Virus record (IMG/VR): IMGVR_UViG_3300008108_003798 | Origin: a virus | Taxonomy: Duplodnaviria; Caudoviricetes | Strand: one strand, 5' to 3' | DNA length: 64,000 nt | Shown here: positions 1 through 64,000 of the stretch, piece after piece | Position numbering within the stretch: the stretch's first letter is position 1 | How the letters are laid out: each line of letters opens with the position of its first letter | Notes under the pieces: model-generated | Databases searched by the model: none | What the model saw: the letters and a program-made list of their open reading frames with translations, nothing else | What the model was told of the DNA's origin: nothing | Position numbers and translations under genes: made by a program

Positions 1-73
1 GACGACGGTAGTAACTATCAGCACCACCGCGATCGTAGGGTCCACCATGACGTCTATCGTTAGATTGAGACAT
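1..73 (-). CDS. partial conserved phage hypothetical protein (runs off window)
   Basis: ATG at 73 reads MSQSNDRRHGGPYDRGGADSYYRR, a motif I recognise from phage hypotheticals. Confidence 0.55.
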   Translation of the reverse strand, partial: MSQSNDRRHGGPYDRGGADSYYRR

Positions 74-99
74 TAGGTTATTCCTTTTCTATTTATGTA

Positions 100-291
100 T
101 CAGTGACGAACGAGATGAACGCGGCCAAGGAGCGTAGCAAGAGCGTATTCGATCGCCTCCATCGCCTGCGCCTTGGTAATGTTATTCGAGTCGTACTGTG
201 ACTCTGCGAGTTTAATCAGCTGAGCGAGTTCTTCATTAGTCATACCGCAGATTGCAGTTTTGACTTCTTCGAGGCTATTAAAGGTAGTCAT
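100..291 (-). CDS. hypothetical protein
   Basis: ORF track 100..330; likely start MTTFNS at 291. Confidence 0.5.
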   Translation of the reverse strand: MTTFNSLEEVKTAICGMTNEELAQLIKLAESQYDSNNITKAQAMEAIEYALATLLGRVHLVRH

Positions 292-362
292 TGTCGTGTT
301 CCTTTTGTTTCCTACAGATATAGAATACACTGATTCTAAACGAATGTAAATAGAAAAGTTGT

Positions 363-824
363 TTAGAAGTCCTCATCACCTTGGTATACGTTGAAAACAA
401 AGATACCTTCTTCACGCCACATACGAACAACTCGCGGACGATCGTCAAACACCATGTCAGGCTTACGGCCGTAGTCAGCAATGATCTCGTCAAGGATTTC
501 ACGCTTGACAATATCGTCACCACGGAAGTCGTCTGCCTTACGCATGTACAGTTTGGCAGTGTAGTTCCAAAAGCGGTTGTCCTGCAACCACTTCATAGTA
601 GCATCACGACTACGCTCGTTGCGTCCGCTTGCAAAGATGATTTCGTTACCAGCAGCCTTCAGCGAGTGAAATGCTTCTGCAACATATGGATTCACAGCAT
701 CGTTTGGAATACCAGCATCAAATGCCTTCCAGTTCTTTGGCTTGCTACGAACGTAGTCCAGCCGGTGTTCGATGTTAGCCAGTGTGCCGTCGATATCAAA
801 AACAACTAGCATTTTATCCCTCAT
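363..824 (-). CDS. HAD-family 3'-phosphatase (PseT/PNKP C-terminal domain-like)
   Basis: DIDGTLA motif I, SGR motif II, K..DD and FDDRPRVV motif, as in the T4 PNK phosphatase domain. Confidence 0.85.
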   Translation of the reverse strand: MRDKMLVVFDIDGTLANIEHRLDYVRSKPKNWKAFDAGIPNDAVNPYVAEAFHSLKAAGNEIIFASGRNERSRDATMKWLQDNRFWNYTAKLYMRKADDFRGDDIVKREILDEIIADYGRKPDMVFDDRPRVVRMWREEGIFVFNVYQGDEDF

Positions 825-971
825 TTTATTACCCTATGTGTGTTTATAGCATAAGGTAAACAGTGTGTCAACCTCAATGCCGATTCTTATCTTTGTTTTG
901 GTGGATTATTTCTTTAACTATCCACCAAAACAGTGGAATGTAAGCAACTATCATGGCAATACCGAGTGCCA

Positions 972-1286
972 TTATTCTACACGAACCTTGTTTTCGTTGG
1001 TAGGAACAAAGTCAAAAGTTTCCGGAGAACTCCAACGACCCATACCAAACAGGCCTGCAACGCTACCCCATTGGCCTACAAAGCCAGTGTACTTGCCTGA
1101 TTCATCGCGGCAAAGCAAATCTACCTGATTGATAGTAGAGTCACCATTGCCCGAACTAAATTCCCAAGACACAATCTCTTTGCAGGGCTTCGCTGGGTAA
1201 TAAATGGTTTCTGCTGAAACACCCGAATACATTAGAATCAGTGCCAGCGTAACAGCAACACGGTGAAGTTTGGTTTTCAGTTTCAT
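972..1286 (-). CDS. hypothetical secreted protein
   Basis: N-terminal signal-peptide-like segment, 104 aa. Confidence 0.55.
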   Translation of the reverse strand: MKLKTKLHRVAVTLALILMYSGVSAETIYYPAKPCKEIVSWEFSSGNGDSTINQVDLLCRDESGKYTGFVGQWGSVAGLFGMGRWSSPETFDFVPTNENKVRVE

Positions 1287-1345
1287 GTTAGTGCCTTTCT
1301 ATTGCCTATGTATTAATATACGACAGTTTAGGATTTTGTCAACTT

Positions 1346-1720
1346 CTATTTGTGCAGTGCAAATTGACGCATGTATTCCAGTTCTTCTTCTTTATAAACA
1401 AACACCCACATGCAGGTAACTTCACTACGAGTAAACACATCACCGTAGTAGTTGCGGTATGGATATGTAGGATCTGTAGTAAATCCCCAGTGTGCAACAT
1501 TCATTGAGATCTTGCTCATGACATCCATGGGCTCGTGCAAAACTAGTGTAGTACCGAAGTTGCGATCTTCACGCCATGCTATTACAGCATCACGAAATTC
1601 AAAAACGTCGGGAATCTGTGAGTCGAAGTCTGCCTGAGCATGGGCAGCCTGTGCCATAGCCTTACCTGGGTTCATATCCCACAGGTCGCGACGCATAACG
1701 ATGTAAAATCTTGGTTCCAT
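1346..1720 (-). CDS. peptidyl-tRNA hydrolase PTH2-like protein
   Basis: YIVMRRDL..MNPGKAMAQAAHA matches the PTH2 N-terminal signature; DPTYP near the second catalytic region. Confidence 0.7.
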   Translation of the reverse strand: MEPRFYIVMRRDLWDMNPGKAMAQAAHAQADFDSQIPDVFEFRDAVIAWREDRNFGTTLVLHEPMDVMSKISMNVAHWGFTTDPTYPYRNYYGDVFTRSEVTCMWVFVYKEEELEYMRQFALHK

Positions 1721-1779
1721 TTTGTCCTCAATAAAAAACCTACACTAACAATATACTGCTAGTGTAGGTGTTTGTCAAG

Positions 1780-2430
1780 TTAAAGTTCTACATCCACATA
1801 GTCAAGAATGCCAATACAATGGAAATGGGTACGTCCGTACTTGTACTGCATGGTTTTGTGCCAATGTCCAAAGTACCATTCTTCAGGCTGATGAATAGCC
1901 AACATACGTGTAAATGCAGCACTGGTACGGTTAGGATATTCGGGTCCTTTGAGCAAACCACTGTTGAAGAACATTTCTCGACTGACAGTGTTTGGACAAT
2001 CGTGTGTGATCATCACACGTGGCCGAACAGTGCTGTAAATGTCAATCATACGCTCTAGTTCTTCTTGGCTGAGTTCTTCCTCAGGCCACCAATCATAACC
2101 AGCAGTACGCTTGTACCAACCAGGAGGTGCATCGGGGTTATCAATGCTCCAAGCACCACCGATGAACATTACATCGTTTTCAACAGTACCGTCTTTGATC
2201 CAACCGCTCATCTCCTTACACTTAGAAGGATTGTCGTGGTTGCCACGGATAAAGCGATGATTGCCAGCAGTGTGATAGTCGTTGATGCTTTCGTGCCAGT
2301 AGTCACTTTGACCAAAACCTACACCGAAGTCGCCGATTTGGATTGTAGGACCTTCGAACCGGTCGATGGCATAGGTTTTATAATCGTTAACCAGTCCATG
2401 AATGTCGCCAATTAGTCTTGTCAGTGTCAT
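1780..2430 (-). CDS. calcineurin-like metallophosphoesterase
   Basis: GDIHG, GDFG, RGNHD, THDCP and FGHWH motifs. Confidence 0.9.
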   Translation of the reverse strand: MTLTRLIGDIHGLVNDYKTYAIDRFEGPTIQIGDFGVGFGQSDYWHESINDYHTAGNHRFIRGNHDNPSKCKEMSGWIKDGTVENDVMFIGGAWSIDNPDAPPGWYKRTAGYDWWPEEELSQEELERMIDIYSTVRPRVMITHDCPNTVSREMFFNSGLLKGPEYPNRTSAAFTRMLAIHQPEEWYFGHWHKTMQYKYGRTHFHCIGILDYVDVEL

Positions 2431-2440
2431 TTTTATGCCC

Positions 2441-2659
2441 TTATGCGGCTTTGCGTATTTTTTTTGATTTTGTTTCTTTTTTTACAAAATCGTCTCGTGT
2501 GATTAGTTCTGCATCAAGTTCAGGCAATGAAAAAATCATTGCTCTTGCAGTTTTATAATCAAATGCAGTATATGTTCCTCCACCACCAGTTTCGGCCTTT
2601 TCGCGCCACGAAACTAGAATTCGAGTAGGAATAGGTTTTAGATACTCTGACTTTTTCAT
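2441..2659 (-). CDS. hypothetical protein
   Basis: ORF with upstream GAGG, directly after tRNA-Arg. Confidence 0.5.
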   Translation of the reverse strand: MKKSEYLKPIPTRILVSWREKAETGGGGTYTAFDYKTARAMIFSLPELDAELITRDDFVKKETKSKKIRKAA

Positions 2660-2674
2660 TTCTTTCCTCTTGTA

Positions 2675-2750
2675 TGGAGCTCCCGGAAGGATTCGAACCC
2701 TCGACCACCACGTTCGAAGCGTGGCACTCTGACCGCTGAGTTACGGAAGC
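2675..2750 (-). tRNA. tRNA-Arg(TCG)
   Basis: Cloverleaf; anticodon arm CCACG-CT TCG AA-CGTGG; encoded CCA. Confidence 0.92.
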
Positions 2751-2762
2751 GTAGTATTTATT

Positions 2763-2838
2763 TGGTGCCCCCGGCAGGAGTCGAACCCACAACCTAGGGA
2801 GTAGAAATCCCTTGCTCTTCCAGTTGAGCTACGAAGGC
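2763..2838 (-). tRNA. tRNA-Arg(TCT)
   Basis: Anticodon arm AGGGA-TT TCT AC-TCCCT; encoded CCA. Confidence 0.9.
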
Positions 2839-2853
2839 TAAATTTCTGACAAC

Positions 2854-2927
2854 TGACAAAGTGCAAAGGGACTCGAACCCTTGTCTCCGACTCCACGCCG
2901 GCGTCCTATCCTCTAGACGATACACAC
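2854..2927 (-). pseudogene. degenerate tRNA (anticodon loop irregular; His/Pro-like)
   Basis: D arm GTCTAGAGGATAGGAC and T arm AAGGG-TTCGAGT-CCCTT are intact; anticodon loop is 5 nt (GTGGA), acceptor stem is broken and there is no CCA. Confidence 0.6.
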
Positions 2928-3045
2928 GATCATTGCAGCACTTTTCTATATCTCGACAACGACATCGAAGTTACTGCAACAAAAGGTCAGTTGCCACGGT
3001 GGTTGCCGCCACCTATTCTTTATCTCTTATTTATTTCTTGTGTAT

Positions 3046-3074
3046 ACTATACATGATCTTTTCACGCATGTCAA
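3046..3074 (-). promoter_or_regulatory. sigma70-type promoter for the distal tRNA-Arg genes
   Basis: TTGACA-17 nt-TATAGT. Confidence 0.75.
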
Positions 3075-3204
3075 CGCATATACAGCACCAGCAGCTTATA
3101 TGTTTAGTTTTCTTGCCACGCATGTTGACGTTTGCCGAGGCGGCGCGGTGGGGCGGGCCGATGATCTGCTGGAACAGTTTATCTCGAGAAACACTGAACT
3201 CAGC

Positions 3205-3723
3205 CTATTCTAATTCGTCTTCGAATGGGTATCTTCTCACTGCTAGCAATTTTCTAACAGGATATGCACTAAAGTTAACACTGTTATCTTGATTTCCACC
3301 AAGCACCAAATAGTATTCTTGACCATTGTGATAGGTTGAAGTTACAAAGAATCCAACATGACCTTTCCAATTGGCATTGCCACGCTTAAACACAACAACA
3401 TCACCTGATTCTGGTTCGTCTACTTCTACGCCCCAATCAAGAAAACTTCTTGCCAGTAGAGGATGTTCTGCATATTCATCAGACCCAGGTAATCCAGTTT
3501 CTGCAAGCACTGCATTTACAAATGCAGCACACCATTCAGTGGCAACTGGATCAACACCGATAAAATCTTTTATTTCTGCTCTATGACTCTTTTCACTCCA
3601 CCCTAGTTTTTCTGTTGCAGCAACCAATGGTTCTGGCGGTGTCGGTGAAGTAGTAAACAATTGAATTTTTGCACAAGCAGATACTGATAGTAACAGTACT
3701 GTTAGTAACATAGCCCTCATCAT
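3205..3723 (-). CDS. NlpC/P60-like (TIGR02594-type) peptidoglycan hydrolase, lipoprotein-like N-terminus
   Basis: WCAAFVN (catalytic Cys), GHVGF, LGGNQ; LSVSAC lipobox-like; TATAAATA at 3729-3736. Confidence 0.85.
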   Translation of the reverse strand: MMRAMLLTVLLLSVSACAKIQLFTTSPTPPEPLVAATEKLGWSEKSHRAEIKDFIGVDPVATEWCAAFVNAVLAETGLPGSDEYAEHPLLARSFLDWGVEVDEPESGDVVVFKRGNANWKGHVGFFVTSTYHNGQEYYLVLGGNQDNSVNFSAYPVRKLLAVRRYPFEDELE

Positions 3724-3771
3724 AAAAATATTTATAGAATAGGTCTAGATAGAAATAGTACAGTTTAACTT

Positions 3772-3847
3772 TGGCACTCCCGGCAGGACTCGAACCTGCA
3801 ACAATCACCTTCGTAGGGTGGCGCTCTTCCAGTTGAGCTACGGAAGT
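3772..3847 (-). tRNA. tRNA-Arg(ACG)
   Basis: Anticodon loop CT ACG AA; encoded CCA. Confidence 0.92.
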
Positions 3848-3853
3848 ATCGTT

Positions 3854-3928
3854 TGGTACCGTGTATAGGATTTGAACCTATTCCGACGCAGTCACAGTGC
3901 GGTATGCTACCCTTACACCAAGCACGGC
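3854..3928 (-). tRNA. tRNA-His(GTG), no G-1, A73
   Basis: Loop CT GTG AC; position -1 is T; discriminator is A. Confidence 0.88.
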
Positions 3929-3935
3929 ATTATTC

Positions 3936-4010
3936 TGGTTGCCCCTACTAGATTTGAACTAGTGACCTATCCCTTATCAGGGGATTGCTCTACCACTGAG
4001 CTAAGAGGCA
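3936..4010 (-). tRNA. tRNA-Ile(GAT)
   Basis: ATCCC-CT GAT AA-GGGAT; CCA. Confidence 0.92.
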
Positions 4011-4111
4011 ATATTCATTGTTTAGAAGATACACTGACCAATACCATTTCTGGTCCGATAGGTTTATTTTATGTGGCGGCCTAAATGCCACTCAGTGTAT
4101 CATCAAACCAA

Positions 4112-4187
4112 TGGTGAACCGGGTGGGATTCGAACCCACGTACTCCGATTAAAAGTCGGGTGCTAAAACCACCTCAGCTACCGGTCC
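4112..4187 (-). tRNA. tRNA-Lys(TTT)
   Basis: Loop CT TTT AA; CCA. Confidence 0.92.
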
Positions 4188-4246
4188 ACGTTTCGTTTGT
4201 CGCTTTCTTCTTTGTTACGTTTTCGTTTCATTTTTGTTCCTTGAAT

Positions 4247-4324
4247 TGGTGTACCGGGTGGGAGTTGAACCCACGACCTTCGGATTAAGAGTCCGCGGCT
4301 CTAACCTGGCTGAGCTACCGGTGC
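4247..4324 (-). tRNA. tRNA-Lys(CTT)
   Basis: Loop CT CTT AA; CCA. Confidence 0.9.
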
Positions 4325-4343
4325 ATTAATAGTTGTATGTTTG

Positions 4344-4787
4344 TTAGTTACACCACGACTGCTTTTTGTCGCCGTAGTATTCTCTAGCATAACCTTGTTC
4401 AATAAGCATCTGTGTTAGGCTCTTACCGTCGATAAGAACATCACCTAGCACTCTGCCGCCGAACTTGTCCCACTCATAAAATACAATTTGAGTAGTCTTG
4501 GCTTTTGCAACTAAATCTTTTGTAAATTTACTTGCAGCATCACCCATGTCGCCTTCTTTTTTACATTCTGCTCTGCCACCTTTTTCAGGTGTATCTACGC
4601 CCCATACACGAAGTGATAGTTTCTTCGGAAGTGGATCTAGCAAGAACTTTGCTTCAAATTCAACTGTATCACCATCTACTACACGTAGAATTTTTAAGTC
4701 GTGTGCTACACCAGTTGGCTTTTTTACTTCAGCAAATGCAGTGGATGCAGCAACAATCAGTGCTACAGTTAAAAGTATTTTTTTCAT
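4344..4787 (-). CDS. thermonuclease (SNase-like), secreted
   Basis: VVDGDT, LRVWGVDTPE, DKFGGRVLG, L..QGYA motifs; signal peptide; TATAAATA at 4810-4817. Confidence 0.9.
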   Translation of the reverse strand: MKKILLTVALIVAASTAFAEVKKPTGVAHDLKILRVVDGDTVEFEAKFLLDPLPKKLSLRVWGVDTPEKGGRAECKKEGDMGDAASKFTKDLVAKAKTTQIVFYEWDKFGGRVLGDVLIDGKSLTQMLIEQGYAREYYGDKKQSWCN

Positions 4788-4832
4788 TATGTTCTCCTAA
4801 ATACTAGAATATTTATAACAAAAAAACAATTA

Positions 4833-4908
<76 letters not shown>

Positions 4909-4914
4909 ATATTT

Positions 4915-4999
4915 TGGTGGGAGAGGAGGGAATCGAACCCGTCCGTGCGTTGCCGCGATGGAGTTACAGTCCACTGCCTCACCTTGAGGCGTCTCTCCC
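4915..4999 (-). tRNA. tRNA-Tyr(GTA)
   Basis: Loop CT GTA AC; long variable arm; CCA. Confidence 0.9.
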
Positions 5000-5005
5000 T
5001 TATTT

Positions 5006-5082
5006 TGGTAGGACATACGGGTTTCGAACCCGTTTCTCCGCCTTGAAAGGGCGGCGACCTTCGCCAAGAAGTCCAATGTCCC
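5006..5082 (-). tRNA. tRNA-Glu(TTC)
   Basis: CCGCC-CT TTC AA-GGCGG; CCA. Confidence 0.92.
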
Positions 5083-5088
5083 ATAGTT

Positions 5089-5163
5089 TGGTGATGTAGG
5101 CTGGATTCGAACCAGCAACCTACGGCGTATGAGACCGTTGCACTACCGTTGTGCTACCACATC
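5089..5163 (-). tRNA. tRNA(CAT): elongator Met or Ile2 (lysidine)
   Basis: Loop CT CAT AC; G1-C72 paired, so not an initiator; CCA. Confidence 0.85.
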
Positions 5164-5169
5164 ATTGTT

Positions 5170-5253
5170 TGGAGGTCGGTATGTGAATCGAACACATTAC
5201 TTTGCAGTGCTATGGAGTTGCAGTCCATCCCCTTACCATCCGGGCCACCGACC
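5170..5253 (-). tRNA. tRNA-Cys(GCA) with long variable arm
   Basis: Loop CT GCA AC; U73; 14-nt variable region containing ACT-GCAA-AGT hairpin; CCA. Confidence 0.82.
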
Positions 5254-5428
5254 AATTAGATCCGAGCCGGATTTACACCAATTCTGCTTGTGCATGTGAA
5301 AATAGAATTTGCTACGCTAGATTTTTACTCCGCCGTTACCACCAGTCGTTTCATCCTCAAGCACGCCCATTTGAGTTTGTTTATAGTGGTTACTCGCAGT
5401 CTCGTTCCGCATTTCCACTTTGATCATT

Positions 5429-5459
5429 AAAAAACCCTCCTACCTTTTGGGTGGAGGGT
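5429..5459 (-). terminator. intrinsic terminator of putative attenuator
   Basis: ACCCTCC-ACC-CAAAA-GGT-A-GGAGGGT followed by a T run. Confidence 0.8.
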
Positions 5460-5488
5460 GTTTCGGAAACTTGTGTATATACTACACG

Positions 5489-5581
5489 TTAGTTTCGCAA
5501 ACCCTCCGAGACGCCAAAGCGATACTCGCGGCATTTTTCAATGCTTCTAATCTCAAACATATGTTTAATAACGAGTTTCAT
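5489..5581 (-). CDS. putative attenuator leader peptide MKLVIKHMFEIRSIEKCREYRFGVSEGLRN
   Basis: 30-codon ORF between promoter and terminator; its 3' part carries GGAGGGT, complementary to the terminator 5' arm. Confidence 0.7.
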   Translation of the reverse strand: MKLVIKHMFEIRSIEKCREYRFGVSEGLRN

Positions 5582-5619
5582 AGTTCAGTGTCTTTCTTGT
5601 TTGTTTAACTTATATTGTA

Positions 5620-5648
5620 GTTATACTAGTTTATTTATCTCTTGTCAA
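5620..5648 (-). promoter_or_regulatory. sigma70-type promoter of the tRNA array
   Basis: TTGACA-17 nt-TATAAC. Confidence 0.85.
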
Positions 5649-5699
5649 CAACTTTTTTTCAGTTTTGAACAATTTTATTTATCTTTTTGTTTCAACAAC

Positions 5700-5924
5700 T
5701 TAGGGTGTAAACGGTTGATTGTCTTTCCACTTTTTGTAAAGTGAGTAAGCAAACCACACCGGGCCGCCGAGTACAAAAACAACAAAATTTAGTACAAATT
5801 CGATAATAAAGTTACCAGTTGAAAGAACATCTTTTGCTTCTCGCAAACTGTCTTCGCCTTTGAACCAATCATACACAAAATGTCCTACACCCGTAAGTGC
5901 CCACAACCAAATTAAAACTTCCAT
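5700..5924 (-). CDS. small membrane protein
   Basis: Two hydrophobic segments; abuts the decarboxylase stop codon. Confidence 0.6.
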   Translation of the reverse strand: MEVLIWLWALTGVGHFVYDWFKGEDSLREAKDVLSTGNFIIEFVLNFVVFVLGGPVWFAYSLYKKWKDNQPFTP

Positions 5925-7052
5925 TTATACTACCTTTACTTCTAGAGGCGGAAAGCCGTTAAATGCTATAGTGCTGTATGTGCTTGTGTAAGCACCGCAA
6001 CTGTTAATTACTAACACATCTCCACTCTCAATGTCAATTGGTAATTGTACTTTGTTTCTTTCATACATTACATCGGCACTATCACAGGTTGGACCAGCAA
6101 GTATACAAGGACCTGTTGGAGAATTTTCTTTGCCTAGCACAGTAAATTGATACTTGATTGCTTCGCCTTCTGTTTCTGCAAGACCACTAAATCTACCTAC
6201 GTTTAGGTATACCCAACGAACCACATCCATTGATGACTTCTTACTTGCCAACAATACTTCTGAGGCAATGCAACCTGCGCTGCCTACTAAGCCGCGACCA
6301 GGTTCTACCATAATGTAGTTGGCTCCTGGAAACTGCTTACGAACACGATCCATTAGTTTTTTGCCGTATTCTTCAGGAGGTGTAATTTCTACACCGTAGT
6401 AGGCAGGAAAGCCTCCGCCGATGTTTACCAGTGTAAGTTCGTAACCGCACTGAGAGATTTCGTCCCAAAGATTACCCATCAACTCTAGTGTGTCATACCA
6501 CATCTCAGGATGTTTGGTTTGCGAACCAATGTGCCAACTGATACCAACTGGTTCAAGTCCTAGTTCTTTTGCATAGCCCATAAGGCCTAATGCCATAGCA
6601 GGATCACAACCGAACTTGCGTGACAGTGGCCATTCTGCTTCGGTTTGCCCAATCAGCACACGAATAAACACACGTGAGTTGGGTGCATGACGTGCAATTT
6701 TTTCCAGTTCTTCTTCAGCATCTGCAGAAAACAATGTAATATCGTTTCTGTATGCGTATTCGATATCTTGCCAACGTTTTACAGTATTACCAAAACTAAT
6801 GTGTTCTGGTTCTGCACCGGCAGCAAGACACATTTCAATCTCACCCATACTAGCAGCATCAAATCTACAACCTAGTTCGACAAGACGTTGTAGAATAGCA
6901 GGATGCGGATTGCTCTTTACTGCATAATGCACATGAGCATCTGGCATACCTGCTTTTAGGTTTAGATAATTTTCTTCTACAAGATCAATGTCAAGAATCA
7001 GTGTCGGACGTTCGAATGTATTGTTGCGAATGTACTGATAAATTGCGTCCAC
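5925..7052 (-). CDS. ornithine/lysine decarboxylase (PLP, alanine-racemase fold)
   Basis: YAVKSNP (PLP Lys), FDAAS.GE, SRKFG, HIGSQ, NIGGGFP, EPGR, GPTCDSAD, GAYT. Confidence 0.92.
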   Translation of the reverse strand: MDAIYQYIRNNTFERPTLILDIDLVEENYLNLKAGMPDAHVHYAVKSNPHPAILQRLVELGCRFDAASMGEIEMCLAAGAEPEHISFGNTVKRWQDIEYAYRNDITLFSADAEEELEKIARHAPNSRVFIRVLIGQTEAEWPLSRKFGCDPAMALGLMGYAKELGLEPVGISWHIGSQTKHPEMWYDTLELMGNLWDEISQCGYELTLVNIGGGFPAYYGVEITPPEEYGKKLMDRVRKQFPGANYIMVEPGRGLVGSAGCIASEVLLASKKSSMDVVRWVYLNVGRFSGLAETEGEAIKYQFTVLGKENSPTGPCILAGPTCDSADVMYERNKVQLPIDIESGDVLVINSCGAYTSTYSTIAFNGFPPLEVKVV

Positions 7053-7246
7053 TAATCTCTCCTAAAATCTACTACGTTTTCGTCTTTGGTTTTTACAATA
7101 GAAAGTGCTGGTTTTTCTACCTGCTTGATCGGTTCAACGCCGGAAAAAAACTTTACATCTTCTCCCGACAGTTTACGTTCTATACGATCGAGGCGCATTA
7201 AAACTTCGTCCATCATGGCGATCAGTGTATCGACTTTGTAACTCAT
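7052..7246 (-). CDS. hypothetical protein
   Basis: Overlap-coupled to the decarboxylase start. Confidence 0.55.
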   Translation of the reverse strand: MSYKVDTLIAMMDEVLMRLDRIERKLSGEDVKFFSGVEPIKQVEKPALSIVKTKDENVVDFRRD

Positions 7247-7261
7247 AATTTTGAGACCTTG

Positions 7262-7783
7262 TTAGCGGAAAGTAATTTGAATACGTTGACCAACTTTGTA
7301 ACGACGATCTGTCATTACAGAGCCAACATGATCGCCGTAGCGATAATAAACAATGTAGCCATCTACTACCTGTTCATCCTGATACTCGGTATGATACTTG
7401 CACTGAACTTCGGTACGATATCCTACCACTGCTTGACGATTGCCTTGGCGACCTGCTACATCAGCACCAACAATAGCGCCAAGTACAGTCATAGCATCTT
7501 TACCAGAACCGCCGCCAAATTGATTACCAATTGCACCGCCAATTAGCGCACCAGCAAGAACGTCACCAGTGCTTCCACCTTGTACACGACCATATACCGG
7601 CACTTCCACATCGTAGCAGTATTCTACTTCGACAGGATGCGAAATATAGGTATAGTTTGTAATGACTTCGGTAACACGAGCATTAACTGTTTCAGCAGTT
7701 GCTGAAGATGCAGTGGCAATAAGAGCAGCAGAAAGAAGTAGTGTTTTCATGATAGCCTCGCTTTCGATATATTTATACAGCAA
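7262..7783 (-). CDS. glycine-zipper 2TM domain protein (17 kDa antigen-like)
   Basis: Signal peptide; GALIGGAIGNQFGGGSGK...GAIVGA. Confidence 0.8.
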   Translation of the reverse strand: MLYKYIESEAIMKTLLLSAALIATASSATAETVNARVTEVITNYTYISHPVEVEYCYDVEVPVYGRVQGGSTGDVLAGALIGGAIGNQFGGGSGKDAMTVLGAIVGADVAGRQGNRQAVVGYRTEVQCKYHTEYQDEQVVDGYIVYYRYGDHVGSVMTDRRYKVGQRIQITFR

Positions 7784-7806
7784 GTCTAAAGCATTGTCAA
7801 GAGAAA

Positions 7807-8313
7807 TTATCTCTTGGTTCCAGTAAGTTGAATAGCGTATCTATCGTGCATACTTAGATTGTAAACAGCATGTGGATCATCGCTGTCCCACTGTATCCAA
7901 TCACCTGCACACCACTCGCCAAATGTTTTTCCGCAGGCCTGCGATACCTGTCCCGGCTGGCTGTCTTCAAGCATGATGATAATACGAGTAACTTCTTCGT
8001 TGTTGAGTTTGTTGACTTGCTTGTATCTGCCAAACAAATCAACGTGCATAGGAAGATACTGTCCGGGCTTGAACAAGTTAATTGCTATTGCAATATGATC
8101 CAAATGATCAAATGCAGGAATGATATAATTGTCAACAGACTCGGGCATAGGATTTGGTTGGAAATAGTTCCACAGAGTCATATACATTTTGCTATGCCCG
8201 TGGCTGGCATACTCATTGAGTAATCTGTCGTCCTTGTGTGTATCGAACTTGTAATTGAGAGTTTTAAAGTCCTCAATATTCCAATTTGGTTCGATATGTC
8301 CGGTGTTAAGCAT
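7807..8313 (-). CDS. cupin/2OG-Fe(II) oxygenase-like protein
   Basis: PMHVD (HxD) and distal PHAVYN His; TATAAATA upstream. Confidence 0.55.
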   Translation of the reverse strand: MLNTGHIEPNWNIEDFKTLNYKFDTHKDDRLLNEYASHGHSKMYMTLWNYFQPNPMPESVDNYIIPAFDHLDHIAIAINLFKPGQYLPMHVDLFGRYKQVNKLNNEEVTRIIIMLEDSQPGQVSQACGKTFGEWCAGDWIQWDSDDPHAVYNLSMHDRYAIQLTGTKR

Positions 8314-8329
8314 TTCAATCTCCTTCGGT

Positions 8330-8740
8330 TTATTTATAAGTTAATTCCGCTAGGAGTTTGTAATTTTCCCATGCTTTTTTAGCAGCTAGGTTTGTTTCTA
8401 GATTCTCAGGTGTTAACATTACATCATACCAGTAGTGATTCATACGAGGCGGATGAGCACCATACTGTCGCGGTTGATGCATCTTCCCTTCGTTTTTCAA
8501 ACTAATACAAATATCACGAACAGCCTGTTCATCCTCTGCAGGAATGTTGCTCCATTCGGGCTGACTGTACATACTTCCAAGACCATTACCGCCAGCATAA
8601 CCTTCCCAAATACCAGTCCATTGTTTGTCGTCTTCTGGATCAAAATCTGTACGGGCGATGACTACTAATACTTCATCAATGTGTACAGTGTCTTCGTAAA
8701 TATCCTTTACGCAACGGCTAAGACTGGTTCCGATTTTCAT
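8330..8740 (-). CDS. conserved phage hypothetical protein
   Basis: MKIGTSLSRCVKDI N-terminus; coupled ORF chain. Confidence 0.65.
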   Translation of the reverse strand: MKIGTSLSRCVKDIYEDTVHIDEVLVVIARTDFDPEDDKQWTGIWEGYAGGNGLGSMYSQPEWSNIPAEDEQAVRDICISLKNEGKMHQPRQYGAHPPRMNHYWYDVMLTPENLETNLAAKKAWENYKLLAELTYK

Positions 8741-8979
8741 TTACGTTTCTCCAATTGATAGTTAAGGACAAAGTTTTCTACAAGTAGTTTTGTAATAGTT
8801 GCCATAGCAACAGTCAGCATGTCGCTGTCGTTGATGTCGTTAAACTGCTCTACAACACTGTTAGCCATCAAGCGATAAGCCGCAGACTCTTCAATTGGCA
8901 ACATACCCCAATCAATAGGGTCTTTGAATTCTGCTTCTTGTGCTAGATCTGCAAGTTGTTCAACTGTTAATTTTGACAA
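8737..8979 (-). CDS. hypothetical protein
   Basis: ATGA overlap with downstream gene. Confidence 0.6.
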   Translation of the reverse strand: MSKLTVEQLADLAQEAEFKDPIDWGMLPIEESAAYRLMANSVVEQFNDINDSDMLTVAMATITKLLVENFVLNYQLEKRK

Positions 8980-9682
8980 TTTTATAATCCGGTGTTAATC
9001 TATAATGTAATGCGTCGTGAGCAGGATGCTTGTTATACGCAACAGTGGCTTCGATCTCGATACTACGTCCAGCAGCAATCAAGTAGTCCCACACAGGAAT
9101 TGCTGGACTATAAGACTCCAAGTTTAGTACCATAAGGTGATTGTGACGATCTTTAAAGTAGTAACGCCACATGTTTTCACGCTTTGCAGTTCTGTGTACT
9201 TTACCTACAAACTCAATTTCGCCGGCAAAGTAACCAGGGATACTATGCGGATTGATTGATTGTACATTTTTAAAAATCTCAACAGTAGCAACACTCTCGT
9301 CATGAAAGCCAGGAAGTGTGATCAGCGGAGCCAGCCATTCTTTTTTGATCTTACGTGGCGAGTACAGTGCTTGATCAACAGTTTTCATCCACTCGCTCAT
9401 GTGTTGATTTTTAAGTCTACGTAACATGAAATTGTTTTGAAAGTGTTTACGAACTTGATCAGCACGTTCATATGATTCTGAAGAAATTTCAAAATTTGCT
9501 GGGTAATTTCCACTCAAGATGTTTGTGTAAATTTCAGTGCCGTATGTGGTTTTTGAAAGTTGAACAACAGCCGCAAGAGTATCGTACGGAGTATCCACAG
9601 GGTCTGTTTCAATTTTTTTGACAGTCTCAAAGTCGTCAACGGAAAATACCACGTTAAAGGGTTGTGCTATATTCATGTCCAA
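8960..9682 (-). CDS. hypothetical protein
   Basis: 240-aa ORF in coupled chain. Confidence 0.65.
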   Translation of the reverse strand: MDMNIAQPFNVVFSVDDFETVKKIETDPVDTPYDTLAAVVQLSKTTYGTEIYTNILSGNYPANFEISSESYERADQVRKHFQNNFMLRRLKNQHMSEWMKTVDQALYSPRKIKKEWLAPLITLPGFHDESVATVEIFKNVQSINPHSIPGYFAGEIEFVGKVHRTAKRENMWRYYFKDRHNHLMVLNLESYSPAIPVWDYLIAAGRSIEIEATVAYNKHPAHDALHYRLTPDYKIVKINS

Positions 9683-10482
9683 AGACTCGCTCTAATTTTA
9701 ATAAGACGGATCAGCATTTCGGTATCTTCGTCCTCGTAAGCCTTTTCCATTTCACGCATCGTGTCGTGCATTTTTGCAGTATCCCACTTGTCTGCTTCGG
9801 GATCTTCGTCGAGTAGGTCGATGCCACGTTCACGCTGATTGTCACAGTAGTTGCTCCAACCGCTTGCATCCATAGGTTCGGGACGATTAGGATATACTTC
9901 AGTCCACCAACGGTAAAGTGCAACAATCTCTTGTGCAGTTTCTGCTTGGTAAGTGGGTTTTGCTTGGCTTTTATCGTCAATCCATTCTTCGTCAGTAAGA
10001 GTCATTTCCCACGCAAGATGAGCAAGTCCTGCTTCGGCACTGCGCCAAGTTCTAGTGCGCCAACGACCTACTTGCCACCAACGCATATCTTTGGATTTTT
10101 CTTCACTCCAGCGATAGCCGCTATATGCTTTTTCGATTTCAACAAAGTCTACAAGTTCATCAAACAGGCAGTAAAGTATACGTGTATCCATATCACGATA
10201 CTCACCAGGCTTAATGTGCTTAGGATGAGCAACAAGTGCGTGAGTTTGATCAATCCAACGATTTACAATGTAATACTTTACACTGTATAAACGATCGGTA
10301 GGCCAGCAAACAAAGTTTTGCAGTTTATCCAGACCTTCTTCGGCAATCCAATAACGGATAGGATGTGATGCACGAGCAAGATTTTTCCACTGCTTCCAAC
10401 CCGGGCTGGTTTCGAAGTTGGGTTTAGCAGTGCCGCGAAGCCAATCGGCAAAACGGCTGCAACTCCAGTAATTAGATCTCAT
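9673..10482 (-). CDS. Trp-rich conserved phage hypothetical protein
   Basis: 269-aa ORF; ends MLIRLIKIRASLWT. Confidence 0.7.
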   Translation of the reverse strand: MRSNYWSCSRFADWLRGTAKPNFETSPGWKQWKNLARASHPIRYWIAEEGLDKLQNFVCWPTDRLYSVKYYIVNRWIDQTHALVAHPKHIKPGEYRDMDTRILYCLFDELVDFVEIEKAYSGYRWSEEKSKDMRWWQVGRWRTRTWRSAEAGLAHLAWEMTLTDEEWIDDKSQAKPTYQAETAQEIVALYRWWTEVYPNRPEPMDASGWSNYCDNQRERGIDLLDEDPEADKWDTAKMHDTMREMEKAYEDEDTEMLIRLIKIRASLWT

Positions 10483-10708
10483 CTTCTTTGTACTCTTTTC
10501 GATTTTTGCTATAGTTTACAGTTGCGTTCCAGAACCCGATCAATCCATGACACGCAATAGCAAGGAAAGTTGAAAAAATTTGAACTGCTCCAATGATCAG
10601 AACAGCAATAAGTGCAGTCATAATCAAGTCAACTTCGTGTGCAGTATTATAATACGCTAGACCGAATATAATAGCGTAGAATCCCAAATCCCAGAGATGC
10701 TTTTTCAT
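10472..10708 (-). CDS. small membrane protein
   Basis: Two hydrophobic helices. Confidence 0.55.
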   Translation of the reverse strand: MKKHLWDLGFYAIIFGLAYYNTAHEVDLIMTALIAVLIIGAVQIFSTFLAIACHGLIGFWNATVNYSKNRKEYKEDEI

Positions 10709-11058
10709 TTTGCTTCCTTTTTAGCACGATAGTCGGCTTTGAACTGTTTTACGTCAGTGACTGCACTGGTAAGTGCGGCTGCATAGTTAATTGCAGTCTG
10801 CTCATCCAGCACAATAGTAGTATCCATTTCGGCATAGCCTTTGATGAGAATTTGCCAAATTTGCTGCCAGCGGTTCATTTTCCACCATTTAGTATGGTTC
10901 TTTGCATAGATATGAACACTAACATCAACTTCGTCTGCTTCTACATTCAGTTCATGTGAGCAATCATCATTGCCGCAACTGCAACGAATATGATACCATT
11001 TGCTATCACCCCACTCGCTGGTTTTTAAAATACCCTGTGCAGGTTGTTGTGCGTTCAT
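10705..11058 (-). CDS. hypothetical protein with CxC..C..H motif
   Basis: Likely start MNAQQP at 11058 with GAGGAG upstream. Confidence 0.6.
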   Translation of the reverse strand: MNAQQPAQGILKTSEWGDSKWYHIRCSCGNDDCSHELNVEADEVDVSVHIYAKNHTKWWKMNRWQQIWQILIKGYAEMDTTIVLDEQTAINYAAALTSAVTDVKQFKADYRAKKEAK

Positions 11059-11068
11059 AATCTTCTCC

Positions 11069-11275
11069 TCAATGAATTGTATTATAGTTGGATTCGTCGT
11101 TAGGGTCAAGTCCAAAATACTCAATACACATTCTTGCAATAGTGTTTGGTACTTCTTTTAAATGTTCTTCGCCGCGTGGAACCCATATACCTTTGAGACT
11201 GCCGTCTTTGCCAACAACCAACCCATAGTCATCGTCTTCTAGTGTTTCGCTCAGTTCTAAATAATCATGCCTCAT
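11069..11275 (-). CDS. hypothetical protein
   Basis: ORF track; RBS upstream. Confidence 0.55.
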   Translation of the reverse strand: MRHDYLELSETLEDDDYGLVVGKDGSLKGIWVPRGEEHLKEVPNTIARMCIEYFGLDPNDESNYNTIH

Positions 11276-11759
11276 TGCTCTCGCCTTTTAGAGTCTCTAA
11301 CATACGGTATTTGTCCAGTTGACAATGATACTCGTCTGCCGCAGATTTTAGTTTAGGATATTTGGTTTCTAGATCAAAGTCTCTGTTGATTACAACTTTT
11401 AGACTCTTGCTTATTTCGTCAAGAGATTTTTGATACTGAAGAATAGGATCTAGTTTTTCACGCTCAATGTCATCGATCTTAACATAGTGTTGGCTTTGAC
11501 TAGGATGATAACTATCCTTAGGAACAACGCCGGCATCAATCCAGTTGGCTCGGGCCTTTTCTATGCCTTCGTGATCGACGTGTATATAGGGTCTGTCGTC
11601 ACTAAACTTGCGTTCGCCACAGTTGCATTTGTAAAACCGTATCTGCCAATGCTTGGTTTTTTTGGTATCAGTATAAGTTGTATGATACTTGTCGTTGACT
11701 GCTACTAGTTCCCAATCATGCTCGTGCCGCGGAGCAAAAAGTCGTGCAATAAAGTTCAT
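11265..11759 (-). CDS. hypothetical protein
   Basis: 164-aa ORF in coupled chain. Confidence 0.6.
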   Translation of the reverse strand: MNFIARLFAPRHEHDWELVAVNDKYHTTYTDTKKTKHWQIRFYKCNCGERKFSDDRPYIHVDHEGIEKARANWIDAGVVPKDSYHPSQSQHYVKIDDIEREKLDPILQYQKSLDEISKSLKVVINRDFDLETKYPKLKSAADEYHCQLDKYRMLETLKGESNEA

Positions 11760-12010
11760 CGTTTACCCTGATAACGTAGATCAAAAATTTTATCTCTTAC
11801 ACGATTATTATACCAATTACGGTCTTGCTTGTCAAGCAGTGTAAGTAGATATTCAAGATCTTCGTCGCTTAACGCCACATCAACTGCGGATTCTGCTAAC
11901 ACAGTATAACCTCGGTTTTTTAATTCTTCCACTATTTCGTTGTCGTCGAACTCATCGAGATCTACGTCAACGTCTACATATGTTTCAATTGTTTTAACAG
12001 CCATTTTCAA
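11756..12010 (-). CDS. hypothetical acidic protein
   Basis: Coupled to tilS end. Confidence 0.55.
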   Translation of the reverse strand: MKMAVKTIETYVDVDVDLDEFDDNEIVEELKNRGYTVLAESAVDVALSDEDLEYLLTLLDKQDRNWYNNRVRDKIFDLRYQGKR

Positions 12011-12593
12011 TTACCTTCTTTTTGATGGTTTTGTATAATCCTGGGTTTACTTTTAATGCGTGTGGCATTAGTTCATGTCTAATATAGTTTCTTGTGTACT
12101 TGATATCCGCATTGCTAGGATCTTCAACATACGGTACCGTGTGCATATTAGACCACAAGGCAATATCACGTTTCATATTTAATCTAAACGGACGGATAAC
12201 GTTCTTTCTACGATACGGTACAATTTTACCAGTACCGTGCAGCGAACTAAAGATCCAAGTTTCCACGCAGTCATCCAAGTGATGTCCTGTAATCACAGGT
12301 GCGTCTGTAAATAGGTCCAAGAACTCGTAGCGTTTTTCTCGCCAAAATTCTTCATGACTCATATCTTTTGGCTTGTCTTCACGAATCTTACCGCCGATAA
12401 ATTTGATATCGTTTTTAATACAGTAGTCATCAACAAAGTCTAGAGTGTACATAGAATTGCTGGTTCTATGATCAAAATGTAATACAGTTACATCATGATT
12501 GTTTTGTAGAAAATTTAAAATTGCCATACTATCAATGCCGCCGGAGCAGGCAAGATATACTTTGCGGGGGAGTTTGCCTTGGATCTTAATCAT
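11994..12593 (-). CDS. tilS: tRNA(Ile)-lysidine synthetase, catalytic domain only
   Basis: LACSGGIDS PP-loop, EEFWREKRY, GHHLDDCVET, IRPF, EDPSN..KYTRNYIRH; about 199 aa, lacking C-terminal domains. Confidence 0.85.
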   Translation of the reverse strand: MIKIQGKLPRKVYLACSGGIDSMAILNFLQNNHDVTVLHFDHRTSNSMYTLDFVDDYCIKNDIKFIGGKIREDKPKDMSHEEFWREKRYEFLDLFTDAPVITGHHLDDCVETWIFSSLHGTGKIVPYRRKNVIRPFRLNMKRDIALWSNMHTVPYVEDPSNADIKYTRNYIRHELMPHALKVNPGLYKTIKKKVIENGC

Positions 12594-12730
12594 ATTTTTT
12601 ATTATAAGGCATAGACCGCAATTGGACAAGAAAAAACTATTTCATATCCACTGGAGTCATTGTGCCTGTTTCCCTATGTTTAGTAAATGATACTGTACCG
12701 TCTGACTTTAGTCGCTAAAACGGCTCTAAC

Positions 12731-12943
12731 TCAAGTGGCTTGGTCATCTTTGTCATCGTGTTTAAGAATAATCATATTGTCACCGCTGCCAACTGTTTTA
12801 AGATAGCCATCTTTAGCAAGGCTATCAATGGTAGTAGAAACAGACTGTTCAACCAGATCGTAGTTTGCTTTTGTACGACCCACTGAATATCCAAACAGTG
12901 TAAACACAACTGCGGTACCGAAGATGAAAGATTCAACAACCAT
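12731..12943 (-). CDS. small membrane-anchored hypothetical protein
   Basis: N-terminal TM segment. Confidence 0.55.
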   Translation of the reverse strand: MVVESFIFGTAVVFTLFGYSVGRTKANYDLVEQSVSTTIDSLAKDGYLKTVGSGDNMIILKHDDKDDQAT

Positions 12944-13647
12944 TATTTTTCCTCAATATATGAAAGTTTAACGTAATTCAATTTAGTCATCGGCAACCGA
13001 GTGTCATACTCGATCTCATGCTTTTTGGCTTTTGCCCTTATACTATATTTACTGCCGATTTCGTATTTTTTGTCTTTGTTAAAATGCACAAGATTGCCGC
13101 CAACACCAGCAATATAACTGTAAAGATTGTAGTCTTTGAGATAAAACGAACGAAGGATTTCCAGTTCGCCTGAGATTGAACTGTCAACGTTATAATGCAC
13201 AGAATCAACAAAATCAGTTTTGAGACGACGACGGTAAGCAAGATCGTGCAGTTCTCGTTGAATCATTGCAGGAACATAAGCAACAAAGCCTACATTCTTA
13301 GGTGTACATTCTTCGCTGCTAAACGCAGCAAACGTATCACGCTGAAACTGACTGAGATCGTTGCCAATCATAAGAAACGTGTAACGCTTGAAATGACTGC
13401 GGGCAGATTCTAGAGCAGCAACATCTTCATTCGTAACTTCAACAGGCTCGAACTGTTCAGGAACCCAGTGATTCTTGCTGCCTTCGCTGATGGCCTTGAG
13501 AGCAAACATAAACTTGATAGCATCCTTGTTGCCCCAAAAGGAAACATTGCCATCCTTATCGTATACAGTTTCTTTGTAGTAGTTTTTGTTGATACGATAG
13601 ATAGCAAATGATAGTTTAAGTGCTTCATCAGTTGAAAACGTATCCAT
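12943..13647 (-). CDS. conserved phage hypothetical protein
   Basis: 234 aa; own sigma70-like promoter near 13680-13705. Confidence 0.65.
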   Translation of the reverse strand: MDTFSTDEALKLSFAIYRINKNYYKETVYDKDGNVSFWGNKDAIKFMFALKAISEGSKNHWVPEQFEPVEVTNEDVAALESARSHFKRYTFLMIGNDLSQFQRDTFAAFSSEECTPKNVGFVAYVPAMIQRELHDLAYRRRLKTDFVDSVHYNVDSSISGELEILRSFYLKDYNLYSYIAGVGGNLVHFNKDKKYEIGSKYSIRAKAKKHEIEYDTRLPMTKLNYVKLSYIEEK

Positions 13648-13707
13648 AGCCGCCTCGTTGTGTGCCTACATGTTCAACATACAACAAGACGCACGGGTTG
13701 TCAATCT

Positions 13708-14580
13708 TTATTTTTTTTTGTTAACTTCGAACAATTTAGGATCTAGTTCTTTTTTCTTTTTTCTGTCTTTGCGCCAGCCTTCGCGCATTTTTTCTCTCTT
13801 GGCAAGTTCTTCTGCTTCTGGACTCTTTGGAGTAGGATCTGGCAAAGCCTTGACTGAGTCCAGTGTAGGAACAAATGCATCATAGGCATTTTTATTCATC
13901 TCAAACCCAACAAATTTTCTTCCATAGCGTAGTGCGGTTCTGGCTGTGGTAAATCCTCCGCAGAACGGATCCATCACAACATCGCCTCTGTTGCTGCTGT
14001 AAAGAACAAATTTTTCAATAAACGATTCGTTGAGTTGATTCTTGTTTTTCAATTGTCCAGGATTATGAGCCCGAGGCATGTCCTGCACTGTAAGACGGTC
14101 GTGATAACTGTCTTTTTGATCTGTGAAATAAACATTACTGTTGAATGTTCTTGTTTGCTTGCCCTTATCGGGCTTTTGCCAAAACAGAATGTGATAGTGA
14201 CTGCTGACCCACTTGTTTTTTGTACTCACACCAAAACTGTATTTTGCAATGATATGATTGACTTCTTTCAAGTCAGTGCTGTGCAATGCATTTAGAATAT
14301 GATGAAGGTTTGTATAACCACTTACAATATAGATACTGCCGCCCGGACGTAGTACTCTAGCACATTCGCCGATCCAGTCTTTGCTAAACTGTGCATAGGT
14401 TTCTAAAGGAACGTCCACATACCCAGGTACAACAAAACTTTCGTCACGATGATAGTGAGCGTCCAGTTTGTCGCCGTCAATACCGTAAGGCGGATCTGTA
14501 AAAATAAGATCCACGTTGCCATCGGCAACGTGGTCTTTGATTCCTGTAATGCAGTCTTGATTATAGACCTGGAATGTCAT
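13708..14580 (-). CDS. DNA N6-adenine/N4-cytosine methyltransferase (beta class)
   Basis: TDPPY motif IV precedes MDPFCGGFTT motif I; likely start MTFQVY at 14580. Confidence 0.9.
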   Translation of the reverse strand: MTFQVYNQDCITGIKDHVADGNVDLIFTDPPYGIDGDKLDAHYHRDESFVVPGYVDVPLETYAQFSKDWIGECARVLRPGGSIYIVSGYTNLHHILNALHSTDLKEVNHIIAKYSFGVSTKNKWVSSHYHILFWQKPDKGKQTRTFNSNVYFTDQKDSYHDRLTVQDMPRAHNPGQLKNKNQLNESFIEKFVLYSSNRGDVVMDPFCGGFTTARTALRYGRKFVGFEMNKNAYDAFVPTLDSVKALPDPTPKSPEAEELAKREKMREGWRKDRKKKKELDPKLFEVNKKK

Positions 14581-15121
14581 TGCGAATTGCATCCATAATT
14601 AGTTGCTTTAGATTATTATTATACGTGTTTTCACAAAGGATACGACCAGAAACTTCCGTAATTGCTGCTTTGGGTACTTTAACAACAACACCGTCGCCTT
14701 GAACTTTGGCATGTTTCAACACTGTCTTTTTGTCGAGAACAAAAGCACCGTCGTTGCGTACTACAATCACACAATCTGCTACATGTGATTCGGGCAAGGT
14801 TTTGTTCTTGTTGGTGCCATTTGTGTTGCTTAGTTTTACTTCGTAGTTTTTACGTAGACTACCATCTTTTTTGTACATATTATCGCTGAGTTGACTTTTT
14901 AATTCAACGTCGATGTTGTGTTTTGGCCAAACGTAATCTCTGTGATCTTCACCGACATATTTTAGATTATTGTTTGAGTGTGTTTCTACTGTTAGTTCTG
15001 CAATCAGACCTTTGAGAAATCTCCATTGTGCATCATTAAAGTCTTCAAGAGAGTTTCCATATTCAACAATTCCTTGCCAATTAAACGCCTTTAGATCTGT
15101 TAGGATTTCTGTGTTTAGCAT
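14561..15121 (-). CDS. putative PD-(D/E)XK restriction-like endonuclease
   Basis: Helix E (LIAEL), HRDY, VELKS spacing typical of the PD-(D/E)XK core; overlaps the MTase. Confidence 0.5.
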   Translation of the reverse strand: MLNTEILTDLKAFNWQGIVEYGNSLEDFNDAQWRFLKGLIAELTVETHSNNNLKYVGEDHRDYVWPKHNIDVELKSQLSDNMYKKDGSLRKNYEVKLSNTNGTNKNKTLPESHVADCVIVVRNDGAFVLDKKTVLKHAKVQGDGVVVKVPKAAITEVSGRILCENTYNNNLKQLIMDAIRNDIPGL

Positions 15122-15145
15122 TGTATGTTCCTTTAAATTTTAATA

Positions 15146-15174
15146 AGTATAACATCAATTTATCATGGTGTCAA
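15146..15174 (-). promoter_or_regulatory. sigma70-type promoter
   Basis: TTGACA-17 nt-TATACT. Confidence 0.75.
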
Positions 15175-15716
15175 GACAAAAACAACCTAAAGTGATCTGC
15201 TAGGGTCATAGTTGTGTCTACTGATACACCGTCGTGAGTTACAAACAGATTTGCTGTATCAAAGCAATACTGATAGCGGCACCAAAAGTTATAGATATCT
15301 GGTGTGCGGCTAGCCCAACCCTTTTCACGTAGCAGTGTGTCTTTTTCTACGCTGATACGTGCTGTGGGCATATTGCAAGCCTGTGTAGGAGTAATTACAC
15401 CAGCCAACAATAGATCTCGAACGGTGCTGTTAGGAACCATGTGTTCAAAAATTCCGTTGCCTTCGAGCCCTACTTCAACGTAGTGTGCGCCAAAGTTTTC
15501 TTTGATGCAGTAGCCATGATAACGCCGCAGTGCATTGTCGATATCATCACGAATCAAACGATAAGTCTGTTCATCGTTTTTGGTATTATGATACAGGTAA
15601 ACAAGACGAGTAAGATTGTTAGTAACGTATGCTGCCGTAGCAGCATACGATTCTAGGTTACGTTTAGTGCGAACATATACAGGTTCGCGAAAACGTTCAA
15701 TTGCTTCTTTGAGCAT
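15171..15716 (-). CDS. hypothetical protein with EHxxP (HNH/DUF1524-like) motif
   Basis: IFEHMVP; start codon immediately follows the stop of the ParB-like gene (TAAATG). Confidence 0.55.
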   Translation of the reverse strand: MLKEAIERFREPVYVRTKRNLESYAATAAYVTNNLTRLVYLYHNTKNDEQTYRLIRDDIDNALRRYHGYCIKENFGAHYVEVGLEGNGIFEHMVPNSTVRDLLLAGVITPTQACNMPTARISVEKDTLLREKGWASRTPDIYNFWCRYQYCFDTANLFVTHDGVSVDTTMTLADHFRLFLS

Positions 15717-16775
15717 TTAAGCAGCCTTTTTAGGAAACAGTCCAGGAGCAGGATTTTCAGCAAGTTGAAGTTTTGCACCGTCGCCGTGGTAAGGAAGGTT
15801 GAGTTTGCCGCCGTTGATTATGTACAGTTCACGAATGAAGTTAGACATAATGTTTGGTGCATCCCAACCGCGACCCGGCGAAACATAACTCACTTGCAGT
15901 TTTGCTTTTTCTTTGAACAAAGAACCATTAACCGAAGTACTGCGATTGAATGTTTGTGCAATGGTTTGCAGAACTTCTAGCATCCAACCATCAGGCAGTT
16001 CCTGACGACTATCAAGACGGCTCAGTTCATATAGCCCGATGTACAAGTCTTGGTTAACTTCTTCGTCGTGTTTGTACACAGTTACAATTGCATTGAGAAT
16101 ACTGTCAAGGGTTTTGCCGCTCTTGTCAACGTCGATGCCTTTGTAGGCATATGCAAAGTGTGAAAAGAAGTAATCGTTGGATCCGCGCAATTTAACACTA
16201 CGACGAGTGCCTTTGTCTTCAAGATCAATTCCGTTCTCATCAAATTGATCCTGCATAGTACGAGCCTTGAAGTTCTTTTCTTCGGTACTGCCAAGTTTGT
16301 AACGAGTAAGAGCGTTACGATGCAGATCGCCGGGGCTCAGTTTCTTAACACCAGACTCGTTGAGTTCTTCAAATGCATAACTAGGAAATGCAGGGTCGTC
16401 GGTGTTTACAACAGTGCAAGGAACATGTTCGTAGCCAAGCAATGCAGTTGCAATAGTACGGTGTTGCCCGTCATAGGTTAGAATTTGTTTTGCACCATTC
16501 ACACGGCAAGCAGATGCAGGTGTGCAAAGACGAGGATCATATTTTTTAAGAATGGTAATGATGTGTTTGATGATTACATCACGTTGAACTTCGTAGTCAA
16601 TCCAAAGTTCGTTGATTGGAACAAGTTTTCCACCTTCGGGAAATTTATGTCCGTTGACATCTACACGATTACGAAAGATCGCAAGATTTTCATCTTTGAT
16701 AGCAAAATTGGCAGCAAGATCGACTTTGACGTCGGCAATTATATCCGTAAGTTTACGGGTCGCACGTTTGTTCAT
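15717..16775 (-). CDS. ParB/Srx-like N-terminal domain protein
   Basis: LWIDYEVQR and YDGQHR motifs. Confidence 0.7.
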   Translation of the reverse strand: MNKRATRKLTDIIADVKVDLAANFAIKDENLAIFRNRVDVNGHKFPEGGKLVPINELWIDYEVQRDVIIKHIITILKKYDPRLCTPASACRVNGAKQILTYDGQHRTIATALLGYEHVPCTVVNTDDPAFPSYAFEELNESGVKKLSPGDLHRNALTRYKLGSTEEKNFKARTMQDQFDENGIDLEDKGTRRSVKLRGSNDYFFSHFAYAYKGIDVDKSGKTLDSILNAIVTVYKHDEEVNQDLYIGLYELSRLDSRQELPDGWMLEVLQTIAQTFNRSTSVNGSLFKEKAKLQVSYVSPGRGWDAPNIMSNFIRELYIINGGKLNLPYHGDGAKLQLAENPAPGLFPKKAA

Positions 16776-16862
16776 TTATTTTCTCCATTGAACAATTCAA
16801 CTGCTAGGAGCACAATGCCCTTCGCTTTAGTTAATATAAACGATGATTAGTCTGTTGTCAAG

Positions 16863-17078
16863 TTAAATTCTAAACATAATTCTGCCTTTGTCAAGATCGT
16901 ATGGTGTCATTTCAATTTTAACACGATCACCTTGTACCAGGCGAATTTTGAACTGGCGCATTTTGCCTCCAGTATAACAGGTTACTCTATGCCCGTTTTC
17001 TAATTCAACACGAAATGTTTGATTGGGCAGTACCTCTATGATACTGCCTTCTAATTCTAATATATCTTCTTTAGCCAT
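16863..17078 (-). CDS. infA: translation initiation factor IF-1
   Basis: [26 protein letters not shown]....GKMR...[18 protein letters not shown]. Confidence 0.95.
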
Positions 17079-17253
17079 TCTCTACCTTGGATATAGCGAC
17101 GCCACCTTCTTCTAACACTTCAATCTTTAAGACGTCGCCTGGTTTCCAGCCCAACTGTTCAGCAATTTCCTGAGGAATATTCATTAACACGTTCTCAGGG
17201 TCGCCGTTGATGTCTTGAAACACTTCTTCAACTGAATACGTTTTATTTACCAA
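17071..17253 (-). CDS. AbrB/MazE-like swapped-hairpin protein
   Basis: [24 protein letters not shown]. Confidence 0.65.
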
Positions 17254-17425
17254 AACGTTCTCTCCATTTGCCTTGTAGAGTATCTACCAAGTTCTTTGGC
17301 ATTAATTTAACACTTTTCAATGTACTGTTGTCTTTCTTTTTTTCTTTAACATGTGCAACAGCATTGCCGCTGCTGGTAGCACTAACTATATATCTATTTT
17401 TTTCTGTTACTATTTCCCAGCGCAT
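17243..17425 (-). CDS. hypothetical basic protein
   Basis: First gene of the infA operon. Confidence 0.55.
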   Translation of the reverse strand: MRWEIVTEKNRYIVSATSSGNAVAHVKEKKKDNSTLKSVKLMPKNLVDTLQGKWRERFGK

Positions 17426-17603
17426 TGTTCTTCCTTGTTTGGCGATCCGTTAGCCACACACTGTTGGACGAGTGCTTGTGACCCTTAACTAACTTTGAGA
17501 TTCGTAGTCATAGATTTCGTTAGTTAAGATTTATGGTTTCGGCAGTAGGCCGCGACGGACCAAGCGCGGCACTCTACTGCTGTTACTAGACTACGATAGA
17601 TCT

Positions 17604-17622
17604 TAGCACTTGTCAAGTGCTA
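17604..17622. promoter_or_regulatory. 19-bp palindrome overlapping a minus-strand TTGACA -35 box (candidate operator)
   Basis: TAGCACTTG-T-CAAGTGCTA; TTGACA-17 nt-TAGTCT on the minus strand. Confidence 0.6.
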
Positions 17623-17678
17623 TTTTAAAAAGTCGTTGACTGCGCTAAATACAATACGCAAGGCGTGAGGGCGCACTT

Positions 17679-17957
17679 ATGGATTTTTTATCACTTGTTG
17701 GCGAAGTAGGCTTTCCTATAGCCGGGGCATTAGCAGCCGGGGGATTTGTTTTCTTAACACTAAAGTTTATTCTAGCAGGAGTAACTGGAAGTGTTACAAC
17801 TCTAAAGAATATTATTGCACAACTGGATAACCGTGTGCAAACTATGAATAATGATTTAGTTAAAATTGATGCATTATTGAGTTATGCATTGAGTGTTAAG
17901 CCTAACATAGATCGTATTGCTGCAAACGAAGGTAAAAATGATGCGAGACGTGACTAA
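17679..17957 (+). CDS. small membrane protein (paralog of next gene)
   Basis: GFPI..A...G.FVF TM segment followed by coiled coil. Confidence 0.7.
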   Translation: MDFLSLVGEVGFPIAGALAAGGFVFLTLKFILAGVTGSVTTLKNIIAQLDNRVQTMNNDLVKIDALLSYALSVKPNIDRIAANEGKNDARRD

Positions 17958-18301
17958 TGGAATTTGACATAGCAGGTGCAATTAAAGACTTTGGATTTCC
18001 TATCATTGCAGCAATGGGCATGGGCTACTTTGTTTTCTTTATATGGAAATGGGTAACCGAAGAAATTGATCCAGTTGTTGGCGAAACAATGGGTACATTG
18101 ATTAAACTTGTTGATCGTGTACGCATGTTAGACAACGACATGATACGTCTAAACAGCAAACTAACAATGGTATTAGAATATCGCCAGCACCTAGATATGT
18201 TACCACAGGATAAAAAAGATGATCTTGATGAAATAATCAACAAGTATCAAAGTCGAAGTCAAGTGTTCAACAGCACTGGCAGAGAAGATAAAAAAAAATA
18301 A
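17957..18301 (+). CDS. small membrane protein (paralog of previous gene)
   Basis: FGFPIIAAMGMGYFVFFIW; LD...R..NNDM. Confidence 0.7.
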   Translation: MEFDIAGAIKDFGFPIIAAMGMGYFVFFIWKWVTEEIDPVVGETMGTLIKLVDRVRMLDNDMIRLNSKLTMVLEYRQHLDMLPQDKKDDLDEIINKYQSRSQVFNSTGREDKKK

Positions 18302-18318
18302 TAGAGGGAGAACCAGAA

Positions 18319-18654
18319 ATGGCAAGAACACCAAGAACACCAAAAACACTACAAGAAGACAGTCAGTTCAACAAGTTTGACACAGACGGCGACGGAGTTG
18401 TTTCCGACGACGAACTTGCAAAAGCAGAACGTATTGTTGACTTAGAAAACAAGGATCAAAAAGAAGACCAACTTAGAAGAATGGCATGGGTAGCCATGTT
18501 AAGTATGGTTGTCTTTACAGTACTATTGTTTTTACCTTTTATTGGAATTGAAAGATTGGCAGCATTGGATAATATCCTAAGCATGTTCTACATTGCACAA
18601 GCAGGCGTAGTAGCATCATTCTTCGGATCCAGTGCTTATATGAGTCGTTCATAA
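18319..18654 (+). CDS. EF-hand-containing two-TM protein
   Basis: DTDGDGVVSDDE is a canonical EF-hand loop; two C-terminal TMs. Confidence 0.7.
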   Translation: MARTPRTPKTLQEDSQFNKFDTDGDGVVSDDELAKAERIVDLENKDQKEDQLRRMAWVAMLSMVVFTVLLFLPFIGIERLAALDNILSMFYIAQAGVVASFFGSSAYMSRS

Positions 18655-18676
18655 CGAACGTTTTATTTGAATAATA

Positions 18677-18700
18677 ACAAGGAGCCTGTGGGCTCCTTGT
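18677..18700. terminator. hairpin terminator
   Basis: ACAAGGAGCC-TGTG-GGCTCCTTGT with nearby T run. Confidence 0.7.
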
Positions 18701-18763
18701 CTGCTTTTTTATTTTGTATCTGATATATATGTATAAGACATAGAACAAAAAGGCAAAACTAGC

Positions 18764-19003
18764 ATGATTTGGATAGATTATAATATAACTCAAGCCGGCG
18801 GCAATTTTAGAGTCGAAGGTGAATGGCCTGGAGAAGTTATGGGGCTCGACAGACAGGGCAATCCCGGAAACAAGAAACGTCCGTTGTATCAACCCGGTGA
18901 TGTTTTTATAGTTAACAAGGATGGGTGGCTTGTTAAACAAGAAGAATTGACATCACTGATGTTAACATATGAGAGTAAAAAATCTACTTTGTCAGGGCAA
19001 TAA
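18764..19003 (+). CDS. hypothetical protein
   Basis: 79-aa ORF converging on the cyclase. Confidence 0.6.
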   Translation: MIWIDYNITQAGGNFRVEGEWPGEVMGLDRQGNPGNKKRPLYQPGDVFIVNKDGWLVKQEELTSLMLTYESKKSTLSGQ

Positions 19004-21026
19004 ACACGCCATTCCAATCTGCTGGCAATGTTTGCGTTTTCATGTATTCACAACGTTCAATCCACATATCGTAGTATTTTTCCATTTTGCCGTCAAATGC
19101 TCTGCGAATTAAATTACACTGTTCTATTGCTTCATCAAACTGTTTCATACGATATAGTTTGTGCATTTGATCATGATGTTTTTTACTGGTTTTCCATGTT
19201 GGTTTAACATCGTCTAATACAGTATAGATAGCAACACCTACAGTTTTACCTTTAACTGCTAAGTCATCTACTTTGAGGAAGAAGAATTCGTCTTTGCACT
19301 GTTCTACTGTAGCGCCACCCACGAGTAATAAGCAGCCGTATTCTTTACATTTTGATTCGATTCTTGCGGCGGTGCTGACTGCGTCTCCAAGTACGTCGTA
19401 ACTGTGACGTTTGGTTGACCCCATTTCTCCGATGTATCCGAGACCTGTGTTGATTCCGGCGCCCATGCCAACTGGTGGTCTTCCTTGGGGTATGATGACT
19501 GTTTCATTAAAATTCTCTACTGCTCGTAACATTTTTAAACCAGTAGCAACTGCTGTCTTTGCATGTTCAGGATCGTCTACTGGTGCATTGTGTATATGCA
19601 TACTTGCATCACCGATATATTTAATAATCATACCGTTTGCATCTAGCACAGGCTGTGTGATAGCATCCATGTATCCATTCATTATTTTAGTAAGTCCTGC
19701 AACATCGTCGCCGAAACTTTCACCTAATGGTGTAAAGCCACGTAAATCGCTAAACAGTATGCTTACTTCTTTCTTCATGCCTTTCTTGACAAGATCTGGG
19801 TTTGTTTGCAATAACTTAACTACGGCAGGTGATGCATATCCTTCGAACTGTTTCTTGATTGCTTGCTTTTGTAAGAACTCACTTACAAATTTGATTACAT
19901 AACGTATAATACCTACAAGCAATAGAAACGCCGCAGGTAAAAATCCATCAATCAAGAAGTTGTAGGTAGCAAAGGCATAGATGCTACCACCGATTGACCC
20001 ACCTACAAGTATTACAAAAATGCCAATGCCCGCATAAGTCCAACGTGCAGCAACTATTAGTGCTAATCCGGCAAGTACAAATGCTAATAATTCGGCACCT
20101 GGTGACCATGCAGGGCGTTCTATGTTACTTGCATTAAACACTGTGCCTAACATCATAGCCTGTAGTTCATGTGGCCACACGCCGCCTTTGGCTGTTGCAA
20201 TTGGTTGTGTAATGCCAGCCGCAGTAGGACCTACAAATACTATACCTCCGGCAAAGTCTGCAGGTAGTTCTGCTGCACTGTGACTGCTAAAGCCTTGACT
20301 CCAGTCTAACCATACTCTACCAAGTCCATCAGTTTGTAGTACACCGTATTGCGGAATTCGTAATTTGTCAACTCCCAACGGTGATAATTTGATTTGGAAA
20401 CTAGGATCCCCTGCTAGAACTCTAAGCACTTCCATAGTAACGTTAGGGTATAGTATTCCTCCACTTTCTAGTACTAGCGGAGCACGTCTGACAACTCCAT
20501 CAATTTCTGGAAAGGTATTGATAATTCCTGACCCAACTGCTGCATTTTCAATGGCAGGCACGTTTGCTGTGATGCCAGGCACGGCAGGGATAAGATCAAT
20601 AAAGTCACTATTAATGATACTAGCACCAGGGTTGATTGGTTCATTTTTATTTTCCTCAGTTCCTAACATTGTAACTACAACAGGATAATTACCCATAGTA
20701 GTTGATAGTATCCTGTCTTGTCCTGCTCTGTCTGTTTCGCTCATCAACACGTTAAACACAACTAGTCCTGCGCCACGTGCATATAGATCCTCTATTAGTT
20801 TAGCATAATCGCCTCTTGGCCAAGGCCACTGACCGCGAGCAGTAATACTTGCTTCATCTATATTAACTGTATAAATGTTATTTTCTACAGGTGCTTGATT
20901 TACTATCAACTGATCAAAATATCGTAAACGTAGACTTTCCAAAAAATCAGGGTTACTGAACTGTAACCAGCCCAACAACCCTAAAATTACAATGCTCCAA
21001 ACAGGTGATAATAACAGTTTTTTCAC
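18984..21026 (-). CDS. CHASE2-domain class III adenylate cyclase
   Basis: N-terminal TM, CHASE2 (V.IDE.S....GQWPWPR), 3 TMs, FSDLRGFT, IKYIGDA, YDVLGDAVSTAARIES. Confidence 0.92.
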   Translation of the reverse strand: MKKLLLSPVWSIVILGLLGWLQFSNPDFLESLRLRYFDQLIVNQAPVENNIYTVNIDEASITARGQWPWPRGDYAKLIEDLYARGAGLVVFNVLMSETDRAGQDRILSTTMGNYPVVVTMLGTEENKNEPINPGASIINSDFIDLIPAVPGITANVPAIENAAVGSGIINTFPEIDGVVRRAPLVLESGGILYPNVTMEVLRVLAGDPSFQIKLSPLGVDKLRIPQYGVLQTDGLGRVWLDWSQGFSSHSAAELPADFAGGIVFVGPTAAGITQPIATAKGGVWPHELQAMMLGTVFNASNIERPAWSPGAELLAFVLAGLALIVAARWTYAGIGIFVILVGGSIGGSIYAFATYNFLIDGFLPAAFLLLVGIIRYVIKFVSEFLQKQAIKKQFEGYASPAVVKLLQTNPDLVKKGMKKEVSILFSDLRGFTPLGESFGDDVAGLTKIMNGYMDAITQPVLDANGMIIKYIGDASMHIHNAPVDDPEHAKTAVATGLKMLRAVENFNETVIIPQGRPPVGMGAGINTGLGYIGEMGSTKRHSYDVLGDAVSTAARIESKCKEYGCLLLVGGATVEQCKDEFFFLKVDDLAVKGKTVGVAIYTVLDDVKPTWKTSKKHHDQMHKLYRMKQFDEAIEQCNLIRRAFDGKMEKYYDMWIERCEYMKTQTLPADWNGVFIALTK

Positions 21027-21274
21027 AATTTTTTTCCTAACAGTTTTGCTTTTAGTGCATCCATTTCTTGAGATTTATTTTTTACCGGGTGTTTTTCTTC
21101 CGCCACCACATACTGGGATTGTGCTTTAGAATTTTTATAGGGTTCTTGGTCCCATCCATTGCGGCTTCTAATAGCGGCGATGCGGGCCTGAATTTCAGCA
21201 ACTCTAACAGAGATTTCTGATGCTCCGGGGTTTTCATTTGCTTCTTTCAAGAATAGATTTCTAAACCAGTTCAT
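21023..21274 (-). CDS. hypothetical protein
   Basis: Coupled to the cyclase start. Confidence 0.55.
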   Translation of the reverse strand: MNWFRNLFLKEANENPGASEISVRVAEIQARIAAIRSRNGWDQEPYKNSKAQSQYVVAEEKHPVKNKSQEMDALKAKLLGKKL

Positions 21275-21325
21275 TTAGTATATTTATTTTATAAACTCTA
21301 TAATTTTAAATTATAGTTAGTTAGA

Positions 21326-21351
21326 AAGATAGGCTCCGAAGAGCCTATCTT
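21326..21351. terminator. hairpin terminator
   Basis: AAGATAGGCTC-CGAA-GAGCCTATCTT. Confidence 0.75.
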
Positions 21352-21360
21352 GTTTTTACA

Positions 21361-23370
21361 TTAGAACTTTAGTGAAAGACCAGCACTGATTGATGTGCTG
21401 CTTGATGTTTCTGTTCCAAACTGTGTTGCTGAAACATTTACATTTGCTTTTCCTATGTCTTTGTTAACGCCAATCCCTAGCTTTGTGCTACCATCAGTGT
21501 TATAAATTGCACTCAAATTTACCAATCCTACATCTACGTCAGCACCAATAGTTGCATAGCCGTAGGTTTCTTCAGAACCGGTGTTGACCAGTTTGGCTTG
21601 TATGCTTCCTATTTCGCCATACCCATCAGTTGATTTTTTGCCAACAGTATACCCTAATATTGGATGTACAACATTTGTATTTGGACGTAGTTCAATGCTT
21701 GCCCAATTATCAGTTGCCGATGTTAATCCGTGTGCAGAAAAGTATGGACTAAAAAGTACACAGCAAGGACCAATAGTTCTACTGTACGCTAGATCAGTTG
21801 ACGCAGTGTTAGCAGTACCGGTGATTGTAAATTTTTCCATTTCTTTGCCAACTGTTATACCAATTTTAGTTGTTCTTGACGCACCAGTTGAATTGTTACC
21901 TGACAACTCCGATGACATGCTAACAAGGCCGCCGCCTATTATTAAACCACTGTCAGTTGTGGTATTTACACCTAGTGAGAAGTACTGTGTATCAGCAGTG
22001 TATCCGGTGTCTGTTTCACTGCTGATGCGTCCGGCGTTAACACCAGAACCGAATCCAATGTTATGTGCTAGATTTAGGTCTAACATTGCATTTATTTGGT
22101 CCATACGTCCTATAAATGGTAGAGGGAAAGTAATTGCTGTAGTGATGTCATTGCGTAATACTGTTGTGACTGTTGGTGTTCCATCTGTTACAACAACACT
22201 GCTGTCACTGTAAGTATCTGTAGTACGCACAAATGATGTGGTAGTTACATCAACTGGTGTTGTTGTAGTTGTTGTGGTTTCACGAGCAATTGTTTGCACG
22301 CCATCTGCTACACTGCTGTCGTGTGTTGTAATACTTGCTGTTAGCACAGGAAGTGTTGTACTCGGTGCTTCGGTTGTTGAAGTTATTGTAGCAGTTGTAG
22401 TAGAAGTAATAGTAGGTGTGCCGCCACCGCTTGCTGCATCAGTTGCACTTCCCACGTCGGTTAGTGTCCATCCAGTTGGTAACACGCCGGGTGTTCCGCC
22501 GCCAGCACCACCGTCAATTGCAGAATCTGCTGCATCAAACGCACTTGGTCCAAATATATAAGCATAACTTGCTGTGAGAATATCGCCTGCGCTAACACTT
22601 AACCAATTCCACGAAAGACCAATTGTATCATCTGCATTACAATATAGTACGCCTGCGCCGCAAGATGCATCTGCATTTATGTATGAATCTGCTTCTGAGC
22701 TCCAACTGTTGATGCCTGCTGCTACGTTTGTATCTGTTGAATATAAACCTAGTGCATAACGTGAAACAGTTGCTTCGCTGAATGCAACGTTAGTTGATGG
22801 GATACCTGAGTAACCTAATACGTTGTCTGTGCTTGAGCTATCGCCGGCCATACCTTGGCTATCCGGATCGATAAATTTACCAAACCAAACACTTGATGCT
22901 GCACTACCAGCAACAATTGTTGTTGTCACATCAACAAATGATGCAGTTGTACCCAATGTAAATGTATTTGTAACATTCCATGTTGAACTGCCAAATGCTC
23001 TATCGCCGCTCCATGTTAACGTGTTAGTACCGTCAGTTAATCCGTCTGCATCAACAAATGATGTAGAACCGGTATTGTTGTTTGCAGCATTGACGCCGTC
23101 AACCTTAAGAGAGAATCCGTCAAACGGTGCTCCTGGTGTTAGATAATCAAAGCCAGCGTTGAATGTTCCTGTTCCAGTTGGATCGAATAGTAGGCCAGGA
23201 CTGGTTCCGCCACCGCTTCCAAATGTACCGGAGTTTTTGTTTACACCAGCCTTAACCCAATTATTTTCAAGTACACCCATGCTGGATGTGCCATTAATGC
23301 TACTGGTATCAGCAAATGCTGTTGTGCTTAGTAAAAGAGCCAGCACAGTGCCCCCTATTATTCGTCTCAT
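21361..23370 (-). CDS. secreted protein with Thr-rich linker and C-terminal autotransporter-like beta-barrel
   Basis: Signal peptide; beta-rich passenger; Thr-rich stalk; alternating beta pattern ending GLSLKF (terminal Phe). Confidence 0.7.
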   Translation of the reverse strand: MRRIIGGTVLALLLSTTAFADTSSINGTSSMGVLENNWVKAGVNKNSGTFGSGGGTSPGLLFDPTGTGTFNAGFDYLTPGAPFDGFSLKVDGVNAANNNTGSTSFVDADGLTDGTNTLTWSGDRAFGSSTWNVTNTFTLGTTASFVDVTTTIVAGSAASSVWFGKFIDPDSQGMAGDSSSTDNVLGYSGIPSTNVAFSEATVSRYALGLYSTDTNVAAGINSWSSEADSYINADASCGAGVLYCNADDTIGLSWNWLSVSAGDILTASYAYIFGPSAFDAADSAIDGGAGGGTPGVLPTGWTLTDVGSATDAASGGGTPTITSTTTATITSTTEAPSTTLPVLTASITTHDSSVADGVQTIARETTTTTTTPVDVTTTSFVRTTDTYSDSSVVVTDGTPTVTTVLRNDITTAITFPLPFIGRMDQINAMLDLNLAHNIGFGSGVNAGRISSETDTGYTADTQYFSLGVNTTTDSGLIIGGGLVSMSSELSGNNSTGASRTTKIGITVGKEMEKFTITGTANTASTDLAYSRTIGPCCVLFSPYFSAHGLTSATDNWASIELRPNTNVVHPILGYTVGKKSTDGYGEIGSIQAKLVNTGSEETYGYATIGADVDVGLVNLSAIYNTDGSTKLGIGVNKDIGKANVNVSATQFGTETSSSTSISAGLSLKF

Positions 23371-23398
23371 TTTTTGCCCTCCATGAGATCTTGTTATG

Positions 23399-23749
23399 TT
23401 ATTTAAGTTGTAGTTCTATTCCTAAAACCACGCCTATATTAGTTTCGTCGTTGTTTTTTTCAAAACCTGGCGCAACAAAAAATCTTGCCTTTCCCATATC
23501 GTAAGTGCCTCTAGCATACGGAGTAATTGCACCAAGTTCTTCATAGCCTGTTGCTATAGTAAACTCGATACCTGTTTTTTCAGTTGGTTCTAGTCTATAA
23601 CCTCCGTAAAGACTAATCCTTTCTTCGCTGTTGTAGTATGCGCCTGCGATAAAATTATTTTCTTGTAATCTTAAATGCGGATGTAGACTATTGTAATCTC
23701 CCTCCATTCCTAAATGACTGCTTAATGCCATTGCCCATATTAAATCCAT
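23399..23749 (-). CDS. small putative beta-barrel/outer-membrane protein
   Basis: HPH.RL....IAGAYYNSE, G...GY, alternating beta pattern. Confidence 0.5.
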   Translation of the reverse strand: MDLIWAMALSSHLGMEGDYNSLHPHLRLQENNFIAGAYYNSEERISLYGGYRLEPTEKTGIEFTIATGYEELGAITPYARGTYDMGKARFFVAPGFEKNNDETNIGVVLGIELQLK

Positions 23750-23752
23750 TTG

Positions 23753-24847
23753 TTACTCCTGTTGATTGATATTAATTGTATTATTTCCTACACCTATCCT
23801 ATATCCGTATATACTAAATCCATTTTGAACCACACCCAGTGTATACCCATATCCTTGACTTAACATTAAATCAATCATATGAGAATTTTCGCTTCTTCTA
23901 AAAATATTATTAGGCGGAACCTCGTCATAAAATATTCCTGTTTCAGGATCCAATCCTAAAAACTTTTCTTCAAAAAACGCAGTATTTTGTGTGTCTAGTT
24001 CGCTTAATAACTTTTGCATCACTTCTTTCATCACTGCTGTCAGTTGATCTACAAACACTTCGTTGAGATATGTGTTTGTATCCAAGTCTGTTACCCATAT
24101 ATTTTTAATACCCTCCACAAGCGGATCCTTGTCTAATTCATCAAAAGCCAAAAAGTCTATGTCTAGTAAATCAACTGCTGGCTGTGCATCTTCTGCTGCT
24201 TCGTCATAAGGATCAACTCGTCTAACAATCAGCATACTACGAAGCATGTCTTCGGGCAGTTCTAATATTACAGGTGGTTTAGGTACCATACCGTTATGAG
24301 CAACCACTGTGGTCTGAAAGGCTTGATTCATTATAACTATACCTTCGTCTGTTTCAACAGTTATTTCGCCAACCACGCACATGCCAGCAGTGTTGCAACT
24401 TGGCAACAGTGTAACCATACTGCCGCCGATTTCGTCTACAATCATCATAAAGTCTGTTCCACGTACACCGATAGTTGCACTTGGTGTTTCGATATTAACA
24501 TTTTGTCTGCTGTTCTTAGCAATAGCGCCACTGGCATAACGAACAGCACCTAGCGTTGCTCGCATACTCAATTCACCAGTACCACTGTTAGGATCATACA
24601 CAAACTCATCAATGACCATGCGGCTGTGTTCAGTAACATCAACACGAGTATCGTCCGCAAACTGTAATTGCATACGACCGTTGGCAGTAGCAATTGTATC
24701 TTGCATTTCGAGTCCTACACCTTGTTCTCCGAGTATCTCTGTGGACTCACGCTTAACAATACCACTGCCATCGATGGTTGCTATTTCGCCTACATTGGCA
24801 TATGCGGTATTAGCTATCAACAGCAATGGTATAATATATTTCAGCAT
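23753..24847 (-). CDS. FecR-domain periplasmic protein
   Basis: Signal peptide; D.I.T..GRMQLQF.D.T, G..R..SG, I.TP.ATIGVRGTDF. Confidence 0.85.
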   Translation of the reverse strand: MLKYIIPLLLIANTAYANVGEIATIDGSGIVKRESTEILGEQGVGLEMQDTIATANGRMQLQFADDTRVDVTEHSRMVIDEFVYDPNSGTGELSMRATLGAVRYASGAIAKNSRQNVNIETPSATIGVRGTDFMMIVDEIGGSMVTLLPSCNTAGMCVVGEITVETDEGIVIMNQAFQTTVVAHNGMVPKPPVILELPEDMLRSMLIVRRVDPYDEAAEDAQPAVDLLDIDFLAFDELDKDPLVEGIKNIWVTDLDTNTYLNEVFVDQLTAVMKEVMQKLLSELDTQNTAFFEEKFLGLDPETGIFYDEVPPNNIFRRSENSHMIDLMLSQGYGYTLGVVQNGFSIYGYRIGVGNNTININQQE

Positions 24848-25539
24848 TAATCAGTCTGTGTAATTGTTACAGTCCCGTCGTTGGCCGTTGATGTTACATT
24901 AACGGTCTTGTCCGTTAATCCGCTTTGTGTTATGTTGATATTATTTCCGCCACCTGTTAAATCATAGGTAATACTGTGTCCGTTTACACCGCCTGCATCA
25001 TCTTGATCTATGGTAACAGTGTTGCCGCTGGCTGCTAAACTATTGTCAATGGTAAATGTAACATCAGCATTGGTTGCATCCAAGTTGGCTAAAATAACGT
25101 TGCCGTCGCCGTCGATGGTAAATTCTGCTACAAGGTTATCTGTAACTTTATTTTCACCAATATATACGCTAAAGTCGTTGCTGTTTCCATTAACTGTAAT
25201 GTCAACTGTTACAATTTCGCAGTTTGCGCCGTTTGTTATATCGCAGGTTAAATCAACTGTGTTGCTGTCCCCGTTGAATATCCAGTCACCTGTATATGTA
25301 TTGCCCTTAATAGTTGCTGCTATAACGTTATAATCGCCGTTTTGTGTAATATCAAATGTCATATCATCACCTGAAAGCAAGGCAGGTGCAGTTGTTGACA
25401 GGTCGCCGATCTTGTTGCCAGAACCGGTTTGACTAACAGTCAATGCAAGGTTGTCCCCTATTTGTTGTATGTAGATTTCGTTAGCCAAGGCCGCAGAACT
25501 AACTAGTACAAACAAGGCCCCTATTATTATTTTTTTCAT
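24847..25539 (-). CDS. curlin-like (CsgA/B-like) beta-solenoid protein
   Basis: Signal peptide; repeated Q/x-x-G-x-x-N strands (IQQIGDN, SQTGSGN, TQNGDYN, GDGNV, GGGNN). Confidence 0.65.
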   Translation of the reverse strand: MKKIIIGALFVLVSSAALANEIYIQQIGDNLALTVSQTGSGNKIGDLSTTAPALLSGDDMTFDITQNGDYNVIAATIKGNTYTGDWIFNGDSNTVDLTCDITNGANCEIVTVDITVNGNSNDFSVYIGENKVTDNLVAEFTIDGDGNVILANLDATNADVTFTIDNSLAASGNTVTIDQDDAGGVNGHSITYDLTGGGNNINITQSGLTDKTVNVTSTANDGTVTITQTD

Positions 25540-25551
25540 TTTTTATTGCCC

Positions 25552-26331
25552 TCATTTAAAACTCCACAGCTCTCTACGAGCTCCTTCGTATATTAGTTCT
25601 ATTATTCCTGCCTCTATTGCTGCCCTCACAGCATAGTTGGTAGGTTCGTTGACACTAAATCCACTCTCGATTTCCAGTGCCTTGGTGCTCATGTCTAAGA
25701 ACTTAAATACATCTGCACCAGTTTTGTGACTAGCTATAGTTTTCTCAGTAGCCACACTTATTAGCACTCTTCCTGTGCTAACACTTACTAAACGCATTGC
25801 AACTGTTACAGTATCTACTCTGTACTCCGATCCTGCGCCTATTCCAAAGTAACGTGCTCCGGTTCCTCCTGTTGCTACGTTACTGTCATATCCCACTATT
25901 CCGCCTTCTAGTATCAACCCTGCAAATTGCATAGGATTCAATGGATCAGGATTGTCTAAATAATTTTCTCTTGTTTGACGTATAAGTTGACGTTCTGCAA
26001 TTACATTGTCCATGCCTACACGTTCTACAACTTCAAACCAACTGCCGTTGCCTACCTGCATCAGTGCATCTATTACCCAAACTTCTGCACCTTGTGTTAC
26101 TGCACTACTCAAACTGCTAAAGTTATCTGCTGGCTCTCGTTGCCCGGTTTTGTCTGTGAAACTGTAAACACCGATAGTCATCTTAGGTCCATTTAGTGCA
26201 GGAACATTTGCAAGTTCTACACGCAAGGGATTATCTTGAATTCTCGGTTCTTCTATGATTTCACTGGCTTGTTCTTCTATCGACACACATCCAGTTAGAA
26301 ATAACAATCCTACTAATGCTGCTTTAATCAA
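25552..26331 (-). CDS. csgG: curli secretion lipoprotein CsgG
   Basis: Lipobox FLTGC; VYSFTDKTGQR, SSAVTQGA, WFEVVER.G...ERQLIR, GGIVGYD. Confidence 0.92.
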   Translation of the reverse strand: MIKAALVGLLFLTGCVSIEEQASEIIEEPRIQDNPLRVELANVPALNGPKMTIGVYSFTDKTGQREPADNFSSLSSAVTQGAEVWVIDALMQVGNGSWFEVVERVGMDNVIAERQLIRQTRENYLDNPDPLNPMQFAGLILEGGIVGYDSNVATGGTGARYFGIGAGSEYRVDTVTVAMRLVSVSTGRVLISVATEKTIASHKTGADVFKFLDMSTKALEIESGFSVNEPTNYAVRAAIEAGIIELIYEGARRELWSFK

Positions 26332-26792
26332 AAGTTAAACTCCCCTGCGCCAGGTATAGTAATAGTGGTTGTTCCTTCATCGCTTACAACCTCCAAAGTA
26401 ATACTACCGGTAACAGTGTCTTTGCTCCAACTAATAGTACTGCCTTCTATTTCAGTTGTACCACTGGTCGGACAAGTTGCTCCTGTTTCATCAGCACAAG
26501 ACTCGAACATAGCATCCACCATCTGCTTGGATAGTGTAGCATATATTCTACTTTCTATGTTGCGTAAAAATTTGTTGAGTGTTGAGTTTTCTAATTCTCG
26601 CTCTATGCGTTCTTGTTCAGCAGCAATAGCATCGTCAATATCTTTTTGTCTATTGAACCCTAGTTGTTCAATACCCAACACATGATTACTATACCCTTCA
26701 CCGCTAAAACTTGGATTTTTAAATGTATGAACTAATTCTGCATTTGCAAATGTCGGTAATAGCATCAACATGACTATCGAGATTTTTTTCAT
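26328..26792 (-). CDS. csgF: curli assembly protein CsgF
   Basis: Signal peptide, then ELVHTFKNPSFSG (CsgF N-terminal motif); adjacent to csgG. Confidence 0.85.
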   Translation of the reverse strand: MKKISIVMLMLLPTFANAELVHTFKNPSFSGEGYSNHVLGIEQLGFNRQKDIDDAIAAEQERIERELENSTLNKFLRNIESRIYATLSKQMVDAMFESCADETGATCPTSGTTEIEGSTISWSKDTVTGSITLEVVSDEGTTTITIPGAGEFNF

Positions 26793-26890
26793 TAAGACAG
26801 CGCCTCCACTATATATTTACTGTAAGAGGCAAAAAAATTTTGTAGTCGTATTATAGATCGGGTAATAAATACCGTATAGAGGAGAATGTT

Positions 26891-27013
26891 GTGAAAGCAC
26901 CTAAACCTAAATGCAAAAATTGCGGACACGAATGTCACTGTCACGAAGACTGCAAACATTGTCGTAACGATGTTTGCCACAGGTGCGAACACGACGAGAA
27001 GGCAGTAAAATAA
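26891..27013 (+). CDS. Cys/His-rich metallothionein-like microprotein (40 aa)
   Basis: GAGGAG RBS, GTG start; MKAPKPKCKNCGHECHCHEDCKHCRNDVCHRCEHDEKAVK has 8 Cys and 6 His. Confidence 0.7.
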   Translation: MKAPKPKCKNCGHECHCHEDCKHCRNDVCHRCEHDEKAVK

Positions 27014-28483
27014 TTAAGTTACGCTGAAACTTAATTTGGCTTTGCCAGGATCTGTAGAACTTGCTTTACTATAAAGTTCTATTTTACCTGTGGCCATTTC
27101 TTTATTTGGCCACAATACATCAAATGTAAGTTTGCCGTTTTTGGGTCTAGCAAAAATTTGAATAAAGTTTTTTTGCAATATTTCTCTTGCCATTGGTTCA
27201 AAATTTGGTAATGCATTATTTTTATTTACTGCTTCAATTATTGCTTTAGTAAACAAATAATGAATTATACCTCCCGGAGTGGCTTCGAGTTTAATTCTTT
27301 CAAAGTTTGATCGTCCAACAATTTTTCTAAATTTATCAGATAATTCACTTACATCTCTCTTGTTGTAAAGGCGACTGTTAGTAAATTGTTTTATTAGTGC
27401 TAGATCTTCGGTTGTAATCGGTAAGGCTTGTCTAAACAATGGATCAATTGCATCTGGATTATATTCAAAAATTTTATTCAACCCTAGGAACGGCTGCTTT
27501 AATGCATCCGAAGATTGTAAAGTTTTGATTACATCAACTTCTACTCTATATTCGTTGCTTTTTTCTAGATTTTCAGGAATTTTTAAATTGTTTAAACTAG
27601 GTGGAGCGCCCTTGCTGCCGCCCTTGCTGCTGATTAAGATCATATTTCCGGTGTTGGCATTTTCAAAACTACCTATGCTATCACCTAGAGCAAAGTTGCT
27701 TTGCTGTGGAAAGTTTATATAAATTCCTTCTAAGTTGTTTACACCTAAATGCTCAAACCATTGATCTCTTGTGGGAAAGTTAGCAATACCTTTAATTAAG
27801 GCTAACACACCTAGATATTCTCCTGCATAATCTCTAATTGCAGTTTGAAATTCATCAGGAACGTTGTTTAGACTTGGAAACTTTCCTGCTTGAATTTCTT
27901 TTGCCATTTCGATAATATACTTTCCGATATCAGATTGTGACAAAGTTTTATTTTGTGTTACTTCATTGAAAACCTGTGACGCAGGAAATCTCTCGTCATT
28001 AAAAATTTGACTGGGTTTAATTTGATACTTTTCTTTATCGGATACACTTTTTCCAGCGGCTAGTTTTATTTCATCTGATTTAAACAGTGTACTAACTAGA
28101 ACAGAAATTTTTCTAGCTTTAAGTTCCTGTTGTGCAGGTTGACTTGCGTTAGGAATGTTTGCGTCTGCGATCTGCATAAGTGTAATAGGAACCTGTTTTT
28201 TTAGTTCTGCTTGAACCTGTTCAGGAGCTAGGTCCTTTAGAGATTGAAGATACGCATCACTTATTTTTTGATCCGTATTTTGGACCATATAACCAACTAT
28301 TTTATCTTGTCTAGAAGACACTTGCTGTCCTGGCAAAGGCATCAACGAGCCCTTTTCGCCCGACTTTCCTACTGGAAATTTGTGATTTGGATCTTTGAGT
28401 AATTGGTTTACCGCTGGAAGGTATTTGTCGTCGGTGGGTTTTCCCAGTAGGCCTTCAACTAATTTAAAATCACTATAACGCAT
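27014..28483 (-). CDS. large hypothetical protein, possible nuclease-like domain and head-targeting N-terminus
   Basis: MRYSDFKLVE N-terminus; GEYLG..FPQQSNFALGDS..ISSKGG. Confidence 0.6.
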   Translation of the reverse strand: MRYSDFKLVEGLLGKPTDDKYLPAVNQLLKDPNHKFPVGKSGEKGSLMPLPGQQVSSRQDKIVGYMVQNTDQKISDAYLQSLKDLAPEQVQAELKKQVPITLMQIADANIPNASQPAQQELKARKISVLVSTLFKSDEIKLAAGKSVSDKEKYQIKPSQIFNDERFPASQVFNEVTQNKTLSQSDIGKYIIEMAKEIQAGKFPSLNNVPDEFQTAIRDYAGEYLGVLALIKGIANFPTRDQWFEHLGVNNLEGIYINFPQQSNFALGDSIGSFENANTGNMILISSKGGSKGAPPSLNNLKIPENLEKSNEYRVEVDVIKTLQSSDALKQPFLGLNKIFEYNPDAIDPLFRQALPITTEDLALIKQFTNSRLYNKRDVSELSDKFRKIVGRSNFERIKLEATPGGIIHYLFTKAIIEAVNKNNALPNFEPMAREILQKNFIQIFARPKNGKLTFDVLWPNKEMATGKIELYSKASSTDPGKAKLSFSVT

Positions 28484-28507
28484 AAATTTATTTCCTATTT
28501 AGTATAT

Positions 28508-29191
28508 TTATTCAATGTCTGGAAACAAACATTCTTGTACGAATGCTCTTACATCTTCTTCGTTGAGCCCTAATGCTGTCATAGTACGTGGTGTATGTGG
28601 ATTTTGTTTTTGATAATATGCATAGCGATTTTGTGCAGTCTTACCCAATTCTGCTGTGCAAGTGCCTGCATACTTTTGTATTTCAGTACCGTAATCTTCT
28701 AGATTAGCCCACGACAATTGTAGAAGTTTAAGCAGTTCTTCTTCGGTGTTAACATTGCCCACTGCCAACATGTGTTTGCTAAAAATTGCCTGCGCCCATT
28801 CAGGTAACTCGCGTTCTTTCTTCCAAGAGTGATCTTTTAGAACATCACCAAACTGTTCAATCATAGCATGGTTGTTGTCGACAGTAGGAGATAGATCGTG
28901 AAAGAATCCAGTGACTTTGTTTTTGCCTGCAATTACATCAAGCCCGTAGATTGGTCCAGAATTGTCCAGGTGTGGAAAAATACAAAAGTGCATCATCCAG
29001 AGACCTTTTGTTTCTCTGGCATCGACTACATCTAGATGTATGCGTCTTGCCCAGCCACTTTCCCAAACAAGATTGATCCAGCCGGGTTGATTGAATCTGT
29101 CCATCCCAGGTTCATTAACACGTTCTGCGACTGAGTCTAAGTTATCAACAACTTCTTCTTGCCAGTCAATTAAGTAATTCCATACTGTCAT
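28508..29191 (-). CDS. pcyX: ferredoxin-dependent bilin reductase (PcyX/PcyA-like)
   Basis: RRIHLDVVDARETKGLWMMH, GLDVIAG, FHDLSP, ELPEWA..IFS, QKQNPHT; ATG at 29191 forms an ATGA overlap. Confidence 0.8.
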   Translation of the reverse strand: MTVWNYLIDWQEEVVDNLDSVAERVNEPGMDRFNQPGWINLVWESGWARRIHLDVVDARETKGLWMMHFCIFPHLDNSGPIYGLDVIAGKNKVTGFFHDLSPTVDNNHAMIEQFGDVLKDHSWKKERELPEWAQAIFSKHMLAVGNVNTEEELLKLLQLSWANLEDYGTEIQKYAGTCTAELGKTAQNRYAYYQKQNPHTPRTMTALGLNEEDVRAFVQECLFPDIE

Positions 29192-30360
29192 CTGATATCC
29201 CAATAATAATAAATTATACTTTTTTTTCCGTTTACAACGTCTTCTACAGTAGATACCTCAGCATCGGCCCCGAAGACATGGCCGAAGTGAAAAAGATCAT
29301 AAAGTAGAATGTCACAAATTTTATCCCCGTCATTGAATTTTAATTTTTTAATTAGTTGTTTTTGCTCATTTACAACACTATTAAATAAAACATTGTAATT
29401 GTGATTTACATCGTCGTTTATTCTCTCAAAATCTAAATTTTTCCAGTTTTCTCTTATATGACAAATGTTTTTAAATGCTGCTTCGAATCGATGTTCGTTG
29501 GAAGTTATGTTGTCATAATTTATTGGAAAACAATATTCAAATGTTTTAAATCCTTGAGATCTTAAGTGTTCTTCTGATCCGGGTTGACCAAACAATATAA
29601 ACGGATGTCTATTTATTATGGCTCTATATGTTTTTTCAGTAATCCATAAGACAGATCTGTTTGCTCCTGTTTCGGAAATTAGTGACCATGAAGTATCCGA
29701 ATATAGATTCTGACTGTAGGGAAATCCATCATAACTAAAAAGATTTCCGTACTGTGAAACTTTGATGTTGTCTGGATTTCTTGAAGCAGAAGAAACAAAG
29801 TGTTGCAATTCGCCATTGTTGATATTTAAAAATCTCTTAATATCTACTGCATATTCTTTATAATAAAAGAAACTCCATTCCATGTCAATTTCATTTAACA
29901 AGTTATTATCTAATAAAAATTTTAATGGTATTAGTCTTTGAGGCTTATGCGCTTTTCCTGTAAGTAACAATCCTCTAAACTTGGATTTATCCCATTTTTT
30001 TGCTGTTTGTTGATTGTTGATGGTTGTTGCATGTACTGTCTTGCTTTGGAAAAAATTGTATTTTATAATATTTTTTGGAAGATCATCTTGATCATCTGCA
30101 CATACACTATATAAAATAAAAAAATCTACATTGTAATTTTTGAGTTTGTTTTTAAAAAAGTTGTGTAAAAAGTTTAAATCTTTAACAAATGTTATTTCCC
30201 ACATATGATTTAAAACAAATACAATTTGTTCATTTATTCCACGAGACTTTATGTTTTTTAAAAATATTTGCATGTCAGAAAAGCATTCTTCATATTGTGG
30301 TGCATCATCCATTACATCACTAAAGTACGGTAATCTAACATGAACAAAAAGTTTACTCAT
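29188..30360 (-). CDS. AT-rich glycosyltransferase-like protein
   Basis: SLISET..ITEKTYRAI..HPFILFG....L..QGFKTF motif seen in phage GT-like genes; markedly low GC. Confidence 0.55.
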   Translation of the reverse strand: MSKLFVHVRLPYFSDVMDDAPQYEECFSDMQIFLKNIKSRGINEQIVFVLNHMWEITFVKDLNFLHNFFKNKLKNYNVDFFILYSVCADDQDDLPKNIIKYNFFQSKTVHATTINNQQTAKKWDKSKFRGLLLTGKAHKPQRLIPLKFLLDNNLLNEIDMEWSFFYYKEYAVDIKRFLNINNGELQHFVSSASRNPDNIKVSQYGNLFSYDGFPYSQNLYSDTSWSLISETGANRSVLWITEKTYRAIINRHPFILFGQPGSEEHLRSQGFKTFEYCFPINYDNITSNEHRFEAAFKNICHIRENWKNLDFERINDDVNHNYNVLFNSVVNEQKQLIKKLKFNDGDKICDILLYDLFHFGHVFGADAEVSTVEDVVNGKKSIIYYYWDIR

Positions 30361-30880
30361 CTAACTCAACAAACAACTGCATTGCAAATTCAAAACAACG
30401 ATTTGCTTCCTCTGCCATTGAGTCGTTTAACATAGATCTAACAGTTGCTTTGAGTTCTTCTACGTTATCAAAATCGTACATGGTGCCCGAACCAGGATTG
30501 CGTTTTCTAATCATTTGCCCGCCGTACATATCGCCAAAATGACGAACATATATGTGTGCAAGTATTCCTTGCCTGTCTAAAGTTATAACATGACGTTCAT
30601 ATTCACGTACAACCGGCATCAGTAGTGCAGATGTTGTGCCGATAGCATATTCTTTTTCAATTTCTCTAAGATCGGCGTAGATTCGTTCTGCTCTGTTTAT
30701 ACTCTTGAGTTCGGGTACTAATGATTTAGCAGCATCTTCCAGTATTGAATAAATCATATATTGATTGTAGAGATATTTGTGATACTCTTCAGGGGTTAGA
30801 CCTTTAAGTAGTTTGCAAGCGAACTCAGTACGCTCTGCTCGTTGATGTACTTCCCAAGTGAGTTCTTTTAGTTTGCTCAT
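30353..30880 (-). CDS. ho1: heme oxygenase
   Basis: LKELT.EVHQRAE (proximal His), Y..LE, R...I..DL, AHIYVRHFGDMYGGQMI. Confidence 0.9.
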   Translation of the reverse strand: MSKLKELTWEVHQRAERTEFACKLLKGLTPEEYHKYLYNQYMIYSILEDAAKSLVPELKSINRAERIYADLREIEKEYAIGTTSALLMPVVREYERHVITLDRQGILAHIYVRHFGDMYGGQMIRKRNPGSGTMYDFDNVEELKATVRSMLNDSMAEEANRCFEFAMQLFVELDE

Positions 30881-31185
30881 AGTTCCTCTTCAACTCTAAT
30901 GCGTAGAGGAAATCCGTTGTCTCTGCATAGGCTAGTTGCTTCGAGAGATTTTTGTTCTGCAATTTCGTAACTATAAACACCTACTACTCCACTACCTTCT
31001 TCGTGAATTTTCATTGTTAGTGTTTGTGCAGTGTTTTCAGAATGTTTAAATAGTTCGATCAATAAACTAACAACAAACTCCATTGGTGTTTTGTCATCGT
31101 TTAGAAAAATAACTTTGTATAAACTAGGTTCTTTAACTTCTACTTTAATTTTTTCATCAATTTTTATGTCAACTGCGGTGCTCAT
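30877..31185 (-). CDS. clpS: ATP-dependent Clp protease adaptor ClpS
   Basis: PSLYKVIFLNDDKTPMEFVV..L..LF......A...M.IHEEG..V.G.Y..EIAE. Confidence 0.93.
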   Translation of the reverse strand: MSTAVDIKIDEKIKVEVKEPSLYKVIFLNDDKTPMEFVVSLLIELFKHSENTAQTLTMKIHEEGSGVVGVYSYEIAEQKSLEATSLCRDNGFPLRIRVEEEL

Positions 31186-31233
31186 ATTTCTTTCCTTTGT
31201 TGATGGGGGAGCTCATCACTCCCCCTAGACTTT

Positions 31234-31683
31234 TTAGCCTTGAATTAGATTTGGTATTTCAATAGCAATCTTCTTAGGCTGCAATGCTTCTGGAACATTT
31301 CGCACTAGATGAATGTTTAACATACCAAGTTCGAGTGTTGCATTGGCAACTTCGACATGCTCGGCTAGTGTAAAGGCTCTACGGAATACGCGACCAGCAA
31401 TTCCTTTGTGTAGATACTTTACTTCCTCGTCACCCTTTGGTGGTGTACCCTCAACAGTCAACGTGTTCTTATCAAGAACAATGTCGAGGTTGTCCATACC
31501 AAATCCCGCAACTGCAATAGAGATCATCCATTCGTTCTCATTGATTTCTGCAACGTTGTATGGAGGATAGTTACTTGTGCTTTGTGAGTTAGCAAATTGA
31601 CGTTCTAAATCATGAAAGATTCTATCAAAGCCAACTGTGGCACGGTGAAATGAAGGTAAGTCTAGAGTTGTAAGTCTTGTCAT
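31234..31683 (-). CDS. small heat shock protein (IbpA-like)
   Basis: VGFDRIF, NYPPYNV, IAVAGF, YLHKGIA.R.F.R.F.LA, L..G.L. Confidence 0.93.
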   Translation of the reverse strand: MTRLTTLDLPSFHRATVGFDRIFHDLERQFANSQSTSNYPPYNVAEINENEWMISIAVAGFGMDNLDIVLDKNTLTVEGTPPKGDEEVKYLHKGIAGRVFRRAFTLAEHVEVANATLELGMLNIHLVRNVPEALQPKKIAIEIPNLIQG

Positions 31684-31736
31684 TTTTTATCTCCTTTTAA
31701 AGCAAGATCTTCTGGAACCCAAGTGGCGTTCCACTT

Positions 31737-32861
31737 TTATTTACCATTGTTCGCATACACACCGTTAAATTGTTGTGTTACACGAACAAAGGTTGTGCAT
31801 TTGCTAAGTTGTTTTAATGTCTTAGCGCCTGCATATGTGCAGGTAGATCTAATACCGCCAAGCAGTTCCTGTACTGTGTTGTTCACAGGACCTCTGTAAG
31901 GCACTAACACCTCCCTGCCTTCTGACGCTCGATAATCTTTCAAGCCGCCAAAATGTTTGTCGTTTGCTGCTTTACTGCTCATACCATAGAACTTGACAAA
32001 CCGTTTTTCTTCTACAACAAGATTTACACCATCGTGCTGTAGTTGATTTGTTCGGTAGTATTTGGCAATGACTTCACCACCGCCTTCATCATGTCCGGCC
32101 AGCATCCCGCCCAGCATCACAAAGTCAGCACCAGCAGCAAAGGCTTTAGCAACATCGCCAGGGCAAGTACAACCGCCATCGGCAATAACATGACCACCAA
32201 GACCATGAGCAGCATCCGCACACTCGATGATGGCGGATAGTTGGGGATAGCCGACCCCAGTTTGTATACGAGTAGTACAAACACTGCCAGGACCAATGCC
32301 GACTTTAACAATATCTGCTCCAGCAAGAATTAATTCCTCTGTCATTTCGCCAGTAACAACATTACCAGCAATGATTACAATATGTGGATAACGTTCGCGA
32401 ATATTTCGTACATGATTTACAAATGTTTCTGTGTAACCATTTGCAACGTCAATACACAGATACTTTAGTTGTTCGCTAACATTAAGATAAACCTTGCAAA
32501 ATTTGTCGTAGTCTGCATTGCTAACGCCAATGCTCATAGCAACATGTTCAGTACGAATGCTGTTGCCTTTAAAGAAATCTATAAGTTCTTGAGCACTGTA
32601 TGTTTTAACAAGGCAAGTAAATGTACCGGATTTTGCTAGTGTGTCAGCCATGTCAAATGTGCCAACACCGTCCATGTTAGCGGCCATAATAGGAACGCCA
32701 CGATAGTGGTAATCTTCGATGTTATCTGGAAATCTCGGAACGTAATTTCTAAAACTAAATCTACGTTCTAGGTCTACTTCACTACGACTGCCTAGTGTGC
32801 TTCTTTTAGGACGAATAAGAACGTCCTTATAATCTAATTTAACGTCGGTTTCTAACCGCAT
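31737..32861 (-). CDS. guaC: GMP reductase
   Basis: [56 protein letters not shown]. Confidence 0.95.
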
Positions 32862-32870
32862 GTTTGTATA

Positions 32871-33098
32871 TCAAACCTCTCGGTTTGCTTGTGCTTTTTT
32901 ATAGCGGCGCTTTGCGGCTTCTTTTGCTTTGCGACGCTTGGTGCCTTTGCTTTCAAAGGCTTCGCGATTACGGAGTTCTTGAAAAATGCCATCATCGGCT
33001 AATTTCTTTTTAAGTTTACGCAATGCTTTTGAAATATCATTGCCATAGACCTCAACTCGAAATCCTTTTGCACTGTCAGTAGATTGATGTTTACTCAT
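32871..33098 (-). CDS. rpsU: 30S ribosomal protein bS21
   Basis: VEV....ISKALRKLKKK....GI..ELR.RE.FE.K...RRK. Confidence 0.85.
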   Translation of the reverse strand: MSKHQSTDSAKGFRVEVYGNDISKALRKLKKKLADDGIFQELRNREAFESKGTKRRKAKEAAKRRYKKAQANREV

Positions 33099-33480
33099 TA
33101 TTTCCTCTGTTTAAAACTGTTTCTAACCAAGACAAATCGTAAATTCTGTTCTTGCTTAATAAATTATATGGTGTAATATTGTCACTTGTCAAGTAAAAAG
33201 TATTTGGCTGTGCAATAATATAAGATGCGAATTCGTATGTAAATGGTTCTGTACTATCTAAATCTAGAACAACTACATCACATCTTTTAACCTGTGCCAA
33301 TAACCATTCAATATCGTGATCGGCTTTTAATTCGTATAAAAACAAATTAACTGGTTCTACAGCGTTTATTAAAATGTTGTTGAGTATAGATTTAAGTTCA
33401 TCTCTAGGATGTATTACTAATATTGATAATACATCATTGTATAACACATCCGGAGGTGTAATTACAGTAATTTCATTCAT
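33091..33480 (-). CDS. hypothetical protein
   Basis: 129-aa ORF coupled on both sides. Confidence 0.6.
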   Translation of the reverse strand: MNEITVITPPDVLYNDVLSILVIHPRDELKSILNNILINAVEPVNLFLYELKADHDIEWLLAQVKRCDVVVLDLDSTEPFTYEFASYIIAQPNTFYLTSDNITPYNLLSKNRIYDLSWLETVLNRGNNE

Positions 33481-35242
33481 CTTTGTTTCTTATTTTACGC
33501 CAGATGCTGTTTTCACTTTGCTCGGAGTTTTGAGAATACCCTTCCCAAGGTAGACTATCTATCTCACCATTTATATATGCTTCTTTAAACTCTTTGATGG
33601 TCAAGTCTGGATGATCTTGTTTCCACTGTATCTTGGCAAGTTTAGTGTCTGCTTGATTTTCAATAGCAACTAGTTCGTCTATTCGCTTTTGTCTATCTGC
33701 ATCAATTGGTACTTCACTCGATTCCAATCCTGCATCATCTTCAATTGCGGTGGTAGCAGGGTCTTCTGCACGAAGTTCTCCCAGGCCTGCATCTGCATCA
33801 GCGTTAATTTTCTGTATAGGTCCATCATCGATTAGTCCTCCGTTTTGAGATCTTGTTCCAGACATGGTATCATCCGTCTCAGATCCTTTATCGTCGGTGC
33901 TGGCGTTCTCTGAGGTGGTGCTGGCAGTACTATCGCTTGTTGTACTGGCTGCGGGTGTTTTACTATCTGATTGTTCATTATCAGGTCTATCAGATACATC
34001 ATTGTTTACATCCTTGTTTGTATCAACACTGTTTTGCCGAAGAGACTCCTTGCGAAGTTCTCTTTGAAAATTAAATGTGTGCTGACTTGCAATTAGAAGT
34101 AACACAGCCAATGGATCAAACACAAAAATAATTAAAATAATTACCCAACGGACTGCTTCTTCTAAAAGATCTTTATCTTCAGATTTGCCGTATACAAATT
34201 CTGCAAGATACTTGATAGGACCTACTTCTGCTTCTAGTTTTCTATATTCAGACTCAAGTCCATATTTCTGTTCTGTTAAGGCAGATACAACAGTTTCAGC
34301 CTCGACAATAATCTTATTTTGTTTTTCTACTTGAGCAGCAACTTTTGCTTCGTCGGTTACACCTAGTTGCTGTCTAAGTCTGTTGATTAATTCGTTGGAG
34401 TTTGCAATCTCTGTTTCGGCTAAACTGCGTAGTCTTTGAATCTCTGCTCGAGCAGTATCAATTACAGGTGATGATAGTTTACTGCTTTCTTGTGCAATTA
34501 ATTCTGCTAGACGTTGTTTTTCAGCAGTCTGTGCAGTTCTGTATGAGTCAATTGCTTGTGTAGTTGCAGGACCTAATTGACCATCTGCACGAACACCTAC
34601 CAATGCTTGTAATGCTTTGATGTTGTCAGTTGCAATGTATTGTTCTATGCTTTGTAGATTGCCAGTGATTGTGTTTAGTTGGTCTTCATACAAAGATAGT
34701 CCACCGCCAAGGCGTTGTTCTTCTTTGGTGATAATAACGTTTTGTTCATCAATTGCTGGTTGAATACGAGTGTATGCACTGTCGATACGTTCTTGTTCTT
34801 TGTCAATCTGTGCTTGTATTTCTGTGTCGCGATCTGTGCCGGCTACTTCAAGTTGTTCGATTTCTTGCTCTGCCTTGGCAATGACGTCTTGTTGTCTAAG
34901 TATTTGACTGTCTATCTGTTCTAATCTTGCTAGACCGTCTTTGGCACTGGCAGTTTGATCGATGTGTGCTTTGGACAAAAATCCAAAAATACCCATCGAT
35001 GTGATCAACATCAGAACAGCAACAGATATGGTTAGATAAGTTTTTAACCACCATACTGCATGTTCCCAATAATAGTGTAACCACACTACGGTAACTAATT
35101 TTGCTATTTCAAGTATACTGCCCATTATGATGATAGGCACTGCTGCCGCAGCAAATATTGCTACGAGACCTGCAACAGAATAGTATATTGCAACAGCACT
35201 GATACTCAATGCTGTTAGCATTGTAAGAATTCCTAAACCCAT
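33473..35242 (-). CDS. inner-membrane protein with long coiled coil and peptidoglycan-binding motif
   Basis: 3 N-terminal TMs, coiled coil, IKALQALVGVRADGQLGPAT (PG-binding), C-terminal TM, acidic tail. Confidence 0.7.
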   Translation of the reverse strand: MGLGILTMLTALSISAVAIYYSVAGLVAIFAAAAVPIIIMGSILEIAKLVTVVWLHYYWEHAVWWLKTYLTISVAVLMLITSMGIFGFLSKAHIDQTASAKDGLARLEQIDSQILRQQDVIAKAEQEIEQLEVAGTDRDTEIQAQIDKEQERIDSAYTRIQPAIDEQNVIITKEEQRLGGGLSLYEDQLNTITGNLQSIEQYIATDNIKALQALVGVRADGQLGPATTQAIDSYRTAQTAEKQRLAELIAQESSKLSSPVIDTARAEIQRLRSLAETEIANSNELINRLRQQLGVTDEAKVAAQVEKQNKIIVEAETVVSALTEQKYGLESEYRKLEAEVGPIKYLAEFVYGKSEDKDLLEEAVRWVIILIIFVFDPLAVLLLIASQHTFNFQRELRKESLRQNSVDTNKDVNNDVSDRPDNEQSDSKTPAASTTSDSTASTTSENASTDDKGSETDDTMSGTRSQNGGLIDDGPIQKINADADAGLGELRAEDPATTAIEDDAGLESSEVPIDADRQKRIDELVAIENQADTKLAKIQWKQDHPDLTIKEFKEAYINGEIDSLPWEGYSQNSEQSENSIWRKIRNKDE

Positions 35243-35282
35243 GTAATATTTATCCTACCATTTTTAGCAATATAGCAGTAGA

Positions 35283-35696
35283 TTAATTTCTACGCATTTG
35301 TGCAATATCTGTTGCATCTTGTTTCTTGTCTGCAAAGATAGGAACCATATTGCTTTTATGCATTGTAGCGACACCAAGCAGTTGACGTTCTCCGCTATAA
35401 ACCATAGGTTCTTTAGCAGGCCCGTGACCTGCTACACGATCGCTGGTCATTCTAGGACCAGTTGAATAATCAGGAATATCGTAAATGCCTACACGTTGAC
35501 CTTTTTTGTCCACAGGCAATTTTGCTTTGCCTACACCCATTTTCTTAAGCCACGTTTCATGATCTGCTTTTGCGGCTTCTAACTTTTTACTGTTAGAAGT
35601 CTTCTTCTTTGAATTGTATTTTGTAGTAGTAAGGTATGGTCCCACAAGGTGCATACTCATAGAAAGGCTCCATAGTTGATACAAATACTGTAACAC
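35283..35696 (-). CDS. conserved phage hypothetical protein
   Basis: LLGVATMHKSNMVPIF motif. Confidence 0.65.
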   Translation of the reverse strand: MLQYLYQLWSLSMSMHLVGPYLTTTKYNSKKKTSNSKKLEAAKADHETWLKKMGVGKAKLPVDKKGQRVGIYDIPDYSTGPRMTSDRVAGHGPAKEPMVYSGERQLLGVATMHKSNMVPIFADKKQDATDIAQMRRN

Positions 35697-35716
35697 ATAT
35701 GGAGCCCGATGTCAAC

Positions 35717-35974
35717 TTAAGATTGAAACTTCTTTGGAGAACCCCAATAGTCAAATGCTTTGACTTTGATAAATCGCTTGTTAGTTTCGTTCTTGTTTGG
35801 ATTTTCGATAGTAAGAACTACATTCTTGTTCTTTTTCCAGGCCTGTAATTGATTTATTACACGCTCGCTAGATGCAAGATACTCGCTTCTTAACTGATTT
35901 GTAATTCTTGCTGAAACATTGCTGTGAAGTCCTTGAGATGTAAAACCCGAACTCTTTCCGCCTTTTTTGGCCAT
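35717..35974 (-). CDS. conserved phage hypothetical protein
   Basis: TIENPNKNETNKRFIKV motif. Confidence 0.65.
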   Translation of the reverse strand: MAKKGGKSSGFTSQGLHSNVSARITNQLRSEYLASSERVINQLQAWKKNKNVVLTIENPNKNETNKRFIKVKAFDYWGSPKKFQS

Positions 35975-36067
35975 TGCCGATCCTCCATTATGTAGGTATT
36001 TATTGAATACAAAAAAAAAAGGGTTCTATTTTATAGGACCCTTTTTGACTTTGTATTTTAGCGTAGA

Positions 36068-36859
36068 TTAGAAGTTAAATGATACGCCAATTGCAGGAGT
36101 AGTTTCTTCAGTGTCTAGATTGTAACCAACTTCAGCAAATGCACTTAGGCTATCCTTGGTGTAGACAACGCCAGCACCGATGTTCTGTGCCATGTCGGTT
36201 TCGTCACCGTTGATGAAAGCAGAAACGTCTAGTGCGTCCATTGCACCGTAAGTACCCATTGCTTCATAAGCAAATTCATCAGCATAAGTAACAGTTACGT
36301 TAGCATAAAGTGCTTCGCTAACATCAACACCAGTTGCTACTGCAACAGTAGTGTCCTCGGTGTCAAGATTGTAGTCAAGTGCTCCGGCTACATCAATCTT
36401 ACCGTAGTCGTTGCTATAAGCAATCTGAACGTTTTCAATGTCGCCTACATTGGTGCTGATGTCAGTTAAACCAACAAGAACTTCAACTGCACCGTGGCTA
36501 ACAATCACACTCTCGTGATCGTCTGCTGGATCAGCAAGAGTATCGCCGCCAACAACTTCTAAGCCGCCAAAGCCAAACAAGTCGCCTTGATCGCCAAAAC
36601 TAACACTAGTGCCGCCAAATGCTACACCAACATGCCACGAGTCAACAACAAGATCGCTGCCGTCTGCTTCTACGCCAACAGCGCCAAATGCAGTTGCGCC
36701 TTCGGCTTTGTGACCAAATGACAATTCAACAGTTGGAGTTGCAACAAAATTGCCAGCAACGTTTTTGGTGAATTCAGCGCCAACAGTGCCGCCAAAATCA
36801 GCAGCAAATGCAGCACCAGCAAATGCAATGGCTGCAACAGTAGTAAGTAATAGTTTCAT
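36068..36859 (-). CDS. alphaproteobacterial general porin (Rhodobacter-like)
   Basis: Signal peptide; acidic amphipathic beta strands; C-terminal IGVSFNF; terminator at about 36012-36047. Confidence 0.75.
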   Translation of the reverse strand: MKLLLTTVAAIAFAGAAFAADFGGTVGAEFTKNVAGNFVATPTVELSFGHKAEGATAFGAVGVEADGSDLVVDSWHVGVAFGGTSVSFGDQGDLFGFGGLEVVGGDTLADPADDHESVIVSHGAVEVLVGLTDISTNVGDIENVQIAYSNDYGKIDVAGALDYNLDTEDTTVAVATGVDVSEALYANVTVTYADEFAYEAMGTYGAMDALDVSAFINGDETDMAQNIGAGVVYTKDSLSAFAEVGYNLDTEETTPAIGVSFNF

Positions 36860-37008
36860 AAAGTTTTTCCCTTTGTTATTATAATGGCAAATTTCTTGCT
36901 CATTCGTAATATTAGTTATAACAGATATTCTGTAAAATACAACTAGTTTGAACAGATATCTAGGGTTTTTTGAAAATGCTTTTTAAATGTGTGTTCAATG
37001 TGCAACAG

Positions 37009-37212
37009 TTACATAACACCTTGCATTTTTTCAATTACTGGTACCAGTCTTTCAAGTATGACAGTAATCAGTATGAATGCAAGTAAACCAAATAAAACCC
37101 AATTTTTCTTTTTGCTTTGACTCAGCAGTGCCATAGCAATGATTTCATTGCCCAACAGTCTTAGGCTGATTTCAAATTTTTCTTCTGGTGCTGGGTTATC
37201 GTTGTCGTCCAT
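37009..37212 (-). CDS. small membrane protein
   Basis: EISLRLLGNEIIAM plus TM segment. Confidence 0.6.
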   Translation of the reverse strand: MDDNDNPAPEEKFEISLRLLGNEIIAMALLSQSKKKNWVLFGLLAFILITVILERLVPVIEKMQGVM

Positions 37213-37216
37213 ACAA

Positions 37217-37372
37217 CTATTTAGTTTTACGACGAGTGTTTTTCTTTGGCTGTTCCACTGTTGGCTTTAGAGTGACGTGACGTTCTTTATATCTTCCACA
37301 ACGACCTTTGCCTACATAGTAGGGAGTGCCATCTTCTCGCAGGTATTCGTAAACATAGTAATCTGTGTGCAT
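37217..37372 (-). pseudogene. truncated GIY-YIG homing endonuclease fragment
   Basis: MHTDYYVYEYLREDGTPYYVGKG.. then a stop after 51 aa. Confidence 0.6.
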
Positions 37373-37385
37373 AATAGTATTTATG

Positions 37386-37790
37386 AGGAGATTCTGTTGC
37401 TACGCTCTCCCCGGGCGCCCTGTAGTTATGCTGCTAGAGCAAACTCAGAAGGTGCAAAATTTTCATTTGCAGTTGTCATTTTCTTCGCGGTAACGGCGCT
37501 TAGATCCCGGTGACTCCATCCTGCCTAGTTCGTTGATCGATCCTATGTCAGGCCCATCATAAAAATACTGCGATTAATCCTAATACTAAAACAAATATAA
37601 TACTTACATTACCCCAAAAGATCTGTTCTTGCTCAGTCGGTACCTGTTCATCACAGTACTTTTTCCAATCAAGATCTTCGCTTCTGTCTTTACTCTCATC
37701 GTAATATACATACATCATCAGTCTTCTTATGGTGGACCTGCCGGGTGCCGCCCCCGGGTCTCATCCGTGTTCAGTGAACTTCAACATCAC
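37386..37790 (-). ncRNA. ssrA: circularly permuted two-piece tmRNA; tag (A)ANENFAPSEFALAA
   Basis: Acceptor piece ends CAGGTCC-A-CCA at 37730; coding piece starts GGGCCTG at 37555; 7-bp acceptor stem with G3.U70; tag ORF 37470..37426; outer ends approximate. Confidence 0.88.
37557..37718 (-). CDS. 53-aa single-TM protein inside the tmRNA intervening segment
   Basis: MMYVYYDESKDRSEDLDWKKYCDEQVPTEQEQIFWGNVSIIFVLVLGLIAVFL; stop lies 1 nt before the mature tmRNA 5' end. Confidence 0.6.
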   Translation of the reverse strand: MMYVYYDESKDRSEDLDWKKYCDEQVPTEQEQIFWGNVSIIFVLVLGLIAVFL

Positions 37791-37794
37791 AAGT

Positions 37795-37825
37795 TATTTA
37801 TATGCTAAAACAGTCAACCAGTCAA
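37795..37825 (-). promoter_or_regulatory. tmRNA promoter (sigma70 plus embedded late motif)
   Basis: TTGACT-17 nt-TATAAA; the -10 is part of TATAAATA. Confidence 0.7.
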
Positions 37826-37850
37826 GAACTTTTTTGTGTATGCTTGTTCG

Positions 37851-40730
37851 TCATTTCGCTGCTGCAATACGACGTGAGAGAGTGGCTTGAGCGTTGTATT
37901 CCTCTTGCCATTTCGACGGGCCGTTGGAGGGCGACACCTGAACTGCCGTAACCTTGTATTCTGGACAGTTGGTAGCCCAATCGCTGAAATCGGTGGTGAT
38001 AACATTGGCTTGGGTGTCGGGGTGGTGGAAGGTGGTGTAGACCACGCCCGGATTGACTTTGTCGGTCAGTGTTGCTCGCAGGGTGGTTTCCCCGGCACGT
38101 GAGGCCAGACGCACCCAATCACCCTCTTTGACACCGCGCACTTCAGCATCGTGGGGATGGATTTCCAACAAATCTTCAGTATGCCATATACTGTTCGCTG
38201 TGCGGCGTGTTTGGGCGCCCACGTTGTACTGCGACAGGATACGGCCCGTGGTGAGTAGCAGCGGGAAACGCGGGCCAGTGCGTTCATCAGTGGCAATATA
38301 TTCGGTGTTGATGAACCGACCTTTGCCACGCACGAAGGCATCGACGTGCATCAAAGGCGTGCCTTCAGGCGCTTTTTCGTTGCAGGGCCACTGGACCGAG
38401 CCCATCTCTTCGATCTTGTCATAGCTGACACCGGCGAAGGACGGCGTGGTCATGGCAATCTCTTCCATGATCTGCACCGGGTGGGTGTAGTTCCAGTTGG
38501 CACCCATTGCGTTAGCGAACAACTGGGTGACTTCCCAATCGGCATAACCCGGCTTCGGAGCCATTACCTTGCGTACCATGTTGATGCGGCGCTCAGTGTT
38601 GGTAAAGGTGCCGTCCTTTTCCAAGAAACTCGATCCAGGGAAGAACACATGGGCGTAGTTTGCGGTCTCGTTCAGGAACAGGTCATGCACGATCACGCAT
38701 TCCATCGCTGCCAGACCTGCCGCAACGTGCTTGGTGTCCGGGTCAGATTGCAGGATGTCTTCGCCTTGGCAGTACAACCCCTTGAAGGTGCCCTCCACGG
38801 CGGCATCCAGCATGTTGGGGATACGCAGGCCCGGCTCATTATCGATCTTCACGCCCCAGAGGTTTTCATAGATTGCCCGTACATCGTCGTTCTTCACATG
38901 GCGGTAACCCGGCAGTTCGTGCGGGAAGGATCCCATGTCGCACGAGCCTTGCACGTTGTTTTGGCCACGCAGCGGGTTCACACCCACGCCCGGACGGCCA
39001 ATGTTGCCGGTCATCATCGCCAAGTTTGCAATGCCGATCACGGTGGTCGAGCCTTGCGAATGTTCCGTCACGCCCAGACCGTAGTAGATCGAGCCGTTGC
39101 CGCCGGTGGCATAGGTGCGGGCCGCGGCGCGGACATCCTCGGCCTTGACGCCGGTTAGGATTTCCACCGCTTCGGGCGAATGGTTCGGGCGGCTGACAAA
39201 CTCGGCATAGTCTTGGAATTCATCCCAGTCGCAGCGGGTGCGGATGAACTCTTCGTTGTAGAGCTTTTCGGTCACGATCACATGCGCCAGTGCGGTGACC
39301 ATGGCCACGTTGGTGCCTGGTGTAAGTGCAAGGTGATGTACTGCTTTGATATGCGGGCTTACTACAATTTCAGTGCGGCGAGGGTCAATGACTATCAGTT
39401 TCGCTCCTTTACGCAGGCGTTTTTTTAGACGGCTTGCAAAGACCGGGTGACCTACAGCAGGATTGGCTCCAATCACAATGGCCACATCTGTATATTCTAC
39501 CGAATCAAAGTCTTGCGTTCCAGCACTGGTACCAAGAGTCTGACCCAAGCCATAACCGGTGGGCGAATGGCAGACGCGGGCGCAGGTGTCAGTGTTGTTG
39601 TTCAGGAACACTGCTCGAGTCAGTTTCTGCACCAGATAGGTTTCTTCATTGGTGCAGCGCGACGAGGTGATCACACCCACGGACTTTTGCCCGTATTTGG
39701 AAATTATGCCCTTCATGCGGTTCGCGGCGAATTCCATCGCCTCGGCCCACGAGACTTCTTTCCACGGGTCGTTGATGCTGTCGCGGATCATCGGCGACAG
39801 GATGCGGTCTTGGTGGGAGGCATAGCCATAGGCAAAGCGGCCCTTGACGCAGGAATGGCCACGGTTGGCCTTGCCGTGCTTGTAAGGGACCATCCGCACC
39901 AGCTCGTCGCCGCGCAGTTCAGCTTTAAACTGGCAACCCACACCGCAATAGGCGCAGGTGGTGATGACAGAGCGTTCCGGTGTGCCGATTTCGATGATCG
40001 ACTTTTCCTGCAAGGTCGCTGTCGGGCAGGCTTGTACGCAGGCACCGCAGGACACGCAATCCGAGGCCAGCGCATCATCGGTTTTTGCACCGAACGACAC
40101 ACGGCTGTCAAAGCCTCGACCTTCGATGGTCAGCGCAAAGGTGCCCTGCACCTCTTCACAAGCCCGCACACAGCGCGAGCAGACGATGCATTTCGCCGGG
40201 TCATAGGTGAAGTAGGGGTTGCTCTCGTCCTTGGCTTTCCACTGCGGATTGGCCTCGCCAGAGTTGTTCTTGGCGCGGAAGTGGGTGTCGATCGCCTCAT
40301 AGCGCACATCGCGCAGGCCGACGGCACCAGCCATGTCCTGCAACTCGCAATCGCCATTGGCCGAGCAGGTCAGGCAGTCCAGCGGGTGGTCCGAGATATA
40401 CAACTCCATTACGCCGCGACGCAGTTGTTTCAGATTGCCGGTTTGGGTTTTCACCCGGATGCCGGGGGCAACGGGCGTGGTGCAAGAGGCGGGCGTGCCA
40501 TTGCGGCCTTCGATTTCCACAAGGCACAGGCGGCAGGAGCCAAAGGCCTCAAGGTTGTCGGTCGCGCACAGCTTTGGCACTGTGATGCCAATCTCGGCGG
40601 CGGCTCGCATTATGCTGGTGTCTTTGGGCACGGTCACATCGAACCCGTCGATGTTCAGGGTCACCGTAGCGGTCGAACGCACATAGGGCGTGCCAAAATC
40701 GCGGTCCGAGGGAATAATGAAGTCTTTCAT
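37851..40730 (-). CDS. fdsA: NAD-dependent molybdenum formate dehydrogenase alpha subunit (959 aa)
   Basis: True start MKDFIIP at 40730; 2Fe-2S Cys set, HPLDCLTC..NGDC, CIVCSRCVRAC, CVSCGACVQAC, CAYCGVGC, active-site CARVCH, PLRGQNNVQG. Confidence 0.93.
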   Translation of the reverse strand: MKDFIIPSDRDFGTPYVRSTATVTLNIDGFDVTVPKDTSIMRAAAEIGITVPKLCATDNLEAFGSCRLCLVEIEGRNGTPASCTTPVAPGIRVKTQTGNLKQLRRGVMELYISDHPLDCLTCSANGDCELQDMAGAVGLRDVRYEAIDTHFRAKNNSGEANPQWKAKDESNPYFTYDPAKCIVCSRCVRACEEVQGTFALTIEGRGFDSRVSFGAKTDDALASDCVSCGACVQACPTATLQEKSIIEIGTPERSVITTCAYCGVGCQFKAELRGDELVRMVPYKHGKANRGHSCVKGRFAYGYASHQDRILSPMIRDSINDPWKEVSWAEAMEFAANRMKGIISKYGQKSVGVITSSRCTNEETYLVQKLTRAVFLNNNTDTCARVCHSPTGYGLGQTLGTSAGTQDFDSVEYTDVAIVIGANPAVGHPVFASRLKKRLRKGAKLIVIDPRRTEIVVSPHIKAVHHLALTPGTNVAMVTALAHVIVTEKLYNEEFIRTRCDWDEFQDYAEFVSRPNHSPEAVEILTGVKAEDVRAAARTYATGGNGSIYYGLGVTEHSQGSTTVIGIANLAMMTGNIGRPGVGVNPLRGQNNVQGSCDMGSFPHELPGYRHVKNDDVRAIYENLWGVKIDNEPGLRIPNMLDAAVEGTFKGLYCQGEDILQSDPDTKHVAAGLAAMECVIVHDLFLNETANYAHVFFPGSSFLEKDGTFTNTERRINMVRKVMAPKPGYADWEVTQLFANAMGANWNYTHPVQIMEEIAMTTPSFAGVSYDKIEEMGSVQWPCNEKAPEGTPLMHVDAFVRGKGRFINTEYIATDERTGPRFPLLLTTGRILSQYNVGAQTRRTANSIWHTEDLLEIHPHDAEVRGVKEGDWVRLASRAGETTLRATLTDKVNPGVVYTTFHHPDTQANVITTDFSDWATNCPEYKVTAVQVSPSNGPSKWQEEYNAQATLSRRIAAAK

Positions 40731-40761
40731 TCGGCGGCGTCCATCTGGGCTATTTGAGTGC

Positions 40762-40953
40762 TTACCATGTTTTTTTGCTCCATGCTTCTTCGAACCCGTC
40801 TTCGTGAACAACGTTTTCATGATTACCCCAGATACGTTCAAAGTAACCGTTGTACACACTCATGATGTCTTTTTCACTCCATGCATCTGGAATCAGGTGT
40901 CCTTTGACAATCCAATAATATCTATTGGCTTCTTTGTGTTCGTATGCTGTCAC
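40762..40953 (-). CDS. hypothetical protein
   Basis: YYWIVKGHLIPDAW; phage-like codon usage. Confidence 0.6.
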   Translation of the reverse strand: MTAYEHKEANRYYWIVKGHLIPDAWSEKDIMSVYNGYFERIWGNHENVVHEDGFEEAWSKKTW

Positions 40954-40967
40954 AGAGTATTTATTTT

Positions 40968-41177
40968 TTAATTCCCAAAAGAGTAGCAGGATTCAAGATC
41001 CACCCACTCATCTTCCATTTCTAGGCTTTCGGTGTAATCATAAACACCAATGCCTTTTAACCGTAGGTATGTAATGTCAATGGGTCGCATCAATACAGGA
41101 AGGGCGATTTCTCTGCAAGGATTGCTAATTTTGATTGGCCAGTCCACATCTACTAGATGTGCTTTAACTTTCGTCAT
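40968..41177 (-). CDS. hypothetical protein
   Basis: Likely start MTKVKA at 41177. Confidence 0.5.
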   Translation of the reverse strand: MTKVKAHLVDVDWPIKISNPCREIALPVLMRPIDITYLRLKGIGVYDYTESLEMEDEWVDLESCYSFGN

Positions 41178-41382
41178 CGCTGACTTCAACTTCAACTTCA
41201 ATTTCAACATCTTCAACAACGACCTTTTTTTTCTTTCTGCCGTAGAATCCAGAAGTATATTCAATTTCTTCTGTTCTTTCACCTGTTGAACAAACTTTAA
41301 CTTTGCCGCCTCGGTTGAGAAACTCCTCAATTAGTTCCTTTGGAGTATTATGGTGCATACGACCGATTGTGTTCATTGTCAA
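41164..41382 (-). CDS. small conserved phage protein
   Basis: IEEFLNRGGKVKVC motif. Confidence 0.6.
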   Translation of the reverse strand: MTMNTIGRMHHNTPKELIEEFLNRGGKVKVCSTGERTEEIEYTSGFYGRKKKKVVVEDVEIEVEVEVSDDES

Positions 41383-41587
41383 ACCTTTCTAAAATTTCTG
41401 TGACGTGTTTGCATTTTCCATAGAAAGTAAATCCAGTGCAACTGCACTCGAATCCGTTTTCAGTAACTGTAATGGAATATGTGTTGTTTTTGCTGCCTTT
41501 GGCAGTCCATTCTAAACCAAGCAGCAAAGAGTTTTTAAACGGTCCCCAACCTTCGGGCTTGTAGTAGCGTTTAGAAAACTTTTTCAT
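41348..41587 (-). CDS. SWIM zinc-finger protein
   Basis: ECSCTGFTFYGKCKH. Confidence 0.8.
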   Translation of the reverse strand: MKKFSKRYYKPEGWGPFKNSLLLGLEWTAKGSKNNTYSITVTENGFECSCTGFTFYGKCKHVTEILERFDNEHNRSYAP

Positions 41588-41634
41588 TGCTTGCTCCGTG
41601 TTGCTATTGAGTTATAGCATACAATAGATATCTG

Positions 41635-41967
41635 TCAAGTGTTTTTTCTGGAACGTTCCACCATGATGTCTAGAATTTCTTCAAGAGTCAAGTGATGCTG
41701 TTCCGGGTGCAGTCGCATTATTGTATTGCTAAATTCAGCATCGTCCTTGGCAATTAAACCAAAATTTACCAGCAGGTTTTCTTCTGTTAAATCATCGTTT
41801 AATTGATGTGCAGCCCAAATTGCAGACATTAACAGTACGTTAACTGATAGATCCTTACTGTTGATTTTATTATTGAGCAAGTATGAAATTGCTTTTTTTC
41901 TTACATTATAATAAAACGTTACCTTACGTGCAATTCCGTAAAGGTAATCAATGTTTTCTTTGTCCAT
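41635..41967 (-). CDS. hypothetical protein
   Basis: ORF track; TAATG coupling. Confidence 0.6.
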   Translation of the reverse strand: MDKENIDYLYGIARKVTFYYNVRKKAISYLLNNKINSKDLSVNVLLMSAIWAAHQLNDDLTEENLLVNFGLIAKDDAEFSNTIMRLHPEQHHLTLEEILDIMVERSRKNT

Positions 41968-42242
41968 TAAATCCTCGATTTGGGCATAAAAAAGTATAGC
42001 AAACTACCGCCAGGATTTACTGCCAATTTTAATTCTTCAGTGCGGAAATAGTCAATGCTGTGTCCAGTACGTTTCACGGTCCACATATCGCTGACTTTTT
42101 GATTCTGCACCATAATACTGGGTAGGTTGCGTTCAAAGGAAATTGCACGATAACGCAACACTTTGCCGTCAAATTGAGTGGGCTCAACTCCGTATTCAAC
42201 TTGAATATATTTTTTTAAATCGTTAAGTGTATCCATCGTCAT
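41967..42242 (-). CDS. hypothetical protein
   Basis: ORF track; GAGG RBS. Confidence 0.6.
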   Translation of the reverse strand: MTMDTLNDLKKYIQVEYGVEPTQFDGKVLRYRAISFERNLPSIMVQNQKVSDMWTVKRTGHSIDYFRTEELKLAVNPGGSLLYFFMPKSRI

Positions 42243-42262
42243 TTACCTCTATAGTGTATTTA

Positions 42263-42442
42263 TTATAGGTCAGTTTTCTTTTCTTGTATCTCTTTGCGAC
42301 GTTGAATGATTAGATCCTTCATTTCGTGTAGTGCTTGTCTTGCTCGAACAGCACTCGCCTTTACACCTTTTTGCTCGAACTTTTCAGTTTCCTGCAAATA
42401 GATAGCAAAGGCAAGTTTTAACTGTTCGTGCGTGTCACTCAC
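42263..42442 (-). CDS. histone H1-like (Hc1-type) small DNA-binding protein
   Basis: GTG start; EKFEQKGVKASAVRARQAL..MK.LI..RRKEIQEKK; absent from the ORF track. Confidence 0.6.
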   Translation of the reverse strand: MSDTHEQLKLAFAIYLQETEKFEQKGVKASAVRARQALHEMKDLIIQRRKEIQEKKTDL

Positions 42443-43004
42443 CGAGAATTACCTCACATACTTCTTGCCAGTTGTTTACGCGAACAACCGCTGGGTTTTG
42501 ATACCATTGATTGTGTGGATGATCAATAAGGATTGGACGGTGACCGTATTTCAAACCAGTGTCGCAGTTTTCTGGTTTGTCTTCGATCCACCAATGTCCC
42601 TGCTCGTACTTGTCTAAGGCGTCATCTTTGTCTGCACCAGTATCAAGGCAGATGAGATCGTCAAACGCAGCACTGCCGATAGTACGGTTAAGGTTGATCC
42701 AACGCAGTTCTTTGGCATATGGATCGAGGCTCAAACTGGTAATTACGTCAAAGCGGTAGCCCTCTGCAAACAATCGAGCAACACCTGTGTCTGCATCTCG
42801 CAGCACTGGCAAGCAACACATCCAAGCACTTTCGTTGAATTCACGTACAACGTCATGCTTGTCTTCTTTGGGGATACCGTATGCTTCAGCAAGGTTGTAG
42901 ATACCGTGCTTGATCTTGGTATAGCCTTTTTTAATCATCCACTCGTGGAATGGACCTTCCCAGTCCAGCAACACGCCGTCACAGTCCGTTAGAATCTTTT
43001 TCAT
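42435..43004 (-). CDS. HAD-family 5'(3')-deoxyribonucleotidase
   Basis: LTDCDGVLLDW, VITS, WIEDKPEN, ILIDHPHNQ. Confidence 0.85.
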   Translation of the reverse strand: MKKILTDCDGVLLDWEGPFHEWMIKKGYTKIKHGIYNLAEAYGIPKEDKHDVVREFNESAWMCCLPVLRDADTGVARLFAEGYRFDVITSLSLDPYAKELRWINLNRTIGSAAFDDLICLDTGADKDDALDKYEQGHWWIEDKPENCDTGLKYGHRPILIDHPHNQWYQNPAVVRVNNWQEVCEVILGE

Positions 43005-43052
43005 GTTTCACCTTTGTTTCACAACTTACTATAGCAGTAACTTTAAGGTTTG

Positions 43053-43343
43053 TCAACCAACCTTGACCGTAGACTGACCTGTTACAACTGTAGTTGCTCC
43101 ACATTTACGTAAATCACCATTTCGGTGTACAGGTGCACCGTAACAAAAAACAGTTCCGGATCCTTCGGCAGTGTCAGTTGGTGGCACAGGATGTAAGAAG
43201 CCATCTGGTTCTGCTGTGCTTTCGTGTACTATAATAGGTTTACCGTTTATTTTAACAGTTTGCGGACTAGAATCTCCGTCGGCATTTAACTCGCCGCCGC
43301 CGTGTGAATTTTGATCTCCTTCGACTGCCCACAACTCTGCCAT
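43053..43343 (-). CDS. PAAR-type tail spike tip (gp5.4-like)
   Basis: GD..SHGG, VKINGKPI, H, GSGTVF..G.PVHR.GD...CG. Confidence 0.8.
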   Translation of the reverse strand: MAELWAVEGDQNSHGGGELNADGDSSPQTVKINGKPIIVHESTAEPDGFLHPVPPTDTAEGSGTVFCYGAPVHRNGDLRKCGATTVVTGQSTVKVG

Positions 43344-43352
43344 AATAACTCC

Positions 43353-43658
43353 TTATATCATCTTAATGCCGCTGGTACTGCTGATATACTGCTTGGCCAT
43401 TTCGCTGTCAGTCTTAGCAATAAAGATCACTGCATTTTTGTTAATCTCGATCTTGGAATCTGGATTAACTGTAAATGTGTAAGGACCTAGACCCAGTCCT
43501 TGCTGTGTTGCCATAATTGCCAATGGCTTGGACACCACATAGGTATTTGTTTTGGTTTCAACAAGTCTAGCAATCAGTTCATCGCCGTTGAATGTTTTAA
43601 TAGTAACGGTATCGCCGTCCTTCATTGGTGCTTCAATAAGCATTAATCGTTTCTCCAC
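43353..43658 (-). CDS. conserved phage hypothetical protein
   Basis: VTIKTFNGDELIARL..Y...TSGI. Confidence 0.65.
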   Translation of the reverse strand: MEKRLMLIEAPMKDGDTVTIKTFNGDELIARLVETKTNTYVVSKPLAIMATQQGLGLGPYTFTVNPDSKIEINKNAVIFIAKTDSEMAKQYISSTSGIKMI

Positions 43659-43894
43659 ATGTCATGATCTTCAAAGTATTTTTCCAGTGCGTCTGATCCG
43701 CCAATGTAATTTCCATGTAGGAAAATTTGTGGAACAGTTCTAGCATTAGGTGCTGCTTCTAACAACTGTTCCTTGGTCCAAGGCCCAGCAGTAATATTTC
43801 TTTCTTCGTAGCGTATACCTTTACCATCAAGCATACGCTTTGCTTTAACGCAATAGGGGCAGTTGTCCTTGCTCCATACAATAGTTTCGCTCAT
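43643..43894 (-). CDS. glutaredoxin
   Basis: CPYC, TVPQIF, IGG. Confidence 0.93.
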   Translation of the reverse strand: MSETIVWSKDNCPYCVKAKRMLDGKGIRYEERNITAGPWTKEQLLEAAPNARTVPQIFLHGNYIGGSDALEKYFEDHDMWRND

Positions 43895-45021
43895 AATGAT
43901 AATCCTTTAAATGTATCTGTGCCTACATCCTGTTTGATAGCGCCCACAGTGTATGAACTGATCTCAGTTTCTTGTGGCGCAACTTGAACTTCCGAACCGG
44001 AAATCCATTTTTGTGTCCACGGCAATGGATTGTTCTTTACAGTGTAAGGGCTCTTGAGACCAACCATGTTCATACGCTTGGTAGCAATCCACTCGATGTA
44101 TTCAGTTAGCAGTTGAGTGTTGAGACCAATCATACTGCCACCTTTGAACAGATAGTCTGCCCAAGTTTTTTCTTGATCAACTGCATCAACAAACATCTTG
44201 ATAGAATCTGCTTCTGTTTCTTTTGCAATCTTGGCGTAATCAGGATCGTCTTTTTGCAATAGTTTTAGCAGCATCTGCGTTGATGCAAGATGCAGGTTCT
44301 CATCACGTGCAATAAATTTGATGATTTTAGCATTGCCTTCCATCTTCTTCAGTTCAGCAAATGCCCACGAACAAGCAAAACTAACATAGAAGCGAACACC
44401 TTCTAGAATGTTAACACTCATCAGTGCAAGCCATAGTTTCTTCTTTAGTTCGTACAACTCAACTGCAACTTCTTTACCGTTAACTGTGTGAGTGCCTGCG
44501 CCAAGCAAATTATACCAAGTTGCAAGTTCAATCAGTTCGTCATAATTTTTGCTGATATCTTCTGCACAATCGATAATTTCTTCAATGTCCATCATCTCGT
44601 CAAAGATCTTGCTCGGATTGGCATAGACGTTGCGAATGATGTGTGTATAACTGCGGCTGTGAATTGATTCAGAAAATGTCCAAGTCAGGATCCAGTTTTC
44701 AAGTTCTGGCAAACTTACAATAGGACTAAATGCTTCTACAGGAGCACGACCTTGTACACTATCAAGTAGAATTTGACGCTTTAGATTGCTGGTAAAAATA
44801 TGTTGTTCATGTGCTGTTAGAGCCTTGAAGTCTGTTGCGTCTTTGTAAACGTCGATCTCTTCAGGACGCCAAAAGAAACCAAGTTGTTTATCAGTGAGTT
44901 GATCAAACTGTTTGTACTTCAGCGTGTCATAACGCTGGATAGTAGGACCACCTGTTGGGTCGAGAAATGCCATTACCTGTGTATGATCTGCACGGTTTTC
45001 TAAATCAAATACGCTGCTCAT
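43891..45021 (-). CDS. nrdB: class Ia ribonucleotide reductase beta subunit
   Basis: FFWRPEE, LLDSVQGR, ESIHSRSY, EGVRFYVSF, IARDENLH. Confidence 0.96.
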   Translation of the reverse strand: MSSVFDLENRADHTQVMAFLDPTGGPTIQRYDTLKYKQFDQLTDKQLGFFWRPEEIDVYKDATDFKALTAHEQHIFTSNLKRQILLDSVQGRAPVEAFSPIVSLPELENWILTWTFSESIHSRSYTHIIRNVYANPSKIFDEMMDIEEIIDCAEDISKNYDELIELATWYNLLGAGTHTVNGKEVAVELYELKKKLWLALMSVNILEGVRFYVSFACSWAFAELKKMEGNAKIIKFIARDENLHLASTQMLLKLLQKDDPDYAKIAKETEADSIKMFVDAVDQEKTWADYLFKGGSMIGLNTQLLTEYIEWIATKRMNMVGLKSPYTVKNNPLPWTQKWISGSEVQVAPQETEISSYTVGAIKQDVGTDTFKGLSL

Positions 45022-45076
45022 TTTTATCCTTTGTTAAATGCTATAAGAGTGTAACAGAGCCCTCGGGCTCTGTCAA

Positions 45077-47383
45077 TTAAATTGTGCAACTTTCACAAGC
45101 GGCTTCGTCACTGATTTGTATTTCGGGCTCAAATGCGTCTTCTTTGACCATCTTGGCTACGTCTAGTTCGCCAGCGCCGTCGTTGGTGTTGAAGTAATAC
45201 AACTGCTTGCCGCCGTATTTGTAGAACATTACCATGTGCTGTAGCATCACACTCATAGGAATCTTTTCATCTTCAAAGTAGATTGGATTGTAACTGGTAT
45301 TAACACTAATGCCTTGGTCAATGTATTTTTGCAACACTGACATGATCTTTAGATAACCTTCTGGTGACTTTTGATCCCATAGTAGATCGTACTTGTTCTT
45401 TAGACGCTTGTATTCAGGAACAACCTGCTTTAGTACGCCGTGCTTGCTTTGCTTAACACTGATATATGCACGTGGCGGCTCAATTCCGTTTGTAGCATTT
45501 GCAATCTGTGCTGAAGTTTCGCTGGGCATCAATGCCATCAGTGTACTGTTGCGAATGCCAGTTTCTTTCAACTGTTTGCGAAGTTCTGCCCAGTCCATGC
45601 GTTCAACGTGTGGCACAAGATCGTCAACATCCTTCTTGTAGGTTTGGTTAGGTGTGATGCCGTGTCCGTACTTGGTTTCTAAGTTGCCGCTAGGGGCACC
45701 CTGTTCCGTTGCTAGATCAGCACTGGCTTTAATCAAATAGTAACTCCAGGCTTCTGCCCACTCGTCAATCAGTGCAAGTCCTTCTGCATCTATATGTTGA
45801 TAACTAAGTCCATGCTTGGCCATCCAGTATGCAAAGTTGATAATGCCAACACCTAGCGGACGGCGCTTTTCAGTTGACAATCTTGCTGCAAGAACTGGAT
45901 AGTCTTGATAGGATAGCAGTGCATCAAGACCTCTAACTGCCAGTGTGCAGACACGCTTGAAGTCTGCAGGTGTACGAATGTTACCCCAATTAATGGCGGA
46001 AAGGGTGCAAAGGCTGATTTCACCTTCCGCATCGTTTAGATCACTTAATGGCTTGGTTGGCAAGTCAATTTCTGCACAGAGATTGCTTTGACGAATAGGT
46101 GCAAGTTCAGGCAAGAAACTGCCGTGATCGTTTGCATTGTCCACGTTTTGTAAATAGATACGGCCTGTTGATTTGCGCTCTTCCATGAATGAGCCAAATA
46201 TTTCAAGTGCTGTTACAGTTTTTTTACGTATCTTTGGATTGCGTTCTGCTGCTTCATACAGTTCTCTAAACCGTGCTTGATCTGCAAAGAACGCATCATA
46301 CAAGCCAGGAACATCGCTTGGAGAAAACAGAGTAATATTACCGCCGGTGATTAGGCGTTCGTACATCAGTTTATTAAACTGTACACCGTAGTCCATGTGG
46401 CGTACACGAGTTTCTTCTGTGCCCTTGTTATTCTTTAGAACCAGCAGTTCTTCTACTTCGAGATGCCACAGTGGATAGTAGATAGTTGCTGCACCACCTC
46501 TGACGCCACCTTGGCTGCAACTTTTAACGGCTGCTTGGAACATTTTATAGAAAGGAATAATGCCTGTGTGATATGCATCGCCTCTGCGAACTGGCGAACC
46601 AATAGCACGTATCTTGCCGCCGCCGATGCCAATGCCTGCTTTTTGACTTACATATTTAACAATGGCACTGGTAGTAGCATTGATACTGTCGAGGCTATCA
46701 TCAGACTCAATAAGGACACAACTACTAAACTGTCTTTGCGGAGTACGAACACCGGCCATAACAGGAGTAGGTAGGCTAATGTCGTGAAGACTAATAGCAT
46801 CATAATAATCTTTGACCCATTGTAGTCTTGTTTCTTTTGAATAACTCTGGAACAGTGTTGCAGCAATTAAAATATAGCACATCTGCGGAGTTTCGAATAT
46901 CTCGCCGGATACACGATTCTGTACTAGGTACTTGCCTCTTAGTTGTTCCATTGCAACGTAGGTTAGGTCCTCGTCTCTGTCGTGTTTGACGAAACTGTTG
47001 ATTTTCTCCCATTCGTCTTCGTTGTAGTAGTTGATTAGATCAGGATCATAAAAGCCGTTTTCAATGTTACGAATTACTAGTTCTTTAACTGTGCAAGGTG
47101 TGTATTGTCCGTATACTTCTTTGCGTAAACCATAGTTGATTAGTCTGCCACCTACATATTGATAATTTGGAGTTTCTTCTGAGATAAGATCTGCTGCTGC
47201 CTTGATTAATGTTTCTTGAATGTCGTCGGTCTTGATGCCGTTATAGAATTGGATTTGACTCTTGATTTCTACTTCGCTTGGACTAACCCCTGTGATGCCT
47301 TCGCAGGCATGAAATACTACTTTGTGTAACTTTTCTATGTCAAGGGGTTCTTTTTTCCCATTGCGTTTCGTAACTTGAATCAT
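45077..47383 (-). CDS. nrdA: class Ia ribonucleotide reductase alpha subunit
   Basis: ATP cone (VTKRNG), SLPTP, QFSSC, QSNLCAEI, LCTL, LMPSETS, KQLYY, CESC. Confidence 0.96.
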   Translation of the reverse strand: MIQVTKRNGKKEPLDIEKLHKVVFHACEGITGVSPSEVEIKSQIQFYNGIKTDDIQETLIKAAADLISEETPNYQYVGGRLINYGLRKEVYGQYTPCTVKELVIRNIENGFYDPDLINYYNEDEWEKINSFVKHDRDEDLTYVAMEQLRGKYLVQNRVSGEIFETPQMCYILIAATLFQSYSKETRLQWVKDYYDAISLHDISLPTPVMAGVRTPQRQFSSCVLIESDDSLDSINATTSAIVKYVSQKAGIGIGGGKIRAIGSPVRRGDAYHTGIIPFYKMFQAAVKSCSQGGVRGGAATIYYPLWHLEVEELLVLKNNKGTEETRVRHMDYGVQFNKLMYERLITGGNITLFSPSDVPGLYDAFFADQARFRELYEAAERNPKIRKKTVTALEIFGSFMEERKSTGRIYLQNVDNANDHGSFLPELAPIRQSNLCAEIDLPTKPLSDLNDAEGEISLCTLSAINWGNIRTPADFKRVCTLAVRGLDALLSYQDYPVLAARLSTEKRRPLGVGIINFAYWMAKHGLSYQHIDAEGLALIDEWAEAWSYYLIKASADLATEQGAPSGNLETKYGHGITPNQTYKKDVDDLVPHVERMDWAELRKQLKETGIRNSTLMALMPSETSAQIANATNGIEPPRAYISVKQSKHGVLKQVVPEYKRLKNKYDLLWDQKSPEGYLKIMSVLQKYIDQGISVNTSYNPIYFEDEKIPMSVMLQHMVMFYKYGGKQLYYFNTNDGAGELDVAKMVKEDAFEPEIQISDEAACESCTI

Positions 47384-47429
47384 TTTTTATTGTTTCCTCT
47401 TTATCAAATGTTTAGGTTTGGACAGATAT

Positions 47430-47855
47430 TTATTGCAAGGGTGGCAAGCAATATTTTTTCTCGATCTTTAAATTTTTGGGTATAGATTCAGCATCTACCG
47501 CTCTATCTCTAAGATAGCCAATTACGTCGTTGTCAATATAAAGCAGGTATTTCACTTCTGACATTTCCTTATTGGTACAGATATGTATCTCAAACTGACA
47601 CTGGGAAAAGCGTGTAGTTAACTGCAAACTATAGGCAATACCTAATAAACATGCAAACTCGCAGTAGGTATTTTCATAGATTAGAGTCCAAGGATCCAAC
47701 CACGATTCTTCGTCGTAGGGATCAACGGATATGGTCACCAACGGTGCTCGATTATAAAAATCAATAGCATCTTGCAACGGTGTGTGAGAAGTTTCCAGTT
47801 GACTTCTAAGATCAACCCAGGCTCTTAACCTGTCTTCGTATTTTTTATCAAACAT
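47430..47855 (-). CDS. conserved phage hypothetical protein
   Basis: 141-aa ORF upstream of nrdA. Confidence 0.65.
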   Translation of the reverse strand: MFDKKYEDRLRAWVDLRSQLETSHTPLQDAIDFYNRAPLVTISVDPYDEESWLDPWTLIYENTYCEFACLLGIAYSLQLTTRFSQCQFEIHICTNKEMSEVKYLLYIDNDVIGYLRDRAVDAESIPKNLKIEKKYCLPPLQ

Positions 47856-47858
47856 ATG

Positions 47859-49442
47859 TTATGACTTGACTCTTATTGTGTAATAAAGATTGTCGTTGCT
47901 TACCGGAATACTATTAACTGCCGATAAGTTAACGATAGTAGTAGTTGCTGCACTAGGTACTGTAACAGTTTCTAAAGCGGCAGAGAACACCAACGATGAT
48001 GCATAACCGCTGTCGCCCATGAAATTATAATTGTCGTTTAAAACTACGCTGTTATTGGATAGATTAATTACCAACTCAATTGTACCTTCTCTAACAATGT
48101 CTTCTGAGTCTTCTGTATACACATAGTCAACAAAGATTGTTCCATTGTCTACCACAGGAAACTTTAGTATTGACGTGCTTGTTGCTAGCAAACCAATTGT
48201 AGTATTGTTACCGTAGAGATTGCTGTAGTTTATTCTACCTAGTACTTCAGGAGTATAAAACTTTGTAGCAGCACTATCAGCAGGACCTGCTACGGTTTTA
48301 TTTTGTGTGCGTTCAAAGAAGTCTGAACTACTCAAGTTTGTGTCTGTGGTAAATCTAATCACAGGCGATCTTGAAGTGTTGGCTTGATCATTACCTACGT
48401 TAAAGAATTTATTATTAGTACTTAGATTGTAGTTGCCTTCTCTGACGAAGATAGCTTCTTCGTCAATTCTATCAAAGAAAGAACCTTCAATCAAATTGTA
48501 GGATGGGCCGTCTGACATACCCAACAATCCAATTGAAGTATCTGTTCCGAAAGCGATTCCTTTGAGCATTGATTCTAAACGTAAATTTCTAAATGTATTA
48601 TTTTTAATGTAGTAATCACTATAAATGCCGTAGTTGAAATTGTCAATCTCTATTCCATCAAATACGTTATTTTCTGATAGTTTTACATCAGAGTAAGAAA
48701 TAATATCAATTGCTCTATGTATATCTGCTACATCACCAAATGTCCAAAAACCTTTGATTTTCAAATTCTTAAAAATGCTGCGTTGGCACGAGTCTACAAT
48801 CATACCTTTTTTAGTTAAACTGTTTACTTCGATTGAGCAATCAGAAATTTCTACATACTTGGCTAGATACTCATCACTAACTTCGTCAATTGTTTCAGTT
48901 GGGTCCGCAGGATTGTAGTGTACAGTTTTAAATACGTCTGCGGTGCTGGATCTAAATATTGTTTTTTCTTTGCCTGCACCTCTGATAACAGCATACGGAG
49001 GTACTTCAATAGTACTGGATACCACATATACACCTGCTGGAAACCAAAGTATAACTCTATTCTCTGTACTGCTGTTTAAAAATAGAGTATCAATGGCCAA
49101 TTGTATTTCGTCTGTTTGATCTGATCCATTGCCAGTTGCACCAAAAGAAAACACACTAACAGTTTCGTCTAGTCTGTCTTGTAGACTTCTTGATACTGGA
49201 ACATTTATACCCCAAATGTTGTTATCGGATTTGTATGAGTACTGATCTGCTAGTTCAAATATGTTGCTGTGTTCAGTTAATAGTTCGGTATTGCCCACAT
49301 ATGGAGCACCTTCACTGACTGCACCATTACCAATGTATAGACGTTGGTTGTCAATGCTCCATGCAATTTCACCAGATGCTAGTTGTGGTGGGTTACCTCT
49401 ACCTCTACGGTGCTGAATTCGGCTGATTTGAACAATTGCCAC
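47859..49442 (-). CDS. virion structural protein with pectate-lyase-like beta-helix
   Basis: MAIVQISRIQHRRG..LASGE..W..D..RLYIGNG; SVFSFGATGNG..DQT.EIQ.AI; beta-helix repeats. Confidence 0.75.
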   Translation of the reverse strand: MAIVQISRIQHRRGRGNPPQLASGEIAWSIDNQRLYIGNGAVSEGAPYVGNTELLTEHSNIFELADQYSYKSDNNIWGINVPVSRSLQDRLDETVSVFSFGATGNGSDQTDEIQLAIDTLFLNSSTENRVILWFPAGVYVVSSTIEVPPYAVIRGAGKEKTIFRSSTADVFKTVHYNPADPTETIDEVSDEYLAKYVEISDCSIEVNSLTKKGMIVDSCQRSIFKNLKIKGFWTFGDVADIHRAIDIISYSDVKLSENNVFDGIEIDNFNYGIYSDYYIKNNTFRNLRLESMLKGIAFGTDTSIGLLGMSDGPSYNLIEGSFFDRIDEEAIFVREGNYNLSTNNKFFNVGNDQANTSRSPVIRFTTDTNLSSSDFFERTQNKTVAGPADSAATKFYTPEVLGRINYSNLYGNNTTIGLLATSTSILKFPVVDNGTIFVDYVYTEDSEDIVREGTIELVINLSNNSVVLNDNYNFMGDSGYASSLVFSAALETVTVPSAATTTIVNLSAVNSIPVSNDNLYYTIRVKS

Positions 49443-49465
49443 GATCGTTACTCCTACGCTTTTTA

Positions 49466-50179
49466 TTATTTAGCGTACTTTTCGTAATAGGAGTATACTC
49501 GATCCCACCATCGGTTTGACCACTCGTCAAACTCGTCCGGCCACAAGTCAAATTGCAAATACTGCTCGTCTCTGGTACACATGAACACATGACCTTCACG
49601 TATATTAGTCCCGTGTATTTCGTTGTGAGCAAGTGCATATGCCGTCATTTGAAGATAGTAGTCTTCAATCCACTCTTTCTTCTTAACTTTGTTGCTTTGT
49701 TTAAAGTCCATAATACAGGCATTGCCTTTGTATACACCAACCAAGTCAGTTGTTCCTGCATACAAACTTGGCATGTACAGAGGCACTTCGCTGCCCCATA
49801 TTTCAGTTACATCATCCAGTGCATGAACTCGTATACGAGTAGCCATTGCGTGTGCTTTTTGTGCATACGGATTTGTTCCTGCCGATGGCCACTCACCTGT
49901 AGCAATATAGTCTTCGAGATACTTGTGCATACGAGTTCCTACGCCCGCAGCCTCTGTGGTAATTTCTTTTGCTTTGGTCTCACCTACCCGTTTGCGCCAT
50001 TCAATCAAGTGTGTTTGATCTTTGGTTTCGCCAAGGATAGTAGTAACGCTGGCAACAGCACTACCGTCAGGAGTCAAGTATCTTCGTTTGCCTTCTACTT
50101 CTGTTCTAGGAATCTTTGTGTATTCAAACTTATTAACTATTAGTGTCACTATCAGATCCCCAGTTAGTGACTTCGGCAA
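49466..50179 (-). CDS. PD-(D/E)XK exonuclease (MGME1-like)
   Basis: SVTTIL, GTRMH, SEVPL..YAGTTD..IMDFKQS, Y.LQMTAY. Confidence 0.85.
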   Translation of the reverse strand: MPKSLTGDLIVTLIVNKFEYTKIPRTEVEGKRRYLTPDGSAVASVTTILGETKDQTHLIEWRKRVGETKAKEITTEAAGVGTRMHKYLEDYIATGEWPSAGTNPYAQKAHAMATRIRVHALDDVTEIWGSEVPLYMPSLYAGTTDLVGVYKGNACIMDFKQSNKVKKKEWIEDYYLQMTAYALAHNEIHGTNIREGHVFMCTRDEQYLQFDLWPDEFDEWSNRWWDRVYSYYEKYAK

Positions 50180-50480
50180 TGTCTTCGTCGTAATACGGGC
50201 TCATCATATAAGGAGCAACATTGCTATATGGGTCGTCGAAACCTTCTATTTCATTTACTTCTGGGACTAGATTGGTTAATAGATTTTTAATACCAAATTG
50301 AAGTGTTGCTGTGCTACCTGAGCAACCAGAACATGCACCACTCATTTCTAGTTTCACTCGGCCGTTGTCGTACTCTACAAAACGAACTTCGCCGCCGTGT
50401 TGTTCCACATATGGTTGTACATACTCATTTAAAATTTGTTTGATGTTTTCACTAATTACTTCTTTTGTTCTTTCAGTCAT
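50133..50480 (-). CDS. NifU C-terminal/NfuA-like Fe-S carrier
   Basis: VQPYVEQHGGEV, LEMSGACSGCSGS..TL..GI. Confidence 0.88.
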   Translation of the reverse strand: MTERTKEVISENIKQILNEYVQPYVEQHGGEVRFVEYDNGRVKLEMSGACSGCSGSTATLQFGIKNLLTNLVPEVNEIEGFDDPYSNVAPYMMSPYYDEDIAEVTNWGSDSDTNS

Positions 50481-50525
50481 GGGTCTCTCCAGTTTGACTT
50501 AATATAACATTTTTTTCTAAAGAAG

Positions 50526-50807
50526 TCAAGAGCCTATTTTGGTAGCACGTTTGGCCATTTGGCCAACGACATCTTTTTTAGACGCAGTACCACCGCCAAC
50601 ATCATCAAGTTCACGTGTCTTTAGTGTAATAGAATCTTGATTGAAATCTTTTATTAGACCACGGATCTTGTCATCTGAGTCATATGCTGCTTTGAACACA
50701 TCGTAAGAGAACTGTTGTCCGCCTACGTTTTGCATATATCTATCTAATTGTTGGATGTTAAATTTTGTTAACCCTTTGTTTTTCAAAAGGGTTAACACCT
50801 GATACAA
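50526..50807 (-). CDS. hypothetical protein
   Basis: ORF track. Confidence 0.6.
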   Translation of the reverse strand: MYQVLTLLKNKGLTKFNIQQLDRYMQNVGGQQFSYDVFKAAYDSDDKIRGLIKDFNQDSITLKTRELDDVGGGTASKKDVVGQMAKRATKIGS

Positions 50808-50830
50808 CTTGTCTGTATCGATATTCTCAG

Positions 50831-51661
50831 TTACTTTTTTTTTGAAAGGATACTTGCTAAACGAGTTGGGTTAACAGTTTCGTTTGCTTTGACACGTCCA
50901 AGAATCTTACTCATGTTGTAACTTTTTGATTCCCGCTTGGCACGACCTGCTGGCTCTTCACCGCCGGTTGCTGGCTCTGCTGCACCGAACTCGTCATCTG
51001 CAGGTTCATCCATGTCCATGCCTGCATCCATGTCGTCTGTGGGCATCTCGTCGTCCACAGTTGGTTCCATGCTCATGTCCATGTCATCTTCTCCGCCCAT
51101 TGGCATTGGACCACCTTCGCCTGTTAGTGTGCCAACACCGCCAGTTAGTGCTGTGCGAGTTGATTCCAATGCAGCATAAAGGCTTTCCAGTGCAGGTCTA
51201 ACTGCATTGGTGAAACTGTCTGCTGACTCTTGACCCATTTCGTCACGAATAGCGTCTGCAAGTTCTAACATGCTTTCTGTTTGCATTTCTGCTGTATCTT
51301 CCATCCAACTGGTGATACGATCGACCATTTCTTTTGCAGCCATGACCAATTCGGCTGTGTCCTCTGCGCCCTCACGCAATGTGCTTTCTTCTAATGATTC
51401 GTCATCCACATGTCCACGTTCACTGATTGCTGCATTTAATACATCTAACATTAGTTTTGACTTTTGATAAGTTTCGTTGTGTACTGAATCAAATGATTCA
51501 TTGGTTTCAACTTGACTTAACTGTGTACGTATTCTGTTACGAACATCTTGAAGTTGCTCTAGCGTGAAACGCTCTAGATTGATTTTTTGTCCAAAACGTG
51601 CGGCTAGGCTTTCGTTTAATGACTTGGCAGTGACTGGTTTTGCGAATTCTCTAAGTTGCAT
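50831..51661 (-). CDS. acidic head scaffold/core-like protein
   Basis: Helical, acidic Pro/Gly/Met-rich tail; many L-x-E sites. Confidence 0.5.
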   Translation of the reverse strand: MQLREFAKPVTAKSLNESLAARFGQKINLERFTLEQLQDVRNRIRTQLSQVETNESFDSVHNETYQKSKLMLDVLNAAISERGHVDDESLEESTLREGAEDTAELVMAAKEMVDRITSWMEDTAEMQTESMLELADAIRDEMGQESADSFTNAVRPALESLYAALESTRTALTGGVGTLTGEGGPMPMGGEDDMDMSMEPTVDDEMPTDDMDAGMDMDEPADDEFGAAEPATGGEEPAGRAKRESKSYNMSKILGRVKANETVNPTRLASILSKKK

Positions 51662-51692
51662 AGTTGGGTTTCCTATAATGCTTTATTTTTAT

Positions 51693-52124
51693 TTATCTAA
51701 TGTCGGAAAGAATGAACCCGTCTAGAACACGTTTTGCATTATCGATCTTGTCTGTGGATATCTCCAGCAGAGATTCCATTGCCACACGTCGTGGATGGTT
51801 TTCTGTGGTTTCAATAATATGATTATAAAATTGACTATCGTTATAGTTTTTCTCTATCACTCGATCGTAGTGCATTAATCCACGCCAGGGCTTTGATTTA
51901 GCATATGCCTTTGCAACTGCAACGGCACCGATCTTACTAAAGGTTGTAGTAACAGTTTTGTTGTTTTTTGTATCAACCAAAATGTACCCATGCGTTTTGC
52001 TAGGTCTAATAAGAATACTGTCAATACGAATAGTATTACCTTTGTGTTCTGGTATTAAGTAATCTTTGATTTTAAATTCTATAAGATTTTCTAGTTCTGA
52101 AACAGCCTGTTCAAGATTTTTCAT
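51693..52124 (-). CDS. hypothetical protein
   Basis: ORF track. Confidence 0.6.
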   Translation of the reverse strand: MKNLEQAVSELENLIEFKIKDYLIPEHKGNTIRIDSILIRPSKTHGYILVDTKNNKTVTTTFSKIGAVAVAKAYAKSKPWRGLMHYDRVIEKNYNDSQFYNHIIETTENHPRRVAMESLLEISTDKIDNAKRVLDGFILSDIR

Positions 52125-52317
52125 TTGGAAGTACCACCATTGATCCTTTATGATACACCTTGGAAAGAAGACTTTTGCGTATTAAGTTTTCGATAACGAA
52201 CTTTTCTCTTTCGGTGAATGTCTCAATATAGCACGGAGATTTTATCTTGTCAAGCATTGAACGTTCTTCATTGCTGGTATGAATATCAAAATCTTTTAAT
52301 AATTCGTTTAATTTCAT
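52111..52317 (-). CDS. hypothetical protein
   Basis: MKLNELL N-terminus. Confidence 0.6.
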   Translation of the reverse strand: MKLNELLKDFDIHTSNEERSMLDKIKSPCYIETFTEREKFVIENLIRKSLLSKVYHKGSMVVLPNEKS

Positions 52318-52775
52318 ATTGCTATCGACCTTTTTAGATCTTGCTTCTTATAAACGACTTTTTTAGGTGCAGTTGGGTCTTTTAGTGCGTCAGGGTTTTC
52401 GATTTCTACATCGTCACCTTGTACTTTGGTTACTTTATAATTTTGTACGCCACCTTTGGCTGTGTTGGGCAGTGGAATTTGTTTACCCGGTTGAATCAAT
52501 TTATCTTTTGCTTGTTCAATATCGCGATTTTGTGCTTGATTGGGCTGTTGAGGAGGATTAGAAACTGTGGTGGATCCTGTGCTGCCCAAGGCTTGCCCTA
52601 CTTTAGATGTTGTTGAACCCACTGCCTTTGCTACCTGCCCGCCGATCTTTGATGCTGCGCCAACAGCCTTAGCACCTAGTTTAGCACCTGCTGCTAAACC
52701 TCTTGCAGCACCGATTACCAATGGGAGTATTTCGTCTAGTTTTGTATCTTCTTTGATAAACTCGTCGGCTCTCAT
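52314..52775 (-). CDS. putative head-internal protein
   Basis: MRADEFIKE..LDE followed by an Ala/Gly-rich segment. Confidence 0.55.
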   Translation of the reverse strand: MRADEFIKEDTKLDEILPLVIGAARGLAAGAKLGAKAVGAASKIGGQVAKAVGSTTSKVGQALGSTGSTTVSNPPQQPNQAQNRDIEQAKDKLIQPGKQIPLPNTAKGGVQNYKVTKVQGDDVEIENPDALKDPTAPKKVVYKKQDLKRSIAI

Positions 52776-53068
52776 TTGCGAAGTTTCCTTTTGTACTTTG
52801 GTCTTGGCTTGTTAAGTTTTTTAATTCTTTTGCTGGTAGGATGTTTTAATCTAGAAATCTGTTTAATTGCTTGTGCTTTGCCCTTGGTTCTACGTGTCTT
52901 TTTAAGAGTAGCACTCTTGCTCATAGATACTGCTGTGTTGCAGGTAGCAGGTTTTGCCACCACACGGCCTTTTTTCTTACCATCTGTGCAACGATAACGA
53001 CGTACAACGCCCTTCTTACCGCGACCCCAAACTGGCTTCCATCCTTCTACGATCTCTTCTACTAACAT
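52772..53068 (-). CDS. highly basic protein (paralog A)
   Basis: VWGR....VVRRYRCT.G...GRVVAK. Confidence 0.7.
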   Translation of the reverse strand: MLVEEIVEGWKPVWGRGKKGVVRRYRCTDGKKKGRVVAKPATCNTAVSMSKSATLKKTRRTKGKAQAIKQISRLKHPTSKRIKKLNKPRPKYKRKLRK

Positions 53069-53343
53069 TATCTATTCATAGCCTTTAATCTACGACTTGC
53101 TGGATTGACACGTTTGGTTCGTTTTGCCTTGCGACTCATACGACCACCAATCTTTTGTTTTAGTCTTTTGAAACGCATACTCTGTTTGATGTCAATTGGT
53201 GCATAGCATTGTGCCATCTTGGCCACAACTCTACCGTGTCTACGACCGCCAGTGCAACGGTACTTGCGAACCACGTTTGTACCGCGGCGCCCCCACACTT
53301 GCTTTTCATCTAGTTCTATGTCAAATAATTCACGTAATAACAT
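53068..53343 (-). CDS. highly basic protein (paralog B)
   Basis: VWGR....VVRKYRCT.G...GRVVAK. Confidence 0.7.
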   Translation of the reverse strand: MLLRELFDIELDEKQVWGRRGTNVVRKYRCTGGRRHGRVVAKMAQCYAPIDIKQSMRFKRLKQKIGGRMSRKAKRTKRVNPASRRLKAMNR

Positions 53344-53361
53344 AAAGTTATTTATCGTGAT

Positions 53362-53604
53362 TTAAAATTGTGTGATCATTACTATAATAGTAGAAAGCAG
53401 GCCCGCTACAATGCTGCCTGCTGCACCCACAATAACTTTAATAAGACTGTCGTTGCCGTTCTTCATATCAAGGGCAATGCTGTCTAGTTTGTCTTCAACT
53501 TTGGTTAAACGCTGATCAAGTTGAGCATATCTTATGGCGCACAGGTCCACGTGTGCTTCTAGACTCTCTTTTTCAAGATCTGTTGATTGTGCGATAGTCA
53601 TCAT
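53362..53604 (-). CDS. coiled-coil plus C-terminal TM protein (holin/XhlA-like)
   Basis: LEAHVDLCAIRY..L..RL..VE..L, then TM. Confidence 0.6.
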   Translation of the reverse strand: MMTIAQSTDLEKESLEAHVDLCAIRYAQLDQRLTKVEDKLDSIALDMKNGNDSLIKVIVGAAGSIVAGLLSTIIVMITQF

Positions 53605-53675
53605 ATTCTCCGTTAAACGATAGGAAATAGCCTTTTCGATGTGATGCCTATGATGCCTTTTTAATATTTATGAGA

Positions 53676-54095
53676 TCAGTTGAAATCTTCTAGTTTAACA
53701 AACACAATGTTTTTATGTTCTGCAGACGTTGTTATAAAGGCTGCATCAGTGAAGTTGATGGTTTCATCAAGACTGTCAATGATAGGAACGTAATTAAAAT
53801 CATGTACAAGATAGTCCAAGTTGTGTTGTTCATCGGATTCAAATCCAAAGTTCAGTTTCCATATACGTTGCTTGCCAGTGTACTTGGATCCAAAACCCAA
53901 ATCTTTTATCAACTTCTCTTCTGAGGTTGGTGCTGAATTGATAACAGGATTTGCTCTTAAACTTATAGTTTGTAATGCTGTAAGATAGTTTTGTTGTTGC
54001 TTTTGCAGATAAGGATCGTCGCCGCGTCTTGCATTTGTTCTAGTTATATCAACAAGTGTTAGTAATTGGAATCTCATAACGTACTTATCAGCCAT
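53676..54095 (-). CDS. conserved phage hypothetical protein
   Basis: TLVDITRT..RR. Confidence 0.6.
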   Translation of the reverse strand: MADKYVMRFQLLTLVDITRTNARRGDDPYLQKQQQNYLTALQTISLRANPVINSAPTSEEKLIKDLGFGSKYTGKQRIWKLNFGFESDEQHNLDYLVHDFNYVPIIDSLDETINFTDAAFITTSAEHKNIVFVKLEDFN

Positions 54096-54144
54096 AAAAA
54101 AAGGGTCCGCAAAACGCGAACCCTTTCAAATAGTTATTCAACTA

Positions 54145-54522
54145 TTAGAGAGCTGGTTGAAATACTGCTTCAACAGTTACAGTAGCACCAGTTCCTGCTG
54201 CTGCGTCAGTGGTATCGAAAGTACCAGTACCTTGTACACGGAAGTATACAATGTCAGTTGTACCGCTTACAAACGCTGAACCGTTGGCAGTACCAAAACC
54301 TGCTACAGTGAAAGCATCGCCAGTGTTAGATGGTAGAACACCACTAGCACCACCTGCTTGAGTGATTGCATTGTAGAAAGCAAGTAGGTTAGCATTGGTC
54401 ATGTTTGTTAGAGCAAACTTGACAATGAGTTCACGACCTGCGTCTGATGTGTTAATTACGAATTTGTTGTAGTTGGCACCAACTGTTGTTGCACCAACTG
54501 CTAAACTTGTTACGTCTGCCAT
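54145..54522 (-). CDS. probable virion structural protein
   Basis: Ala/Gly/Thr-rich; GGAG RBS; downstream terminator near 54095-54127. Confidence 0.55.
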   Translation of the reverse strand: MADVTSLAVGATTVGANYNKFVINTSDAGRELIVKFALTNMTNANLLAFYNAITQAGGASGVLPSNTGDAFTVAGFGTANGSAFVSGTTDIVYFRVQGTGTFDTTDAAAGTGATVTVEAVFQPAL

Positions 54523-54633
54523 TTTAAATCTCCTTATACTCTATGGCTACAAATCTACGCTCCGTAGATGTTGTTATTATTATTTAGCACGGAGATAGAA
54601 ATACGGGGTAATATGGTGTAAAAACGAGATTGA

Positions 54634-55824
54634 TCAGTTTGGTGTCCAGCGATGTCTTGGAACCAACTTAACCTTACTACCAGTTGATACATAGCCTTCG
54701 CCACCTGCTTCATCACCAGTTGATGCTCGTACATCAGCAGGAGCAGAATCCAGTTGATCAATCAAATGATTCTTTGCTGCTTGAATTCTACCTACCAATT
54801 TAAAGATAGCAGTCAATCCGTCAGCATTGTTTTTGTGCATATCAAATATCTTGAGTTGCTTGGGTTGACTTATCTTGCTGGTTTTGAGCCAATTGAAAAA
54901 GCCGTTTGGATTAACTTGATTCAGTTGTTTTGCTTTTGCCATTTGATTAACAAAAGTGTAGATGATGTTTTTAAGATCACTCAATCCAGCCTGCGGTGCT
55001 AGGAAACTGTCAATGATTCTGCTGTTTGCTTTTGCAAACTTTCTAATACTATCAGTTTCGCTGTTGTCAATCTTGGGCTGGTGAGTTACGTAAGTCTGTC
55101 CTAAAACAACCACATCTCGACTGTTTAGGTTTGATACATCCTCTATAGGAGTACCATCCTTCTGTCCAAATGCAGAGTATTTGCTATGCACCACTACACC
55201 AATCTTACTAGCGCCGATTCGCTTGCCGATTTCGCTATTAGGGTCAACGGTGTAGGTAACTTTGTTAGGGGTAAATGTGTAGCCTTGTTCTGTTTTTTGT
55301 ACTGGTTTGCCTGGATGATACAGTAAGTCTCCAAACAAGTATCCTTCGAAGTTCTTGGGAAAACTTGCTTGTACAGTTCGGAATATCTCCGCCATGTCAT
55401 TGCCAAACTGTTCTCTCCAGTCTTCGCCTTTGCCTGTGCTTTTAATAAAGTTTGCAAGGTCTTCTGGGCTGGTGCTTTGATTGCGTCCCCAGCCGTTCTT
55501 GCCTGTTAATACAAATGTTCCGTCCGGCTCTCTACCAAAGTAGACAGTAGGATTGCCGTCCCACTTGATAGAAATAGATTCAGTGCCGCCAGCCATGCGA
55601 TCCAGTATGTCTGCTGCTTCTATTGCACCAGCAGCACCATCTACAAATACAAGATCTTCCAAGTGTTGATATTCTCTACCAACCTTGGCTTCTTCGTTGA
55701 TACTTTCGTTTTTCTTTCTTCCAGCACAATGAGCACGTTGACTAAAACCTTTTGGGTTGCTGCAATCGATGCTGCGTTTATACTTTTGGCTCCACGCTTC
55801 TGTTACTATCTCTTGATATCTCAT
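54634..55824 (-). CDS. ligase-like covalent nucleotidyltransferase-fold protein
   Basis: HLEDLVF, IKWDG (KxDG motif I), EGYV (motif IV) and KLV (motif V). Confidence 0.6.
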   Translation of the reverse strand: MRYQEIVTEAWSQKYKRSIDCSNPKGFSQRAHCAGRKKNESINEEAKVGREYQHLEDLVFVDGAAGAIEAADILDRMAGGTESISIKWDGNPTVYFGREPDGTFVLTGKNGWGRNQSTSPEDLANFIKSTGKGEDWREQFGNDMAEIFRTVQASFPKNFEGYLFGDLLYHPGKPVQKTEQGYTFTPNKVTYTVDPNSEIGKRIGASKIGVVVHSKYSAFGQKDGTPIEDVSNLNSRDVVVLGQTYVTHQPKIDNSETDSIRKFAKANSRIIDSFLAPQAGLSDLKNIIYTFVNQMAKAKQLNQVNPNGFFNWLKTSKISQPKQLKIFDMHKNNADGLTAIFKLVGRIQAAKNHLIDQLDSAPADVRASTGDEAGGEGYVSTGSKVKLVPRHRWTPN

Positions 55825-56564
55825 TGCATCAACCTTGCCGTTAATTCCTTAATTCTATTAAGGTGCTTGTCATCTAAAGTTTCCGTAGGCTGTACTTCTT
55901 TCCATGCTGGATCGGCTCTTAGACCAGATAAGAATTGATCTCCGTTAGGACCAAGTGCTGCAACAATGGCTTCTACTGAACCTAGGTCTTTTGCAGATGC
56001 ATTTGGTCCTATCAGTATCTTGGCAATTTCATCTATGTCTGTTGATACTATACTATCATCTGCTCTGTTTAGCAACCCCTTAAACGCACTCCACTTCATG
56101 TCTTTTTCTTTGGCCAATTTAGCCATTGCTAACTGCTTGTTCAATCCTTTATACGGACTGCCTTTAGGAATATTGTGTATGTGAAATTTACTAACTGCTT
56201 CGCTGTTGGGTACTAACATCAAGTCAACTTGATGAGCAGTATTGCCAGCCGGAACTTTTACGTGTACGTTTATGCCAATAACTTTTGTTTCGAAACCTGC
56301 ACGTTTGAATAAGTCTTCTAGTGCTTTTTTGGTGGGTAGAGGCTTGTCTGTGCCCAATGCTGTCATTACAGCATCCTGATCTACAATAATATCTAAATCG
56401 CCACTCTTCTTTCCAGGTGTTGGTGTGGCTCCAGAACCAATTGGATAACCTTTGATCTTTATATTGTCTAGAACTGAGTTAACGGCCTTTGTTAGTTGCG
56501 GAATAACTGCATGATCAAAGTCTGATGTTCCGTCAAAAACATTGCCACCTTCGTTGAGTTTCAT
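55821..56564 (-). CDS. pol-beta superfamily nucleotidyltransferase
   Basis: IGSG....KKSGDLD, HQVDLM. Confidence 0.7.
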   Translation of the reverse strand: MKLNEGGNVFDGTSDFDHAVIPQLTKAVNSVLDNIKIKGYPIGSGATPTPGKKSGDLDIIVDQDAVMTALGTDKPLPTKKALEDLFKRAGFETKVIGINVHVKVPAGNTAHQVDLMLVPNSEAVSKFHIHNIPKGSPYKGLNKQLAMAKLAKEKDMKWSAFKGLLNRADDSIVSTDIDEIAKILIGPNASAKDLGSVEAIVAALGPNGDQFLSGLRADPAWKEVQPTETLDDKHLNRIKELTARLMQ

Positions 56565-56815
56565 TTCTTTTTACTTTCGATGATCTTGTCCACTCCGGTC
56601 TTGAACTTTTGTGGATTGGCACTGCGAATAGCATTGATAAATCTACGTTCTAGATCTACGGCAGTGTCTTCTGGATAACTCTCGTGTATTTTTGTTAATA
56701 AATTGATTGCTGATTCTATAATATTATTGCCAGTTGTCTGAATAAATGCATCAGCATAGTCCTTGCGGCCTACACTGGATAGTTCTTCTAAAATACCACG
56801 AGTTCTTTTTTTCAT
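56561..56815 (-). CDS. conserved phage hypothetical protein
   Basis: MKKRTRGILEEL..IIESAINL..LERRFINAIR. Confidence 0.7.
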   Translation of the reverse strand: MKKRTRGILEELSSVGRKDYADAFIQTTGNNIIESAINLLTKIHESYPEDTAVDLERRFINAIRSANPQKFKTGVDKIIESKKK

Positions 56816-56880
56816 TTTATCGATCCTTGTAGTATTTAGTTACCTTTGCATATAAATATCTAGATAAGTGAGGGCAAACT

Positions 56881-57183
56881 ATGTGGGAAATAATTGATAA
56901 AATGTTTGGCGATACATTGTGGATTTACACAAGTATTGCTGGTAGTATTATAGGTGCAATAGTACTTGCATATCTAAGCACTACTAGAATCGGATTGTGG
57001 GGTTATGCACACTTTGATCGTATTGTGGATTATCTAGTAGAACACTGGGGATTAAAATGGTTAGAACAACCAGAAGACGCATGGCGAAAAAAATATCCAA
57101 AAATAACAGCTAAAATTGACGCAATTGAACAGCGTCTAGATCAACTTGAGGGCAAAAAAAATGATAAAGGATCTAAATTTTAA
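56881..57183 (+). CDS. membrane protein
   Basis: TM segment; GAGG RBS; TATAAATA at about 56851. Confidence 0.7.
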   Translation: MWEIIDKMFGDTLWIYTSIAGSIIGAIVLAYLSTTRIGLWGYAHFDRIVDYLVEHWGLKWLEQPEDAWRKKYPKITAKIDAIEQRLDQLEGKKNDKGSKF

Positions 57184-57925
57184 AGAGCGTAGCCTCTTAT
57201 TCGCTAGACTATCTGCCATTGCATATGGCAATCTCAAAGAAGTAAAAAAGCAAGCCAAAGAATTGGGCTTCACTACTGTAGAATTTTACAATAAAGACGG
57301 CGCACAAGCCTACCGTTTCCAAAACAAAAATGATCTAGTTATTGCATGTAGAGGTACAGAACCCACTTGCTTCAACGACATCAAAGCAGATTTAAAAGCA
57401 ATACCTGTTATAGCAGAAACAGTCAGTCGTGTACACAGAGGATTCAAACGAGAAGTTGACGATCTTTGGCCTATGGTTGTCGAAGACCTATCGGCCAAAC
57501 GTGCCGAGCAATCGCTTTGGTTCACTGGACACAGTCTTGGTGCTGCAATGGCAACCATTATGGCCAGCCGTTGTTTGTATTGCGAGGAACTACCTGATCC
57601 TGTAGAACTCTACACATTTGGTTCACCGCGTGTAGGTTGGAAGGGTTATGTTGTTCATCTTGGTGTCGAACATCACCGTTGGGTAAACAACAATGATGTT
57701 GTTACTCGTGTACCATTAAATATCATGGGCTATCGTCATCACGGTACAGAACACTATATGAACGCCTATGGACAGGTACGAAAGAACACAGGATGGCAGC
57801 GTGTAAAGGATCGTTGGCGCGGTATGTGGATGGGTATTAAGAAAGGTAGTATTGATAACTTTTCAGATCACTCAATGTCAAACTATATTGCCAATATAGA
57901 AGCATGGAACAAGGAGCAGGATTAA
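57161..57925 (+). CDS. class 3 lipase (alpha/beta hydrolase)
   Basis: IACRGTE, VHRGF, TGHSLGAA, TFGSPRVG, NNNDVVTRVP, DHSM. Confidence 0.92.
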   Translation: MIKDLNFKERSLLFARLSAIAYGNLKEVKKQAKELGFTTVEFYNKDGAQAYRFQNKNDLVIACRGTEPTCFNDIKADLKAIPVIAETVSRVHRGFKREVDDLWPMVVEDLSAKRAEQSLWFTGHSLGAAMATIMASRCLYCEELPDPVELYTFGSPRVGWKGYVVHLGVEHHRWVNNNDVVTRVPLNIMGYRHHGTEHYMNAYGQVRKNTGWQRVKDRWRGMWMGIKKGSIDNFSDHSMSNYIANIEAWNKEQD

Positions 57926-57936
57926 TCCTGCTCCTT
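57911..57936. terminator. bidirectional hairpin between convergent genes
   Basis: AAGGAGCAGG-ATTAAT-CCTGCTCCTT. Confidence 0.65.
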
Positions 57937-57947
57937 GAGTATTTCGA

Positions 57948-58910
57948 TTACTTGTTAGCCCACTCTGCTTGAGTTGCTGCAAGTTCTGGATCTGGAACAA
58001 GACCGTATTGTGCTAGAGCACCGTCTGAGCCTGCCATTTCATCACTTACGAAGAATTGTACGTATTCTTTCAGTCCTGGGATTACTTCAAGGTGTGCATC
58101 CTTGACATAGAAGTAAAGCGGACGGCTGATTGGATAATCGCCACTTGAGATTGTTTCTACGCTGGGGAATACGCCGCTTACTGTAGCAACTTCTAGCTTG
58201 TCAGTGTTGTTCTGATAGAAACTAAGACCAAACACACCCAGTGCTGTATTATTCGCTGCAAGACGTGCAAGTGTCTCAGTGTAGTCGCCGTCGATATCAA
58301 TTGCTGCGCCATCAGTGCGAACCTTAACACAAGCCTTCTTCTGATCGTCGTCTAGTTTTTCAACACCTAGTGCTTCTTTACAACCTGCTTCCATAACCTT
58401 TACATCAAACACTTCTCTAGTGCCGTGCTTGGTACCTGGAATATAAGCAAGAATCTCTACCGCTGGTAGAGCAGGATCAACATCACTCCATAGTTTTGCA
58501 GTGCTGTCTGCGTGTAGTGCAGTGTACAGTTGAACTACAGTCAAGTCATCAATGTTGAGTTGATCAATGTTAGATGCAAATACAATGCCATCGTAACCAA
58601 TTCTAACTTCTGTAATAGGACCAACAACTTCTTCGCACTTGGCCCATTCTTCTTCTTTCATCTTTGAACTGCTGTTTGCAATGTCAACAGTGTTTTCACC
58701 AACGCCTTCGCATAATTTCTTACGGCCAGCGCCTGAACCACCGCCTTCAACTACTGGCGACGGAAATTCAAAATTTTCTCCAAATGCTTCAGCAACAATG
58801 GTTGCATATGGTAGAACTGTAGATGAACCAGTAACTTGAACATTGTCTCTTGCAAGTGCTGGTGTGGATAGTACTAGGGCTGCAACGGCAGCGATAGCAA
58901 ATGAACGCAT
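57948..58910 (-). CDS. pstS: phosphate ABC transporter substrate-binding protein
   Basis: Signal peptide; VTGSSTVLP, GGGSGAG, DIANSS, GYDGIV, PG..HGTREVF, YPISRPLYFY. Confidence 0.92.
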   Translation of the reverse strand: MRSFAIAAVAALVLSTPALARDNVQVTGSSTVLPYATIVAEAFGENFEFPSPVVEGGGSGAGRKKLCEGVGENTVDIANSSSKMKEEEWAKCEEVVGPITEVRIGYDGIVFASNIDQLNIDDLTVVQLYTALHADSTAKLWSDVDPALPAVEILAYIPGTKHGTREVFDVKVMEAGCKEALGVEKLDDDQKKACVKVRTDGAAIDIDGDYTETLARLAANNTALGVFGLSFYQNNTDKLEVATVSGVFPSVETISSGDYPISRPLYFYVKDAHLEVIPGLKEYVQFFVSDEMAGSDGALAQYGLVPDPELAATQAEWANK

Positions 58911-58987
58911 ATATGTCTCCTTCTGTGCGTATAGTGCATAGGTCTCTCCTATACAAAACTATATAGTCGTTAGTATAACAAAAAATT

Positions 58988-59030
58988 GTAACAGATTTAT
59001 GAAATTCTACTGTTGTTACAAAAATTTCAT
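58988..59030. promoter_or_regulatory. two divergent candidate Pho boxes
   Basis: Minus: ATTTCAT-AAAT-CTGTTAC (59005..58988); plus: TTGTTAC-AAAA-ATTTCAT (59013..59030); 11-bp periodicity. Confidence 0.55.
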
Positions 59031-59136
59031 ATTTCTAGGTATGCACGAACTGCATATCGGAATTGCACAAATCACGCTTGATTTTGTCAAGTATTAGCAC
59101 TAAATATGTAAGATACAGAAACACAGGAAGAGAAAA

Positions 59137-59304
59137 ATGTTAACACTAAAACTATTTGACGGTTGGGTTCGTAGCCTTGCTCCACGTCCAGCAGACAAAG
59201 ACCTAGAAACTTGGGCTCGTATAGAATACAAAAAAGATTCTACATTTGCCTATCATCATATGAAAGAATTTGGCGTGGCTCCTAGTATGGGAGCAACAGA
59301 ATGA
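59137..59304 (+). CDS. 55-aa microprotein
   Basis: AGGA RBS; LETWARIEYKKD..FAY. Confidence 0.6.
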   Translation: MLTLKLFDGWVRSLAPRPADKDLETWARIEYKKDSTFAYHHMKEFGVAPSMGATE

Positions 59305-59459
59305 TCGCAAAATTTAAAACTTGGCTTGTTCGTCATAAAACCTATAAGCAAACTCTAAGAGAGTTAAATTCGCTTAACTATCATCAGTTACGCGATCTTG
59401 GACTTTCGCCAGACATGATTCCAGTTATTGCCAGTGAAGCAGCATATGGAATACGATAA
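59301..59459 (+). CDS. DUF1127 (YjiS-like) microprotein
   Basis: KTYKQTLRELNSLNYHQLRDLGLS; ATGA and TAATG overlaps. Confidence 0.75.
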   Translation: MIAKFKTWLVRHKTYKQTLRELNSLNYHQLRDLGLSPDMIPVIASEAAYGIR

Positions 59460-59650
59460 TGTTGGGTACAGTAATGCTTAAAAACATGTTCAAAGATTTG
59501 CTCAATACTCGCACTGAAAAACAATTTGTAGAAGAGTATCTAGCAGACAGCATCAGTTTAGAAGACCTAGAACGCAGACAGCGTTCAATCAGCAGAGGTG
59601 AAGCACCTTGGCAACTAAGAGCAAATCAAAATTTAAAAGGATGGATATAA
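59459..59650 (+). CDS. DUF3563-like microprotein
   Basis: EEYLADSISLEDLERRQR. Confidence 0.55.
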   Translation: MLGTVMLKNMFKDLLNTRTEKQFVEEYLADSISLEDLERRQRSISRGEAPWQLRANQNLKGWI

Positions 59651-59711
59651 TGTTAGACCCAGATCACAGTTATCTTCGCGACAAGAACGAAAAGAAAGCA
59701 GGCGGCAAGTA

Positions 59712-59831
59712 ATGTGGCAACGCATTATTAACTTATTTGAACGCACAGGTCGTGCTAGAGCCGCTGCCGAACTAGCACGTCAAGGACATCATGATCTTGC
59801 TCGTAAGATCATGCTAGGAGAAAATCTATGA
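59712..59831 (+). CDS. 39-aa microprotein
   Basis: MWQRIINLFERTGRARAAAELARQGHHDLARKIML; TAATG coupling. Confidence 0.6.
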   Translation: MWQRIINLFERTGRARAAAELARQGHHDLARKIMLGENL

Positions 59832-59946
59832 GTCATATTCCATACTACGGCGAAGATACTTCAAAAAAAGAATCTAAACCCGTTGACAAACAATAAATAA
59901 TCAACTATATTAACAATATAGCAAACACAGACACAGGAGAAAACAA

Positions 59947-60255
59947 ATGAACGATTACGCAAAACAAATGCAGGAAGCCGCTGCGACATTCGGCGAACAA
60001 CTAAAGGCAGCAATGCCCAAAGTTACTTTTAATAAAAATGGATACGAAATTCGAGCCCAAGTTTTAGAAATGGCGCAAGGCCAAGTTTGGCAAGACTTCC
60101 ACGCTAGGTTAGGTGCCTTCGAAGCATCAGTTGCCAAAGATGGTAAAGAAGTTGTTACCAAAGTAGAAATGCCAAAAGTACCGGGTGCCGACGAAGTATT
60201 GGCTGCGGCAGAAAAGTTTTATAACTTTGTAAACGGTAAGACTGACACTAAATAA
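59947..60255 (+). CDS. conserved phage hypothetical protein
   Basis: NKNGYEIR..VLEMA...AEKFY.FV; AGGAG RBS. Confidence 0.7.
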   Translation: MNDYAKQMQEAAATFGEQLKAAMPKVTFNKNGYEIRAQVLEMAQGQVWQDFHARLGAFEASVAKDGKEVVTKVEMPKVPGADEVLAAAEKFYNFVNGKTDTK

Positions 60256-60317
60256 ACTATATTTTTAATCTTATAAAAAAGAGGGCATAGCCCGTTTATT
60301 ATATTAATCAAAAGCAG

Positions 60318-60371
60318 CCCCTGTTAGCAAAAACACACACTTGTTTAGATCGAGTGTAACGCTAACAGGGG
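60318..60371. terminator. long hairpin between convergent genes
   Basis: CCCCTGTTAGC...GCTAACAGGGG arms. Confidence 0.55.
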
Positions 60372-60378
60372 TTAATCT

Positions 60379-63300
60379 TTATCTACGCTTAAAGTGATAG
60401 TCACCATCGGGGCCATAGTTTGTAAACTGTGCTACCAACTCAAATCCTATGCTGTGCATATATTCAAACACAGTTTCTCTTAGAGGCGCACCTTTATTAT
60501 ATTCAACGCTTTGCAGTTCTAGTATAACATGTTCTACAGTTTCTAACACTTCTGCTGCACCACGCAGTACATCGAGTTCTGCGCCCTGTACATCCATTTT
60601 TAACAGTTCAGGCTCGGGCAACTGTTTTAATCTATGCACTGCATCCAGTGTTACTGTTTGATAAGTGCGCTTGTGTGTTTCATTAAAGTAAAATGCACTG
60701 TTGGCATTGATGTCACTGTTTTCAATATAATAACTGTTGCCGCCAGGGTGCCAATCATTCTGATAGAACTCTACAGTTTTGCCACTCTCATCACTTAGTA
60801 CGCCAACATGATACATCATGTTGTTTTCTTTGTAAAGAAACTCACAACTGGGCATGGCTTCAAATGCTATAACAGTACTGTCTGGCCAAATCTGTTTTGC
60901 TTCGTTGGTCCAATGCAGTACACATGCACCTACATCGTAAATAGTTTTTGGAGTAAATCCTCCATCCTTTAATTGTTGCAAATAATCTACATGCGGTTTT
61001 GGTAACAATCTCTGCGAACTTAGATCTCTCAATCGTAGTTCTATACTGTTGTCTATAGCAGGTATTGAATCGTCTACGGTAAACTCGCCCTGACCTATGT
61101 GTCTACACTTAATAGCAGTGTCGGCGTAGATCTTAAATCCTTTCTTAAGTGCTTTGGCACAGAAGTCTACATCTTCACTAATAGTATTGGCGTGATTCAG
61201 TGCGCTGTGATAAACAAAGTGTGGATAGGGTATTGCTTGAAACACAGACTTTTTAATTAGTACACATCCAAAGCCACAGCCGTTAATGGGCACAAGTCCG
61301 CGGTCTTTGATTTTACCGTAAGGTATGTTGCTAACACCGCCTCGGTCATTGTTTTCGTATATTTCTAAAGTGTGCTGCCCTGGCTTGCGTTGTATGTACA
61401 AGCCGCTGACCATGTCAACGTCATGTGATAAAAATCTTCTCAGTGTGTCTCTTGGTAGTACAATGTCGCTGTCTACACTCAGTAGATAGTCATATCCTTT
61501 GACTACCCAGTCTGCAATTAGATTTCGTATTTGATCTATGTTATAACCATAGAAGTATTGAAACACTGTCTGATAGCCTTCTGGAACGTCCAGATCGTAT
61601 ATACTCTTGAAGGTTTCCGGTTCTATATACTTGGCTGTGGGTATCGCTATCAGGATCTTTTTTTTTTGTTGATTCATGTTGACAATCTCTCTTGCATTTT
61701 TGTTCTGTTCTGTGCTGTTTACTTTGTAATCATTAAGTGGATTAACGTCATTGTAGTTTACCATTATGTCTTGTACTGCCTGTACACTGTTAGGATCAGC
61801 CTGCTCTATCAATGCATAGAATACACTGCCATCGCCACCGGCGCCGTACCATTCGCCCTTGTTATCTTTGAACAGTGTGTCATCTACGCTGTCTATTAGA
61901 CTTTTTCTAAATGTTCTTAGATGTGTATAGGGCAGTATCCAGTTGAAATGGTGTGTTCTATATGCTCGTGTTTCTTTGATGTGCTGTGGATATTCCTGTG
62001 CTATCAAAGGAATGTTGTCTGCTATGCTCCAACAACTGCCATAGGTAAACTCTGCTCCGTCTAGGTATCGATCGTTGTAGTAGTGAAATATGCTGTTGTC
62101 ATTGGTTAAACTGTCATCGCCATCCAGTAGCATGACAATGCTGTCTGTTTCTAAACTTCTAACAGTTTCAATTTGATTTCTCACTGCACCGTAGTGACCA
62201 GTTCTCTTTACAATTTTGAACTTGCTTTGTATATGTTCAGGCAAAGATGCAATAGTCTGTTCTATTACAGCAACGCTTTGATCTGTAGAACAGTCATCAA
62301 TCAGCGTGTGTTCCCAGTTGTCATAGTCCTGTGCAGCAACACTGAGTATGTGATTTTCTAAGTAGTGTTCTGCATTATAGAAAGGACTTACAATCTCTAT
62401 CTTCTGCTGTGGATAACTGGCTGTGTGCGACATTTCACAAGGATTGGTATAGCGTCTTTTCCATATCTTGTGTATGCGTTGATTTATTTTTTGCACTGCT
62501 CTGTATTCATCCACAGGTAGATGCTGTTTTAATTTGTAATAGAAATGCTGTTTCCACTGTAGAGCCACTGTGTCCCAACCTACTACGTCTTTTATTATAT
62601 TACAATAGTTTTGTTTTTGTTGATGTAGATATCGGTCACGATATGCCTGTACAGTTGTAGCAACAAACTTTTCAATCTGTTGTGGCGAGTCGATATTAGG
62701 AAACAGATTGTTTGGCACTACAGAATAATCAATCACGTAGCAGGCTTCGGCTAGTGCTATTTCTTCCAGTGCTCCGAATCTGCAGGTTATCAACGGTGTG
62801 TTGTAGCAGAGGCTTTCCACTGAACTGATACCAAACGTTTCTGGAAACGCACTTGGATAGATCATAAAGCTAGATTTTTGAAGTATGTGTGCAATAGACT
62901 TTTGTGATATGACACCTGTAAACTCTATGTCCAACTGTTGGTTTACAGTATCGTTAGCCATAACATGCCAATCCTGTTCCTGTTGATCAGGAGCACTGCT
63001 TTTGCCAAATCTATAGTATCCGCCTATTATTTTTAGTTTAGCATTGGGCAACTGTTGTTTGACTCTGGGCCAAATTTCTTTAACCAAGGGTACCATGCCT
63101 TTGGTAACACTGGCGTTGTATACAAACAGATCAGGGTCTTTGCTTTTTAGGTCCGTCTGCGTATCGTAGATGTTAACGCCGTTTCTAGTTATAAAAACTT
63201 TGGGTTTAAGCACTTCGAAGTTGCGTCTTGCACCGTGATCACAGTTGGTAATATAGGTTAGATGCCAGTCGCTCAGTGTAAAGATGTCTGTGATTCTGTT

Positions 63301-63729
63301 TTCAGTTGCAAGTTTTTCTATCAGCGAATCTCCTAAACAGAATGTGTCGTGCATCCACAGTATTCTCATTTTGGCTTTGCTGAGTATTCTGTTGTAGAGA
63401 TCAATCTGTTGAAATGGTACTGCTCTGTTGTCTCTCATCTGTGGATAGTCTTTGGGATCGGTGAAAGGTATTACAGTTCTTGAACTGATTACAATATCAA
63501 ATTCCCAGTCTTTGGCTAGATCTCTTGTGGGTCTGTAGACAACGCCGTTGTATGTGCCAGGCTGTGTGTCTTCTGAATCACAGTTGTTGAATACTGTTAC
63601 ACCAAAACCCAGTTTGGCCAGTTGTTCGCTGACGAAAGTAACAGCACTTTCTGAGCCACCCAGTCCTTGTTTGTATACTGTTGTGCCATCATAGGGTATA
63701 CCAATGATGTCTATGATTGCTATCTTCAT
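60379..63729 (-). CDS. fused GT4-GT2-GT2-like glycosyltransferase with FkbM methyltransferase domain
   Basis: GLGGSE..YPSAFPETFGISSVE (GT4); SPFYNA..IDDCSTD..LDGDD (GT2); IAIPT..SVDSD..GCGFG (GT-A); YDVGAC..KMDVQGAE (FkbM). Confidence 0.88.
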   Translation of the reverse strand: MKIAIIDIIGIPYDGTTVYKQGLGGSESAVTFVSEQLAKLGFGVTVFNNCDSEDTQPGTYNGVVYRPTRDLAKDWEFDIVISSRTVIPFTDPKDYPQMRDNRAVPFQQIDLYNRILSKAKMRILWMHDTFCLGDSLIEKLATENRITDIFTLSDWHLTYITNCDHGARRNFEVLKPKVFITRNGVNIYDTQTDLKSKDPDLFVYNASVTKGMVPLVKEIWPRVKQQLPNAKLKIIGGYYRFGKSSAPDQQEQDWHVMANDTVNQQLDIEFTGVISQKSIAHILQKSSFMIYPSAFPETFGISSVESLCYNTPLITCRFGALEEIALAEACYVIDYSVVPNNLFPNIDSPQQIEKFVATTVQAYRDRYLHQQKQNYCNIIKDVVGWDTVALQWKQHFYYKLKQHLPVDEYRAVQKINQRIHKIWKRRYTNPCEMSHTASYPQQKIEIVSPFYNAEHYLENHILSVAAQDYDNWEHTLIDDCSTDQSVAVIEQTIASLPEHIQSKFKIVKRTGHYGAVRNQIETVRSLETDSIVMLLDGDDSLTNDNSIFHYYNDRYLDGAEFTYGSCWSIADNIPLIAQEYPQHIKETRAYRTHHFNWILPYTHLRTFRKSLIDSVDDTLFKDNKGEWYGAGGDGSVFYALIEQADPNSVQAVQDIMVNYNDVNPLNDYKVNSTEQNKNAREIVNMNQQKKKILIAIPTAKYIEPETFKSIYDLDVPEGYQTVFQYFYGYNIDQIRNLIADWVVKGYDYLLSVDSDIVLPRDTLRRFLSHDVDMVSGLYIQRKPGQHTLEIYENNDRGGVSNIPYGKIKDRGLVPINGCGFGCVLIKKSVFQAIPYPHFVYHSALNHANTISEDVDFCAKALKKGFKIYADTAIKCRHIGQGEFTVDDSIPAIDNSIELRLRDLSSQRLLPKPHVDYLQQLKDGGFTPKTIYDVGACVLHWTNEAKQIWPDSTVIAFEAMPSCEFLYKENNMMYHVGVLSDESGKTVEFYQNDWHPGGNSYYIENSDINANSAFYFNETHKRTYQTVTLDAVHRLKQLPEPELLKMDVQGAELDVLRGAAEVLETVEHVILELQSVEYNKGAPLRETVFEYMHSIGFELVAQFTNYGPDGDYHFKRR

Positions 63730-64000
63730 AACTGTAATTATCTAGCATTTTTTAGACAGCCAATTATTACGATTTTATCCTGCCCACCTTTCTAAAAACG
63801 TGAGCGGCACCGGAGCAGGTAGGTTAAAATTTGTTATACTTACAAAATCAACTGAAACAAAAACCTTGCCAGATAGTATCGTAGATTCTTCTATTCCACG
63901 GCTAAAAATGTATATGTCGTCTACAGTTAGCAGTGTTATTTCAAGCATGTGAGTAACAACTGATAGATCTATTATGTTAAGATCTGTAAGACTAGTAAAT

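Follow-up and report, generated by a model that had tools for sequence, protein, structure and literature searches.

The window, the whole 64,000-nucleotide stretch of DNA analysed here, from a large, uncultured phage of freshwater, carries on its minus strand an array of tRNA genes preceded by a compact unit of promoter, leader ORF and terminator. The features of this region, from the promoter side to the end of the array, are as follows.

5674-5683, minus strand: upstream copy of the GATAAATAAA motif, flanking the promoter
5620-5648, minus strand: sigma-70-like promoter, TTGACA (5648-5643), 17-nt spacer, TATAAC (5625-5620), read from the sequence
5639-5630, minus strand: second copy of GATAAATAAA, inside the promoter spacer
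5591-5598, minus strand: weak purine-rich ribosome-binding site (RBS) of the leader, AAGAAAGA, 10-17 nt 5' of the start codon, read from the sequence
5489-5581, minus strand: leader ORF, 30 codons plus TAA (ATG at 5581, TAA ending at 5489), 30-aa peptide
5516-5578, minus strand: sensor codons 2-22, with three each for Lys, Ile, Glu and Arg, two for Phe, one each for His, Met, Cys and Tyr, and three non-matching codons
5501-5507, minus strand: segment 2, GGAGGGT, within codons 25-27, the stop codon lying 9 nt further on
5466-5496, minus strand: inner helices of the antiterminator, GAAACT/AGTTTC and GTGTA/TACAC, a nested hairpin by folding
5429-5459, minus strand: intrinsic terminator, ACCCTCCACC, CAAAA loop, GGTAGGAGGGT, six T
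5459-5453, minus strand: segment 3, ACCCTCC, the terminator 5' arm
5441-5434, minus strand: segment 4, AGGAGGGT, the terminator 3' arm
5434-5429, minus strand: T6 tract, end of the terminator
5283-5428, minus strand: conserved structured spacer from the terminator to the first tRNA, two hairpins with compensatory pairs
5427-5317, minus strand: 36-codon ORF overlapping the spacer
2675-5253, minus strand: tRNA array, 13 tRNA genes for 10 amino acids
Array order, part 1, minus strand: Cys, Met, Glu, Tyr, Phe, then an SNase-like ORF (4787-4344)
Array order, part 2, minus strand: Lys(CTT), Lys(TTT), Ile, His, Arg(ACG), then a CHAP ORF (3723-3205)
Array order, part 3, minus strand: Pro, Arg(TCT), Arg(TCG)
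3046-3074, minus strand: internal sigma-70-like promoter, TTGACA, 17 nt, TATAGT (11/12 consensus matches), before Pro, Arg(TCT) and Arg(TCG)
2858-2927, minus strand: Pro(TGG), the one array amino acid without a leader codon

Checking base by base upheld the positions that a first-pass annotation had assigned to the promoter (5648-5620), leader (5581-5489) and terminator (5459-5429), and a recount returned its figures for leader codons that specify array amino acids, 21/30 overall and 17/18 in codons 5-22. The leader Arg codons are AGA, CGC and CGA as it had read them, and its caveat that the leader RBS is weak also stands. A consensus promoter scanner passed over 5648-5620 for the sole reason of the final C of TATAAC. 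A −35 TTGAC was seen in all five of the nearest relatives described below, −10-like hexamers are readable in four relatives (L085, L011, L130 and L019), and the counterparts of the RBS in relatives (AAGAAAG, AGGAAAG, AGAGGA or AAGGA) lie at a similar distance from the start. The GATAAATAAA motif has three copies in the window, against 0.29 expected, two of which flank the leader promoter, and most of the 32 relatives listed have its core ATAAATAAA 5' of their leader; the motif may represent a second promoter class or a regulator site.

The array holds one gene each for Cys, Met, Glu, Tyr, Phe, Ile, His and Pro, two for Lys and three for Arg. The 12 tRNAs counted previously are in fact 13, the gene left out being Pro(TGG). 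ARAGORN at default settings also lists 12, without Tyr(GTA) at 4919-4999, a class-II tRNA that was found by Rfam, by folding and by aragorn -ps90 and is assigned to Tyr because its fold shows a GUA anticodon. The claim that the leader covers the array holds for the nine amino acids that had been named but not for Pro, the tenth. Similarly, the separate promoter attributed to the two distal Arg tRNAs is present at 3074-3046, but it precedes Pro as well, and the three distal tRNAs are therefore not under the control of the putative attenuator alone.

The terminator sits 176 nt before tRNA-Cys. The intervening spacer is near-identical in nucleotides in four relatives (L085, L019, L038 and L016), whose leaders differ, and it has no Rfam match. 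The 36-codon ORF within it was considered as a protein gene and is disfavoured by conservation at the nucleotide level without synonymous change and by the absence of its ATG in L019; it is probably not a gene. An Rfam cmscan of window positions 1-12000, at E up to 1, returned tRNAs and chance-level matches only, with no leader family or T-box over the leader or spacer; the match over 5428-5493, nse_sRNA, scored 27 bits, where the gathering score is 75. The phage itself is found in lake and other freshwater metagenomes, among 18 studies whose runs contain the stretch. RNA-library contigs identical to 5437-5558 occur in one estuary metatranscriptome run, and contigs over tRNA Glu-Met-Cys in three others; these contigs carry no ends, strand or level.

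The succession GGAGGGT/ACCCTCC/GGAGGGT-T6 forms an antiterminator-terminator switch ahead of the tRNA genes. This three-segment pattern occurs once in the window, where none is expected and none appeared in 100 shuffles, and a covariance-model search of the 64-kb window found no second cassette. Folding of both conformers, as suggested at first pass, gave the proposed structures. The stretch of nascent RNA that runs from segment 2 to segment 3 forms a single long stem (−23.7 kcal/mol, z −5.65) in which GGAGGGU of codons 25-27 (5507-5501) pairs with ACCCUCC, so that the complementarity noted earlier between these two stretches is realised in the minimum-energy fold, and two inner helices are stacked upon this pairing. 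The AAACT/AGTTT and GTGTA/TACAC arms that had been described as flanking extensions do belong to the antiterminator, but rather as inner helices of one long stem-loop, and they possibly double as a pause hairpin. The terminator hairpin alone has −15.8 kcal/mol, and with segment 4 included the minimum-energy fold becomes the terminator plus the inner hairpin, at −29.3 kcal/mol. These modelled energetics are as expected of an attenuator, in which a free segment 2 would let the antiterminator form first and a masked segment 2 would leave the terminator to form.

The comparison with trp/his geometry made at first pass holds for the ORF, the cognate codons, the terminator and the overlapping antiterminator, but the cassette has three segments and lacks a 1:2 hairpin. 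We found no anti-antiterminator (segment 1) in the leader, the duplex between leader body and segment 2 reaching −6.1 kcal/mol compared with −6.8 kcal/mol for shuffled sequence; an untranslated leader should therefore read through instead of being super-attenuated.

When the window's leader region and those of three relatives were compared by blastn with 50,697 phage records, only the tRNA parts matched, and no cultured phage with the element was found among these records. Relatives of the neighbouring decarboxylase gene are present in IMG/VR, and one of them, L003, has a homologous cassette with a leader of quite another amino-acid content; the L003 tRNAs, for Asn, Met, Pro, Trp, Asp, Ala, Val, Ser, Gly and Thr, correspond to the amino acids of the L003 leader. 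Public contigs were then scanned with the pattern GGAGGGT, 25-55 nt, ACCCTCC, 5-20 nt, GGAGGGTTTT, which yielded 24 viral loci, at least 118 metagenome loci and 88 genome loci. At least 68 pattern matches have two or more tRNAs on the same strand within 3 kb downstream, and filtering for a short leader ORF reduced the tRNA-linked matches to about 35 distinct leaders, among the matches listed. An ATG-initiated ORF in the leader frame is kept in 35 distinct relatives. One relative, G001, is a 330-kb contig, 93% complete, whose decarboxylase is 80% identical in protein to that of the window; it has two cassettes and a third cluster, Leu(TAA)-Met-Arg(TCT), with a plain promoter and no cassette.

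The relatives bear on where the element would act. The conserved structured spacer between terminator and first tRNA could point to a post-transcriptional role, in which the position of the ribosome would alter the transcript fold and thereby RNase E/RNase P processing or precursor stability, with termination uncontrolled. Promoter-like sites between terminator and tRNAs in four relatives (L008, L009, L045 and L128) agree with this, and, in any case, such sites mean that attenuation may govern only part of expression in some members. However, a canonical hairpin and T6 tract are present in every member, the segment that alternates between partners is exactly the terminator 5' arm, and several relatives have no spacer at all, their first tRNA beginning within about 25 nt of the T tract. 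We therefore consider action after transcription unlikely and favour control of termination by a translated leader.

The comparison of leader codons with array content among relatives, a check suggested at first pass, came out clearly: across about 35 distinct relatives, leaders track their own arrays. For the co-variation tests, one representative was taken for each of 17 unrelated leader groups. The mean sensor-codon match to the leader's own array was 0.72, compared with 0.54 ± 0.035 for permuted arrays (0/200,000 permutations reached it), even though this forward match is lowered because many arrays are cut by contig ends. Conversely, 0.93 of array amino acids were present in the leader, compared with 0.74 ± 0.035 (0/100,000), and the phi coefficient for presence and absence was 0.36, compared with 0.07 ± 0.06. 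Base composition as the source of the match was rejected by a nucleotide-shuffle control, in which shuffled leaders of these 17 groups scored 0.50 ± 0.02 against the observed 0.72 (0/2000). The correspondence extends to codons: in the 17 representatives, anticodons of the leader's own array can read 105 of 152 informative codons, compared with 85.5 expected from synonymous usage (P 3e-4).

In the window itself, the ten array amino acids account for 40.6% of residues in 46 long ORFs, and the leader has a binomial P of 2.7e-4 for 18/23 sensor codons and of 2.5e-6 for 17/18. Nucleotide shuffling of the window sensor gave a match of 0.43 against the 0.78 observed (P 0.0005), and among 212 small ATG-ORFs of 25-45 codons in the window, one alone covers at least 9/10 array amino acids. 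The clearest single case is another leader, L066:914-1006:+, which consists of nearly all Ser, Leu and Tyr codons and is accompanied by four Leu tRNAs, one Tyr and one Ser.

Contrasts within single genomes remove codon usage and relatedness as explanations. In L114, the three leaders at L114:2369-2440, 3552-3617 and 4636-4722 each precede their own tRNA block, with the following fractions of sensor codons whose amino acid occurs in a given block.

L114 cassette 1 leader: block 1 13/16, block 2 4/16, block 3 0/16
L114 cassette 2 leader: block 1 1/12, block 2 12/12, block 3 0/12
L114 cassette 3 leader: block 1 2/23, block 2 7/23, block 3 15/23

Even the choice of Arg codon follows the block, CGC being used before Arg(ACG) in cassette 1 and AGA before Arg(TCT) in cassette 2. 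The two G001 cassettes show the same reciprocity, one leader matching its own array at 19/23 and the other array at 5/23, and the second leader matching at 5/22 for the other array and 21/22 for its own. In G005, all 22 of 22 sensor codons of a leader with a variant core (L360:154-243), read by eye, name amino acids of its own 20-tRNA array.

These contrasts weigh against a switch that depends on translation but follows an opposite or otherwise different logic, such as a general sensor of translation competence in which codon identity would be secondary. Such a switch would accord with the lack of an anti-antiterminator, from which read-through is predicted once all translation is lost, and with the mixed amino-acid content of the leaders found upstream of rtcB (described below). 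A codon-blind sensor, however, fails to explain why leaders mirror their own tRNA block within one genome, and it leaves the codon-level match unexplained; we rank this possibility next below post-transcriptional action and regard it, too, as improbable. The least probable account, for which we see very little room, is an ordinary small gene or RNA, either a 30-aa micro-protein or a trans-acting RNA with an anti-Shine-Dalgarno-like ACCCUCC, to which tRNA adjacency and amino-acid resemblance would be incidental: small ORFs abound in phage genomes, the unit has its own promoter and terminator and the 5437-5558 sequence is represented in RNA-library contigs of one estuary metatranscriptome, but peptide sequences are not conserved across leader groups, whereas amino-acid sets and the nucleotide core are, and the association with tRNA arrays and the match of leaders to their own array lie far above chance.

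Conservation of the core among pattern matches proves nothing here, because the pattern fixed all three segments and most relatives were found with it; the evidence for core co-variation comes from three variant cassettes and a sample selected for the terminator only. No other core adjoining tRNAs came up in an exact 6-mer search; the variant-core cassettes were afterwards found by a fold-based scanner. Their cores are GGCTCCGGGTC/GACCCCGGAGCC/CCGGGG, GACTGGGA/TCCCCGTC/GATGGGGA and GGGCC/GGCCCC/GGGGC, with antiterminator folds of −28.0, −13.6 and −20.2 kcal/mol, respectively. Across these three and GGAGGGT/ACCCTCC, the design and the spacing of the stop codon are unchanged.

The terminator-only scan (ACCCTCC, gap, GGAGGGTTTTTT) returned at least 116 viral loci, of which 104, not selected for segment 2, were analysed. 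Among the matches listed, ten of the 104 precede tRNA arrays, and segment 2 within one mismatch was found at 6/10 of these tRNA-proximal terminators compared with 1/93 of the others (Fisher 1e-6); upstream duplex energies were likewise stronger at the tRNA-proximal terminators listed (Mann-Whitney 1e-4). In several of the ten, the pairing is longer or displaced, and a change on one side is matched by a change on the other. In the nascent fold, the seven core pairs are kept in 34/34 distinct relatives, and the inner hairpin is structured despite unrelated sequences, with z below −2 in 22/34. The upper terminator stem, with 32 distinct sequences in the relatives, adds a mean of 3.6 pairs.

The position of the stop codon and of the matching codons relative to segment 2 suggests how a ribosome could operate the switch. 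Counted from the first G of segment 2, the leader stop of the 35 relatives ends after 19 nt in 24 leaders, 22 nt in 10 and 28 nt in one, and a stop at +19 or +22 is found in 6/101 pattern matches without tRNAs, among the matches listed. The size of the bacterial ribosome footprint is established, and with a stop codon that starts 9 nt past segment 2, a ribosome holding the stop in its A site would cover segment 2. Segment 2 resembles a Shine-Dalgarno sequence and would lie at Shine-Dalgarno distance from the P site of a ribosome halted at the stop. In 18 cassettes with complete arrays, the sensor-codon match between positions −20 and −3, counted from the codon that enters segment 2, is mostly 83-100%, with two positions dipping to 0.79 and 0.67, and falls to 67% at −2 and 33-50% at −1 and 0. 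In the tail beyond the entry to segment 2, the match in these 18 cassettes is 33-61%, save for the fixed Glu codon of segment 2. Array-matching codons thus end about two codons short of segment 2, a gap that fits a sensor because a ribosome stalled any closer would mask segment 2.

From these results we put at roughly 0.8 the probability that the element is a ribosome-mediated (leader-peptide) transcription attenuator, which gates read-through from the 5648 promoter into the phage tRNA array. Comparison of sequences lends strong support to the attenuator interpretation, and it is from sequence that we infer the coupling to the ribosome, the direction of the switch and its physiological trigger. 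In the proposed mechanism, RNA polymerase would transcribe the 30-codon leader with a ribosome behind it. When all sensor codons are decoded fast, the ribosome would reach TAA and cover segment 2, which, being Shine-Dalgarno-like, could also be held by the anti-Shine-Dalgarno sequence; segment 3 would then pair with segment 4, forming the terminator, and transcription would stop at 5429. When a tRNA is scarce, the ribosome would stall at an upstream Lys, Ile, His, Met, Phe, Glu, Arg, Cys or Tyr codon and leave segment 2 free to pair with segment 3 as it emerges, so that the long antiterminator stem would form in place of the terminator and the tRNA genes would be transcribed. No translation at all would give read-through as well.

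The leader would accordingly sense tRNA availability as an any-of-nine OR gate, the phage probably making its array tRNAs only when ribosomes read the leader codons slowly, and the released tRNAs would close a negative feedback loop. Classical attenuators contain runs of regulatory codons; sensitivity of the window leader to partial depletion is uncertain because each amino acid has one to three scattered codons, not runs. Host anticodon nucleases, host shut-off, starvation and a simple feedback on phage tRNA supply in a host whose codon usage differs would all fit as triggers, and such feedback is as good a fit as anticodon nucleases or starvation.

The same three-segment switch was also observed 48-190 nt upstream of rtcB in at least 17 pattern matches (Pfam RtcB E about 1e-125), at least 16 from bacterial genome contigs and one from a metagenome contig (L115). 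The bacterial contigs listed belong to Hyphococcus, Hyphomonas, Marinicaulis, Kiloniellaceae, Pelagibius and Denitrobaculum, and to several unclassified Alphaproteobacteria or Pseudomonadota MAGs; those with a name are all Alphaproteobacteria. In these loci, the switch comes after at least five unrelated short ORFs, and the leaders are unrelated to the phage ones. RtcB is an RNA-repair ligase that religates cleaved tRNAs, and the rtcB-linked switch therefore looks like a bacterial counterpart that serves repair, not replacement. These elements offer indirect support for leaders that sense tRNA damage, and suggest that bacteria use the same leader-switch principle to induce tRNA repair. Taking the phage and bacterial elements together, we lean slightly towards a wider reading in which large freshwater phages would use modular, codon-mirrored attenuators, one per tRNA block, to replace just those tRNAs whose decoding is slowed by, for example, host anticodon nuclease cleavage or host shut-off, and in which these and the rtcB elements, the latter mostly from Alphaproteobacteria, would form an unrecognised class of decoding-stress attenuators, acting by replacement in phages and by repair in bacteria.

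How phages regulate their tRNA genes is, to our knowledge, largely unknown. Why phages carry tRNAs is debated, the proposals being mismatched codon usage, degradation of the host translation machinery and tRNA-cleaving defences. A leader that reads decoding speed at exactly those codons which the tRNAs behind it serve would amount to a supply circuit driven by demand, and it would open this debate to testing, in that one could determine which depleted tRNAs trip the switch. It would also extend leader-peptide attenuation to tRNA genes as the output, with an OR-gate sensor for many amino acids. With a length of about 220 nt and a modular build, the cassettes could be used as natural reporters of how available particular tRNAs are.

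The closest known counterparts are the enterobacterial ilvGMEDA, ilvBN and thr leaders, together with trpL, hisL, pheL and leuL, which likewise have a promoter-proximal short ORF rich in regulatory codons, followed by an intrinsic terminator and an antiterminator that shares the terminator 5' arm, the position of the ribosome selecting the fold. The multivalent ilv and thr leaders also sense more than one amino acid. In contrast, enterobacterial attenuators control biosynthetic enzymes, not phage tRNA genes, and their leaders use runs of codons, whereas the sensors described here give each of up to 9-15 amino acids 1-4 scattered codons. The trp and his attenuators have a 1:2 anti-antiterminator, whereas the three-segment phage cassette is not expected to super-attenuate. 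Furthermore, the signal for the phage cassette can be only the availability or charging of tRNA at the ribosome, to which the product feeds back directly. Phenylalanyl-tRNA synthetase of E. coli is controlled by the pheST attenuator through a leader peptide that contains Phe codons, and here, too, leader-peptide attenuation acts on a component of the decoding apparatus, not on amino-acid synthesis; pheST differs in that it is a cellular synthetase gene and senses one amino acid.

T-box riboswitches also sense tRNA status, switch between terminator and antiterminator and control genes that serve tRNA charging, but what they recognise is uncharged tRNA itself, bound without translation by way of a specifier codon and the T-box sequence, whereas the phage element has a conserved ORF and no T-box Rfam match. 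Premature termination just before a phage tRNA gene has an experimental precedent in the Pseudomonas phages 201phi2-1 and PAK_P3, in which short RNAs derived from 5'-UTRs end by premature termination immediately before a tRNA, although no leader peptide or codon logic was proposed for them (PMC11512511). The regions upstream of PAK_P3 tRNA-Tyr and tRNA-Gln contain no codon-matched leader ORF, and our full-text literature searches turned up no account of a leader peptide controlling tRNA genes or rtcB. The cassette is a real, and probably unpublished, form of leader-peptide attenuation, and what sets it apart from ilv, thr and pheST is an output of phage tRNAs, the breadth of the sensor and the directness of the feedback.

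The three-segment switch of the window cassette, GGAGGGT / ACCCTCC / GGAGGGT followed by a T tract, was also found 5' of rtcB, encoding an RNA-repair/tRNA ligase, in 17 contigs, where it is placed after a short ORF and lies 48-190 nt from rtcB:
L164:3909-4140, minus strand, rtcB-linked switch
L215:2893-2981, plus strand, rtcB-linked switch
L147, L149, L165, L167, L176, L188, L196, L210, L213, L214, L217, L222, L223, L228 and L115, further contigs with an rtcB-linked switch

Among the matches listed, 16 were bacterial genome contigs, those named being from Alphaproteobacteria, and one was a metagenome contig. At least five unrelated leader peptides precede these switches, and a literature search found no description of a leader or switch linked to rtcB. 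This arrangement probably represents a leader-peptide attenuator for the induction of tRNA repair.

The related 330-kb phage contig also carries, at G001:221900-223400 (minus strand), a Leu(TAA)-Met(CAT)-Arg(TCT) tRNA cluster lacking a leader cassette and immediately preceded by a promoter (TTGACA, 17 nt, TATAAA). A similar cluster is located upstream of the cassette in three relatives (L007, L015 and L018). These tRNAs, which serve AT-rich codons, seem to be produced constitutively.

Downstream of the window terminator, the spacer preceding tRNA-Cys was near-identical in nucleotide sequence among relatives despite their differing leaders, and two hairpins within it contain compensatory pairs:
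5283-5428, minus strand, spacer from terminator to tRNA-Cys, ~145 nt

A 36-codon ORF overlaps this spacer, its ATG being lost in the relative L019, and comparison of the spacer with Rfam gave no match. The spacer is probably an RNA element, either a processing signal or an ncRNA, co-transcribed with the tRNAs. Several relatives (L005, L009, L030, L045) share another conserved motif, CTCTTTGACAATTTAG, located downstream of their terminators, either immediately 5' of the first tRNA or following internal promoters.

In the window array, tRNA-Cys has an unusually long, class-II-like variable arm, and its neighbor tRNA-Tyr (4919-4999) is not called by default ARAGORN:
5170-5253, minus strand, tRNA-Cys, GCA anticodon, U73

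Four genes of the window are also unusual for a phage:
18984-21026, minus strand, CHASE2-adenylate/guanylate cyclase
37851-40859, minus strand, molybdopterin oxidoreductase of NuoG/formate-dehydrogenase type, 1002 aa
45077-47383, minus strand, class I ribonucleotide reductase
60379-63729, minus strand, protein of 1116 aa, two glycosyltransferase domains plus one FkbM methyltransferase domain

Finally, GATAAATAAA occurs three times in the window, compared to 0.29 copies expected, with two of the three at the leader promoter:
5630-5639, minus strand, GATAAATAAA copy
5674-5683, minus strand, GATAAATAAA copy
51688-51697, minus strand, GATAAATAAA copy

Its core, ATAAATAAA, lies 5' of most related leaders, frequently in tandem. 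The motif could belong to promoters of a second class or serve as a site for a regulator, and we take it to be similar to the T4 late-promoter box, TATAAATA.

Follow-up and report, generated by a model that had tools for sequence, protein, structure and literature searches.

An orphan fdsA gene in a freshwater myophage, probably retained to sustain formate oxidation in the infected host

FdsA, the catalytic subunit of NAD-dependent formate dehydrogenase, forms a textbook pair with FdsB or FdsG for which the structure is solved, and FdsGBA of Rhodobacter capsulatus can also reduce CO2. Among the auxiliary metabolic genes of phages, those for photosynthesis and nutrient uptake are best understood. 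One of them is the cyanophage gene psbA, acquired from the host and encoding D1, the core subunit of a complex of several proteins; it is under purifying selection in the phage and shows patchy intragenic G+C. Myophages of the group containing Pelagibacter phage HTVC008M and Methylophilales phage Melnitz carry curli pore genes and a two-piece tmRNA, the latter reported to track phage ancestry and not the current host (Buchholz et al. 2022, PMC9004378). A formate dehydrogenase is mentioned in the genomes of deep-water ("deep ecotype") pelagimyophages, and GMP reductase is listed among their unique genes (Zaragoza-Solas et al. 2020, PMC7029224).

The stretch of viral DNA analysed here (64 kb, referred to as the window) harbors an intact fdsA of 959 codons on the minus strand, running from ATG 40730 to the stop codon at 37851-37853. 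The following features of the locus were recognized:

40762..40953, minus strand: small conserved phage ORF on the left flank (63 aa; 85% nt identity in related IMG/VR phage contigs)
40731..40820, minus strand: in-frame upstream extension with an alternative start candidate (30 Lys/His-rich codons, GGGG before ATG 40820)
40731..40750, minus strand: 20 donor-derived nt ahead of the ATG, left over from the fdsB 3' end (blastn limit; junction alignment with L004, L005 and L045)
37851..40730, minus strand: fdsA, coding for the alpha subunit of NAD-dependent formate dehydrogenase (959 aa; catalytic, with Mo-bisMGD and Fe-S)
37845..37850, minus strand: last donor bases past the stop, what is left of the fdsC start that overlaps fdsA (ATGA; blastn and junction alignment)
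37825-37797, minus strand: tmRNA promoter TTGACT-17 nt-TATAAA (-35 at 37825-37820, -10 at 37802-37797)
37382..37829, minus strand: alpha-type two-piece tmRNA gene on the right flank, directly downstream of fdsA (RF01849, 95.6 bits)

The sequence-only reading had described an intact FdsA with its Fe-S cysteines and active-site motifs, and this description held in every comparison made. The protein scored 926.8 bits with the NCBIfam equivalog model TIGR01591 (Fdh-alpha; curated cut-off 666.25), and the Pfam domains Fer2_4, NADH-G_4Fe-4S_3, Fer4_7, Molybdop_Fe4S4, Molybdopterin and Molydop_binding were found, comprising the N-terminal 2Fe-2S, the NuoG-type 4Fe-4S, two ferredoxin-type clusters and the Molybdop_Fe4S4 domain characteristic of FdsA. 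It aligned over its full length (residues 1-958, 1700 bits) with FdsA of the R. capsulatus FdsGBAD enzyme (PDB 6TGA/6TG9), with which it has domain order, Fe-S cysteines and the Cys-His and Arg motifs in common. The Cys-His motif with the Mo ligand (CARVCH, residues 383-388) and the catalytic Arg motif (PLRGQNN, 586-592) align with the equivalent motifs in 6TGA chain A, and all 27 invariant cysteine columns of an alignment with 162 bacterial homologues are retained. Two of the 499 highly conserved columns are altered, namely by G37D and A712T, at positions conserved in at least 98% of the bacterial homologues. The best match in the protein collections was 97% identical, with no exact copy among the matches. 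Unlike its R. capsulatus counterpart, the phage gene stands without fdsG, fdsB, fdsC and fdsD, its codon composition is shifted partway to that of the phage, and its start site may be altered. Since the reading frame is also open upstream of ATG 40730, to ATG 40820 (989 aa) and GTG 40859 (1002 aa), the start codon is uncertain; the extension up to ATG 40820 overlaps the 3' end of the adjoining phage ORF in a different frame.

The high GC content noted earlier for this gene, in surroundings of about 40%, was evident in 300-nt windows, with a mean of 0.578 (range 0.51–0.64) in fdsA and 0.405 ± 0.042 elsewhere. The step matches the ends of the coding sequence, and fdsA is the sole high-GC island of the window. 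A sharp step in composition and 91% nucleotide identity with a bacterial gene would both suit an assembly chimera or bacterial contamination in a phage contig, a caveat attached to the gene when it was first noticed, together with the suggestion to inspect junctions and coverage. The probability of such an artefact is now close to nil. The two junctions enclose exactly one gene, oriented like the phage genes, and they are bridged by contigs assembled independently in two studies. In run X9, both junctions are covered (contigs 37476-38051 and 40629-42000+) at a depth of about 5.5 in fdsA versus 5.7 in the flanks; in run X7, the upstream junction is covered (contig 40347-42000+) at 14–18 versus 15.2. 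Moreover, GC3 of the gene has been lowered by AT-biased substitutions, which no GC-rich bacterium would yield. At least 82% of the 31-mers of positions 36500-42000 were present in 14 DNA sequencing runs, drawn from 11 or more studies, and the same construct was found in samples dated from 2017 to 2024. Because contigs from independent samples bridge the junctions at matching depth, the caveat is lifted: fdsA is truly phage-borne and an orphan in the window, a host-type gene with phage genes on either side that is confirmed beyond a single assembly, as expected of an auxiliary metabolic gene.

The borders of the insertion point to a gene captured alone. Homology to the bacterial contig L004 (blastn, 91.3% nt identity) is confined to 40750-37845, exceeding the coding sequence by 20 nt on the ATG side and by about 6 nt beyond the stop, and the 63-aa phage ORF ends 12 nt ahead of where this homology begins. 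The gene order of L004 is fdsG-fdsB-DUF4287-fdsA-fdsC-fdsD, with the TGA of the donor fdsB overlapping the ATG of fdsA. No tblastn match with E<1 was obtained for FdsG, FdsB, FdsC or FdsD of the donor operon in the window, whose 64 kb belong to a genome that is probably much larger, so the reported lack of these genes was verified at this scale; it is a trait of the operon and not of the FdsA protein, the nearest bacterial copy lying in a full operon. The junction alignment also showed that the donor Shine-Dalgarno sequence (AGGAG/AGGAA) reads TGGAC in the phage. In the codon and protein trees, a check that had been proposed against Rhodobacteraceae, the phage gene is sister to that of L004 (97% amino acid and 91% nucleotide identity) and nested within freshwater Rhodobacteraceae of the Tabrizicola, Cypionkella and 'Rhodobacter' types, which by these trees are the donor lineage. 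The GC content of the phage (40%) differs from that of the donor (62%), so that the phage may now infect a host other than the donor. The tmRNA was left out of host assignment, as it reportedly follows phage ancestry (PMC9004378).

The source of the window is a large T4-like freshwater myophage of the group with HTVC008M and Melnitz. Like these phages (PMC9004378), it has curli genes, coding for CsgG, CsgF and a FecR/curlin protein, and the two-piece tmRNA; the only sequenced phages with a match to the FecR/curlin protein were HTVC008M and the Melnitz phages. It differs from them in its freshwater habitat and in genome size, since the CheckV estimates for its relatives point to about 350 kb and not about 145 kb. 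The placement of fdsA between phage genes and beside the tmRNA promoter was found as previously described, as were nrdA, nrdB and the genes for glutaredoxin and GMP reductase in its vicinity, to which a 5'-nucleotidase-like gene can be added. Most ORFs near fdsA were not named by PHROGs and Pfam, a scan for promoters and terminators gave counts no higher than chance, and megablast of positions 36000-43000 against sequenced phages returned no match. The phage tmRNA is 93–98% identical in the related contigs L039, L040 and L041. The locus just upstream of its promoter is variable, the same site being occupied in relatives by about 9.4 kb of different cargo or being nearly empty. The search of related phages recommended earlier showed fdsA to be absent from 10 related records, one of them 92% complete; within this phage group the gene is sporadic and not widespread.

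The compositional contrast between phage and fdsA provides a rare internal clock, by which the substitutions after the transfer become visible. On the phage branch, 120 substitutions could be polarised, 96 synonymous and 24 non-synonymous, of which 98 were GC>AT and 9 AT>GC. The bacterial sister branch had 34 substitutions (11 GC>AT, 8 AT>GC). The dN/dS of the phage gene is 0.057. Because the changes run from GC to AT and are mostly synonymous, with dN/dS about 0.06, the protein was preserved during the drift of its gene in an AT-rich phage, and maintenance by selection, as required of an auxiliary metabolic gene, is indicated. Judged by these substitutions, phage FdsA has been under strong purifying selection since its capture. 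If fdsA were instead a recent neutral passenger, taken up with host DNA by illegitimate recombination, without a role in the phage and bound to decay, a GC content still far above the phage background, a weakened ribosome-binding site and the 10 related records without the gene would all be expected. We nevertheless consider this very unlikely, since neutrality with 96 synonymous changes predicts about three times as many non-synonymous ones as well as stops or frameshifts, whereas 24 were observed in an intact frame. The AT bias places these changes inside the phage, the construct persisted across the samples from 2017 to 2024, a second phage lineage (see below) retained an orphan fdsA to full amelioration, and a patch of the gene already at phage-equilibrium GC3 keeps a dN/dS of about 0.1.

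This patch is one of two segments in which amelioration has advanced:

39291..39530, minus strand: fully ameliorated 240-bp patch in fdsA (GC3 0.40 vs 0.78 in bacterial relatives)
37851..38330, minus strand: partly ameliorated 3' segment of fdsA (GC3 0.57–0.61)

In these two segments, the phage and bacterial alleles diverge by 12–19%. Compared with L004, the 240-bp patch has a dS of 0.84 and a dN of 0.080, 3-fold and 5-fold the values in the remainder of fdsA (0.275 and 0.015, respectively). The control pair L004-L005 was flat, the region being no hot spot, and the clustering of substitutions in the phage gene is significant (chi-square p = 2e-6). The gene is mosaic, combining older stretches that are fully ameliorated with younger ones of host-like composition. 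The mosaic, seen in the single phage allele compared, is compatible with phage-host gene conversion and suggests that exchange with the host gene goes on; it may be the product of repeated recombination of the phage gene with its host counterpart in infected cells, as for psbA of cyanophages.

In RNA runs X15 and X17, contigs cover only parts of fdsA and each show 2–10 third-position differences; one of them runs on into a 30-mer that matches bacterial contig L004 exactly. These contigs, with their partial coverage of the gene, included no phage-allele fdsA transcript and are read as bacterial transcripts.

Orphan fdsA genes are also found on marine contigs. Three of them (L001, L002 and L205), inspected out of a large marine clade with 60 or more clusters at 90% identity, are phage-like (myophage-like) and resemble the window in carrying a lone FdsA-type alpha subunit, with no fdsG, fdsB, fdsC or fdsD beside it. 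They differ from it in that their fdsA is fully ameliorated (GC 0.40; dN/dS between L001 and L205 0.10), occupies another genomic site and is of separate origin. The clade is sister to FdsA of low-GC marine bacteria and only 66% identical to the protein of the window; its acquisition was independent of the freshwater one, making two captures. The suggestion that fdsA is uncommon as a phage gene must be tempered in view of this large clade and of the formate dehydrogenase in pelagimyophages (PMC7029224). One further IMG/VR record (L003, GC 0.54–0.62) looked bacterial and was set aside. When sequenced phages were searched with FdsA (tblastn), only unannotated fragments and bacterial-looking records were hit, and these were rejected as evidence of phage-borne fdsA; the HTVC008M/Melnitz group gave no match in this search, and no cultured member with fdsA was found.

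Overall, the captured and selected fdsA is probably best explained as sustaining NAD+-linked formate oxidation of the host, and it is most likely kept so that infected cells go on burning formate for energy. The phage FdsA would be made during infection, matured by host factors for Fe-S assembly and Moco synthesis and by FdsC, and joined to host FdsG, FdsB and FdsD. The complex would raise or sustain formate oxidation to CO2, and the infected cell would thus still make NADH and energy once host gene expression falls. Host partner subunits are most likely needed; we infer the assembly with FdsGB from the 97% identity to the donor protein and the full-length similarity to R. capsulatus FdsA. The analogy with psbA, proposed when the gene was first noticed, gained from the comparison in that both phage genes encode a catalytic core subunit carried alone (for fdsA in two independent captures), evolve under purifying selection and show similar within-gene G+C patches, which are consistent with phage-host exchange. 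The idea of FdsA as the damage-prone subunit gained no support; rapid turnover of FdsA is not known in hosts, and FdsA differs further from D1 in being a cytoplasmic molybdoenzyme with elaborate cofactor maturation that is sporadic in its phage group. The degraded Shine-Dalgarno sequence, the uncertain start codon, the GC difference of 40% vs 62%, G37D and A712T in near-invariant columns, the chance of partner genes in the part of the phage genome beyond these 64 kb and the lack of a phage-allele transcript among the RNA contigs count against the formate-oxidation reading.

Phage FdsA might also act independently of host FdsGB, passing formate electrons to another acceptor, such as a ferredoxin feeding the phage heme oxygenase, bilin reductase or ribonucleotide reductase system, or playing some other non-canonical role. 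The window does encode heme oxygenase and a ferredoxin-dependent bilin reductase as well as glutaredoxin and NrdAB, the alpha subunit alone was kept in both captures, and the host may no longer be the donor. Such a role is unlikely, as the N-terminal, NuoG-like series of Fe-S clusters connecting FdsA with FdsB is conserved throughout, an FdsA encoded in an operon is 97% identical to the protein and no precedent was found. Highly improbable, too, is that the same complex runs in reverse (CO2 to formate) or serves assimilation, with formate supplying the one-carbon units from which purines are made, which is the nucleotide-synthesis idea raised when the gene was first noticed. Such uses would suit the neighbouring nrdAB, grx, GMP reductase and 5'-nucleotidase-like genes and the capacity of the R. 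capsulatus enzyme for CO2 reduction, but formate-tetrahydrofolate ligase or other folate genes were not seen in the window, and on L001 a PQQ-dependent dehydrogenase of the methanol/ethanol family directly precedes fdsA, which points to dissimilatory C1 oxidation.

On a broader and more tentative reading, to which we give somewhat less than even chances, HTVC008M/Melnitz-like myophages repeatedly recruit terminal enzymes of C1 oxidation, keep them host-compatible by continuing gene conversion with the host gene and drive infected cells to burn formate (and methanol) to CO2 for virus production. If so, a psbA-like strategy would exist for phages of chemo-organotrophs in lakes and oceans, and viruses would have a direct hand in the aquatic flux from C1 compounds to CO2. 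A phage of a heterotroph here keeps a 959-residue Mo- and Fe-S-containing catalytic subunit that depends on host maturation factors, and two related phage lineages with independent captures of this sole subunit under purifying selection make a testable case for viruses tapping formate oxidation for energy. The R. capsulatus FdsGBA expression system makes functional tests straightforward. The two lineages also have other genes in common: curli genes and a CHASE2 cyclase occur on L001, a candidate pelagimyophage type, as they do in the window, and the GMP reductase of deep-ecotype pelagimyophages (PMC7029224) is present in the window as well.

The formate dehydrogenase alpha (catalytic) subunit gene of the freshwater phage is well supported as a real phage auxiliary gene. 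It is located directly beside the phage tmRNA.

37851-40730, minus strand: fdsA, from ATG 40730 to the stop codon at 37851-37853, 959 residues
37382-37829: two-piece tmRNA

The gene product reached 926.8 bits (cut-off 666) with the NCBIfam equivalog model for formate dehydrogenase alpha, and the full FdsA architecture was found with Pfam (Fer2_4, NuoG-type 4Fe-4S region, di-cluster ferredoxin domain, Molybdop_Fe4S4, molybdopterin domain and dinucleotide-binding domain). Its match to chain A of the Rhodobacter capsulatus FdsGBAD structure (6TGA/6TG9; 1700 bits) extends over the full length. None of the 27 cysteine columns invariant among 162 aligned bacterial homologues is lost, and only two of the 499 columns conserved at ≥98% in the bacterial proteins are altered (G37D and A712T). 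The sequence-only reading of an intact 959-codon FdsA with Fe-S cysteines and the motifs CARVCH (residues 383-388) and PLRGQNN (586-592) was thereby borne out. The start codon is uncertain, since the frame is open 5' of ATG 40730 to ATG 40820 (preceded by GGGG) and GTG 40859.

The GC content of fdsA, described earlier as exceeding that of its flanks, is indeed higher (mean 0.578 vs 0.405 ± 0.042 elsewhere in the window, 300-nt windows); the few other 300-nt windows with a GC of ≥0.50 are isolated and mostly located on tRNA genes. The closest protein match (97%) is encoded on an ENA lake contig of bacterial origin (L004) with the gene order fdsG-fdsB-DUF4287-fdsA-fdsC-fdsD amid housekeeping genes (62% GC), while the nearest named genomes (85-88%) are those of Tabrizicola, 'Rhodobacter' sp. 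and other freshwater Rhodobacteraceae. Nucleotide homology to L004 (91.3%) is confined to 40750-37845, from 20 nt 5' of the fdsA ATG to about 6 nt 3' of the stop codon. The 20 nt upstream represent the end of the donor fdsB, whose TGA overlaps the fdsA ATG; here the donor AGGAG/AGGAA is changed to TGGAC in the phage. The A-to-T exchange in the donor ribosome-binding site (40731-40750) generates a mini-ORF of five codons (ATG GAC GCC GCC GAA TGA), the stop of which overlaps the fdsA ATG; this might reflect translational coupling or else chance. The donor DNA is preceded on the left flank, at a distance of 12 nt, by the end of a conserved phage ORF of 63 codons, and is followed within about 20 nt on the right flank by the conserved promoter of the tmRNA. 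In two related phage contigs (L039/L040) a terminator hairpin directly precedes the -35 box of the tmRNA promoter. It is absent in the window (37797-37845), where its position is taken by the end of fdsA, and transcription of fdsA may continue into the tmRNA precursor.

In related phage contigs, synteny is preserved to the left and right of the fdsA locus (70-86% nucleotide identity across the flanking genes). The interval bounded by these landmarks holds about 9.4 kb of other genes or, in L043, almost nothing.

L039:337-7566 and L040:4413-5369: alternative cargo of relatives at the site of the window fdsA

The alternative cargo of about 9.4 kb encodes an Rnl1-type RNA ligase, an L7/L12 C-terminal-domain protein, cREC_REC, a cell-wall hydrolase and an SPFH/Band-7 protein, and homologues of these genes were not found in the window. 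The window fdsA thus occupies a locus whose cargo varies among these phages. Formate dehydrogenase alpha was absent from all ten related phage records, one of them 92% complete.

An assembly chimera, for which the sequence-only reading had asked that junctions and coverage be checked, is rejected. When 31-mers were sampled from window 36500-42000, 82-100% of them were present in each of 14 DNA runs, which belong to 11 or more studies of lake, freshwater and 'fungus' metagenomes (2017-2024). The junctions were inspected in Logan contigs of two DNA runs, X9 and X7, neither flagged as a possible source of the window. One X9 contig (37476-38051, a single difference) bridges the tmRNA/fdsA junction and a second (40629 to past 42000) the upstream junction, which is also spanned by an X7 contig (40347 to past 42000). 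Depth within fdsA was concordant with that of the flanks (about 5.5 vs 5.7 in X9, 14-18 vs 15.2 in X7). Another X7 contig departs from the window sequence at 37802 and then matches exactly the fdsA-free phage contigs L040/L041; variants with and without fdsA thus co-occur.

The phage fdsA has an unusually clear evolutionary record. In a codon tree, L004 is its fully supported sister, and the phage branch is four times longer than that of L004 (0.071 vs 0.018). Substitutions were polarized with two further bacterial relatives (L005 and L045) as outgroups.

Phage branch: 120 substitutions; 96 synonymous, 24 non-synonymous; 98 GC>AT, 9 AT>GC
L004 branch (bacterial sister): 34 substitutions; 30 synonymous, 4 non-synonymous; 11 GC>AT, 8 AT>GC

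GC3 is 0.69 in the phage fdsA vs 0.80 in the bacterial copies, with GC1 and GC2 unchanged; that of phage genes is 0.27-0.49. Pairwise dN/dS against L004 is 0.057. Since a GC-rich bacterium would not yield such a GC>AT bias, the changes accrued during phage residence, with the protein kept constant. That fdsA is a neutral passenger is very improbable, as the changes are AT-biased and mostly synonymous; the substitution pattern indicates that the gene is maintained by selection in the phage.

The phage-branch changes are clustered along the gene (chi-square p = 2e-6).

Most 80-codon windows of fdsA: GC3 0.70-0.79; dS 0.275, dN 0.015 vs L004
39291-39530, patch: GC3 0.40; dS 0.84, dN 0.080 vs L004
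37851-38330, 3' segment: GC3 0.57-0.61; dS 0.66, dN 0.023 vs L004

No patch excess was seen in the control pair L004-L005 (dS 0.46 vs 0.47). In the simplest reading, the patch would be an older phage-resident segment and the remainder refreshed from a bacterial copy, which, as judged from a single phage allele, would imply repeated phage-host recombination. This would resemble cyanophage psbA, for which repeated recombination of phage and host copies is described.

Outside fdsA, the window has the appearance of a large phage genome. It encodes 12-13 tRNAs, an exonuclease, a DNA methyltransferase, CsgG and CsgF (Pfam) and, as recognized before, nrdA, nrdB, glutaredoxin and GMP reductase for nucleotide metabolism; many ORFs are unnamed, and nearly all lie on the same strand. 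A PAAR-motif protein (96 aa, 43053-43343) is located amid the nucleotide-metabolism genes. Further host-type genes (28508-30880 and 57948-58910; Pfam) encode a ferredoxin-dependent bilin reductase, heme oxygenase and PstS. Among sequenced phages, the FecR/curlin protein matches only Pelagibacter phage HTVC008M and Methylophilales phage Melnitz, whose group is characterized by curli pore genes and a two-piece tmRNA (PMC9004378), both also present in the window. CheckV implies a genome size of ~350 kb for related IMG/VR records, and a T4-type major capsid protein is encoded in a more distant 342-kb relative.

A second orphan fdsA was found on the marine phage-like contig L001 (IMGVR_UViG_3300025120_009955; 72 kb, GC about 0.37), about ten of whose genes occur in the same order in the window, CsgG, the FecR/curlin gene and a CHASE2 cyclase among them. 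The latter, a CHASE2-sensor class III nucleotide cyclase (window 18984-21026, L001:17673-19685, 47% identity), lies beside curli-type genes. The L001 FdsA (946 residues, TIGR01591 885 bits) is encoded at a different site with a GC (0.40) like that of its surroundings, and is only 66% identical to the window protein. Its clade comprises >60 clusters (90-100% identity, contigs up to 184 kb), followed by an identity gap down to 76%, at which level the gene is found in a bacterial fdsA-fdsC-fdsD arrangement next to rho and L31 (L206). Two other marine contigs, L205 (133 kb) and L002, carry the same orphan fdsA with other neighbors. No fdsG, fdsB, fdsC or fdsD was found on the examined parts of these three contigs, and no FdsB-type domain in five related records. 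Between L001 and L205, fdsA dN/dS is 0.10 at a dS of 0.57. The L001 clade and that of the Rhodobacteraceae are distinct in the protein tree. Deep-water pelagimyophages were reported to have unique genes including 'a formate dehydrogenase', GMP reductase and heme genes (2020; PMC7029224); this formate dehydrogenase possibly, but not necessarily, belongs to the L001 clade. Genes of this kind had thus been glimpsed before in marine pelagimyophages; the window fdsA adds a new member that was acquired independently.

Directly upstream of the L001 fdsA, a PQQ methanol/ethanol-family dehydrogenase is encoded (L001:8020-9894; TIGR03075, 608 bits). Since this methanol-type enzyme neighbors fdsA in the marine relative, gene context points to a role in dissimilatory C1 oxidation for energy. 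SoxYZ is encoded a few genes downstream, and the three together resemble a set of virus-borne genes for C1/sulfur oxidation.

In the 64-kb window, the phage carries a complete, selected FdsA without partner genes. As a reasonable mechanism proposed from sequence, phage FdsA would be synthesized during infection and receive its Fe-S clusters and sulfurated bis-MGD from host systems (FdsC). It would then bind to FdsG/FdsB/FdsD of the host, and the assembled complex would oxidize formate to CO2, yielding NADH. Compatibility with a donor-like host is plausible, because phage FdsA is near-identical to the operon-encoded protein. RNA contigs from freshwater and riverine metatranscriptomes (X15, X17) that fall on 38778-40557 are 95-98% identical to the phage gene and represent the bacterial allele, one of them extending with an exact 30-mer of L004; a donor-like Rhodobacteraceae fdsA is thus present in freshwater RNA libraries.
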